A stretch of DNA of 64,000 nucleotides from Raillietiella orientalis (GCA_036172245.1 JAYWIR010000071.1:124001-188000), one strand, 5' to 3'; positions 1 to 64,000 are shown, counted from the first letter of the stretch. The notes: a model not told the origin generated them from the sequence alone. Made by a program: numbers and translations.

Positions 1-279
1 TTAGCATGAAGGTGAAACTGAAAAAGACTGCGATTTTGCTACCTTTTATACTTTCGCCCTCATACTAGCCAACGTATGTTCTCCTTTAACTCATGCAAAC
101 ATATAAAACATGAATTACACGAGTTTCAGAAGAAGTGTTTGTTGGAAGAGCATTCAAAGTTTCGAAATGGAGAGAAAAAGCGTTAAAAATCGTTCTCTGC
201 TGATGCACTTAAATTCGGACCCTCTTAACTTACATTCATTACATCAGGATACAGCGGGAGCAACACCCTGTTTTGTCTT

Positions 280-338
280 AGAATTCAAGTCAAAGCACCT
301 GGCAGAATTAGGTGCTTAGGCACTTTGACTTGAATTCT
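280..338. repeat. Inverted repeat / hairpin with 16-bp perfect arms
   Basis: AGAATTCAAGTCAAAG (280-295) pairs with CTTTGACTTGAATTCT (323-338). Confidence 0.85.
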
Positions 339-585
339 TAATATTCGCAGACGATATACCCGCAGCTGGGATTTTTCGGAGTCTTGATGATCGGTTAAGT
401 CAATTAGTTTGCTGACTGGATGTTTTCCGAAAAAGGACCTACAAACACTTGGCTGTTTGGCTAACTGATTTTTTTATATTTGTAAAGTACTTTTCATCCA
501 ATGTTCTCCAACATTCATTCAAAACAGTTAAACTAAATGAACACGGCAACTCGTTTCAAGAAATATTTCGTATATTTCTGTATCT

Positions 586-2607
586 TTATTTCTTATCTTT
601 GGGTGACCAGTGCCACCATGAATCATTTTGAGTATCATGCACATGCACACCAGCTGCAGATAGTGCACTCCGGAACTCATCACATAGAAATAGCAGCTGA
701 GAAGCATCTGGTACTAAACGTACGTTTTTAGGTGACCAAACCGTAAGCTGCTTACTTTTATTGTTTCTTTTGGTCTCCAGTGCCATTTTTCTCACGGCAC
801 AACGAAAATTGATTGCTGAATCAACGATGAAATTCTGATGCTGTTCCTGTGAATGCTCACAAGTACCAAGGCTGAAACCCAATGAACGGAAAAACTGTTC
901 TACAAATATAAGCAATGTTGCTACAGCAACAGCACTACGACTACTACCAGCAGGCTGCTTTAGGAAATAATAGTTGTCAGATATATGTCTTCTGACCTGA
1001 TTGTGCGGTTGCATCAAGTGATAAACTAGATCAATCATCTTTTTAATCAACTCAACAGCTTTGGGAGTATTGAAGTCATCTGCTAAAGCTTGCTGTATCT
1101 CTAATTTGGTAGCAGCCAACTCTGCATATAAATAGGGCTCATCCTTAATGCACCCATCCTGTTGACCATGAAGGTATGCTCTCCCCCATGACAGAAAATT
1201 TAGGATACGTGAAATCACAAAAGACGCTATCTGCAAAGTATCAGCACTGAAAAAGATGTCTAAAAGACATTCTTAGGTAATCTTCATGATGCTCACTACT
1301 GCGATAAGGAAACAGTACACATAGCATGCGAAATTCATCTGCAGAAGTACCAGAAGCCAGCAGCTGACGGATTGATACACCATTACTTAGTGATTTAGAC
1401 ATCTTACAGCCATCCTGCAAGTGAAGAAGTCCTAAGCAACAGTCATCTGCAGCCAAATACTACCAACCAGTGTGCAACCAATGATGCACCCAAATATCTT
1501 GTCCATGATATGCACAGCTTTGAGCTTCTTCATTCTCATGATGAGGGAACTGAAGATCAATACCGCCACTATGAATATCAACAGTATTCCCAAATAATTC
1601 AGAAGCAATTGCTGAACATTCTACATGCCAGCCTGGTCTTCCCATCCCCTTTCCAAATGGGCATGCCCAAAAGGGTTCATGCTCTTTAACAGCTTTCCAC
1701 AAAGCAAAGTCTCGTGGTGATTTCTTCATTAGTCCCTGATCAGTATCATGACAAGTGCCCAAACCTCTGAGTTTGCCATATGAAGGCATTTTTTCTACTT
1801 CAAAATACACATCACCTAAATTCTGTAAAACAATATTCTTTGATTTCCTAACAGAATTTACCATTTTCAGATTCATAAGCAAAGCCTTTTTGAAGCAACT
1901 TTTGGATAAAATGAATAATACTGGGAATTTTTTCTGTTACACGCACAGACAATGTGGGTGGAATCACATTCAATTTATTCATGTTTTCAAAGAATTCTAC
2001 TTCATACTTAGAAGTTATTTCTGTAATGCTTGTTTGCTCCTATAATTGGACAAAATGAAAACCGAGAAATTCCAGTAAATGAAAACCTGTTTGGCTTTAT
2101 TGATGATTTTATCATCTACATCTGTGACTCCCATTACTTGAAGTACATTAAGAGAAAAAAATTCCTGAAGAATGCGTCGCACAATATCACACCTAACATA
2201 ACATCTAGGAAAAGGTGCTACTTTAGTATTTTACATTATGGATGAAATCATTTATCAAGACGCAATCCACTGAAAGACTTAAAACAAAGATTTTCTTTCA
2301 CACTTCCATGTATATATCGTAAAAAGCTGTATATTTTTAAAGCAACTTTCTCTTATTTTTATATGCTTAAAAGTTCAGTAAACAACTTAATTGTGAAATC
2401 AATGTCAAATGCAAGAAGAGTGAAGTTAACTTACAGCCCATGGCCAATGTGGGGAGAATCATATACTGTGGGCCCACACATATACCATTTCAATGTCCTA
2501 CTCGTATCAACAGTTACTTCGGCATTTGTTTTGGTTATCGGAGAATATACACATATTCTACTGCAGAAAGTTCGATATTTCGTGAAGCTCGGCACTGGAT
2601 TTTTCAT
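586..2607 (-). CDS. CARS2: Cysteinyl-tRNA synthetase, probably mitochondrial (multi-exon)
   Basis: Spliced translation gives [17 protein letters not shown] (HIGH motif), [64 protein letters not shown] and [14 protein letters not shown] at 2607 is provisional. Mitochondrial assignment is inferred from the compact length. Confidence 0.9.
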
Positions 2608-5600
2608 CAATGTTTAATAACCACTTGCACTCAAGCATATTATCGGAAAACGCTCACTCTGATTCCACCAGATTCTAACGTGCTGTTTGCATAATTGCCA
2701 CATCTCTCTAGTTAAAAATTAGGCGCAAACAATTCCAGGTGCTTGCTACGGATTTAGAATTGCAAAATGAATAGTATACTCAATTTCTAATAACCGATTC
2801 TGAACAAGCAAGCATAGGCTTCATGAAAAATTCACTGAAAAATTCGAATAACAGCCTTACAATCACTTAGAGTCGCGTTGGCTATTGAGCACATTTCATC
2901 AGAGACACGTGTACTAAAACATGTCATTAGTTCATAAAAAGATAAATTTACCTAGTTCATCATTAAGAGTTACTGTAATAAATAAGTCTGTACAATCGGT
3001 CATCAATGACCTGTAACTCAAAGGTGTCTTCCTCTTGCACCAAATTTTCAAAAATTTTAACACACTTCTTCAGCTCGAAATGCTAGAAGAATCCTATGCT
3101 TATATATATATCGATATGAACAACAATCATTTAAATTTAATGGAATTGTAGTTTTGAATATGAATAACTATGCATCCTTATTTATGTATGTGCCTTTATA
3201 CATGGACGAAAACACAGACAGATATTTCTACTAACACGTATCTGCAGCTTCTAATCACTCAAATCAATCATACTTTAGGGATATTTCCATTAAGATTTCA
3301 TAATTTCACTAATTTGCTGTTGGCGCCTTCTAGAATACGTTTTAATTACTTTGAAATACGTAAATGCCTTCATGCTAATTATTCATGCGTTGACTATTTA
3401 GAAAAATTTCTTTTTTTTGTATATGAGTGAACAGTTGTGCCTTGTCTGCTACGTACGTTTTGTCAATCAGAAAAGTACCCGTGCAATTTTTGCATCATGA
3501 ACTCCTGTTGCCACGATATATTCATCTTTGTATCGATAAGGATGTTTTCTGCTTCATTGCTGCTCGTTTCTCATTCGTTTTCAGCAACGACATTTCAGTT
3601 CTCTGTGACTAGATACTGAGCTCAGAAAAAATAGAAAGAGAGATTGGTTTTCCTCTGCATTTGTTCTCCATTAATAATTCTCCTCATTGTCGAACTCTGT
3701 CTTGTATCAGCGATTATATTGCTTTATCATGACACTATGAGTGAAAATTTTCAAAACGAAGATTTACTTGGCATATCGATCTCTGATCGATTCTTGCACA
3801 ATTGTAAGGCTTATAATCGTAAATTATTTCTTGAAATTGAAGCTTACTTTGCTACTGATGATACTGGATATCTGCTAACAATTTGCGAAATACTGCATAC
3901 TTCAATTCTATGTTTTCTGGATATTTGATAAATAAATGAAGACATTTAGCTATATTTTCGGCATAAGTACTACATCTTTGTGCCATTTTCTATACATAAG
4001 CACTGCAGTTGAAGATGTTAGTATATATTCAGCAAAAGTCTGTATTTTATCACGGTACTATGCGGTTAGTTTCAGTTACTGTTTTTTTCACATCTGTGAT
4101 CTATTGATTTTTCTTCAAGTCTGCGCTCCAAAATTGCAGAAATTCACAGTTGCTTGTATTTCGATCGGTTTGTTTTTAAACAAACTTTCTTCAATTTTTA
4201 ATTACATCAACTATTAACACCTGCACTGATTCCTTTTCTGATGACATTTATATGGAACTCAAGTTTGTATACTGTACTCACATTAAAGATTCCTCAATGT
4301 AGTATCTGCTTTTTCTTTTGTCTCCCCCACCTTCTAGGCTTCTGAATTTAAAGGTCGAAAAACAAATCAAACGCATTATTGGCTTAAACCGTCCTCCATT
4401 ATTGCTTGTTGATTTATGAATCAATTGTACTCGAGCCTGAGAAACTGCCACCTTATCATAGAGATCTTGAGATCTCTAATTGGCTGTTTCTGAAAGTTAG
4501 GTCTGATTGAAAGTGAAGCTCTTCATAATGAACTTGCATTTCTCAGCTTCAAACCATTGGAAGCAGACTGATACAGAAGTAATCTTAAGCACTTTAAAAT
4601 GGTCTTTCATATGCAATTTTGTATAAGTGCATTGCATCAATATGTCTAATAAAACTTGAATCGTAAGCATTCAAATCTATAAACAAAGTTTACCTTGCCA
4701 TCTCCTTTTTATTTTGAACCTTTTAATGGTAGGCAGATGGCACATAATTTTCTTAGGTAGATTTCAACTGACAACTGTGAAAGCAGTCTTTTTTATTGTT
4801 TAGCATTCCGCTTTCCTTCTTCTATCTTGAAATCTGAATGATTCTGTTGTTCTTTTTTCAACAAGACGCTGAATGCTAGTAATTTCCAAGCGTGAGAAAC
4901 ATGCTAGCATGACCTTATTTTTGTATTCCTTTCTTTTTTTGTTTACACTTTGATTTTTCTCAAAGACCTAGAAGCTATTGCCTACCCCGAATTCCAAAAA
5001 GTACCCATATTTATTTAAGAAACTCTATCAAACTTGTATATAATTCGATGGAGTTCCTTTTTATAACTCTCATAATCACCTCGAGTAAATTCTTGGCTAA
5101 TCGCCTGAATCGGAGACGTAGCGGTGCACACTTGTCACCGAACAGTGTCTATGACAACAATCTTTAAGGATTCTCTGATAATAAACAAAATACATTAAAT
5201 TTTTTGGAGCATCCTCATTCAAACGTATTTGTGGATTTTCCATTGTAATTAAGGATGAACCTGCATCAGCATCTTCTTCGGAACTAGTGTCACACCCAAA
5301 ACCATATTGGTGTTTTCGAGCTTCACCCAGTATGGAGTCAGCTTACTCAGAGTACATCCTGGTATTTCCCCGCGAGATCACCATGAAAATCCTTTTCTGC
5401 TATGACTATTGTGGTTACTGGGATCCTGAAGAAAGTAAGATGAGTGATTACGACTATCCTTCTGGGTCCGAGGTGCAGCGTGGACGCATCACAGCCACTC
5501 TGCTTCGTTTTCGAGATGTACTACAAGACACAATTTCTTACATGAGTGCGAACTTGTTAGATTTACAGTTTACAGCAAACATTTTTTTCTTTAAGTGAAG

Positions 5601-8220
5601 GAATGCTTTCTGATTCCACTGATCAAACTCTTCGCTTAATTATTTCATTCGAGTTGCCAGCGCTGAGAGTGAGCTCAAAGAAAACGAGTGAAGTATGCAG
5701 AAGAATAACTTTCATTTCTTAAGCAACAATTGCATTCATAAAACATGGAACAAGCAACTATATGGGGATTGATTTATAAAGATGGTTTTGAAGAACAATT
5801 TTCGAAAAGTTAAGAGGGCCACACAAAAGCGTGAACTCTTTGGACTACTTGCAGACGGGAGCTGTAGTACGGCGGATTCAGACGCTTTTGACTTCCATAT
5901 TGAATATGCATCGTTTCATTACAGTCAACATATGTCATAGGATCTGATGAATGCAAAGGATTGTAATATAGGGTTGCTTCATCGATCAATTCCAAACTGA
6001 TTATTGGTCTCCGAAGACTGATTGCATAGCCATTACAACTTTTCAATTTTTTTAAAAAAACAGAAAAGTTGTAAAACAATGCTATACTGGTCGGATCATG
6101 CAGGAATCATGCACAGAGAATCGTGAAAACTGAGCAGTCTCCTTCAAAACTTGTCTCGAAAATAGAGAAGCTTTAATTTTTGTTTTCTTCGATTGTCCAT
6201 ACTACTGAGAAAAATAAATTCCTTCAAATCGTACTCCTGCATTTTCAAGTCATCACCATGACCTGACATTCACGAATTCTCACTACGAAAAGCAGTAGTG
6301 AGCCACAGCATCAAACCACAATAACAGGAAACGTAAAGCCTTGAGAATTGTACAATACAGCACACATTGCTTCTATCGTAAAGCTCTCAAAGTATTTGAT
6401 ACTTTCAAAGCACCAATGTAATTTTCCGAGCTTCTATTTCTTTGGTTTGCTTTTAGAATCGGTTTGAGTGTTACCAATCTTTACTGATGTCAGCTTCTGC
6501 CAGAACGGCTGTGTTTTTCTTTCCTCACTTGCAACTCCATTTGTGAATGGATTGAGGATTACTATTTCCAAAATGCATCGGAAGTTTTTGCATATTCTTA
6601 AGTTTCAATTCACGACTGCAATTATGAAACGCTAAACATTTATGAGACTGTTTGGTAAAGTTAGGAAGCACAAAGTATGGACTCACTTCAGGGATGATAG
6701 TTTGAAAAGAAATTCCTATTATTATAATCTATGCATTTTCTAAAACACATTCTGTCCGTACAAGTGTGTTGCATAGACTTTTTTTCTCCATTAAAATTCT
6801 AGCTCTCAGTTTGTTCCATTGCTTGCCAACAGCTGACGATAACACCTTTGTTTAGATTCTCAACTCTTTCTTTGTTAATTGTCAGTCATTACAGTCCTTA
6901 ATTGTAATTATTTCCCTTATTTTTGAATCCAACCATTGTTTTGTTGCTAATAGTTCCATGATTATCCCTCATGAAAATGGCACTGACTCTACATTCTATT
7001 CAATTCTCTTTGAATAGTTACTGAAATCATTATTTAAGAATATGAATTCAGTTTCTTTTAGGTTTTATGTCTTTCAAAAATGAATTTCCAATGGTTTTCC
7101 GTTTTCCTAACTGCTTCTACGCCTACATTTATTTTTTATCACACGGAGTTTGTGATTTTTTTGAAAGGATATGAGGTCTCTTTAAAGGAATTCATTTGCT
7201 TCTTCTAAATTGACATCATTCCTTTTCTTTTCGTATTCATCTGCCCTAATTAGTTCGTTCCCATTATATTCTACGTATTTGTTCTTTCCGTTTTTTTTAT
7301 TCATCTTTCAAATTTCACTTGATTACTTTGATGTTTCTTTTTTTTGAATATAGAAAGTAGACCTTATTTCTCAAGAAAAGAATGATAGTGGAAAAGAGAG
7401 ATCTTTGCTTGTGAGTATTGAACAATTCATTCGAACCCTTCCGCGGTTTGAAACCTACTGATTAAAACGAGGATGCCTATACGTAAAGACTTAGCGAAGG
7501 AATCAGCGTATTTGCGAAGCAATTCAAAAAAAGAGAAAAAAGAAGTTCAGTATTTGCCGTAACTTCCAGCACTGTGATGATGCTTTCTGGATGTTGAGAT
7601 GAATTTTTCACATAAAATTCCTTGTTGATCCGTGTGTTTATTTCCTGGGTTTGGTGGACTTGATCTTTTTGAGATTCAGTAATGCACTAAAAAGGAGGAC
7701 AGATTTTTGCATTCGTAGGAAATTGAAGTTGCACATAGCAATGTGTGTTTTTTCATAAGTAAATTAAGGCCCATTTCAAGGTTCCAGTAACCATTTTTGT
7801 AAAATCTGATAGCGAATGCTCTGTATGATGAAAGGTTGTGTTTTTTATGAGATGGATGGCATATTTGTCTCCGATATTGGAGTGACGGAGAGTTATCTAC
7901 CTAGTTTGTTGAGAACTAGCCTTAAAATAAACATGCAGCATTAATTTTCAAGCAAGATGAAAATCCGGCTGCTCTTTTTTTAATTATCATTGTGTTTATT
8001 CAAAAGTCCCATGCATTAGCATTTCGATTCGGGAGTTGGTTGCAAAGTGGTAGTTTGAATACAGGGTTGCTTGTGTGGGAGTTACGCCTTGTAATGTTAT
8101 GTGATCCAGGCGTATAAAATATCGAAGGTGGATGTTTTTTAATATCTCCTGTGTTATGATTCTGATGTGTTATATGAATCCGTAGCAACATCGTCATAAA
8201 TTTTGTAATTATCGTCAACC

Positions 8221-9462
8221 ATGGACGACTTTGTAAATTCTTTTGGCTCAGCAGAAACAGATCCTGCGGCGGAATTCTTAGCAAGGGAACAAACCCAGTT
8301 AAGGGAATTAGAAGATGAACTCTTTTTAGATAGAGCACAGGATCAGCCGGCCTTCTCGCAAGAGAATTGTAAGTGTATTTTGCAGATTTGACTTTGATTA
8401 ATACAAATACTTTGAAAAAGAATAAGTTATTTTTTAGTCCCAACAATCGATTTTAGGAAAATTACTCTTGCAGTGAGTTTTTTAAATAAGTTTTTGTAAA
8501 TATATTTTAAGCTTTTCGCTTTTTTTGTTGATTGTGGAACCTAAAGTTTTCAGATTATTGATGTTGTATTATTTTTCAGTTTTAGTCGATAATGCCCCAA
8601 CAGTTATAGAAAAGAAAACCGGGACGTTAGCTGTCATAAGCGGAATAGACAATGACTTTGATATCGTTGATGGTAACAAACATTAGTTTTAATTACTGCA
8701 TAACTCAGTTTGTAAGAGCATGTGATAGCATGTGAACATGAAAGCAATCTCACTTTGATATTGTCTTTGCTAGCATCATCATGATTGAAATGAATTGTGT
8801 AGCCCACAACTGAACATTAAAAAAAAAAGTTCATTGTACAGTTGTGTGTATTTCAGAAATCATGCTTGCATTTTTAAGATGCTATCAGGGTCAGCAACAT
8901 GTGAATTGCATTAAATGTGTGAAAAAGCATTTGGGAGAAATGTTTAGATGCTCGATGAGTTATTTTGTTGACAAATACTTAGACTATGGTTTTAGTAGAG
9001 AAAGCAAAAGATCCTCCAGTTGCCCGTCCACATGTGATTCCAGAGAAAATCTTGAAATGGCAAGAAGAACAAAAAGCTAGGTTAGAAAAAAAAGGTAACT
9101 TGCATAGGAGCATATATATGGTAAATGATACATAAATGAATAGACGAAGAGGAAGAAAGAAAAAAAAAAGAGCTGCAGGAACAGGCCAAAAGAGAGTTGG
9201 AAGAATGGCAACGGCATTATGAGGAAACTGCAAAAATGAAGAGCACCAACAGGTAGGGCTGCAGGGCTGTTTTAGGTTGCTAAAGGCTGCTAGGGATAGA
9301 GAGGCATTCAACACAGAAGATGGACTTTCTTCTGGAAATGACTGGGAAATGATAGCTAAGCTTTGTGATTTTAACCCAAAGAGTAGCAGAGGCACCAAGG
9401 ATGTGTCTCGGATGAGATCCATCATCCTGCAACTCAAACAAAACCCTCTTATTGGCAGATAG
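8221..9462 (+). CDS. CLTA: Clathrin light chain; exons ~8221-8368, 8586-8672, 8996-9094, 9144-9252, 9294-9462
   Basis: N-terminal DPAAEFLAREQ, central EKILKWQEEQKARLEKKDEEE...ELEEW, and C-terminal WEMIAKLCDFNPKSSRGTKDVSRMRSIILQLKQNP are characteristic of the family. GT-AG sites keep the frame. Confidence 0.93.
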
Positions 9463-9471
9463 ATACATGCA

Positions 9472-9477
9472 AATAAA
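9472..9477 (+). promoter_or_regulatory. Putative poly(A) signal of clathrin light chain
   Basis: AATAAA 10 nt after the TAG stop. Confidence 0.55.
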
Positions 9478-9484
9478 TGGTGAA

Positions 9485-9754
9485 TTATTGCATAATTGAT
9501 GTTCCTTTTTGTAAAAGCTGTGCAAATCGACCCGTGATCAATAGAGATACATCAATAAAGCGATTGACACAATTGGTCATGCATGCTTCTGAGCGACCAT
9601 CCAACTTGTTATTCATTTTACTAATGCACAGGTCCCAACACAAATCATTGAGTTGGTATATCTGAGCCTGAAGTTGGGCCTTCTGTTGCTCAAGTAGGAG
9701 AAACTGTTGGAGTTCACTGTTCTCACTTGCTGTATTGTTGTTTAAGGCAGACAT
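9485..9754 (-). CDS. TIMM8: Mitochondrial small Tim chaperone Tim8 (89 aa, no intron in the CDS)
   Basis: ELQQFL..EQQKAQLQAQI, twin CX3C motifs (CWDLC, CMTNC) and VNRFIDVSLLITGRF. A TTCCAG acceptor lies 2 nt upstream of the ATG. Confidence 0.92.
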   Translation of the reverse strand: MSALNNNTASENSELQQFLLLEQQKAQLQAQIYQLNDLCWDLCISKMNNKLDGRSEACMTNCVNRFIDVSLLITGRFAQLLQKGTSIMQ

Positions 9755-9862
9755 ACCTGGAATATATGGTAATACAATGATTAAGAGGTTAGGGGGTTCA
9801 GTGAGATCCTGCCATTCAGCAGTTCCCCCCAAATATGAAAAGTTGTACAATACATATGGATA

Positions 9863-9868
9863 TTTATT
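9863..9868 (-). promoter_or_regulatory. Putative poly(A) signal overlapping the RNGTT stop codon
   Basis: Minus strand reads ACT TAA TAAA, i.e. AATAAA overlapping the TAA stop. Confidence 0.55.
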
Positions 9869-11597
9869 AAGTTGATGTCACATCTGCTTTGCGCTTTAAA
9901 GGATTTAGATTCACTACAGAAGGGCAGATAGCACGTAATAATTCTTCCTGCAAAACTGGCTTCTTAATGCTTTCAGCCACAGATGCTGCAGTTAAATAAC
10001 TGTTAGGGAAGGATTTGTCAGTGCGTACACGCAATACTTCCCAGCTTTTACTCTGCATATTCCATGCACACTCCACAATTTGCTTGTGATATTGTTTAAG
10101 TGCCTTGCATTTGTTAATGTGGGCAAATGGAGCATCATGTCCGCCTACATACAACATAGCTACTTTATGTGGCACCACACCTTCTCCTTGTTGCTGTGCC
10201 AGCACCAGTCTAAAGTCTATAGTGTTGAGATGAGGGGGTTTCCATTTGAGCACTTGGGGACAGCAGCCAGTCATATATGGCTCCTGCACTGGCTGAAAGA
10301 TCAGTCCATCAACTTCATGAGAAACTTGCTCTTGAAATTTTGGACTAAGAAATTGAGCTGTTTGCTCTAGGCCACAAAATCGTTTTGCACGAACTCCCAA
10401 TGGTTCTTTATCTCTACGTAAGATACCTTTTTTGAGAGCTGCTATACGTGGCTTAATAATGTGCTCTTCAATACACTTAAGTCTTTTATCAAGAAACTCC
10501 TTTTTCATAGATGTATCTTGTAAATGTACAATATCATAGATCAGATATCGGGGAATAGGATGTCCACCTTTGACTTGATCAAATACCATTTCTCCATCTA
10601 GCAGTGTATCATGCAAATGACCTTGCAAGTTATTGTGCACTGGAAATGAAAGTCCCTTGATTTGGAACACACAGTTATCCCTGTCAACAAAATAAACTTG
10701 ATCTGGTCCATCAATGAGCAGCATATAGCGTGTGCCATCTGCTTTCCACGTAACCATGTATGCCTCCTGCTGCAGAAGGCCAATATTTTCCCATGTCAGT
10801 GACACAGGCTGACTACCAGGAAAGTCTTTTCTGGTGTACTCACATAATTGGCGGAGCTTAGAGTGCACCCTATTGATAACATCAGAATCTGTAACTGGCA
10901 TAACACCTGGGACATCACCATTGAGAAACTGTTTACTATGTACAGTTCTTTTTCTCATATTAGCCCCAGAACTACTTCCAGATTTGTTTGATGTATCTTC
11001 ACTTTCATTACCATCTTCTAAGCTCCACTCGGGATAATCAGGGACAGGTGGCATATCTTCATCTCCGTATTTATCGAATATCGCTTTCAAATAATCAGGT
11101 TTATAGATACCAGGTGGTCTTTGTTCTTGGAAAGCTCTCACAGCAGCAGCTGCACTCCAATCCATTTTCTCTACCAAGTAGGAAACAATAAGAAGTCCAG
11201 TCCTATTGAAACCATGAGTACAATGCACTCCAATACATTCTAAGGGTTGTTTTCTTATAAACATACTACACAACTTAATAAAAGTTCGAACTTGGTCATC
11301 TGTAGGTACTTCTCCATGACCCTTGCAATTCAGTTTAATATATTTTACACCAGCTTCCTCAACAGTTTTCTTGTCATAATACCTTGTAGTATTTGTCAGA
11401 TCAATCCATAAGCCAAGCTTTATTTTCTGATCTTGAAGGGATTGAAACAAAAGTGCTGGTGTGAAACGATACTGTAGTGGCACTTTACTATCGTAATGAT
11501 TACTAAGGGGAGTTTTAAAAGCTACAAATTTTCCTGCAATGGGATTTATAGATTTGCGGGGGCAGTTCAACCAGCGAGAAGGTAGTGGTGGAGACAT
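9867..11597 (-). CDS. RNGTT: Bifunctional mRNA capping enzyme (RNA 5'-triphosphatase + guanylyltransferase), 576 aa, single coding exon
   Basis: RWLNCPRK, P-loop HCTHGFNRTG, FPGSQPVS, motif I KADGTRY, DTLLDGEM, RYLIYDI, HEVDGLIFQP, LKWKP and RVRTDKSFPN in one uninterrupted ORF. Confidence 0.97.
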   Translation of the reverse strand: MSPPLPSRWLNCPRKSINPIAGKFVAFKTPLSNHYDSKVPLQYRFTPALLFQSLQDQKIKLGLWIDLTNTTRYYDKKTVEEAGVKYIKLNCKGHGEVPTDDQVRTFIKLCSMFIRKQPLECIGVHCTHGFNRTGLLIVSYLVEKMDWSAAAAVRAFQEQRPPGIYKPDYLKAIFDKYGDEDMPPVPDYPEWSLEDGNESEDTSNKSGSSSGANMRKRTVHSKQFLNGDVPGVMPVTDSDVINRVHSKLRQLCEYTRKDFPGSQPVSLTWENIGLLQQEAYMVTWKADGTRYMLLIDGPDQVYFVDRDNCVFQIKGLSFPVHNNLQGHLHDTLLDGEMVFDQVKGGHPIPRYLIYDIVHLQDTSMKKEFLDKRLKCIEEHIIKPRIAALKKGILRRDKEPLGVRAKRFCGLEQTAQFLSPKFQEQVSHEVDGLIFQPVQEPYMTGCCPQVLKWKPPHLNTIDFRLVLAQQQGEGVVPHKVAMLYVGGHDAPFAHINKCKALKQYHKQIVECAWNMQSKSWEVLRVRTDKSFPNSYLTAASVAESIKKPVLQEELLRAICPSVVNLNPLKRKADVTST

Positions 11598-12162
11598 TCT
11601 TCACAATCCACTTTCATGGAACAAAACAGAACAGAAAATTGAGACATTTATATCCAACATAAATGGATGAAGTCACTTATTTAATCAAGCGCTATAAGTT
11701 ACATGATTATCAATAAACCCTAGTGTTTTGCTTACAAGTTCTCCATGAATTACCATCAAAAATATTCTATACACAATAAACTGCATCAAACAATATAAAT
11801 ATCTCTACAGTATTCTTCACCCTTTTAGTCATATATGTATCTAGAAACGCAAACACACGTACTTCTACAGCTACTTACTACCAAACAAAATACAGGCCAG
11901 TTTAATTGCAAAACAATACAAATATTCGCATGTCATTAAGAAAGAGGGATCATTGAGGAATCAACGCATATAAGAATCCGCGGCTGTTTACTTTATAACG
12001 AATTTGCTGTTGTATGTAACACTAAGAGGAGGATTGAACACAAACATTGATGAGAACAAGCAGTAATTGTTTACAATGTAAGCCATTCAGAAACATCTTT
12101 TGTGTGCAACTACACTTCAAAGCAGTCTAATCATTTATGCTTCGGAAAATTATGTCCTGTTA
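10845..12162. repeat. Duplicated segment A, copy 1 (5' half of RNGTT plus ~560 bp upstream); partner 16057-17374
   Basis: Direct, near-identical sequence at offset ~5212 (ATGs at 11597 and 16809). Confidence 0.95.
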
Positions 12163-14519
12163 TTCCACTTACCAGGATGCAGTGAGTTCTTATATTTAAG
12201 GATGCACTGCCTACTAGCAAATAAGTCACACGTGGGGGTTTCCTATAGAAAACACAATATAGCCTAGCAACATACAACCGTGCAGTCATTTACCTCACAG
12301 GATCATTTTATAAAGGCAAGTGCGATAGATTGAACTACTTTAAAGTGGACTTTGAAAATTCATTCTATTAGGGGATGCTGCTGCTTTCATCATTGTAATG
12401 AAATTCACCGGCGCACTTACATGAGGAATTCAGAAATGCAATTCCGAATATTTTCGCTAATCTTCGCTTCTATGCTATTACATACTGGCTAATGACTAAA
12501 ACATAAAATATCGCAAACATGTAGAATGTTCACCAACTTCGGCCTCGAGTTCGAAGAACACGTTCAATCGAACACCCTACACTTCATTTGATAACAACGT
12601 TGCTCGGCACTGACCTCCTCCCTGACTTGCATCCTCTTTCGTGCAATGAGCTTTCGAAAGCCAATGCTCATCGTAATTTACAGTTTGCTTTTCAAATCAA
12701 ATAAGCTTGCAGAATGTTTGGGTAAATCTGGCTTGAAACATACCTTCCTGGACATAGAGTACTTTGCAATTTCATTATTATCACATTGGGTTTTACGTAA
12801 AAATTAGCATCAGATGTTTCAAATTATTATTTAAGTTATTGTTTGAGATTCTGTTTGTTCTGGCTTTACAGGTTCATTTAGATTTAGGTTCTTTACTCAA
12901 GGAAAAGATCCTTGAAATGGAAACAGGATTCGACTGCCATGATACATGTGGAATCTGATTTGATGAACATTTTCAACCATTTGACAGCGAAGCATAGAAA
13001 CCGAGAAATAACCTCAGTAAGTGAAGATTCGTCTACCTTACAGAGAAATCTGACTACTGATCGACCAATCTTACTAATGACTGCGAGGGTGTAGGAGGCC
13101 GCAAGGAAGCACGGGGCATTTCAAGAAGACTACAGCACTAATCCAAGGAAGCAGCACCGGATTCCCAGCTCGGAAGTGCAAGCACAGTGATGAATCCTGC
13201 AAATCTTCGTGTAGTCCCATTTTTTTAGTTATCCTCGAATTTGAAATACACGCATGAAGGCTGATATGAACTTCGAAAAGAAGACAACTTTCCCTCCCAG
13301 TTTTGCGGGGAAGCTATAAGGATTTATGGAGTTTCTAATACATGAGGAAGATTCGTTGTGAAGACGCGTACTCTAATCATTTTATGTAACAGGCTTCCAT
13401 TTTTGTGTGTCTTGCCTAAAGAAATTCTACGAAGATTCCCCTTCCATGCAGTTAGTTATTTTCTGTAGCTATGTATTTCTAACTTATCCATTCGAAAAGG
13501 TTTAGTAGTTGCTTTTCTTCTTTCTCAAAAGGTTGATACCCACTGAAATAACGCCTTGCATGAGATAAGTTCCATAAGTTTATTGCTTGTGACGAAGCCG
13601 AGTGGGCATGATCAAGATAAACGAATTTACAAGAATCGGAAACTTGAACCTCGAAACTCATAATCTTTTCATTAAATGCGGTCAGTCTGTAAAGTATGGG
13701 AACAATATGAGATTCTTCAGGAATTTCCAAGTATTGAAATGTCAAAGTCTACTTGGATTCTTCTCGGGTCAAATACAGTGTAATGATATGAGATAAAATT
13801 ATTCTAAGAACGTCATTTCATTAATGCATCAAAGTACTGATTTCATGGAATTTCCTTAGATGGTGTCACTCTTTTCAGATGCTCCGATAAAATAGACACA
13901 CATTACATGGAAATTCTTGAAATTACTTACTTTCAGTTTTTAACCAAGGTAAGAACGAAGCATAACCACACGAGGAAATGGGGAAATGCCGTTTGAAACC
14001 GTGTGAAAAGGCACAAGTTTTGAGTAAATGTTTTTATGGAATGCGATCAACTGAAAGTGAAACAGGCTATCACTTAAGATCAGTTGGTTTTATCCTAATA
14101 AATGTAGCGTAGTGATAAGGTTCCACTGTCATCTGAGACCAATACAAAAGTTTATCTCGCAATCACGCCAGATAAAACCTCGAACGATGGACACGAAGTG
14201 ATTGAATACCACAATTACTGGCCATCCCACGAGAAAACTTGTTGTTGCACTTTCTAAATGATGAAGTTGTACCTAGGATCGATTCACACTTCCGTATTAT
14301 CAAGACTATTTTGTGATTTGTGAAATAGCAAGTCAAAATATTTTTACTCCGTTGGAGAGAATCTAGAAGGATCTTGTCGACACACACATTCATCCAATTA
14401 AACACATTTGCAAGCAGCAGCTACTCTCCTTTGGATATTAGATTTGGAGTTGACTTTGTCCGGCATGTGATCGCAAGTTTTTGGTGGTTCCAATTCCCTC
14501 TCCTTCCAAATTTCCTTTT

Positions 14520-16047
14520 ATTAAATGTGCATTCAATTGAAATTTCTTTTCTACCAAAATCTTTTTAATACTCCATCCAGGCCTCCCAGGTTTTGCAAGC
14601 AGAGTTGAAAAATGCACTTCCTTGCGAAAGGCTTGCCAAACCGACACGAGATCTTGCCATAAAACACCTAAATCTGTGACCTAAGTTCTCCCCTACAGAA
14701 AAGACTGACCAAGTCGAATCAACAGTACATGCTAGCTTTGGGGGATACCCATGATCAAACATGATCCTAGCATGCGACTCCTGCCAAATCTGAACATGCC
14801 GTTTCTCTTTCTGGCAAACTCTTTTGCAATACGCGCACGAGAAATTCGAGATTCTTCCACTCGTTTGAATCCCATCCTCGAACTGTTTCGCACTGTTTGA
14901 AGTTTTGTCTCCATCCACGGTTTTGAAAAAACTCGTTCTCACTTGCATCCTTTGATCTTGAAACAATCAGCGAGTTAAAAACCGTGATCTGGTGCGTTGC
15001 CCCCACCGAGGAAACTTTCTCTGCTAGCTGACCAAAACATGCACTTTTCAAACGAATGTGCTTACTTGGAATGGTTATTCGCAAGAGGAGTGATTCGAAT
15101 CGTTCGAGTGAAGTAATTACATCATTCACATTCGTCATTAGCACTTGCAGCGTCTTCATCACATTGCCATTTTTCATATGCAATCGAACAATTTATTGGT
15201 CACAACACAGCAAGGGAAAAAAAACAATTTTCCTTCCTACAAAGAAATGATAATCTTGGGAAACTAGTGGATGGCCAGATGGATGAGCAAACAGATGAAA
15301 GCAGCCGTTCGTTTTGCTACCTAAGGGGACTCTTGGCCATGTAATTTTACGATATACGCTGAAGGGGTGTCATTTATGTGGCTACTTTTTTCTGTTTGCC
15401 ACACTAAACCTTCAGATGTGCATGAATTAAAAGGAAATAAGAATGCAGTAATGGGAAAACATACCGGTACATTAAAGCTGATGTTCTGTATACACTCTTA
15501 TGTGATACTCTAACCACTACTGAAAATGGCAATGTATGTATCCATCCAATGCCATATGTACAGACTTATATCTACCGTGATGCATTCAGAAATTAGTTTG
15601 AGAAAGAATTTACACTCTTGGTTTTTGTCCCCTCTTCAGTTCTTTAAGAGTTGGCGCACAACTATCTATCTAGTCTATTAAATATTAGACTGTGCTTTAA
15701 TCTCCCCTGTTTCACAAATGCTTACAAACAAAAAATAAGCAGAAGAGCAAACAAAACAGATTTATTTCTTGAGAAGGAGCTTTGTTTTCAAAATCTCTCA
15801 AATTTCCTTTACACATTAGAAGACAATTTTCAAGGAGTGATGATAGATACCATAGTAAATATTTTAAACAGGGCATCAAAGGTTGAAATTTGTTACTGCT
15901 TATGCTTTATTAGCAGCTGAAAATTAACATCAAACATGTATGAGTATTTTAGCAAATCATTTCTATGTAAAGTACACTGAATGTTTGCAGAAACAGAATA
16001 AACAGAATCTTGGGCATACAACTGTGCCCTTAAAAACAAAATGCAAA
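14520..16047. repeat. Duplicated segment B: copy of Hippo intron 2 (33267-34740) plus a Hippo intron-1 fragment (~35032-35081), with exon 2 deleted
   Basis: 14520-15993 matches 33267-34740 at offset 18747 with only a few substitutions (paired near-identical ORFs in the track). 15998-16047 matches 35032-35081. Confidence 0.95.
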
Positions 16048-16809
16048 TTACAAATGTAATTGGCTGAGCTTAGAGTGCACCCTATTGATAACATCAGAAT
16101 CTGTAACTGGCATAACACCTGGGACATCACCACTGAGAAACTGTTTACTATGTACAGTTCTTTTTCTCATATTAGCCCCAGAACTACTTCCAGATTTGTT
16201 TGATGTATCTTCACTTTCATTACCATCTTCTAAGCTCCACTCGGGATAATCAGGGACAGGTGGCATATCTTCATCTCCGTATTTATCGAATATCGCTTTC
16301 AAATAATCAGGTTTATAGATACCAGGTGGTCTTTGTTCTTGGAAAGCTCTCACAGCAGCAGCTGCACTCCAATCCATTTTCTCTACCAAGTAGGAAACAA
16401 TAAGAAACCCAGTCCTATTGAAACCATGAGTACAATGCACTCCAATACATTCTAAGGGTTGTTCTCTTACAAACATACTGCACAAGTTAATAAAAGTTCG
16501 AACTTGGCCATCTCTAGGTACTTCTCCATGACCCTTGCAATTCAGTTTAATATATTTTACACCAGCTTCCTCAACAGTTTTCTTGTCATAATACCTTGTA
16601 GTATTTGTCAGATCAATCCATAAGCCAAGCTTTATTTCCTGATCTTGAAGGGATTGAAACAAAAGTGCTGGTGTGAAACGATACTGTAGTGGCACTTTAC
16701 TATCGTAATGATTACTAAGGGGAGTTTTAAAAGCTACAAATTTTCCTGCAATGGGATTTATAGATTTGCGGGGGCAGTTCAACCAGCAAGAAGGTAGTGG
16801 TGGAGACAT
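16048..16809 (-). CDS. Truncated RNGTT paralogue: intact 253-aa ORF with the RNA triphosphatase domain only (functional gene or young pseudogene)
   Basis: Near-identical to RNGTT residues ~1-250 with HCTHGFNRTG intact. It ends HSKLSQLHL* at the duplication junction, before FPGSQPVS. AATAAA on the minus strand at 15906-15911. Confidence 0.75.
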   Translation of the reverse strand: MSPPLPSCWLNCPRKSINPIAGKFVAFKTPLSNHYDSKVPLQYRFTPALLFQSLQDQEIKLGLWIDLTNTTRYYDKKTVEEAGVKYIKLNCKGHGEVPRDGQVRTFINLCSMFVREQPLECIGVHCTHGFNRTGFLIVSYLVEKMDWSAAAAVRAFQEQRPPGIYKPDYLKAIFDKYGDEDMPPVPDYPEWSLEDGNESEDTSNKSGSSSGANMRKRTVHSKQFLSGDVPGVMPVTDSDVINRVHSKLSQLHL

Positions 16810-17374
16810 TCTTCACAATCCACTTTCATGGAACAAAACAGAACAGAAAATTGAGACATTTATATCCAACATAAATGGATGAAGTCACTTATTTAATCAA
16901 GCGCCATAAGTTACATGATTATCAATAAACCCTAGTGTTTTGCTTACAGGTTCTCCATGAATTACCATCAAAAATATTCTATACACAATAAACTGCATGA
17001 AACAAATATAAATATCTCTACAGTATTCTTCACCCTTTTAGTCATATATGTATCTAGAAACGCAAACACATGTACTTCTACAGCTACTTACTACCAAACA
17101 AAATACAGGCCAGTTCAATTGCAAAACCATACAAATATTCGCATGTCATTAAGAAAGAGGGATCTTGAGGAATCAACGCATATAAGAATCCAAGGCTGTT
17201 TACTTTATAACGAATTTGCTGTTGTGTGTAACACTAAGAGGAGGATTGAACACAAACATTGATGAGAACAAGCAGTAATTGTTTACAATGTAAGCCATTC
17301 TGAAACATCTTTTGTGTGCAACTACACTTCAAAGCAGTCTAATCATTTATGCTTCAGAAAATTATGTCCCGTTA
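16057..17374. repeat. Duplicated segment A, copy 2; partner 10845-12162
   Basis: Direct sequence match as above. Confidence 0.95.
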
Positions 17375-18292
17375 CACCCTGCTGGTTGATTCACTCATCT
17401 CAATTGAGACAACCGTGGGGCCGGGCGCCACATCAGCGGAAAGGGGCAGCAGCTTTGCCTCTGCCTAGAGGGAGACACGATTAAATTTGGAGCTAAAATT
17501 ATTAGCGATAAACTTGGAACTACGTCTGTATAATGTCAAATGGAATACAGTTTCGAGATTTATAAAATTCACATTCTCTGACATTTCTGGTAGAAGCAGT
17601 TTGCATATCACAAACAAAAATCACAAATCGAGTTTTCGAGGCTTTAAAAAATTGGTAGATGGAAAACATTGGAAATAATTACCAAACAAGAAAAAGTAAA
17701 TTAACAGGGCTATTCATGCTGATGCTGTTTTCTGGACCTCAACATCTTTCAAGAACCGTAAGTCAACTGCGTTGCAAGAGAAAGTCGTTTCTCAAGTACA
17801 TCCCATTTTTCTGTTACGTCCCAGTTTCTTCGAACAAAGAAGATAACTTCCGGCATTCCAGCATTTGGGTGTTAAATCACGGAATCCGAAATACGAATGT
17901 TTACTTTCAGTTTCTATTGAAATCACATTATTGGCCTTATAAGCTTTATCAAGCAGGGTGTAATGGAACTTGCACCATGGATGTGTACACTCAAAACTGC
18001 AGAAAGGGTGTATTTATGAGCTAAAATACTGGCTTTGAGTACTGTGGATAGATGTTTGGGAAAGAGTGCAACTCTGTGGCCATATGTTCAATATTAAAGA
18101 ACTTGAGACTTTTAGGATAAAATACCAGTTATAATTGCACTGCAACTTTAATGTCATTCCATGCTTTACCAAAAAAGCAAAAATAAAATTGCATCAACAA
18201 TTCTCAAATTCATAAAAATGAATGAAGGCAAGAAATTCTAGAACTTGGAATTTCATGTTTGTGTCATTTCAATATCAAAAGAGAGGTCAAGA

Positions 18293-20655
18293 TCACGACT
18301 GTGACAGCTCAAGTATTTTGTCTCCATGCAAGCTATCTGTGAAATAGGGAATTTGCAGTACATTGTTGAAGTATATTTTCTCCATTGGAATGTTAACAGT
18401 CCAAGCAAGTACATGAATACCTTTTCTATGGTATGACTGTATTACTTCCCTAAAAAAATCTATGAGTAAAAGTTTCTCAACCAATCATTTGATCTTACAT
18501 ATTAAGCACATCCTTGTGCAAAAGTACTGCTGAAAGTCCCAAATAGTCCCAATAACAGTTCTGGAAAAGCCAGTCATGAATGACATCTACAAGAATGGCT
18601 AAGTAATGCTTAAACCAGGAAGAGAAATATGGTCTAGAGCATCCTTTAATGCCACTGTAGTTCTCATATGAGAAGAATTTTGGCCTCCATGCCAAACAGC
18701 AAATAATTTCAGGTTCATTGGATCTAATCTAGAAAGATTTGTAAAATTTAAAATGCAAATAAAATTTCCTTCACAATTACAACTTGCCTGATAAATGAGG
18801 TGAGGATAAAAAGAGGTTACGACAGCAACTTTAAAAAGAGCTGGATATTTGTGGAACATGTTGATAACTGTGGACACACTCTAGAATTAATTTATAACAG
18901 ATGAGAAATATAAATGTACTCACTTTATATGTAGGGGATTTCAAATCAATGAACATTTTTAAACCTATATCCAAGCAAGTACAGATTCCCTGCTCAAAGG
19001 TGGGAATTTTCTCCCCAACAAATTTTTCTCTGAGTGATGAAAGTACAGGTATTGATGTCTGGAAAAATGTGAAGTGCCATTCTTACCCATAAATGGTATT
19101 TGACCCAATATCGAACTTTTCTAGTTCTTCATATGTGATTTCGGATATTTTTCCAGTTCCATTTGTGATTCTGTCAAGAGTGTTGTCGTGGAACAAAACA
19201 GGCACCCAATCTTTGGTGAATGAAAGATCAAATTCCACTGCATGACAATGGCATTCTTTGCACTGAAATGAGAAAGAGGTTCCTTAAAATTAGCACTCAC
19301 AGATCCATCATCACAAGGAATTATTAAATGTCTGGATTTAAGTATTATGTGCAACAGGTAACAAACATGGAATATAATTTAGTTTACCTTCATTTTTTGA
19401 TGTTTCCAGATGCAAAACAAACAATGATCATACCACTCATATATCTTTTTAAAATTTATACCAAAATTCCATGATATTTACTCAGTGAATTGTGTTTTCA
19501 GTTTGATAATCAAGATGAGCTTTTATTACCAATATCGTACGCAAATTTTTCCCAAACTGGAAAATTCCCTTCCCTCCCTCCTTGAAGCTCTTGACTGTAT
19601 CGCTTGACACATGAAGCTTACTGAAACACTCCTATGACTCTGTTTAACCCAGTAAGATAATTCCATATTAAAGATGCAGTCATGCTTTCATTGCATACAG
19701 ACATCACAATATAATAAGTAGCTTGGAAACTGGATATTGCAAATTACTAAATTCAGTGCATTATTTGTTACGCACATTAATGAAGTGATTCTTCAACTAT
19801 TCTTTCATAGCACTCAGATTGAGGATCCTCAATTGATTCGAGATATGATGAAGTAATACATTCTACCATTCACAGTAAAATCTTTCTTTTAGGGGCAAAC
19901 AGCAACTACATAATCACAAAAAGGCAACCCATTTCCTGACTATTGAAGGCAAACTTAACCAACCAAGGAAAAAAGTCCGCTTTCCGTTACTTGTAGACAT
20001 ATACCTTTTACAATGTGTAACATTGCAATTGCTGCGGTATTTTTTGGTCACAGAATTCGTTTTTCACTCTCTCATTATCGCTCAAGCTGGAGGAAAAGCT
20101 TTTTATCTGTCACAGTTGCACCGTACACCAGAGATCGGAGAATTTTCGTTTTACGTCCAGCTGCTGCTGCATTGCCTTTGTCCACATATTCCATCTTAAA
20201 TATTTGGCAGGAAGAGTCGAGGCTTTTTCGTTTCATGTTTCTTATCGTTTATACTCATGCTACATTCTGGTGTGCTTCGTGGAAACAATCAAAAAATTCG
20301 AGTTTCAACACCGTTGGCAACGTAATTACTAAAAGTCCACTCCTACCTTACGAAATGCTGAGATGCTGTTTTCCGGAGCATCCAAACATGCTCCACGGTG
20401 GGCGATCACATCGATCTTGCTAAAAGATGCAGACTGTGCCTGGGCATCGGGCTTTTTGATGGGGCCGAAAAATTCCTCCACAGCTTCCAGCGGAGGGCGT
20501 TCCAAACGAGTTTTGTACAGTGAAAAGAATAGTATTGCAAAAGAACTTCCGATCCACAGAACAGTGTCCACTTTGATGAAGAGCAAATCGGTGTAAACGA
20601 TATGTGCGACATAGAAGCACGTCCAGATAAATGCACCGTATTTCAGCAGAAACAT
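18293..20655 (-). CDS. GDE1: Glycerophosphodiester phosphodiesterase (GDE1/MIR16-like), 6 exons
   Basis: N-terminal hydrophobic segments, VIAHRGACLDAPENSISAFRK, AVEFDLSFTKDWVPVLFHDNTLDRIT, GEKIPTFEQ, FIDLK, VVTSFYPHLIY and VLAWTVN. Confidence 0.9.
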
Positions 20656-23600
20656 ACTTCAGCAGCAGCTCACTGGAATTTCCGTGGTCATGTTCAGTGG
20701 AAGCACAGCACGAGCACACTCACAAAACCTTCGGCGTATGCAATCTCCATAGCTTTGTTGTTTGTTTCAGAAAGGTTTTTTTTGCTGCCACGAATTTTTT
20801 TGCACGAAGTTCGCAACGATGCCCGTGAGGTCGCTTCGGCGTGTGCCCCGTTGATCTCCGGGCTGCCACCCCCTCTCCCAAATTATTTATCAACCTTACA
20901 TCCGACAAAGATTTTCATAAAAACGAAGCCGTGCAACGGCACCCCGATTCAGCACCACCGGAGAAAGCAGACTCCCTGCAACGGATTTCAGGGGAAGATC
21001 ATTGGTACGGGCAGCTTCCAGATGTGGAGATTGAGATTCCCTAGTTGCGCAAAGTAATCTTCCAAGTGAGCCCTCACCGTGGAAACCGATGTCCAAAGAG
21101 TGGAATTGGTTTCGAAATTCCGCAAATAAAAAATGACACGCAGGCTGGAGCGTGCTTTTCCTTTTCCACGTACTCGCTTCTCGCTTCTTCTGTGAAAATT
21201 TCACTTCATAAATAGTGAAGGTTCGATCTTTCGGGATTGGTACTGAAACTGGGATTTTAAATGACAAGAACCAAGAAGTGAAATCAGTGATCGTTGATTC
21301 AATCGTGTTGAATAAACAACTGATGGATTCAAGTGCGGCTAAACTGCTAACTTGATTTACTTCTTGATTTTCAAATCATGGCAGCAGCACTGCAACCTGG
21401 GTCAAAGGACATCTTGATAACTCTGCACATTTTTGTCAGCATAATTCTTCTCGAATTCGTACACAGAAAGCAATTTTGAATGCTGACGTAGAAGTTTGTG
21501 TGATTTATCTCCTCGTAGAAATGATTACCGCTGTAGCAAAACGGCACACTTCTGATTGTAGATAATGTCTCGAGAATACAAATTTAATAAGACTACTTAA
21601 ACCGGAATGCCGCCCGGATTTTTTGGAACTCTTTCCCTTCCGCTCGTCCTCAGTTAATTGCTCACTTATTCTCACTCTTGAGCAGCTCACAAAAACTGTT
21701 TGTTCGTGTTTCTTGATATTAGTTTAGCTTATTTCACTCATAATATAGTTTTCAGCTTTTCCGAAATATTTTTTTGCGCAGTCCGTGGGATTGTTTTTTC
21801 GTATCTTTGCTTGCTTGTCAAATCGATAAGGAGATTTTGCTGATGTGATGAACGCCTCTTCTACGATAACATCTGAAATGTCCTACAAAGGATTTGAGTT
21901 CTCTGTTTTCATTTGTACAGCGAACTTTGACGTGCTTCTGAAATAAACATGCTTTCAACAAGTAATCAGCTTTCTCAACTTCACAGATTTGTTCAAAAAC
22001 GCCCGTTTTCGGTACTTCCCTTGAACGAACAAGGACTTCTGGTGGGTTTTCTCATCCTACAGTACCAAAGAACTCGAGTTATTTGATTGCAAGTCGTGCT
22101 AATCAATTTTTCAACCTAGAGGAAGGACTTTTGTAGGATGTTACTAGAACCCATTTTAGCAGGATAACGCCAACGTCAGACAACTAAGTGCTCCCCGAAT
22201 ATTCAAAAAAAAAGAAAAGAGGGATGGGGGGAGGAGGGGGAAGAGAGAAGCCTCTTAGTTCTGATATGATGAAGTTACTATTATTTGATGATTGCATGTG
22301 TAAAAACATACAATAAACGAAATATACAAGCCGATATATTTTTCGAATGAAAAACAAGAAAGAAAGAAATGTTAAAAGTTTCTGCCAATCAGTGCTACAA
22401 GCAGGAAAAAAATAGCTTCCTAGAAGCGTCGCATGTAATTTAATTTCTCATTGGCATCCATTATCCAAGTATTGCAGTTCTCCCTTCCTTCGCCTTCAAT
22501 GTCTGTGACTGATGATGTGCGGACAGACTTCTGTGATACGTCTTCAAACTTATTGCAAAACTTGAGAGGACGATGTCCTCAAGAATTTCGTCAAGTAATT
22601 GACAAGACTTTGCAAAAGATGAGGAGCCAGTCGGCAATGAAGACGTACATCAACTTCCACCTCCCGATGGCACGATTTTAAGTGGTCCTCAGGTTTTCAG
22701 CACACGAGAATTCCGAGAACTCAAAGTCAGTGGACCCAGAACAGTCATCTGCTTGTGGATTTCCAAAAGTGTGCGCTTTGAGAGAGGGAGAAAAAAAGGT
22801 TGAGCTACTGGACCAAGCTATCCTGAAATTCTGGACCAGCGACATCCTAGCGGTACCCTCGGGTTCCTGAGATTCTGCTGCTTCTGATCCCGTCTCCTCT
22901 TGCCAACGGTGTACGCGTTTCCACGGGCAACCTCACGACTGCTTTTCGCGCATACGCTTGCCTTCGTACGAGACGAGAAACTTCACCCGTTTGGCAAGTT
23001 GTGCGACTGCCCTTCCAATGATCTTCACTCTATCCCGGACTGAAGCCGTAGACGAAGAAGCGAATGGAAGAAGCCTTAACGGAAGAGAAGGATTGCTCGA
23101 CTTCCTGAGAGCTGATGACGTCAGACCGAAGAATACTTCCAGCATTTTGGCTGAAAATCACCAAACTGCTCCCCTTCCCTCCCACTTCTAATTCGCGAGC
23201 ATCCTTTTCCGTCGACTACGTACATTTTCTCTGGGCATCCAGGACCAATCGTATTTGCCGTGCAAGGTCAGCGAGGGCGTAACCAATGAAAGACCTCGCA
23301 ACTTATGGGGTAAAGGAGTGTGCAGGGGCGGACTTTGCAGGATGCGGTCCACACGTGGGAGAGAGGAAGGGAAAATGGGGAGGGGCACAGATGCACGCCC
23401 GGGATGCGCTTAACCGTCGGTCCGTCGCCTTCACGAGTGGTCTCGTGAGGAACGAGGAAAGGGGAAAGAAGCAAAGGGTGGTCTGCGTGCTCCTTGCGTG
23501 GGCGCTCCTCCGTTACAGCGAAGGAAAGCTCTCCGCCCCTCCAGGGCGGGTTCGCCGGAAGACTGGAACCTCGCGTTAGAAGGGACCCACCCTCAAGGAG

Positions 23601-24898
23601 CCGGGAACGTGTCCGTCTTGCCGATCCAGAACTGCACGGCGAAGGATTCTCCCATCGAGGAGCCCGGGGGATGGACGTGGCCAGCTTGGATATGAAGGCG
23701 AAACTAGTGCCGGGTGGACGACGGAGGGGGGACACACCCGGAGGACACAGCCAGCCTCCCGGGAGGCGAAAACGCTCGTCTGTCTGCAAACTGCGTGCCC
23801 GCGCGCGCGGAGCGGCTGATGGAGGAGAGGAGGAGGCCAAGCCTCCCACTCACCCCCTTTCTTTGCCCGGGAAGCTTCCCGCAGGAGATGGGTGCGTCCG
23901 CATGTGGATCAGCACCATGACGACGACAGCCAAGCGTCGGTCCTCCTACCACCGCTGGTCCTCTTGCGCGCTGGGCGCAAAGTGCCATAGAGCCTCCGCC
24001 TCTGCGAACAGGGATGAGGGAGAGACTCGGCTGGAGAGACCACCGGAGGGTCCTCGCAGTCAGGAGCACCCTCGAAGTAGAAAGGGCGAGAGCGAGCGGA
24101 AATGGGTCGAGCCGCCCCGCGGAGGAACAGGCCACGAGTCGTCGCCAGTTTCCAGGGTAACGCCCAGCTCCGGGCGCGCGAGGACGGTCGATTCGCGGGC
24201 GCCGCGTAACTTTGGTGACTGCTGACGTTTCCTCTGTGGCAGGGAGAGCACGCAACCCACTCGTCCACTCCCTGCCCTTGCAGCCCTGCAGCAGGACCCT
24301 CCACCCGTTCCCGTTTCTCTAGGAAGGAGAGTAAGACTTGAAAGGAAGGGAAGGAAGCGAAGAGCGGCCCTCCGGCAGCGAGCAGGCTCAGCCGCTGCCA
24401 CGATCTCCCCACGCCGCAGCCCCTTGGGGGGATCCCCCCAGCTTGCAGCCACTCCGATGCTAAACCGATGTGGCAATCGGAGTCCTTCTGTGGTACTACC
24501 ATCTCGACGGACTCGCGCTCCGGTCGATGCGATGCCTCCGCCACCCACCTCAACCACTCAGTACTCTTCACGTCCACCATTCCATTCCTTGGAATACGCC
24601 GTCCATACCACCCATGCAGACCCTTTTTATGCCAGGCAACGAACCGCGCCTCGCCGGTCCTTCGTTCCGGCCGGAAGGGAGAGCGGCAGGCCAGAAACCG
24701 CGAGCAGCGAGGGCGCAGCCGTCGCTCTTGCAGTCGGAGGTCAGGGGGAGGGGAGAGGAAGGCGAGTCCACGGCGAGGGCAGGGTATGGATGGATGGAGA
24801 GGAGAGGGCGCATTCCGATGTCCCGCAGCTGGGCCCGCGGATGGCAGGCGGTCGGAGGAGGAGGAGGAGGAGGGAGGGATGACGGAATCACCGAGTCG

Positions 24899-27800
24899 TC
24901 AGAAGTTCTGCTGGCGCTTGCGCTTATCATCTATGGCGTCGAGGATGGGCTGGCGCTTCGACTGGTACCTGCGCCGCAGCTCGTCCATCTCGAGCTCCAT
25001 CTCCCTGTCCAGGCGGGACATCCTCTCCTGCAACTCTTCGCAGCTCAGCTGCGCCAGCTGCTCGCCCCGTTAGTGAGAGCGACAAATCCCGGGAAGGAAA
25101 AAGAGGAGAGGGAGGGGGAAGCAGAGACTACGAGGAAGGAGAAAAAGAGAGGAGGGGAAGGAGAAGGAACCAGGAAGGCGAAGGGAGAATGGAAAAGAGG
25201 AGGAGGGGGGGGGGGAACGCACGAGCGCAGCACCAGCACTCACAAAGTCGAAGTTGCCGTCTGTGAAGGACCTGCCGCCAGCCTTCGGCGCGGCGACGAC
25301 ATCCGTCGGGACGTCAGAATGGTGCTGTGACGGGTTCCTCTTGGCTCCCACGAGCACTGACGGCGGGATTTGGGAGATCTGCTGGAGCTGCAGCTGCTTC
25401 TCGGGCTGAGGCAGGCAGCTGTCCCGACACTGGTCCACCAGAGGCTCGCTCTCCCGGATGCCCTACCGATCAAAGGATCATGCGGCTCGGCCTTCAGGGA
25501 ATAGGGTGGGGAGAAAAGGGGAGGAAGCGAACCTCTTTCCTTTCGAAGTGATCCAGGAAGAGCGGCCTGTAGTCAGGGACGTCTCCCGGGACGGTGTCGT
25601 GCCCTGGAACGGGAAGAGGGGGAGCCGCGCGCAAGGTGAGGTACAGACGCGCGGTCCCTGGCATTACTCTTCATCGTAGAGTCCTCCGGCTCCCCGTCCG
25701 AGTTGATGACCATCGTGTCCAGGTGGGATTCCACGTCGCTTAGAGCCTCTCCGCAATTCGAACGGAGCTTGCCGCTGCCACCACCGCGGCGGAGCTGGCA
25801 GCCGCCACCCTCACTGCCGTCGAAAGGCAGCGCCGTTGCTGTCCCCGAGCTTCCGGGTCTGAGTGTCCCCTCCTCCTCCTCTTCCTCTTCCTCCTCCTGC
25901 TGCTGCTGCTGCGAGCGGCTGCGCTTCCCGGAGACGCCGTCCTCGGAGGAGTTCTGAGCAGGCATCGTCGCATCCCCTCCCGCGTCCTCCCACCTCCTTC
26001 GATGGGGTGACGAGGGAGCGGGAAAAAAGGAAAAAAAGAAAACGGGTGGACCCCCACTCACCGCCGCAGCTCCGGGTCGCTGCTGCCGCGTCATCGCCTT
26101 CATCTTGCTCTCGCGCACCTCCAGTGCCTCCGCAATCATCTGATTAAGGATGCTGGCGGGCTGGGAGTTAACGATGAACTCGTGATGCAGCAGGTGACTA
26201 GCAGTCGCTCTCTCCTGTGGGTTCTTCACCAGGCACCTGGAGACGGGTCATGTGAGGGAGGGCGCCCTCACCTGGGTGCAAGGAGTGAGTGAGAGGAACG
26301 GTGGGGAGAACTGGGGGGGGAAGGGGCACAGGATCGTTCCCAGAAAAACAGAGAGCGAGAGCATGAAAGGTGGGCGGAGAGGATGAAGACACCACGCCCC
26401 TCCTAGAAGGATGCCCACCTTCTATCGAGTTGCCGGGATGCTGTCTCCGCAAGACAGCGTGCACGCAAGCGGGATGAAGCCAAAATCCGAGAAGAGCGTC
26501 GGGAATGTGGTAAGTGGAGAAGGATCCATGCTCTGTGCCTCTCCGATCCGGTCTTCCCGGAAAACGGAAGCGGAGTGCGTGAGAAGGAACGCTTCTTCTA
26601 CCTGGCGGAAGATGTCGTCGGAAAGCGAAGAGCTGGAGAGGGATAAGGAGAGAGTAGGAGTAGGAAGGAGAAAGAGCTGCGCGCGCTGCCACCTCTCTTC
26701 CTCAAGATGGCCAGTCGCGGTCACGAAAGGTGAAGTGCGGCTGGTGGATGTGTGTGCACCGCTAGCGCCAAGAAGGAGCCCAGTCTGAGCTGGTGGCGAG
26801 CGAGCGTGCGAGCAAATCTGGCCGAGCCAACGACCGCAAGACCCTGGCGCGACCCTCATGAAAAAAGTCTGGATGCATGCGCCTCACGTGTGGCCACGGC
26901 GCCACGATCCTTGACGTTGGTAACGGGGTCCCCGCCTGCTTCCCGTAGACCACCACCACGAGGTCAGGCAATCTGGGCTACTTCTCCCCCTCCTCCCCTG
27001 CCGAAAAGGAAAAACAAGAGCCTAAAGTCCGACCTAAAAGTCCAATCGCCACCTGTAGAGTCCACTGATGGTTCTCCAGAACAGAGCAAAGGGGCTACAA
27101 TGGGTGATCCCCAACTATCGTATGAGAGGCACAGAACACACGTACCTTCGTGGGAGCGCGCTAAGGCTTGCTGGAGACCACTGAGGGAATGAAGTTTCAA
27201 AGGTGGTAACCAAGCAGCGAAAATCCCCTAAAGGGAGAGAACGGTGCACACCAGTAGGTTGCCGAGGGGATGTGTGCCGACCCAGTAGGTTGCCGAGGGG
27301 ATGTGTGCCGACTGAATGCTTACAGGTGAGCGCAAGCAAGCGTTCGACACCCTATTCCCTCTCCAATCCTTTCGTGCCGGTACGAAATGGGTCGATGTTG
27401 AAGATGGCGTCCTGGGCTAGCGGATGCGCGCACCCAAAAGAAGTGCATCCGCTCCCCTCTTACACGAGCTGGCTGTGATATTGGCACAAAAAACAACTTC
27501 TCGAATGTTGGATTCTGCCCCGGCACCTCCGATCGGACACACGAGTCACATTCGTGGAAGGTGTCCTATAGGAAAAGCTCCGCCGCGAGGCTGCAGCATC
27601 CCAACAGAGTGCCTTGAAAGGTCACGAGCACCTTCGCCAAAAGAGGGGAACCCCACCGCTATCTGAGCCAAGGCAGGCAACGTCCTGTTGAACGTAAAAG
27701 GACTCAGGAACGTAAAAGGGTCTTGGGTCTCACCGACCAGCCACGGTATGTAAGAAAGCTAGCAGTGCGCGGAGGAGGCAATCTCAAGAGAGTGACCCTT

Positions 27801-30800
27801 TACGGCGCCAACGGATTATCCTCGCAAGATCTTTTCGAACGATACTGCTGATCCATACGTCCGTCCTGTGCAGAGCAGCATCGTTCTCAAAGGATCGCCA
27901 TCCCGACTCGGTTCTATGGAGACTTACCAAGGACTCGGCAGCTCTAGCGGAACCCAAAGCGAAGGCGGTGGGGACAAGCTGCAAAAAAAAGAACCAGCGC
28001 TCAGAGGAGCAAAGAAATGAAAAAAAAAATTTCATCCTCAAGGACAGCAGCAGATTCAGGGGGTCCAGGAAGTCTTTATGCAGGACAAAGCGCGCCGGAA
28101 AAGAGAAGCCAGCCGCAACTTCGCCAAAAACAGACACAAAGCCCGAGCACATCCAGGCGGGGAACCAAAGCGTTCGTGGCTTCCACCTGTTTTCGCACCT
28201 TTCTTCCCGGTTCTGCTACGGCGGCACGGGGGAATGAATTTTCGCGCACCGCACAATGTGCCGTGCTCTCTGCCCAGGGGGAGACGTGCCTGCGCTCTCC
28301 TCTAACCGTCCGTCGAATGCTGCTTACTCGACGTTGGGCTGCGCTCCGTGGCGCTTCGCATGGCAGGAGTGCGGCAAACGATTAGCTGCGCGTGCGCGAA
28401 TGCAGCAGCTTCCATCTACAGAATCCCCAGCCCGCTGTCGAAAGCCAACACGAGAGTTAGAGCGCGTATCAAACGCACGCGTGCGTGCTCGAGATCACTC
28501 GATTCGGCCACGACCGGATGCTTTTTGCGACTGCACACGTTAGCGGAAACGAGGACTTCGAGACGCAACACACGACGCACACTCATGGAGAGGGAGGAGG
28601 CTGACTAAGGAGTTCATGGATCAGCGAAAACCGCTCAATGGGCCGCTTCCCGTCTGTTTCCCTTTCCACGCTGCGAAGATCCGAAGCAAGCGGAGCCTAC
28701 AAGTGAGGTGCTCGCCACATCTGCTGTGAATGGATGTAGCTGACGTGAACGGAAGCGAAGAGGATGAAAGCGCAAAGCGTCTGCAGCTCCGGCGAGTCCT
28801 GAAACGCCTGCTCAAGTGGTCCAGGAACGGTGCTGAGCGGAGAACAAACCTGTGTCCGGACACCGCGTCTTCCTCGAAGGATCTACCGATGTCGCGCACG
28901 CGAGAGACTTGGCTCGCGGCCGCTCAACTCCTGAATACCACTATGCGGAAGTCAACAAGCCCCCGGGCATACTCCACGAGGTGCTGCGTGACCATTGGAC
29001 AGGCTCTCTACGCTTGTGCGGCCCATGCCGTCGCAGAAGGGAAGCACGAGAGAGGGCACTTCCGCGAAGAGACTGTTTGGTAGCGAGAAGCTTCAAACCG
29101 ATCCACAAGAGACTCCCAGAGAATTCCTTCCTGCCTCTTCCGGTTTAGGAAATTACACGGGAGAAGCCTAACGGAGTGATTCCGCGGGGAGAAAAGAAAA
29201 AAAAAGGATGCAGGAGATCAAGAGAATGCCAGGAGGGGCATCCAGGAAGCGGCTGGACCGTTGCGCTTGCACCGAGCGAGGGCTGGCTCTTACAAAGAAA
29301 GCCACCACATAGAACAAAGCTCGCAGATTCAGTTTCGGGTTCTTTTGACTGCGGTTTCCGGGCGCGCCCTCTAGCGGGAGAGGATCCGAGTGGCAGGGAC
29401 ATCGTGCACATCCCGATTCTGGGCGCCCGTCGCTGGTGGGAGCTCACGTGGCTTCTGAACTCACAGACCGGAAGCCTCTTAGGGACTTCTTCGCAGACAC
29501 ATGGTGAGCCACACATCGAGGAAAGAAGGGAGAGAGGGAGGGAAGGGGAGGAAGGAACTCTGACGGATTGACGGATGTTCCGTTCTGCACGCTTCCCAGA
29601 AGCATCGGCGTCTGATCGTGCGTGTCCGCCGGATCTACGTGCCGCTCCGGAGCACCCGCGAATTCGGGAGGATCTGGGAGTGCTCTGCAGCCCACAGGGG
29701 AGAGTCGGCGTCCCTCGAGGCTCGGCGAGCAATCCCTCACGGGAATCGCATGCAAACAACGGGAACGCCCAGCGAGGCGACGGCAGGGAACCAGTAGCTG
29801 AAGCGAGACTCGCGGGACGGGTTCGCAAGCAACAGCTCAGCTGCCCCTTAGGGCGAAGAGTACTGGAAAGAAGCCGAAGGGAAGCGAGAAGCAGATCGTG
29901 ACGAAACACGGCAGCTGCGTACCATGCAGGAGCACGCCGCGACACGAGCTGGACCCAGCACTCTTCGCGCCGTCTTTCCCCAGGCCCTGGCAGGGAAAGA
30001 GTCGAATTCTACCTGGACACGAAATCGATGAACTGCTGGGACCACTTATCCGGCTCCCTGAACGAGGGTGGCGGCTTCGTTGGGATCATGAAGATCGCCC
30101 TCATGGGGTGGATATCTCCGTAGGGAGGCTTCCCTTCGGCCATCTCCAGGGCGGTGATCCCTGCACCACCTCGAGCGTGAAGCGGACGAGCGATTTGCGA
30201 AGGCTCCTCGACAGGAGCGTCTCCACCTACCTAGGCTCCATATGTCCGCCACGCAGTCGTAGCCGATTTCCTGGATCACCTCGGGAGCCATCCAAAATGG
30301 GGTGCCGATCACAGTGTTCCTCTTGACCATGGTGTCCTGGGGGCAGGAGAACGGGACCGTAATGAACCGCCTTCTTACATACTGTGAGCTGGCCGGCGAC
30401 GCCAAAATCAGCCAGCTTCGCGTGTCCTTCTATGTTTAGCAAGATGTTGCCGGCCTTAACGTCGCGGTGGATTTTCCTCTTTTGGTGGAGGTACTCGAGA
30501 CCTTTCAAGGTGTCCGACAGCACGGTCGCTATTTCGCTCTCGTTCAAGGTCTTTTTCCGCAACCTCATTATATCCGACACGGAACCGGCTCCACAATATT
30601 CCATAACGATCTATGTGACGGATGGTGCTGAGCAGCAAGGAGGCTTTGCGGAGTTTTTACCCAGAGGTCTGTGTTCTTGAAATAACTCCCGTAGTATTTT
30701 ACCACGTAATGGCTGTCGCACTGTTGCATGATGGATATTTCTTTGATGATTTCCTGAAGATCTGTGTCGACAGGCACTTGCTTGATAGCGAGAACGTGAC

Positions 30801-33800
30801 CTGACTCTTTGTGCAACGCTTTGTACACGCTACCATACGACCTATAACGAGATACAAAACAATCTCAAACGGAGGATCCGCTACTCGTGAACCACGTGCT
30901 TCCGTTGCAAGCGCAGAGGGAACGTTTTTTTTTAAAAAAAAAAAAAAATCCCCCGAACGCATGATCATTTTTGTGTGGGAAAGAGCATCTCTTTCACACC
31001 AACGCTGCTAACGAGAGGCGCTCCAAACGTGTAGTGCGCTCTGCCATACTCCCTTAAATGTTTGCAGAATGTGCTTCAGGAAAGTCTGGAAAATACTGCC
31101 ATTTTCCCCAACACTTCCAGGAAATAACGGAATGTCCACTCTGGTGGAGCCAGTGAGAGGGCACCACGAGCGAAAAATGGAGGCGGGAGGCGCCTCTTTA
31201 CCAGTTAGCCCACTCACTGAGGTATATACCTTGAAGTACAGGATCCCATGAGTGAAGACACTGTTTTCACCTCATCAGGGCATCAGAAATAAGCAAACGA
31301 GACCATTCAAGAATGCCTTTCCCGAATCACTTGCCAATTTCCCGCTTGATCACTCTACTGTCACGACTTCTGATTGTAGTCAATTCTCATAAAGGATGCA
31401 TTCGAATCTTCGATTTTCACGTCCATAAAAAATGATTGATGGTAACAAAGATTAGGCATCGGTTGATGTCGTTAAAGTTGTGGAAGAACACAAGAGCTGA
31501 CAAGGAAAACCGTGTAAACAAAGCCCTTTTTCAGAACATTTTTCAGGAGTATTCTTCGTGGTTTTCCAGGTGCGACCGCTAATGACAAAGAATGTGCAAT
31601 AGTCTGATGTTTTCGAAAAGTGTGCTCAGTTCACACCGTAGCTCAGGTCACCTTCGATTACTGATTCAACCTTTGGGATTAACGACAGAAATGCAGCTCT
31701 GCACCATCTAGGCTTGGAATTCGGTAGGTGTGTTTACATCCATCATCTGTTTCTCTTGGCGATACGAAGACGTCTCTCCAGCGTGTTTCAAGCAAGGATT
31801 TCTAGCACTCAAATTGGAGAAAGTGGGGAAGAAAAGCAAGTCTGTCAACAGCAAGCACTTCAACCCACTTACATGAGATGCTCTTCATAACCAGTTCTCT
31901 TTTCAGCCGACGCGAAAGTGTAAAAAGTAATAATCCAAAGTGGAAAGTCTAAAATGGAGCACAGAGATGTTGCCAAATGAGGCGAGGCACGGAAAAAGAT
32001 TAAGGCAAATGAAAATGTTTTTGAAATGGGACTGAAAGCCTTAGAACAGCAATGAGAGGCAGGAAAATGAAAACAGTAAAACGCAGCCGAGGTCCAAGAG
32101 ATCCCGGGATTGAGATCATGCATCGCCCGAAGTGCAAACTGGTTCCATGGGAAAAGGAGCGGCAATCCATAAAGGCAGCAAAGGTGGCTTTGCTGCCTTT
32201 ATGGTGCAGCCTTTGGACACGAAGAGAAATACTGCCTGCACGATGAAGTTTCAGGCACACTCGAGACAGACAACAGATGAAGGTGATCTGATTTGGGATC
32301 AGTGCTTCCGGGTTGAGAGCAGGAAGGCACTGGTCGATTCGTGTGTTTCGAGAGCAGAACGCAGGCAAAACATGGATCGCGAGCGAAGCAGAACAGGAAT
32401 AGTCCTTCCCGAGTGCGCCACAGGCAGAACAGACACAGGAAGTTCGGAACAACACGGTTCTGATAATTCGTTATTATTATTACCTCCCTCCAGTACAGCA
32501 TCTCAAAATGCCTAGACAGCTCAGTACCGACATCGCTCATGGGTACTAGTCTACGCGCTCCACTAGAGTTCCAAAAATAATGCATTTTACAGGAAAATGC
32601 AGCAGTCGTGCAAAATGGTTTCCAACAAGAAATTGTGAATTGAATAACAATTATAAAACCGGAAATTGCATTTATCCGTGAAAATAATTACAACCCGTGA
32701 GAAATTGCCTAAAAGCGACAGATCTGCTGAGAGAACCTTCGAAGACAAGGATCACTGCGAGCATTGCAAGGGTTCAGAATAATGTCATCCTATCCCGAGA
32801 ATAATCATTATCACGTCAGATTCGTAAACGAGGAAAAGGGGAACCTGAAATGCATCGGAGTTGAGCAATTGAAACACAAGGCACGGAACAGAAGAAGGAA
32901 GAAAGAAGCTTGCTAGAAATCAAAACGGAAAGTTCGACTCATCTTCCGGAAGAGGGGGAGACGACAGTTCCACGAAATGCTAACCTTCAAAGTAAATGTC
33001 TCCTATCTCGTCCTACACAACTCCTTGTATTCTTCGTTCACTTCCTCCTCCCCCTCATTCACTAAAACACGCGACTCATTTTTTACAGGATCGATACGCG
33101 TTGAAAATGCTATCCAAGACCGAGAAATTACCGGCTCCACTGTCTGCTCCACAGGAGAACTGAGGATACTTTCATCTCTCCGCGGCGAAGACCAACTCTT
33201 GGGCTGGAAACTCCCGCACTTCGGCATGTGATTAACTCTCCAGCATTCACAGGTTGGTTTCCTTGCATTAAATGTGCATTCAATTGAAATTTCTTTTCTA
33301 CCAAAATCTTTTTAATACTCCTTCCAGGCCTCCCAGGTTTTGCAAGCAGAGTTGAAAAATGCACTTCCTTGCGAAAGGCTTGCCAAACCGACACGAGATC
33401 TTGCCATAAAACACCTAAATCTGTGACCTAAGTTCTCCCCTACAGAAAAGACTGACCAAGTCGAATCAACAGTACATGCTAGCTTTGGGGGATACCCATG
33501 ATCAAACATGATCCTAGCATGCGACTCCTGCCAAATCTGAACATGCCGTTTCTCTTTCTGGCAAACTCTTTTGCAATACGCGCACGAGAAATTCGAGATT
33601 CTTCCACTCGTTTGAATCCCATCCTCGAACTGTTTCGCACTGTTTGAAGTTTTGTCTCCATCCACGGTTTTGAAAAAACTCGTTCTCACTTGCATCCTTT
33701 GATCTTGAAACAATCAGCGAGTTAAAAACCGTGATCTGGTGCGTTGCCCCCACCGAGGAAACTTTCTCTGCTAGCTGACCAAAACATGCACTTTTCAAAC

Positions 33801-35240
33801 GAATGTGCTTACTTGGAATGGTTATTCGCAAGAGGAGTGATTCGAATCGTTCGAGTGAAGTAATTACATCATTCACATTCGTCATTAGCACTTGCAGCGT
33901 CTTCATCACATTGCCATTTTTCATATGCAATCGAACAATTTATTGGTCACAACACAGCAAGGGAAAAAAAACAATTTTCCTTCCTACAAAGAAATGATAA
34001 TCTTGGGAAACTAGTGGATGGCCAGATGGATGAGCAAACAGATGAAAGCAGCCGTTCGTTTTGCTACCTAAGGGGACTCTTGGCCATGTAATTTTACGAT
34101 ATACGCTGAAGGGGTGTCATTTATGTGGCTACTTTTTTCTGTTTGCCACACTAAACCTTCAGATGTGCATGAATTAAAAGGAAATAAGAATGCAGTAATG
34201 GGAAAACATACCGGTACATTAAAGCTGATGTTCTGTATACACTCTTATGTGATACTCTAACCACTACTGAAAATGGCAATGTATGTATCCATCCAATGCC
34301 ATATGTACAGACTTATATCTACCGTGATGCATTCAGAAATTAGTTTGAGAAAGAATTTACACTCTTGGTTTTTGTCCCCTCTTCAGTTCTTTAAGAGTTG
34401 GCGCACAACTATCTATCTAGTCTATTAAATATTAGACTGTGCTTTAATCTCCCCTGTTTCACAAATGCTTACAAACAAAAAATAAGCAGAAGAGCAAACA
34501 AAACAGATTTATTTCTTGAGAAGGAGCTTTGTTTTCAAAATCTCTCAAATTTCCTTTACACATTAGAAGACAATTTTCAAGGAGTGATAATAGATACCAT
34601 AGTAAATATTTTAAACAGGGCATCAAAGGTTGAAATTTGTTACTGCTTATGCTTTATTAGCAGCTGAAAATTAACATCAAACATGTATGAGTATTTTAGC
34701 AAATCATTTCTATGTAAAACACACTGAATGTTTGCAGAAAACTTCCTCAGTACTACACATTTAAAATACTTCATCTTGTTCAACTGATCAATCTAGTATG
34801 TTTTACTTTAGTGTTTAATATCAACTTTTCAACCATGAAGCCATATCCACAATTATCCAATTCAAAATAATCTGCAAAAGTGTTTACCCTTCTCCTAATT
34901 TGCAGATAATATCAAACACTTCTTCTGGCTGGCGTGTAAGACTTTCTTCAGATAATTTTCTGAGTTCCCTGAAAATCAGATTAATATTGATCCCCAATAT
35001 CACATCAAAAGAAACATCTTTTCTCAGCATCATAAACAGAATCTTGGGCACACAACTGTGCTCTTAAAAACAAAACGCAAACTACTATAATTTGCAAATT
35101 TAAGCAATTCAATCACACCGCTTCAACCAAAGTGCTAACATTGGGAAGTTGATTACTTATTTCAAAATGTGCCTTTAGTGTGGATCGTATTTGGCCGATG
35201 TGTACTTACTCGCCCTATTTTACCCACGGCTCATGTTCAT
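24899..35240 (-). CDS. STK3: Hippo/MST1-2 (STE20-family) kinase with C-terminal SARAH domain; about 11 exons: 35240-35224, 34968-34888, 30841-30661, 30610-30383, 30336-30231, ~30161-30013, 26236-~26061, 25953-25667, 25603-25533, 25462-25244, 25057-24899
   Basis: [100 protein letters not shown], and [55 protein letters not shown]. Exon 1 is provisional. Confidence 0.93.
27251..27312. repeat. Perfect 31-bp tandem duplication in a Hippo intron
   Basis: CCAGTAGGTTGCCGAGGGGATGTGTGCCGAC x2. Confidence 0.9.
33267..34740. repeat. Source of duplicated segment B (within Hippo intron 2); partner 14520-15993
   Basis: Direct near-identity with 14520-15993. Confidence 0.95.
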
Positions 35241-38200
35241 ACGGGTATTAGTTCTTAGAATTGATAGGCTCATGAATTCCTTGGTTCCTTAGACTACAGG
35301 ACAGGCAAAAATCTCGAGTTAAAGCCAGCAGACGTACACTGTAACAAATGTATCACCTTCATACGTGTGGCGGTTACAAACAAATTTTAAAATAAATTGT
35401 ACACCATGCAGTGTTTTGTAACACGATTGTTCTTGCAGATTTTTACGAGTAGGCGGCTCATATTTCAAACATTCCACTAAATTGCATAAAACGACCTTTT
35501 GCGAATCGCAAGTAACGCTCCCTTGAGATCTTTCATGGGGCAGGAGAAAAGGTACACGAGGCAATCAAAGTACAATTTATGATTTCGACCAACCTTTTCG
35601 TGGAAGCTTGACTGCTGGCCATCGTTTCCATTCGTTTCAAATCAATTTCCACTTCGGGGTCACCTTAAGAGGCACTACGTTTCTCAGTCACAAGCTACTA
35701 CTTGTGGCACGTTTGAATGCTTCTTCCTTTAGTCTGAGCATTATTTTCTGTTACATATTTACTGTCCACGAGGAGAAGGACCTCAAACATCGCTGTGTGT
35801 TTTGGTAACTCTTAACATTCACTGAAAGCAATACTACGTATTTCTTCAGAAAAGAGAAGGAAAAAAAAAAAGGTTTCTGAGTGCCCGTATACGGGGAATT
35901 TTTAAAATAATCGTTCACGAAATTTTCACGCTACCTGAAAGCAAAAACGTGAGACTCTTCACGTTGAAGAGCAGGTCCCTTGCAAATGAAAGGATTTGCT
36001 TCCCGTGACTTCATTTCGGGATATAGGATTTAATGACCATTTTCCTGAAATCATAGGGTCATTATCAACAAACGCCTTGCACCCAGCTATTTCAACACCA
36101 ATTACCATAAGGTATGGACTACAAAAGTAACGAAATCACTTATGTCTCACCATCAGCAATCATGATGTTTACTTCTACAGAATTCGAGCTTCTACAGCGT
36201 GTGCAAGTAGAACAAATAAACAGAAACACAAACTGCACGTTGTTCTTTAACATTAAATATGCAGTCATTCGAGTGTTATTATCAATTGAAATGACGTGAG
36301 CACCTCACTTCTTTGCTGTCATTTAGTGTTTCTGTCTTTTTCTTTTTGAATAGGCATGAAAAAAAAAATTCCACTTTGAGTGAAACATTATTGCAAGCCA
36401 TACAAGCTGAAGACACCACGAATGCATTATCAAATCATTGGTGATCGAGGATCAGTAATGATTAATGACCTCCTAGTACGTTTACAGATATGATTTTTTA
36501 AAGATTCCCGTTGTCAAATTTCTCCTGGAAAAAATACAAGAACGCTTACTCTAAATAACCATTGAAGAATCCGTTGTTACAACTGATCCTGTAGCATAGA
36601 AATTATATATGCTCATTAAAGAAAATGTGATTACTGTAGTTCAGAGTTTCCTGAACACTTTCCTGAAAGATGATTTCCTACGTCTTGTTTTCTTTTTTTT
36701 TTTTTTCATTTCTACTGGCACCTGTAATGGAAGATCGAGTTAATATCTTGAGAAACCACAGATGCAGTAATCTAAGAAAAAGTTATTTTTACGTGCATGG
36801 GTTCTTTGTGCTTTCAGCCTTTGAAAGTGAGCAGCGATTATCTTTGACCCCTTGTGTGCAATTTTAAATTCCAAGGCATGGGGAAGTCACAGAAGTTACT
36901 AAACGCCACCTAATTCCTAAGTAATCGCACACCTGATCAGTTGACAAATAAGAGTATTGTGAGAGCGTCATCAGGGTGTACCAATCTGATTCTTAGTCTG
37001 TGACTGAAGTGCCAGTCCGTCCCTTGTTTCGTCCTTCTGAAACCTAGGTCCATGAGGATTTACAGACACCATCGACTTCAGTCGGGAAGCAGTTACCCCA
37101 GTTCAGAAATTAAGGTCAGCGAAGTCATGGACACCAAAGGAATAGGGTGAAAGTGAGGGAGCAGCATCCTAATTGCTGATGGAGAAGGGATTTTCCAATC
37201 CTCCTCGCTGAGCTGAAACCATCGTCTCTGCACTCCAGCCCTCAATGGGATTGGCAGCATGTTCACGAAGAACCCTCGAGAAAGAAGTCAGGTCACTGCT
37301 ATCCGCTGCAGAAAGCTTCTGTCTTCCGTCTGGTAGTGCGAGCGGAAGGCGAGGTTACTTCGTCCCTGGCATGCCTGGTGCCACACTCCGAAAAAGAGGA
37401 TTTCCAAATATGCATATGTGTCTAAACTTGTGTGCAAACATTGTAAGTGCGTGTGTAATGTGTGCGTTTACTGTGCTCATTGCCTAGACACGGGCAACTG
37501 CGTGTTTCGCATCTGTATGGGGGGTGTCTCTTCTTGTGAGCATTCGACAACCTTATTTTTCGACGGAAAGAACAGGCCTGTCTTTCGGAGATATCTTGAC
37601 CTCTTGAGGGTCTCTGTTTTTGTCAGCATCACTTGCTGGGTCCTAGTTTCTTTGGCAATCGGAAAAGCGAATGGTCACCCTCCACGAGAAACGAGGAGAC
37701 TCTAGACCAACTGGACGATTCCATCTTCCCTCCTCGACTGGGAAGCGCATGTGATCACTTCTCGGTCTTTTGGCTAAGATCAAAGCGTAGTATCTTTCCC
37801 ACGATGGTGGCGAGGATCCACCGCCGAGGTGGAGATCGCATTTCTGCGGCGGTGGATTCAAGGCAACGGCGAGAGAGGGGGAAGTGAGCTCTCTTCTGGC
37901 TGAGACGTTTTACTACCGTCTTTCGGCGAACTTTTCGAGAAAAACGGGCCGGGTCGGAGGTAGACGAGCGTCCCCAAACCATCTTTTCAGCAGTGGAAAC
38001 TTGGGGCAAAAGGCCAACAGCAGCAACAGCGGACCGGAAACTAGGAATACTGCCATGACCGGCCCGTGGTTCCCGTTGCCTAGGGGACATCCGGTCCAAT
38101 TGACGGTCATCGTCTCAGGGGGAGGGAGGGGGGAAGAAGGGAGCTAGAGAGAAGGAAGGCAGTCGCTTCGGGTTTCGCCTTAACCTTCATCTCAGTGGCA

Positions 38201-41200
38201 CACAGGACCGATCTCGCTTCTGCTTTCCTCCTACCCTTTGAGCTCCTTTGAGACCGAGCCCTCGTTCCGACCCTCTAAAATCGTGCAGTCGATGCATCCG
38301 ACGAAAAGCAATGTGCTCGCTGCCTCCTTTTCCTCGGAACAAGTCCAGCCTGCCATTCACCTGTTGTTCCCCCGACGAGCAGCTGGGGTGGGGCCGTTCC
38401 TTCCTCCTCACCTTAGGCCGCACTCTTCGGAACCGCAGATTCCTCGTACCTCGGATGACTCGCATGGAGGCTGAAAAAAATTCGGCGTGCAGAGGCCTCC
38501 TGGCATGCAGAAGAGCCACCGCGGATTCCCACCATCCAACAAGTCCAGTCGGATTCGGGATGACGGCGAAGACGCGTTCCCGTTTCTGATGATCCTGTAC
38601 ATTAGGAGTCCCGGTCATTCCCTTCCCAGAGCCTCCTGGACAACTCCTCGATTCCGCGCCACTGTCAGAACATCTCACTGGAGAGCGCACCGTGGTGGAG
38701 CTCCCTGCCCCGCTCCAGCTTCACCCCAGTTCCTTCCATGAAGATGTCAGCTTATCCTTCAGGAACCTTGGGGCTTGCGAAAACCTGCACCCACGGAGCT
38801 CTTCCTCCTCGGCGCCGCAAGGCAGACCTTCACGTGGACCTCGCCAACAGGCAGTTCCCGCTGGCGCCGTCGTCAGAGTGATGGAGGGGCAGAGTAGAGA
38901 CTCAACGTCCACATGCTAGCAGAGACCCAGACGGGAGGGGATGGTCCCAGTCCTGACTCCACCGTGCCCGCCCAGTGCCTATTTTCCTACGTGAAAGATG
39001 CATTCCTGGACAGTGCCTCCTTCCTGGTCACACCGAGAATCACTTGCTCCCTCTCCGCCACTCTTCCTTCTTGGCAGTCCCAACGTCCCTAGTGACGGTC
39101 ACTGCCCTCCGCCGGGGAATCGGGGGAGACCGACTGGCGATCCTTTGGCGCCCGGAAAGAACGAACGAACCCCTGAATCCCACGATTCGGGAACACGCAT
39201 CTGATCAACAGCCACGTTCGGCTCCCTGCCCGCAGGCCATCGATACGGTTGAGCGTGCCGCCGCATCCCTGCCAGGCGTTCAACAAGAGCGCCGATCCAG
39301 CGGTGGTGTCGAGGAGCAGGGGGCCGCCTCCCCTCCGGGGAAGCCTGGGTCCTGTTTTCCCGTCCAGGAAAGAGGAGGAGGAGGATGGGCGCAAGCGCAT
39401 GACGAAGAAGCCAACCGGAAGATGGCTATTCGAGTGAATGGGCGCATGGCTACTGCCCGCCAAGGCCACCCTGGCATGATGTCTCCCCATCCCTCCCTCC
39501 AGCCGCCCTGACCTCCCCACGCGGTCCCAAGGGACGCCTCCCTGCCACCTCAACTGCCTTCAGGCCTCGCATGCCCGCTCGCTCGGGAACTCGGGCAACA
39601 TTGCTGTGGTCACCCTGCCCCCATGCCACTCTCGAGACTCCCTGAACCCGCTAGCTCAGTCCGGAGCAGAATGCTACGCATCTGCACCGACCTCAGAGGC
39701 CACCCACTGTGACTTGTTCCATTCCGTTCCAGCTTATGAGTCCTTCCGACCTCTGACCGGCCCGTTGCGCGCGGCGGGGGAGGAAGGGGGTGCAGCAGGA
39801 CGATCCCTTCCCGCGTCAGCGAAAAGCTGCCGACGCGGGCTGGTTGATCGGACGAGGTCCATGGGCCCTGCCCGCGAGATTCGCTCGAACGGACGCGTCC
39901 TCCCGGTCTTCGGTGTGTTCCTCGCCGGAGACGGAAGTTCCCCTGGACTCTCTCATCCGCTCGTCGCCCGGGAACGCGGTGGCGGGTGTTCCCCGGCAGA
40001 TGGGTGAAACGGTGACTCGCCCGCTTTTGCTGACTCTCCAAAGAACGAGATCGTCCAGCAGAGCGAGTAGCAGCGGAACAGAGCGCAGAAGGAGGGCGGG
40101 ACCAGACTTTCCGGAGGAGCCCGGTGGCGGCACCCGAGGGTGACGAAAGGGGAGGGACGCCAAACGCACCCGAACGCACGCGCGCAACGGGAATCCCTGA
40201 GAAGCCCGCGAAGGCGGCGGTCGTCCGAGCAGCGCCCGACGGCTGAGACAAAGATCTAGACAATACGATCCTCGGAAACGGTCTCTGTTCCCTCCCCCCT
40301 CCCTGCCCCGTACCAAAGGCTCCCAAAGACAAGGCGAGCTCCCACCATGAAGGACCCAGCTTCACTGTGGCTCTTGCACCCCTCCCCTCCAAGCAACATT
40401 CCCTGGGCGAGCGAGCCACCGCTATCCGGTCGTCCTGCCCACTCTCGTGCATGCGCCGCCGCAGGGAGTGCCGCCCTCAAATGCTCGCAAACCCTGTTCT
40501 CTCCTCCAGTCCACACGCGCCTGGCTCCCCCACCGCCACCGCCTAAGGGCTCTCCTCGCGAGCGCCCTTTCTGCAGGCCGGAGGCTTCGCGGCCACGACC
40601 CCCCTACCGCCTCACAGGCACCACTTGAGGTCGTGGCTCCCCGCGGCGTCCGCGGAGAGAGTAGGATGTGGCGGGGGATCACTCCGGTCTCCGGGGAGAG
40701 GTGCGCCCGGAAGTCGCGCCAGCCGGGAATCCACGAGGCATCGGTTCAGCGCCGCAACATCGCCGCGCGAGCGAGCGCGCAGGTGCTGGGTGCCGACAGA
40801 TACGACCGGAAGGGAGAGGGAAGGAAATCCGAAAGGAAACAGCAGCGACGACCCGAAACCTGAACGAATCACAGATCAACGGAGCGGAGCGCGCTTCCAT
40901 GGAACAGCTTCCTCGGAAGGAAGGGATGGGAACAGGGAGCGCCTGGCAACGACTCGCGGCGGAGAATGCATCGGACGAGGAACATCGCAAGGATCGCCCG
41001 GAGCCAGGAGGGCGGCGGAGCACGAACTCCGACCGAGGCTCGCGCAAGCCCCACACAAACTGTAGCAGGCAACGCTTCGCGGAGGCGCCTCCATCTACGA
41101 AGCGCACCTGAAACCAGCCCGCCTCACCGGCCGAGGGCGCATTCGCGAGGACCCCGGACGTACGGCTCCCACAGCCACGTTTAGAAACGTAGCTTCCCGA

Positions 41201-44193
41201 AGCCGCGAAGCGATGCCCTTTCTCCCCGCCCCCTCGCGATTTGCCGGTCGGCGTAGGGTAGGCGTCAGCTTAGAGGAAGTGACGTTCGAAGCGACATGTG
41301 ATGATGAGCACTCGGAGGCGCACCGCAATTCAGGAAGGTCAACAGATTCCCCACGGGCTGTCCAGAGTGCTCGCATGTTCATCCCGGTGACTCGCGAGGG
41401 TGAACAGGTGTGCACTAGGGGATGAGACTTGAAGGCGCACACAGCAAACGCGGGCACCCTAAGGGTTCCCGGGGACAAGCAAAAAACCAGGAGGTCCTTT
41501 CGCTGGTGCGAGTGCGCATGCGTTCGGGCTGCTGCTCCTCCTCAAGCTGCGGTTCACCGAGGGAAGGGGACGCGCCTGCACACCAAAAGGCTCGCGCGGG
41601 GACTGTTCCCCGGTTCGAAAAAAAAAACGCATGGGAATTCCCGGTGAAGGCCGCACCCAGGCGCGAGTCCGGCGGCAGAGCGCCCGCGAAACAGGTCACT
41701 CACAGCACTTACAGAAGTGGCGGCGGACGGGCCGAGGGACGTCGCGTTGCAGGGTTACGCTGCTCTCGGGAGAACGGTCCGCCTCCCCCTCCCTGGACGA
41801 AGACGCTCTGGACCACAGAGCCGGACCCCGACCCAGAACCGGACCGGCGGCTGAGCGCGCGCATTCTTCGGCCGGGGGCACGAGACGAAGGGTGCCAGGC
41901 TCACGCACTACCGATCCTCCTCTCACTCGTTCCCTCGACGACATCGGTGCGGCTCTTCAGGCAGCTACGGGGTGTTGTGACTCCTGGACAAGTGTCGCAA
42001 CGCGAGACGATGCCCGTCCCTTCGGACTCACGGTCATATGTGCACGTCACGCCCATGACCTCTCGACCCGGAAGAGGAGACGGTCGGCGTGTGAGAGCTC
42101 CCTGCACGACAAACAAATAAATAAATAAATCACAAGAAGGGAAACTTCCCGGGAACATCGGCGTTTCCGTGGATCTCCGTGGAGGGTCTCCTGTCCACCG
42201 TCGGGTCGCGGCAGCGCAGCATTGCACTGTGTGCGCGCCTTCCGGCATAGAAGATGGGCCGACGGGGCTTTCGGAGGAAACGAGGATATGTGACAAGCCC
42301 TCGCACGGGCTCGTCCTCTTCTGGTGGTTCTGACTGCTGCTTCCGGAATTCCTCCGGGACTAACCATGCGTTTATCGAAGCCCATGCCGGAAACGCCAGT
42401 GGCAGCACGCACCTCGTTCCCTGGGAGATGGCTTCGGGGACTGAGCAGGACCGCTGCGCAGTTCCAGCCACGGGGAGACGCCCTGTGAGGGCCGCCCCGC
42501 CGGTGCGACGGGGAAAACGGCACCAGCTTCCCGTTCTCCGTCTACCTTCGTGCGCGAGCAGTCCGCGCGGCTCCTCGGAGAGGTGCTGCAGATTCGGAGG
42601 CAGGCGGCAGTCCTCCCTGCGCGAGTCAGCTCGCGCATCCTTTCACGGACGTAACGGCGAATCTGGGCATCGGCAGCACGTCGCTTCTGGTCCCACACTT
42701 AGCCCTACCAAGCAGGTATCCCCCCCCCCGCCCGGAGTGATCTACATTTTCCAGCGGGAAAGGCGCTCCGGCCCCCGCATTTGGAACGCGACCAGAATCC
42801 TCGGGGAACACACAGCTCTTCGGCGCGGAAGATGCCCAGTCCAAAAGAAAAGGAAGACAGAAAGTAAGCATTACTTCGACCTCGCGCTGGGGGCACGCCT
42901 TGCGAGTTAAGTCTGGCGGTGCAAGAGGGCGTCGGCGTCGTCGCGGGTGGTGCGCGCATTCTTCGCGTCATCCGGATCGTGTCGCAACAGCACCCATAAG
43001 GACGGCACAAAAAGTGCAGCTGAGTGTGCAGCAGCACCGCGCGCCGACACGGTCACGCGCAGGCAAGCAGTTCGCGTAATCTCGCGAGCGTGCGCGCCTC
43101 GCTGAGACGCAGGCGTCGGTGCTTGCTTGCACACCGAATGCCAGCAAGGAGTCCCACGGAAGAGCCGTCGCTCATCCGACAACCCCGCGCCGTCCGCGCT
43201 CGCTCGCTCCGCGCAGGCATGGGTCGGCGCAAACACCGGAACAAGTGAGACTGCACCCCACCAGTTGGAAAAGGGGGAAAAAAAAAAGGCACGCAGGCAG
43301 AGGGCATGCAAACCGAAGACACGACCGAATAAGAAACTAAGAATCCCTTCATCTCGGTAGCCAAACAGAGCGACGGGGTCTCGTGGAGCGAGGCACCTCC
43401 TCCACTTCCCTCCCTCCCTTTGCGTCTCTTCGGATGCTGAGACTGAGGCAACACGCACTTCCCGTTCCGTTTCGCCAGCCCAGGAGCTCCTTCCTTCCCA
43501 CCGAACGAATACCACCCCGAACCGCTATCTGGGCTCCCCAATTCGCGCGCAATCAGACAGCACATTTGCAATTTCCATCCGCACTCGTGTTCTCGCCGCC
43601 CTATGTAACTGTAACTAAGACATCTCTCTTCGTACCACAGGATTTCGGAAATGGCACTACGAGGAGAACGGGATGCAGATTCATGATTTATTATTGTTGT
43701 CTACGGGGTCCATGCCTGGGAGCGATTCGCAAAGAGAACAAAGGAAAAGAATGAAACGACAAAGGTGAAGAATGCCAAGTGCACATTCCAACTACTGGAA
43801 ATGTGTTTACGGGGAATGGATCTCCGCATGTTTCTGAATGATACAAAATGCACCCCTATTACTCTCAGAAACATTTTTATTAAAAATTACATAAGGTATC
43901 ATCACACCACCTACTGTGAGTTGAGCGAGTATTACATGAAGTCTTCATAAGTTCTTTAAACAGCCTTTGTGTAAATGAATATCGAAAAATCTCCATACAT
44001 GATGACACAAAGCGGGAAACTGTAAATATTAACAAGCTTTTGGGGGTATGATATAAATTTTTTAAAAATGGGCACAATATAAAAAGATAGTTACAAATTT
44101 CTTCAAGGTAACTACGTCATAACACAAGCCTTTCGGCTAAGTAGCTACTCTCTTGTATACCATGTCTACAATAACTACTAGAAGTCTCTGTAA

Positions 44194-47129
44194 TTAAGCA
44201 AAAAATTCTCTGTGACGAGGAGCGTACGAATTTTCTCCAGGTCCTCGCTTCGGTTCATAAAGAGCGTATGAACCTTCGTCCTTCTTTCGCATTCTATATA
44301 CGATGTACATAACAATAAGAATGGCACACAGAAGACCAACAACAGCACCTCCAATAACAGCTACAATAAACGGATAACACATACACCAAAAAAAGAAAAA
44401 TCTCGTACCCGCTAGAAAACCTGGTTGTGCAAAAAAGGATGTGGGCCTATCACTGCCCTTATGTCCGACTACGTGCACATCAGGTGAAGAATCGGGATTT
44501 ACATTTATTATTCCGAATCTGGTTGTATTTTCATTAATTCTCATCCCTTCATCTGGATGAACCGGAATCATTTCTTCACCAATCTGTGGATGGACAAATG
44601 AAAGTAGTAACAGGAAATGCTTGCGTTTCGAAGAAGCATGGTGCAAGGATACAATGGCTACAACCGCAGTTCTTCAAAATTGACCTCAACCCACCCAATT
44701 TCCAAGCACTGCTACAAATTTTCTGATACAAGCACAACAAACAAAAAAATTACAACACAAATGACATCGTTGCGGCGACGAATCCGAAAATTACTTCCCC
44801 TCACCATTGGGTGAAAGTATGCATTTCTCTGCGAAAATGAGCTCTTGGGCACTACCAACAGCTTTATATTTTAATGGTTACCAACAGCACACTATTTACT
44901 ATGTCCAAAAGTCTTCAAGAAAATTTAAGAATTCACGATACGCTTACATTCATCTAACAATTCCAATTTCACAATAACCAAAATCAAATCAATTCACATT
45001 TCTTCCTTCTTGATGAAACAACGGAGAAATGAAATGCAGATGTTTCTGTATGACTACTTCTGAGTACTAATTTAATTATCATTTTCGGTGAATACAGTTC
45101 TGGTGGGTAAATCTTCATTGAAATATCGTATATATGTATCATAATCTGCACAAAGCATTACAATAGAATACTGTCATTTTTCAATACACATTAGATGAGT
45201 ACTTGGAAGTGCACCACAAGTTAGGGAAGTAAGCAAAAGCAAGCATCATCAACTGTAAAAATATGACAGGCACATCAACAACTGTAAGTAATGCATTCAA
45301 GACTTTGGATTTATAAACAATAAGTGACCATACTTTTGCTGAAGTAAAACTTACAGTGGATATGTGGACAAACACAACAATCTGGATGCATAAACTCACC
45401 CCATACACATCAAATAATTAGACACATACGAAAGCAACTTACTTTCTAATAAAGTCAAACATACCTCGAAATTTAAATCATAATCTTTATGAGTAAGATT
45501 GGTTCTTGGATAAACACTTTCTTTGGTAGGTTTTCTGGAGCTTATCAAAGGTCCCTCTACAAAATTGTAAAGTTAATCTTCAACGATAACACTAGTGCAT
45601 GAGCACCAACTCACCTCCAGATCCAGCAAAATCATCATCGAAATTGTCAGGATAATCAAAGGATTTATGGCTATGTAAATCTTCATCATCTGGGGCATAG
45701 CCACTACCAATTTCTTCCTTAATATGGGATGAGGCAACATGCTCAATCTCTTCATCACCTGAACCCTCTTCGTTCAATAACAGATCACTTTTCGATTTTA
45801 CATTTTCAACCTGATCAGAAGTTGATAATAAGCTTTTGAAACACAATCAATGCAAAAAAAAATCCTGTGAAAATTTGGGTTAGTATCTACACAAACTCAT
45901 GATGAAATGTAAGCCAGAAAACAAAATTGCCAAAATTATTTATAATGAATGCTTTCCATCTAAAAATGGATCTGTTAGAAACTAATGCAACCAAGAATAC
46001 AGTTCAGGAAGAAAGTTCTCTGTTGCTCCCTAAAGGTAAACTGGAGTAACATCAAAATAGCATGAAAATACGAACTTTTATACAATACGGCGTCATGAAA
46101 TGAAAACATCCATAAGCAAACTGCACAGAAAATTGGATTTACTGAAATTCTGCTAACTTTTGACCTTCAAGGTGCAACTGGTTTGTACATGTTTTGCAAG
46201 TTCGCATGCAATGTTTTTAAAGACATGACAACGACTTATGGTCTGAAATATAATTCATAAAGAGATTCACGCTATTTTGAAGAACTGCTTTTTGCCTCTT
46301 TGATTTGCATTTGGGTGCTTCATGTCGTAAAAATGATTCATTTTCTGGGGTTAATTTAATTCCTTTGAATAAACCAAATGCAACCCACATCAAAAGATGA
46401 TATTTTTTTTTTCATTTTAGGATTATTAACTAATTCCAACTAACAGAAACCTTAAAAGCATAATGTCCATGCAGGAATAAAGGGTTAAATTTGACAACAA
46501 ACGGGTTCCAATTTGCATGAATAATCAAAAACTTCGGTATAATAAAAATAACGAATGAAACGTCGTTTAATTTCGTCATATTTGAGAATTAAATCGTGCA
46601 AAAAAAAAAAACGGCCGTGTTTCACGGTTGTAAACTACGAAATGCAACTGCAAACGCTTTTTGAAAGCTTCACCTGATCTGTGATATCTGTATGGATTCC
46701 AGGTCTTTCCAATTCACCGTCTGTTACATGTAGAAATAATCATTAGTGCACGTGTCACATATGTGCCTGATTGGTTACACTAACCGTTTATTATCTGTGG
46801 TTGTGATATGCATTTTCTAAGGGCATGTTCAGTGGACAGTATTTAGTGTGAGCCTCTGTACACCTAGTACGCTATGAGGAAAATGTCCCAACAATTAAAA
46901 AAACTAGTTATGGAAAGCATAAATATCGAGTCTGGTGCACTTATTTAAAAAAAAAAAACGTGCACCTACCTACACTGAATTGTTTACATGTTCAAGTGGG
47001 CAGAATCGAGATTCAGTGGCTTAAAACAACCAACATAACACATACCTGCACGTTTCCCTTTTGCGTCAAACCATAATCACTCAGAACAAAAACGACTAAT
47101 AATAATGCTTTTCTAATATGCATCACCAT
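44194..47129 (-). CDS. SDC: Syndecan; exons 47129-47046, 45810-45615, 45556-45465, 44583-44409, 44360-44194
   Basis: Signal-peptide-like MVMHIRKALLLVVFVLS, acidic Ser-Gly GAG sites (EEGSGDEE, EIGSGY, FAGSGE), TM AVIGGAVVGLLCAILIVMYIVY, cytoplasmic RMRKKDEGSYAL and C-terminal EFFA. Splice phases are consistent. Confidence 0.93.
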
Positions 47130-47734
47130 GCATTACGGGAACTTGTTTATTTAGTTTCGACCATCAGGAACATCACACACACACCTGACGAAGCGCCATT
47201 ACTTCACTAAATTCCTTCACAAATTCAATCCGATAAAAGCAAATAAAATTGCGCATCACGTGCTCCATGGCAACCTTTCTCCCACAGAATATCTGGGAAA
47301 CAGAACTCCGAATTCTCGGCATCTGATTTTCTAAAGGCCTCGTGCAATGATTCGTATAAGAAATGTGCATGAATTTTTGAAATCGAAATGGTGCTTTTCT
47401 TGAGGCACAGAGAGTATGGGATTCTGGATGTCTCTGACTTCTGCTCCACATACAGTTTCAAAAGAAAGAAATTTTTATTCACAGCCAAAATAGTATGTTG
47501 CTGCAGCCATTTTAGCAAGTCAGCAAGTCGAATTTGCCAAAATCGGAAATTTCTCTTTTCTTGTGGTGCTTTTGTATTTGTGTGGATATGAAAAATGGAC
47601 TGAAAGAGAGAGACTTCAAACTACAAAACGCTTGCATTGAACCAAATCCACCACAAGGAACTACACTTTGATCTTACCCAAAATGCCGAGAAGCAAAGAA
47701 CATCAGAGTGGTTTTTTTCTAGCTTGCAAGCAAA

Positions 47735-47771
47735 CGCTTCTTGTTCCACATGACACGTGGAACAAGAAGCG
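47735..47771. repeat. Inverted repeat with 15-bp perfect arms and 7-nt loop
   Basis: CGCTTCTTGTTCCAC-ATGACAC-GTGGAACAAGAAGCG. Confidence 0.85.
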
Positions 47772-50700
47772 AATGTGGCAAATGAAGGTTTCTTGCTCAA
47801 AAATAGGCTAACATCAAAACTTCGTCCATTCTCATTTCCCTATAGTTGAATAAGAATTTGTATATATAACACGAAGAATGACTCCATTCTCCATATACAA
47901 GTCACTCTAGGAAACAAAAATAGCGACTCGATTCTTGGGAGAGAGTGCTTCCTAGAGCAGATGTCAAGTAGTTCATTTTGAATATACAGAGTATCCTTCA
48001 CTCAATCAAAGCTACAAATTTTCGGCACCAAAGTTACCAGATTGAAGATCTCCTTTTGAATATTGATCCGATCTCAGTGCACTATCATTCAATCCCAGGG
48101 GAAAGAACTTAAATGTTTTATCGGCTATCATTTCGTGCTCCGAACATATGGCACCACTTGGAGAATGAGCATGGGAAAGCAAATCACACAAACCATTGAC
48201 GAGCATGCGGAGTGGCATCACAATATCAACATAACAGTCTGACGAGGTATAATGGAGATGGAAATAAGTGGCTCTGAAATTCTTGTAGTAATTCGTACAA
48301 AGTAAAAATCTTTAGCAACTCGCACACGGAGACTATGTTGATATATGTTGGGGTCGCTCATGGGTTTCAAAAATGACACTGTTGTCTGGGGGCGAAGACA
48401 AAGTCAGTCTTCAATGGCTTGCTTTTTCCAGCATAGCGTCGTTCACCTTTCAGAGTAGGGTTTTAGGTTTTCAGTTTCAACGACGAGGTTCCTCCTCTCC
48501 TTGAAGGATCATACACGTTCGCACTGATCAACCATCTGCATCGAAATTCTGAACCGAAAAGGCAAGTTGCAACATCCTTTGCATACGAAAAGCAGAGAGC
48601 AAGGACAAGCGAAAAATAGAAGAGATATCGATCTTTCTTGTGTGCCACGATCTCGGATAAGAGATCAACTAAGGAAGGAATGAGGAGGAGAGGATTGTTC
48701 CTCTTCCGATCCGGAATGGAGAAGGCAGGAGTGATTTCTCAGGAACGACTAGAGGGAACTGCGAGTTCAGCAAAACAGGAATCCAGAGACAACTTCGGCT
48801 GCATATTTGCTCTGAGCGATCAACGAGGGAGCTGACAGAGGGAAGCGGTATGAGAAATACAGTTCGGCCTTTCTCCCTCCCCATCCAAGTACCACCTTGT
48901 GAACAGACTGAAGGAGGCGTCAGCAACTCACAATTGGTTACTTGATCTGACCTTTGCCCCATTCCCAGAAGCGTCCGCGTTTCCATCAGGAGGAACAACG
49001 GGGGGATCTCTAGTCAATGATCTGTAGCATGGGGATCTCCATCCCACGGACATCTTCTTGCCCGCCCCCATGTTCTCGTGCCGTGGAGACATCGTCACGT
49101 GAGCGTACTCTCTTCCCAGCTCGAGAGGTGTGCCTCTACAACACCCGAGGCATGGGATTTTATCCAATGCCTCGGGTGTTGTAAAGAGGCAGAAAGAGCA
49201 CGATAAGAGAGAAGAAATCCCTCTCGAGGGAGTTGTCTTTCGAGCTCTCACTGTGGATCCGGCATCCCCTGAAATGTCCATGGAGGAAGGAAGAGGGTGG
49301 GGAGATGCTGTGTCCCAGGGAGGAAGGCTCACCTTTACTTGCTCCATTTCAGACTCCATTTCACCTGTGGCTCTTTTCTTAGGGTACTCACTTCCCGGCT
49401 TTTTCCTGACCCACTTCATGGCAAGCCTCCTAGAACAGTGCAACCACCATGAACCTCTTCCTCGGTCTTCATTTCTATCGACTGTTGCTGGGCAACGAGG
49501 ACTGCACACCGGTGTTGCCCATGCACATCAAACCTCCGTCATCTTTTCAGCCCGACTGTACGAAAGGGGGGGAACAAGGGACTGCATCTCTTCTTCGAGA
49601 GTCTGAGGAGGATCCCCAAGTCGACAGCAGCTCCAGAGGCAGCCGCTATCGAACTGGAACCGAGTTGGAACCGGCGTCTCTCAGGCATCTCTGTCCAGAC
49701 ACGTACCTATCAGACGCGACTGTCCATCGCCTTTGTTTCTCCAATTTATGTCTCAGAGTGCCATTTCACTGAAGTAAGGGTCGCCCTTGAGAAAGCACAA
49801 TCTTTAGCCCTAAAAGTAGACGACTCTATGGGACGTTTGAGTTCCACCTCTTTGTGAGGTGGAAAGTCGAGAGAGGTAGCCAGAAGCGGAGCTCTCAGAG
49901 AACGTTTCGAAGCTCCATCGCAGCGCCTTTCACGGCTGCAGAAGCCGGTGTGAACGGAAAAAAGGTGGAAAAAGAGGAGGGAAGGGGAGCATTTGCTGCG
50001 ACGCTGACAAAGAGTGAAAAGGGCGGAAGGATACATGGGGACACGGTACCTATTGGACTGAGAGTGGGGAAAAGCCTATCTCATCAGCACCTCCATTGTC
50101 AGGAGTTTGAATATGTATCTTCCTGAGAGGATCGTCAGGACAGAAAGTGTAGATTCCCAATCCTCAGGAGATGCGGCAGCTTATGGCACGCAAAGGTAAC
50201 TGTCGAGGTGGAGACGATAGCATACTTGGTGGTCACGTGTATCTCACCCCGATCCTCTCTCATCCGTGTTTCTCCTTTCGTGCTATCCTCTGAGACTGCT
50301 TCCCTGTGGTCATGTCTGGTACGCCATCGGACTCTGGTTACTCAGATCTGCCAAAGATGCGACCTTCAGCAGCACAAGAGGATTCTTTTCCCAACACCTC
50401 GCCGCGCCATCGGCGATCCAACGACTCTGCTGCCTCCGCTTTCCCCTCTCCATTGTCGTAACATCTTCACCGTCGTCTTGACATCCCGCCAGGGCGTCTA
50501 CATGTTTCCTGCTCTTTTTCCCTACCTCCATGCCTGTAAAACAGTCGAAAGGGAACTGCATTCCCATGAATGCCTAAGGTAGGAAGCACCTATATGCAGA
50601 TAGGGAGACGAATCCCAAGAGCAGATTTCCTAGAATTCCGGAGGTGGCTGCGATTGGATACCGGGCGACCCAACTTTGGGAAAAGTTAGAGAAAAAAGAA

Positions 50701-53320
50701 GCCAGTCTTACGAGACTTTCTTCGAAGTTCATTTCTTAAATTCTTTGAGTTTGAAAGATGGCATGCGAGATTGCTGTTTAGGGGTGGTCAGAGCGAAAAA
50801 AGGGCTTATAGTCTTCTTTACTCTCTTCTCAGAAATCATACTTCATCAGGACCTTCGACATGGTACGATTATCACCAGACTCCTTTTAGAAAGTGACTTC
50901 CAAGGAGTCGAAGATGCATCAGTAGACAGAAAAAGAAATGAAAAGAAAAGAATAAAACAACGAACTTTGACAAGAAACTGGAAGGGCCAGAATAACTACC
51001 TCAAAATCCAACCCTGGAAATGGCTCGACCTCCAACCGAAATCCAGCCGTTCGGAGGGTTCTTATTCTTATCGGAACTGATTCATGTCGGACTTACATCA
51101 GCCGGGAAAAAAGTTTCTTTCTATTCTCCCTCACTTCCTGTCAGCTCCATTGGCAGACGATTCTCTCGTGCAGGTAAAGATCACTCTCCGAGATCCACAG
51201 CAAAAGCTCACTTGCCCTCGCAAGTGAGAACCAGAGAGGATGCGAGCACAAAATCGCCTCGGAAGATGTAGTCGTCCAAGGACCTCTGCACGGAAGTTCA
51301 CAGCGAAACTTCGTCCAGCGTTCACGAGCATTAGTGTAAAAGTCTTTTTACGGCAGCATCTGGAAATTATCTGTCCATCCCAGGAGGTCCAGACAACTTG
51401 TGAACCCAGTCAGTATTTGGCAGCAGCGAAGACAGACACATTTTGCCCTTCTTCAGTGTCGAGACTTGAAGGCTTAACTCTTCGTCCCACCACCCATTCA
51501 CGGTTGCTTTGCTTTCTTTAGTCAGAGAAAAGTGATAGCAGCAGCCTTTTGCTACCCTCATTCCCATCCTCTTCCACAAGAACGTTTGCAATGCGTCCTG
51601 TCGAAAGAACACTTCAAAGGAACGTGTCCCAATGAGCATTGGTGATTAGCCAGAAAAATTGACCCTTCAATTACGAACGCGGCTTGTGTTTCCCAGATCC
51701 CAACTCTCCAAATCACTTATTAAGATAAGGAGCAGGACGCACACGCGGCGACCGAATGTGACAGTGCTAACTGGTCATCTCCTAGTAATTTTTTGGATTT
51801 CTCGCTTTAAGCCTGAATACCTGATAACAAGTTGGACGTCGGAAAATGTTCAGTGGCCACAACCACGGACCGGATGGAGCTGCTATGAGGAATCGTGGAA
51901 ATTCCCATATGAGTCGAAACACAAAATACAGAATTCATTTGCATTCAACAGCATACATCGAGGCAGCAGTGGAAGGAGTACGCAATAACGCCTTTGGAGG
52001 AATCCATTCGCATAAGATTCCTCTTCACCCTGCTGGTGGCAACTAGCTAGGTCCTGGAGTGAACGAAGTCATTCCCGTTTCCTGGAGACTCGAAAACTGA
52101 GGATTGTGAATCCTTCGGTGCGCTCATGCGTTTCTTCCAAGGGAGTTACTTAGCAGCGCAGATTAGAAATCGAGTTTTATGTTTCTCGCTGACTGCCAAA
52201 CAGCGCCACGTAACAGTGAGCTGAAAGCAGCCTTCGACTGTCAAGATCCCCAAACCATGCTGTTTCCAGCACAGAGAATGGAAAGTGAATCGTCTGCATT
52301 CCTGCGAATTTTTCACCCTTCGTACTGTTCTGACCACCATAACGTAGCTTACATTACCAAGCGGAATATCCTAATAACAAGATTTAGTGACTGACCGTAA
52401 TTCTCACCACTGCTGTATGGTGGTTATTAACGTGTGGTTATGGCAGTGCCTTCGCACTCGCATCCACGCTTGCAAGAATGCGTTGTTTTCCCCGCTCTTG
52501 CAAGAACCGTGGAACAAATGGTTTCTTGCTGCGAACAATGCAGCCATGATTGCAGACGATGGTGCACATGGTACTGGCATTGTACAAGTACGTGTGCCAA
52601 AAGATACTGTTGCTTCTCCCATAGTATGCGTTACATGATTTCACCAAACTCTCGACAACCAATTTACTAATCTTGTGCAGCTATTAATCGTTCATGATTT
52701 GACACAAATGGGAGAAAACACCCTAACATTGACATTCGCAAATCTGCTTAAAAAAGAATGCACTACTTCATTACCACAATACACTTCAAAGCAAAACGCA
52801 CTTTACACGTACAACCGTTAACTATGGCATGCAATCCATCGAAGTGCTTGTACTAATATTAATCCCAAAATATGAAAACCACTGCAAACAAACAAGATGA
52901 GAAAAAAAGAAATTAAGTGAAAACAAAAACTAAAGTGAACACGGGATACATTACAGATACACTATACTATAACACATGTACATCATCATTGCAAACATCA
53001 AACTGAAAATTTTTCCTCAATGTTGCTCCAAACTGAATGATGTCAATCTAAACCTAGCATATTCCTCAAAACATACATTCTTCTATACTCGCCCCACAAC
53101 TTTGCTGACTGAATCCAATTGCATTAACTCTCTAGAATCAAAATTTTAAAGGAATGACTGCATGAACAAGATTCAATGACTTTAATCATTTTTGCTTCCT
53201 AGGGATACACATTCCATAGCTGTCTATTGAACCACAATCTGCTTTCAAATATCATAAAGTAGAGTTTTTATATCTCTCTGATACTCCCTGAATTTTACCA
53301 CAATTAAAGGCATGGTACAG

Positions 53321-54483
53321 TTATTGGGAGTCACTTGAGGAACTTGTGCTGGAGTCTGTAGACATGACCTCAGCATCTTCTGCTTCCTTATTATGGGGTT
53401 TGTCAAATCCTGATGTAACAGAAACGTGAATGCCTGGCTCAGCTGTACTTTGCCAAAGGTATGGAGCTATACCAAGACCATCCCGCATAACTACATGAAC
53501 AAGTAAAAATTCTGAATCAAAACAAAATAAGGTGTTACTGTGCTGTGTTCCTCCATGGGGTATACTCTCTGGAACTGATTCTGTAATCTGCTGAACTGAA
53601 CTTCCATAAGAAGGATCACTCAAATGACCAAGAAATCCTGACCTCATTTCCACATCTTTATCAGTTACCAATATGAAGGGGAAAAAAAAAAATCTTAGTA
53701 TTTGGTGTTTACTAAAATATAAGCTTACCGATTGGATATGGTCTTCGTGGATCTCCTTGCTGCCAGCACAAAGGAGCTGCTACTGCATTGGTTGCACTAA
53801 TTTTATGTGAATATTTTATGAGTTCCTCTGATGAAATAGGATGTTGATGAGCTCTGTTTATTGAATCTAATTTCTGTTTTGCTTGATAAATAGCAGTTGA
53901 CTAATAATGACAGCTTAATTGATATCACAGAACAATTAAAGTGCACACATACCAGTAACTGCTCTGCTTCTTTCAACTGTTTCTGCAAAAGTTTTATTTG
54001 CAGATCTTTCTTATCTACTTCATCTTCAAGTAAGAGCATCTTTTTGTGAACAACCATTTGCTCTTCTGCTACCTAAGATTTCAAAAAGGGTGGAGTAATC
54101 AATGAACTACTTACTTTCAAGGTTTCTTTCAACGCATCATTTTTACGAATAAGGAGCTGCGCTATCTGATTACACTCTTCAGCTGAATACCGTTGACTTT
54201 TTGATATGAGAACATTTTCAATCAGTTCCCTTGATAAACAAATACAAAACAAAGATAGAATATAAAAAAAATTATAAATGGAATATTAGATTGCAAGTGA
54301 ATAGTAAGATAACAAATGTTCACTTATAAAGGGTTATTTCTCGGGTTGCAAGATACATAATGACATTAATTGGATAGTAAATAATTTAAGTCAAAAGTGC
54401 TGATTCTATTTTTAGGTAACATACTTCGCCAAAATTTCTATATCATCGACTTCGGATAATAAAATGCTTTTTGTGCTTGCCAT
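53321..54483 (-). CDS. MED4: Mediator subunit 4 (6 exons)
   Basis: [100 protein letters not shown] and C-terminal [16 protein letters not shown]. Confidence 0.93.
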
Positions 54484-55399
54484 ACATCAGTTCCTTATTA
54501 AGGGGGCTTTTACCTCCAACTCTGCAAATGTATTGGGTCTATACCGACCACATAAACGCACTTTATTCGTATACAGTACAAACTTCAAAGATCGAAACTT
54601 GAAGAAATCGATGGACCACTCGTACGAAACTGTGAACACTACGCTTTTCTTTCATATTTCAAACAAATGCTAACTGCACTAACAAAACCGTATACTTTTC
54701 CAAAGTGAAGCTTCTTGTTTGCAGGTGAACTAACAGGCAACAACTTCAACGCACCACACCATTCGCCTTGTGTGCAGTTCAGCACCTCAACGCAGAACTT
54801 AAGCGCTGCATTTGTACAAAATTAAGGAATGCCATGCTGGTTGGTAAATACATTGTCACAAAAGTGGAGGTAAATAAAAGCACATCTTTGCAACATGGTA
54901 ATTGACTATGTAATCGCAATAATAATTAGAAAAGCATAAAAACTTACATCCACAATTTATGTTTTCAGCACTGTGAAACCTATTTGTTTAAAAACTTTTC
55001 TCACTGCTCAGTTTTAGTAATGAGGAAAAAAAAGTGTATGAGAACATGTATATAACTGCCGGTAAAGGAGTAATTTTTATTCACAGTATTTCAAACTCTA
55101 TTCCCTGAATACACTTATATATTTGAAATTCAAAGATTAAATCTTCAAATATTGTAAAAAATATTTAAATACAAAACTAACAGAGCAGAGGCTTTTCATG
55201 AAGGCGAATTGATATTTGTTGGTAATGATTGGCGTGATAACAGCAACCCAAGTATGTGCACATTACAGAAAACGCTCCTGGAATTTTGATAAATGAAATT
55301 TCATTACATTTAGTTTAGTTTTAGTTTTCATTTAGTTTTATACAGATATAAAACTTATATCGTTCAAAAAAAAAAAAAAAAAGGGAAGAAGCATCTGAT

Positions 55400-57349
55400 C
55401 ATGAAGATAAACTTGAATTCTCTAGCACGATATCTAAGAGTACAAGTGTATTCTTCAGCCATGAAAAAAAAAGTCAAATATAAATCCAATGAGAAATAAA
55501 AGAGGATTTACTTGACCGCTGGAATTTTCTGAAGGTCCTTTCGAGATCTCCATTCAAATATACACATAGAGTACACCAGAATAAGCTTATTCACTTGGGA
55601 AGATTCACATAACAGTAATTTATATACACAAAAAAGACCAACTTTTAAAATTTTCAGTTTCAACTGTGGAAGTATTTAATTTTTCTTATATATTTCCATT
55701 TTGGAAGCGAATCGACTGAACCTTTATTTTTTATGTTCCAGTTTTGCTTTGTATTTGCTTAATCTTTGATTAATCCTTAATTCATCTAACATGATTTTTC
55801 AATAATAAGGATAGAAATAGATTCAAAAGTTATAAATCACTATGAGCATTATAAAACTGAGTTTTAAACACCTTAATGAACCTATTGCGTCTTTATAAAA
55901 GTGTAGTTTACATAAATGATAATAATTCAAAAATTGTACAAGCATTCATCAAGTAATGTTACTTTCATGAATCTCTATTTATAAATTCACCTTAAACTAC
56001 ATTTATCTTGAAATGTCACAGCAACAGAATCCAACCTTAACTTTAAGGTTAAAACAAGTGGATAGCATATCGTGGAAAATGCTAATTCCAGATCTATCCT
56101 CGAGAAAAATGTCAAGAAAATGTATCTGAGAAGCTAATTTGTGTTTTTTTTCTGTAGTATATCACAATGTATGAATACTTTATGAAGTTTACGAAACAAA
56201 TACAGTCATGTTATTCTTATTCTTACTTCGTCAATTTCTCACATAGACAGTTTATATATATTCATCTGAATTATAATTGGGACAAACTGCTCTTGATAAC
56301 GTTGCAACACAGTATCGCAGTGAATAAAAAGATTCATAACTGGAAAATCTTCGAAATTTCAGGAAAAGATACTATGTTTGACGATATGAAGATATGTTTT
56401 ACGTAACTTTGCATAAGCTCCAAATAGATCTTAAAAGTAGCAAATCTGAAGTCTAATTATGCAACCGGACAAACGCAATTAGTCAATGATTGACATAATG
56501 TAATAAATAAATAAATAATTGCATTCTCAACAAGAATCTGCTACTGAAGTCCTTTTGCATTTAACACTCTTCTCATTCATAATTGGATTTTACTTTAGCA
56601 TTATTCTATAGTAAGGAAATCACGAGTTTGTCCTTTCATGAATGAAATGAGCTTACTCTTTTTTTTACTTTTGTAAACTAGGGAACCAGAGAGTAACAAT
56701 GTTGATGTGCAACTATTGAAAACTCTGATCTCAGACAGCTTGCATTTTCCCCTGGAGAGAGGTGTAGAAAGAATACTTGGAATTTCGATTATTATCCTTC
56801 TCAAATACTGATATACTTCTGCCATTTTGAAATGGATACTTTCTAAGGTTAATCATTTAAGACATTCTATTCACCCGATCACCAGTTCGAACATTAGCCT
56901 TTCCCAGAATTGCAACAGCTGAAGATGGTAGAAAACATGACAAACACCAGATAATCTGGGAAAATTGTACAAATGTATTGGAAGAATAAGAACTCAGAGA
57001 TTACATCAAGTTTTTCCAGACGACTCACTGTTTCCTTGAATAATATGAATTCAGTTATGCACTTTAGAAATAATGCATCAGATATTGAAACAAAGCCAGA
57101 TTTTTGTCTGAATAAGAACCCGTAATCTTTGAGCATATCTCACAGTAGACGAGGAGAATAGTGTGGAAACAGTAGTTGGAATGCATTGGAAATATCATTC
57201 ACAACTGATAGCAAAGTCTCTGAGAAAAAAACAAAAATAGTGTATGTATTATTTCCACTATGGACTAGCTCCTTCATATCTTTATCTCGGAAAAGGTACT
57301 CAGAGTAGGAGAATGGGATTGGACTGCATAATGAGTAATTACAGAGCAA
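55400..57349 (-). CDS. Possible multi-exon gene of unknown product (boundaries approximate)
   Basis: Consecutive minus-strand ORFs (57140-57349, 56894-57136, 56601-56825) with splice-like sites, downstream of a CpG-containing promoter-like stretch. No continuous spliced frame or family motif was established. Confidence 0.3.
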
Positions 57350-59360
57350 TGCTATGTTAATTCATTGATATTATTTATGCCGTCGAAATATTTTTAATTC
57401 TTTTCTATTTAAACATTCCTGCTAGTTGGCAACTCTCGTTCGGAACTGTTGTAACCTGTGACCGTGGTCTTTTGCACGTGTGAAAGGGAAATATTTTGAA
57501 GGGCATCTATAAATCGCACGCAGATTGATAGTTTTAGTAATTTTTGAAACTATTCTATGCCTTTTTGGCATCACTGCTCTGATCTTTCATTCACCGAATG
57601 TTGAAAATACACTGTTGGTTGTAAATGTAAACTATATTGTTGCTTTTGCGTGCTGGATTGCCGTGTTCACTAGCTTATGATTGAAATACCCTTAATCAAC
57701 CTCAAGTCATTTCCTGATTTGATTTCTTTGGATATTTATGGTGTACGTAATGTGCGTTCGTTTCCTGGAAGCTTTATGTTATGCTTGGAAATAAGTAGTA
57801 GAAATTCTTCCATATCCCCCCTTTTTTTTTTTGCTTCTTTCACTGCAACTTCAACATTAGTTAAATTGTTCCTTCAAAATGCGAATCAGTGCTGCAAATT
57901 TTCGAGATATCTGCTCATCAAATTTATCTTTCTTTTTTCCGGATGAAATCCAATGTTTGTTTTAACCAGTGATAGGTTTCAAGGAGCAGATTTTCAAATC
58001 CTGAATGTAATTATTTGTGTAGTTGGTATTAATCGTGACTTTGCCTCGCATGTGTTATTGAGGAAAATCGGTTTTATTTTTCGACTGTTAATACATTATA
58101 AGCTTGTTGTATCATGTATTTTCGAATCTCCTTTTGCAAGTCTTCAGATTCCTTCAAGCTCTTATTTAATCCAAGATAAAGTTTCTACAGCAGGCATTAT
58201 TAGCCACCCAGGCATCAGATATGCAACGTATGAAATACAGATTTGTAAATAAAGATAAATCAAGGCATATAGAAATGAAATTAACTAAAATTTGTGATAT
58301 TGGATATAATTGTTTGAAGTTTGATCAGCTAGAAATTTTGAATTCTTATGGTGTGTCATTTTTTTTTAATTAGCTGGATTTGTTAATGTGTACATGATTG
58401 CTTGCCAACATTTATACCGAAAAATGTAGTATAGGTTGAAGAATGTAAAATCATTTTTTTAACCTCAAGCATTGAATAAATGATTCCAAAAAGTTCTCTT
58501 AATCTTGTTTGATTTCACTGAATTGCAATTCTTGATTGTATCTGAACATCTACATGATGATAAAAGATTTAAAATTCTCCAATCTGTTGGTTTATTTAGT
58601 TCATGAAATGATACAAATACGTTATGTTTATTTCTGATAATATTAAAGCTGTTTTTATGTACAGTGATATGCTTCATCATATCTTTCATGAAATAATCGC
58701 CAAAGAAAGTAATATGTTTTGCTCTCTTGTTGTTTCTGTGTAATTGAATCCTTATAAATGTATGAGTACATTGGTGTGAAATCTAAATTGGCATTAAAGT
58801 TTTAATTTTATTTACGAAGGACTATTTTTTATTACCCTTTTTTTAAGTTCTGTTAATTATGGGATAAATTTTTGCATCCTGAGAAAGTGTATACGGCTGT
58901 TTATTTATAAATAATTGCATTAATATTTCAACTTAGATGATAATGCGTAGAACAGAATTTTGGGGGAAACAGTAAAGTGTGTTGCAAGGAAGGTATGTAT
59001 GTTTTTGCCCTTATGGCATAAAGGTGCAAAGATTTCAATTTGTTTGGTTTTCTTATTTGATAATTGGCAAGGGGAGGGCATGAACAATAAGTTTACTCAA
59101 GAACTGTAACTGTCTTGCAACATACATGTATATTAGCTTGAATTCAGCATAAAAAAGTAGACATCAGAGATGCATAATAAATTAGGGGCATGTGTAGCCA
59201 TGAAGTGAAATCTTCCATTTGGAAAATTTCATTTTAGGTGTAGGTTTTACTAATCAAATCATATTGGATACTTAATCTGTGTTCTAATGTCCATGTTGTA
59301 ATTTCAGTAGTGGTAATATTAAAGTTTTACATCTTGTGTTGAAAGAACTGGTCAAGTACC

Positions 59361-59642
59361 ATGCCTTTAAATTTTAGCAGTTATCAAGCAAGACCCAGTT
59401 GTTTTGATAAAATGAAATACGGATTTTCCATAGGATTCTGTGTTGGTGTTGCATCAGGAGCACTGTTTGGTGGAATTAATGGACTGAGGTTTGTAAATGG
59501 GCATCCAAAAAGTTTTACAATTGTATGTTTTAGATTAGGTTTGAGAGGTAAAGATTTATTTGTAAATGTAGGTAAAGTTATGTTGCAAGCTGGAGGAACA
59601 TTTGGTACATTTATGTGCATTGGAACAGGATTGAGATGTTAA
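59361..59642 (+). CDS. ROMO1: ROMO1/Mgr2 family mitochondrial inner-membrane protein; intron 59489-59533
   Basis: PSCFDKMKYGFSIGFCVGVASGALFGG..LR|LGLRGKDL..VGKVMLQAGGTFGTFMCIGTGLRC after removing a 45-nt GT-AG intron. Confidence 0.93.
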   Translation: MPLNFSSYQARPSCFDKMKYGFSIGFCVGVASGALFGGINGLRFVNGHPKSFTIVCFRLGLRGKDLFVNVGKVMLQAGGTFGTFMCIGTGLRC

Positions 59643-62600
59643 AATATACTTTCCATAAATGAAACATGTAAATTGTTCATCGTTTGTTTGAATGATCACA
59701 GCAGCAGTAGGATTGATAGTGAATAGTATCTTGCAGTGGTTCTCAGAATCATTTTACCTGGAGAAAACGAGAAATAAGGTTGCATTTTCTTGCAATCTTT
59801 GTTATTTGCTTTTTTCGTGTTTTTTAAAAAACTTTTCAAGTATTTTGAATGAAGAATTGAGGAGTTGGTTATCTGGTTTCATTGCTACTTTATTTCTCAA
59901 GACTTCAAAACTACTTTTATGTGAGTGGACAAACATCACATTAGGTGTTCACAAAGCAAGTTTAGGTCATCCATCAGCAAATTAGCATCATAACAACGAC
60001 TCCCGGATTTTTGCCAAGCATTATCCGAATTGTGAACCCAAAGTTTATAAACCTTAATTAATTTCAATTACTGTACACAATTTTTCGGTTGCGGGAGTTT
60101 ACGAACAATCATTTATACTATCGGTGCTCAAGTAATAGGTACGTATGCATCTTTAGAGTGATGAGTTTTTTGATTTTCTTGAATAGTATAAATTGGAATA
60201 CACCTTATATGATTGTGACTGCTGAACTTTGGTAATTATTTTATCGTAAAGATTCCGTTTTATGAAAGTGCTGTTGTGAATGCTGAGGATTTGAAAGTAA
60301 ATAATTAGAAATTACCGTAAGATTTTACATCCAGGATGTAAGCCTTCGAAAAGAAAGGAAGAAAAAAAAAAAAAAACTAGCATGCCGAACACCGCCTCAC
60401 TTTCGAACGCCTATCAGCTCCGCGTCACGCCATAGGAAATTTCGGAACTTTCTCCAAAAACGAAATTACTTGTGTATTTCGTATCGATTGTATTCGTATT
60501 TAGTAGATTGCATCTTTAGTGTGCTTAATATGATGGTTATACTTAAATTGTGTTTTATAATAATAAAGTCTTTATTGATCAGTCAACCATTTGTACACCA
60601 AGCACATTAAAGTAAGTCCGGAAAAACTTTCACATCTCCGAAAAAATAAGTGTGGAACAGGGAATTTATCCAATGCCGAAGTAATTGCATTTTTTTTTCT
60701 TTTGTTTTTTGTTTTCTGTGTCGATAGAAGTACATACAAACAAACCATATCACGTCGGCATCAGCTCAAGGTGCTTCCACATATGAGAAGCAAGACACCA
60801 TCGCCCGTGAGCATAGGAAACTCTCTACCCAACATGTAGGGCCCCCTGTCTTATTCGTTAAGAGTGAAATAATAAATCGAAAATTGGAATGGGGAAATAT
60901 CCCAGTTTCCAAAAAGACCGAATGCGTAGTAGAGTGTCTTGCGTCATCGTCTCCTCTGGAGAGCAGTGCAAGCGTGGCCTCGAAACTTCTGAGCCAACGT
61001 GTCTTTCAGTTGTCTTCATGTCGATGAAGGCATGTTCAGCTCTGCTTATGCTTACTTGGAAGACAAGATTTATTTGAGCATTTTTCATCCGGAAGCTACT
61101 GTGAACTTTAGTAATTCCACTCCTGGTATGTCTACTGGATTTCGTTAGCTGTTCTTTCGGAATTTGGGCTTCCACTCACCTAGGATATCGGGGCCCAAAT
61201 CATGAGAGATATCAGCACAGACCACTGCTGCTCTTCTCACCGAGGCGGTACGATTTTATACTTATTTCAGTAGTTCATTTCAATATCCTGTACCGCTTCG
61301 AAAATTTTCCTTTTTGTTTTTCAGCTCTTGGCAACTTATAGGTAATGGACAATGAACCAACCACTAATAGGTAGCACAAGAAAGACGGCACTTATTTTAG
61401 TGACTACGCAAACTAATTGGAAACTAATTTTCATGGTTTTGCAGTGGCAACTCCCTTATCGAAAATGGCTTTTACACACATTGCTATCGTAATCACTTCT
61501 ACCCGAGAAATTCTGCCATCTGTTTTGCTCCTGCTCCAGAAAACTTATTCACCGCTTACCATGTTTTCAGAAAGTGTGATGACCTCTGCCAGTTGACGTT
61601 ACATCGGTTAACTATCCATCGGACCTGTTTTACGGTACGGTGGAGCACTTATGTGTGATTTTGAATAACTTTCAATAGGATAATTTTTACTCGATCCTCA
61701 TTTTCAATTTTATGTATCTCATTTTTCGGTTCCCATATTTGGCTACTCCCTGTTCTCTCTTTTAATCTCACATTTTCCTGTTCCCAGCTCTTGACTGGGG
61801 TTTCACGCTTCCAGGAGATTTTCTCATAGCCTCTGATCCCAACTGGAGATGCATTCTCATTCGGTTTTCATGACACCAGCAAACACCAAGAGCCGCAATA
61901 CTGATGCGACACGAACGACAGGCCAATAAGGAAGGTGGATAGCACGGTAAGGACAGTGTCTTCAAAGAGGGTCGTGGAACAGAATGCATGCTCGAGTAGC
62001 GACATAGAAAACAAGAGCGGGCGAGCATACTTGTCTCCAAAAGCGTTGGCTTCTGCATCAGCTGCGATCGTCTTATAGTGCAATGCAGCCCTCTTTACTT
62101 CAAGAAAACTCTCTCCATTTGAGTTTCATGTACTATCCTAATTCTTCCAGATTGCTACTGTCTATACATTGGTTAAAAGTCAGATAAGCTACCATTATTA
62201 TTATGTTGAATGTAAAACGGCAAAGGGAATTATTCAGTATATCTCTTCTTACTGCCAACCAAGCGACTAATTTTTTACCTAGTACTAATTGTACCATCGC
62301 ATCAATGGTGTTATTTGTGATGAAGTCACGATTCTTTATGGAAAATTTAAAACAGTGCCTTTACGAAGAAAAAGCTCAGCTCTCTGGAGAAAGGATTTCT
62401 TTTCCATGGAGTTCTCTTATCTGACTTAGACTTCAAAGGATCGGCTTGAATTGTCACTGCATCTAAAGTGCAGGGGCAGAACATGCTTTATTATGTGATG
62501 GTTTTGTTGCAGATCTACGGATAAGTTGCAAAGGAGTGGGATCTGTTTTTCGATTCTGGGTCAAAATACTCTGACAGCTGGATGTGAAGCTCTAATACAG

Positions 62601-64000
62601 GTGGAACTGACCATCTACTGACCTCTGAGACTTCTGGGAACCACTTGCGTGGCTTAAACTCAAACCCACTATGTGCTTATAAATCCAGGCTTTTGTTTTG
62701 CGCCTTTGGTTGATCAGGGTCTTTGACTGCAGGAAGAACAGTATGATTACTCTTTTTTTGTTTTTTAAGACTTACCCTACAATCAATCAAAAGTCTCAAT
62801 CAAAGAATGAAAACAAAAACCATGGCTATTTGCCTCAGCAAATAATTTACTATTTTTTAATAATAAAAATTTTCTGAGGCAATTTTGTACCTCACAAACA
62901 CGGACAAACCCTTGCATATTCACAATCAACCAGTAACAGGAACCGCGCATAAATTCGTCACAAGCTGTCAATGGAGGTTTTGCAAATCATGGTATGGCTG
63001 CGAAACACAAAACGACTCAGGAAGATAACATGACTGGAAGTGCTGATACGAAAAGCTTATCAAAAACTTTATTTGATATAAAAAAGAGTGGGAATAGCAA
63101 GTGTCCTTGAACGTGAGGATTTTCGCTTATTTTGGGGTGACTTTCAATCCCACATTTGGCAGCACAATGCATGCACAAATGTTTGTCCATGTCTCCATGC
63201 GATTCGATCCATGCATGGATCTGATGCTTTTGTTAGATTTTATCTCCTCATCCGTTTTTACTTTATCGGACCAAGTCGAACATCAAATTCGGGCATCGAA
63301 ACAGAGTTCAGTCCAGAATATTTCACATATTTCCTTCAAAAAGTGCTTTCAGAATCACTGTCTACGCAAAACATGAATATCAACAAGAGAGTCAAGAGCC
63401 ACCCGAGTTCGAATCATCCTTCCGTGTTTCTGACATCTGAATTGAATAATTATCTTTCTTCTCCAGATTAATGTTCGTTTTGACCCTTTCTTACAATAGA
63501 TGTTGAAACCTCCTAATGTGCTCTGTCTCTTACAATCCAGGCAAAAGCATTGCAATGAGACATTAACAAGGTTTCCCATTTAATTTGAGCTTCGAGGAGT
63601 CGTAATGTAATGTGCACTGTAAGCTCTCATCTCTGGATCATTAATCCGGCTTTTATTCCTCCTTTCTTCAGAAACATGTACAACATGTGCAAGAACGCTG
63701 CGAGAGCTCATCCTGAGTAACCAACGACGGCGATCGTTTCGATTTGATAGATTCGTGTGAGTTCTTAAAGAAATAAGCAGTAGCAAAGAGCTTTACTTGA
63801 TTACTACATTCCACAATAGTGAGAGGTGCTTCTGACAGAGCAATATGTGGTGTGTGGATCCTTCATCTCATAATACATGAGGCTGTTTCCACGCTTTCAA
63901 GATTATTGAGCAAGCAAGTCGTGGATAGTCTAAACATATCACTACTATTCCAAGAGTTGATAGTTATTGTTCTCATCAAACCTGAATATCGCTTCCATGT

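Follow-up and report, generated by a model that had tools for sequence, protein, structure and literature searches.

The open reading frame on the minus strand at 16048..16809 raises the question of whether one domain of an essential bifunctional enzyme has become a gene of its own, or whether its reading frame is simply too young to have been lost. It lies ~5.2 kb from the full-length mRNA capping enzyme gene, on the same strand, within the window (the whole 64-kb stretch of DNA that was analyzed). The sequence-only reading of this DNA proposed a nascent stand-alone enzyme resembling PIR-1, with the caveat that a very young pseudogene would look similar. The reading preferred here, at a probability of about 0.6, is that of a real, young, DNA-mediated chimeric partial duplicate, the ORF of which is open by youth, drifts neutrally, and is probably nonfunctional.

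The frame is initiated by an ATG and runs through 253 codons with zero internal stops. It comprises the RNA triphosphatase domain, the linker, and the first helix of the guanylyltransferase part. Compared with the full-length capping enzyme, hereafter called the parent, the encoded protein is identical in 241 of 251 residues (96%) in a gapless BLASTP alignment, which agrees with the earlier statement that the copy has neither a frameshift nor an internal stop. Residue 251 is followed by the new residues H and L and a new stop, i.e., by two codons and a stop and not by the three codons past the junction that had been counted before. The copied extent within the capping-enzyme piece is 753 bp of CDS and 566–569 bp upstream of the ATG. 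Together with the DSPc domain found by Pfam, this bears out the claim that the copy keeps the ATG, ~560 bp of upstream sequence, the whole cysteine-phosphatase domain, and the linker. The features of the copy and of its two source loci are the following:

16048..16809 (stop included), minus strand: ORF with ATG start, 253 aa (translation, BLASTP, Pfam)
16810..17378, minus strand: copied noncoding DNA 5' of the ATG of the copy, matching 11598-12166 with 14 substitutions and two one-base indels
16051..16057, no strand assigned: junction between the capping-enzyme and kinase-intron pieces, with a short AATTA(T) microhomology common to both sources; imperfect join
15994..15997, no strand assigned: 4-nt filler, CAGA on the plus strand, which replaces 291 bp of the source (34741-35031) including the kinase exon
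15906..15911, minus strand: AATAAA from the kinase intron (source 34653-34658)
9867..11597 (stop included), minus strand: parent, an intronless 576-aa bifunctional mRNA capping enzyme (single ORF, Pfam)
10845..12166, minus strand: copied part of the parent locus (self-BLAST plus extension)
33258..34740, minus strand: donor of the 1483-bp piece, within the intron that separates the exon 34968-34888 from the exon starting at 30847
35032..35085, minus strand: donor of the 54-bp piece, within the intron that precedes the 81-nt exon
34888..34968, minus strand: 81-nt kinase exon with a ttttcag acceptor and a GTAAAC donor (pattern scan), missing from the copy

The ORF is part of an insert of 2.87 kb (14511-17378), which lies in the spacer that separates the capping enzyme gene from a GDPD-family gene and represents a three-piece chimera. 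Self-BLAST of the window yields three matches, all direct and collinear with each other:

16057-17374, from 10845-12162: capping-enzyme piece, 1319 columns, 24 mismatches, 2 gaps, 98.0% identity
15998-16051, minus strand, from 35032-35085: kinase-intron piece with the new stop codon, 54 columns, 4 mismatches, 0 gaps, 92.6% identity
14511-15993, minus strand, from 33258-34740: copy of kinase-intron DNA, 1483 columns, 6 mismatches, 0 gaps, 99.6% identity

The capping-enzyme match extends to 17378/12166 with two further mismatches, and the flanking DNA (12163-14510 and 17375-18300) showed no further repeat in the window when BLAST was run at higher sensitivity. The proposal that a partial duplicate of the capping enzyme is fused to kinase-intron DNA is, thus, confirmed by all three matches. 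The intron DNA comes from a minus-strand locus 18.7 kb from the copy, in which Pfam detects Pkinase in the exons at 30049-30864. The sources of the 1483-bp and 54-bp pieces flank the 81-nt exon of this gene and are therefore both intronic. The exon that follows begins at 30847, behind a ttatag, with the residues SYGSVYK. Downstream of the ORF, an AATAAA is found 137 nt past the stop, identical in the intron source. Hence, the AATAAA that had been described at ~140 nt downstream in Hippo intron sequence stands as to its distance and intronic origin, and a kinase domain is confirmed in the donor gene, whereas its assignment as MST/Hippo is putative, from similarity of the exon peptides.

Within the duplicated intron DNA, the segment 14568-15192 (source 33315-33939, both on the minus strand) is open over 133 and 141 codons in two overlapping frames, which match no Pfam family and are probably chance frames or a decayed element. 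The window also contains blocks with a G+C content of 57–65% at ~22000-30000 and ~38000-44000, compared with a background of 31–39%. They lie partly within kinase introns and around the kinase exon 25576-26247 and show long open frames on both strands. A coding role of the blocks at 22–30 kb and 38–44 kb was rejected, as 0 of 30 scanned ORFs match any Pfam family. A 31-bp unit is repeated twice at 27251-27312.

The parent shows the complete architecture of a bifunctional enzyme, with DSPc, mRNA_cap_enzyme (PF01331, residues 263-453, E 2.2e-65), and mRNA_cap_C (PF03919, E 1.1e-18) detected by Pfam. Its CDS has no intron, whereas the neighboring CysRS, GDPD, and kinase genes are split. No entry in the protein collections is more than 52% identical to the parent protein, and judged by such matches, the lineage of this organism is essentially unsampled there. 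The stop of the parent (9869-9867) overlaps an AATAAA (9868-9863). Only 112 nt beyond the capping enzyme, an ORF of the Tim10/DDP family (Tim8-like) begins with an ATG at 9754, with ttccag two bases before it (9752-9869, minus strand), and this spacing looks operon-like or trans-splice-like. The kinase gene (~35 kb), the GDPD gene, both capping-enzyme copies, the Tim8-like gene, and the CysRS gene, i.e., every recognized gene in that span, are encoded on the minus strand. Herein, the GDPD-family gene (GDPD matches at 19086-19283 and 18296-18484) has its stop 1.5 kb upstream of the copy. Farther away, an exon with a syndecan domain at 44197-44673 (minus strand, Pfam Syndecan E 2.3e-22) ends in EFFA. 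This exon and the kinase, GDPD, CysRS, and Tim8 genes mark the window as animal DNA. Rfam gave 0 matches over the whole window.

With regard to the origin of the insert, several simple routes were considered and rejected. A retrocopy or processed pseudogene is excluded, since neither a poly(A) tract nor an A-run was found at either insert end, and since 566 bp from upstream of the ATG and 1.5 kb of a foreign gene's intron sequence are part of the insert. The lack of introns is uninformative in this respect because the parent CDS is itself intronless. A simple tandem duplication would not produce the spacings of 5212 and 18747 bp. The 1.5-kb repeat was rejected as a transposable element, as it has no terminal repeats or target-site duplication, is accompanied by a second collinear piece, and carries ORFs without any Pfam family. 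The junctions themselves show, in addition to the AATTA(T) microhomology, a TTTCCTT microhomology with the source flank at the left end (14511) and the CAGA filler, which adjoins a repeated TTCTGTTT. Mismatch density is raised beside every junction; in the 1483-bp piece, four of the six mismatches lie beside junctions and two elsewhere. The exact 38-nt junction sequence gave 0 matches in a search of metagenome contigs. The arrangement points to a DNA-level, microhomology-mediated complex rearrangement that would have placed the 2.87-kb chimera between the GDPD-family and capping enzyme genes, likely by replication-based template switching or by alternative end joining. In such an event, the break would have occurred after capping-enzyme codon 251, and the frame would have been closed two codons on, in kinase-intron DNA.

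Two splice-donor-like hexamers accompany the breakpoints at the parent locus. GTAAGT (12167..12172, minus strand) lies directly 5' of the copied segment and was not copied, and GTGAGT (10838..10843, minus strand) lies within the parent CDS, 1 nt past the end of the copied segment. GTRAGT occurs at 0.59 per kb on this strand, and the probability that both breakpoints fall ≤1 nt from such a motif is ~1e-5 before post-hoc correction.

The predicted product of the copy consists of one enzymatic domain. Pfam detects DSPc and Tc-R-P only, and no guanylyltransferase or OB domain. The P-loop HCTHGFNRTG (residues 125-134) is the same as the human and mouse loop, and Cys126 and Arg132 are kept; these catalytic positions are occupied by C in 135 and by R in 136 of 144 representatives. 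All 29 listed invariant columns of a 50-sequence alignment are likewise kept in the copy. In a phmmer search against the PDB, the human and mouse capping enzymes rank first (8p4b, E 8.7e-75; 2c46, E 3.1e-74; 1i9s, E 1.1e-72), and residues 5-205 of the copy align with 6-207 of the 210-residue crystallized domain 1i9s, whereas PIR1/DUSP11 follows at about E 1e-22 and the baculovirus phosphatase at 6e-19. The AlphaFold model, built on the 50-sequence alignment, has a mean pLDDT of 86.1, with values >90 over most of 11-190, a disordered stretch at 197-226, and a terminal helix at 238-252. Foldseek likewise places 2c46 and 1i9t on top (target TM 0.90–0.93, 55% identity; 2c46_A with E 2.8e-27 and TM 0.90), compared with a target TM of 0.83–0.88 for PIR1/DUSP11 (32–33% identity) and BVP (29%). 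By alignment and predicted fold, the ORF encodes a triphosphatase domain of the capping type and not of the PIR-1 type.

This assignment bears on the reaction to be expected, as enzymes of the capping type with this fold cleave off the gamma phosphate of pppRNA without a metal. Domains of capping enzymes are described as removing the gamma phosphate, and members of the PIR-1 family as removing the beta and gamma phosphates (10.1101/2020.08.03.235143). The OB fold of RNGTT is reported to dock on Pol II and to bind the N terminus of the triphosphatase domain (10.1101/2023.08.09.552658), and the metazoan triphosphatase is stated to be invariably linked to a guanylyltransferase (PMC5027499). The product of the copy, if made, would probably be a gamma-phosphate triphosphatase acting on pppRNA, and it would be devoid of the guanylyltransferase/OB part, through which the full-length enzyme docks on RNA polymerase II.

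Whether this domain is maintained can be judged from the 12 differences between copy and parent in the 753 copied coding bases (copy-specific variants are found, e.g., at 16788, 16638, 16514-16464, 16133, and 16065). Ten of these are nonsynonymous and two synonymous, at 594 nonsynonymous and 159 synonymous sites counted, which gives a dN/dS of 1.34 (NG86) or 1.55 (LWL85). The nonsynonymous share of 10/12 compares with 0.79 expected under neutrality (one-sided test for a deficit, P 0.76), and the divergence of the CDS (12/753) does not differ from that of the upstream DNA (12/564; Fisher P 0.53). Neither dN/dS, nor the nonsynonymous share, nor the comparison with the upstream DNA carries a signature of purifying or positive selection on the ORF, at the low power that 12 differences afford; with just this number, weak selection of either kind may be present. 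The very young pseudogene that had been mentioned only as a caveat fits these values better. The open frame itself is not evidence of function because chance alone would suffice: with 6, 9, and 12 random substitutions in the parent CDS, 76%, 66%, and 57% of the simulated sequences retained an open frame. That the frame has been maintained is weakly hinted at by the indels, of which there are 0 in the copied CDS versus 2 in the 566 bp upstream, with ~2.7 expected (P about 0.07).

The ten replaced positions were polarized by aligning both copies with the 120 best full-length orthologues, which are distant (48–52% identical), the closest proteins being just 50–58% identical. No protein in the collections is more than 58% identical to the copy ORF. 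The states in these 120 sequences are as follows:

position 8: copy C, parent R; R in 120/120; copy derived
position 58: copy E, parent K; K in 113/120; copy derived
position 99: copy R, parent T; S or T in 111/120; copy derived
position 101: copy G, parent D; E or D in 117/120; copy derived
position 114: copy V, parent I; I in 64, V in 5; copy probably derived
position 116: copy E, parent K; K in 39, E in 3; copy probably derived
position 135: copy F, parent L; F in 117/120; parent derived
positions 108, 226, and 249: copy N, S, and S, parent K, N, and R; mixed; ambiguous

The derived sites are, thus, distributed 6:1 between copy and parent, which is not significant (one-sided binomial 0.06) but is what a constrained parent and an unconstrained copy would be expected to give. 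The weight given to R8 and K58 derives from their conservation. The replacement at position 8 need not inactivate the enzyme, to judge from more remote sequences: among 144 distant representatives, 90 are aligned at this position, with R in 45, G in 18, K in 7, N in 6, S in 5, and D in 3, and the copy retains the adjoining P6 (88/90) and W9 (90/90). At position 135 (11193-11195 in the parent, minus strand), directly after the P-loop, it is the parent that has Leu and the copy that has the ancestral residue, with Phe or Tyr in 136 of the 144 distant representatives. The nascent PIR-1-like enzyme of the sequence-only reading is not borne out by the dN/dS of 1.3–1.55, the replacement of conserved residues mainly in the copy, a frame that could be open by chance, and a sequence of the capping type. 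Following the preferred reading, the ORF would be intact only through its youth and would drift without detectable purifying selection; the copy presumably lacks a function and is best described as a pseudogene in waiting, at most as a proto-gene.

The strongest of the alternatives, in itself unlikely, is that the copy has become a new, expressed gene, the product of which is a stand-alone RNA 5'-triphosphatase that acts on pppRNA away from RNA polymerase II or modulates capping. In its favor, the ORF is intact and was duplicated with the surroundings of its ATG and the 566 bp before it. The domain is complete, confidently folded in the model, and equipped with its catalytic loop, the CDS is free of indels, and the changes concentrate close to the loop and helix at the active site. 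In the mammalian capping enzyme, the triphosphatase domain is catalytically autonomous when isolated, which suits a stand-alone product. Transcription would start from the copied upstream DNA or would depend on read-through from the GDPD gene or on trans-splicing. The run of genes on the same strand and a YAG just before the ATGs of the capping enzyme and Tim8 make cotranscription conceivable. Against this, the coding sequence shows no signature of purifying selection, and residues conserved in the 120 closest orthologues were replaced mainly in the copy. Moreover, the GTAAGT just outside the copied DNA suggests that the 566 bp may be a 5'UTR intron. If it is a true donor of such an intron, the copy is without the first exon and promoter, which were left behind; a stretch of pyrimidines and then AAAG precedes the ATG as a candidate acceptor, a poorer one than the ttttcag and ttatag of the kinase introns. 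The AATAAA downstream of the ORF is weak evidence for 3' end formation because the motif is common by chance (1.05 per kb and strand where the window is AT-rich) and derives from the sense strand of an intron in the source.

A second alternative concerns the history of the insert and is likewise unlikely. Herein, an older and perhaps longer, even full-length, duplicate was truncated later by kinase-intron DNA, or one old event was followed by gene conversion of the 1483-bp piece. It is suggested by the uneven divergence of the pieces: the interior of the 1483-bp piece has two mismatches, whereas the capping-enzyme piece has 24/1317 and the 54-bp piece 4/54, and the differences between 6/1483 and 24/1317 (Fisher P 3e-4) and between 4/54 and 6/1483 (P 2e-4) are significant. 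With an origin in two steps, the triphosphatase-only state would therefore be much younger than the duplicate. A recent truncation is, however, at odds with the 54-bp piece, which abuts the CDS and is the most diverged of all; in this one genome, it favors an old junction and a later conversion of the long piece.

The distribution of the coding differences is itself uneven. Six of the 12 fall within 51 nt, in codons 99–116 (P 0.005, simulation), and comprise five replacements and one synonymous change. In the AlphaFold model, these codons correspond to the loop before helix 100-116 and to that helix, which leads to the active-site strand. A>G on the sense strand accounts for six of the 12 coding differences. 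The clustered differences, the A>G changes, the mismatch density at the junctions, and the GTRAGT breakpoints could reflect error-prone template-switch synthesis, a conversion tract from a third copy, or selection. The most far-reaching interpretation, and a quite improbable one, is that of a newly born, expressed stand-alone RNA 5'-triphosphatase that would be a recent, independent re-run of the origin of PIR-1/DUSP11. The cluster at codons 99–116 would then be an adaptive retuning of substrate handling, the loss of R8 would follow from the release of the OB-fold contact, and the GTAAGT/GTGAGT breakpoints would hint at a splicing-related intermediate or at bound U1 snRNP. That the insert results from misassembly (a chimeric read or a mis-join) or exists as a structural variant on only one haplotype is very improbable. 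The divergence of 6/1483, 24/1317, and 4/54 is odd for one event and would suit this reading. Against it, the capping-enzyme piece differs from its source by 26 substitutions and just two one-base indels, which does not resemble the errors of a misassembled read, and most coding changes are nonsynonymous, which alleles of an essential gene would not be expected to show. In addition, microhomology or filler is present at three junctions, as is seen in genuine rearrangements, and the flanks are unique in the window.

The kind of event that gave rise to a young chimeric duplicate is well known, and the copy is another instance of it. Its value lies in being a well-resolved case of a chimeric, microhomology-mediated partial gene duplication with an ORF that is intact by youth alone. 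The insert may serve as a marker in comparisons of populations or sister species, and it calls for caution in annotation, as the copy will be called a "dual-specificity phosphatase" gene. If expressed, it would capture domain fission of an essential bifunctional enzyme at its earliest stage, which is rarely seen, and would provide a natural test of a polymerase-untethered capping triphosphatase on cellular or viral pppRNA.

Among known systems, nothing pertinent to truncated RNGTT paralogues was found in the literature among the matches listed. In the protein collections, a 267-aa "mRNA-capping enzyme-like isoform X2" of Daphnia pulicaria and similar entries end, as the copy does, in the same linker before the guanylyltransferase. 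However, these triphosphatase-only entries are predicted isoforms or partial models of intron-containing genes and are ≤58% identical to the copy. ARHGAP11B, which arose from ARHGAP11A, is described as a truncated copy of a catalytic domain with a few novel terminal residues (PMC5142801) and, hence, resembles the copy. Its expression and function are demonstrated, whereas the copy has a neutral-looking substitution pattern. PIR-1/DUSP11 and the baculovirus BVP/PTP (4jmj, 4nyh, 4mbb, and 1yn9) are stand-alone enzymes with the same cysteine-phosphatase fold and act on pppRNA. They are just 29–33% identical to the copy (E 1e-19 to 1e-22) and form an old, separate branch. The closest relatives are the triphosphatase domains of Mce1/RNGTT (1i9s, 1i9t, 2c46, and 8p4b), which have the HCxxxxxR(S/T) loop and the fold in common with the copy. 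In these, the domain is fused to a guanylyltransferase and an OB fold. The fusion of the triphosphatase to PF01331 and PF03919 that characterizes the bifunctional capping enzymes (RNGTT/Mce1/CEL-1) is present in the parent, whereas the copy consists of the triphosphatase domain in an unfused form.
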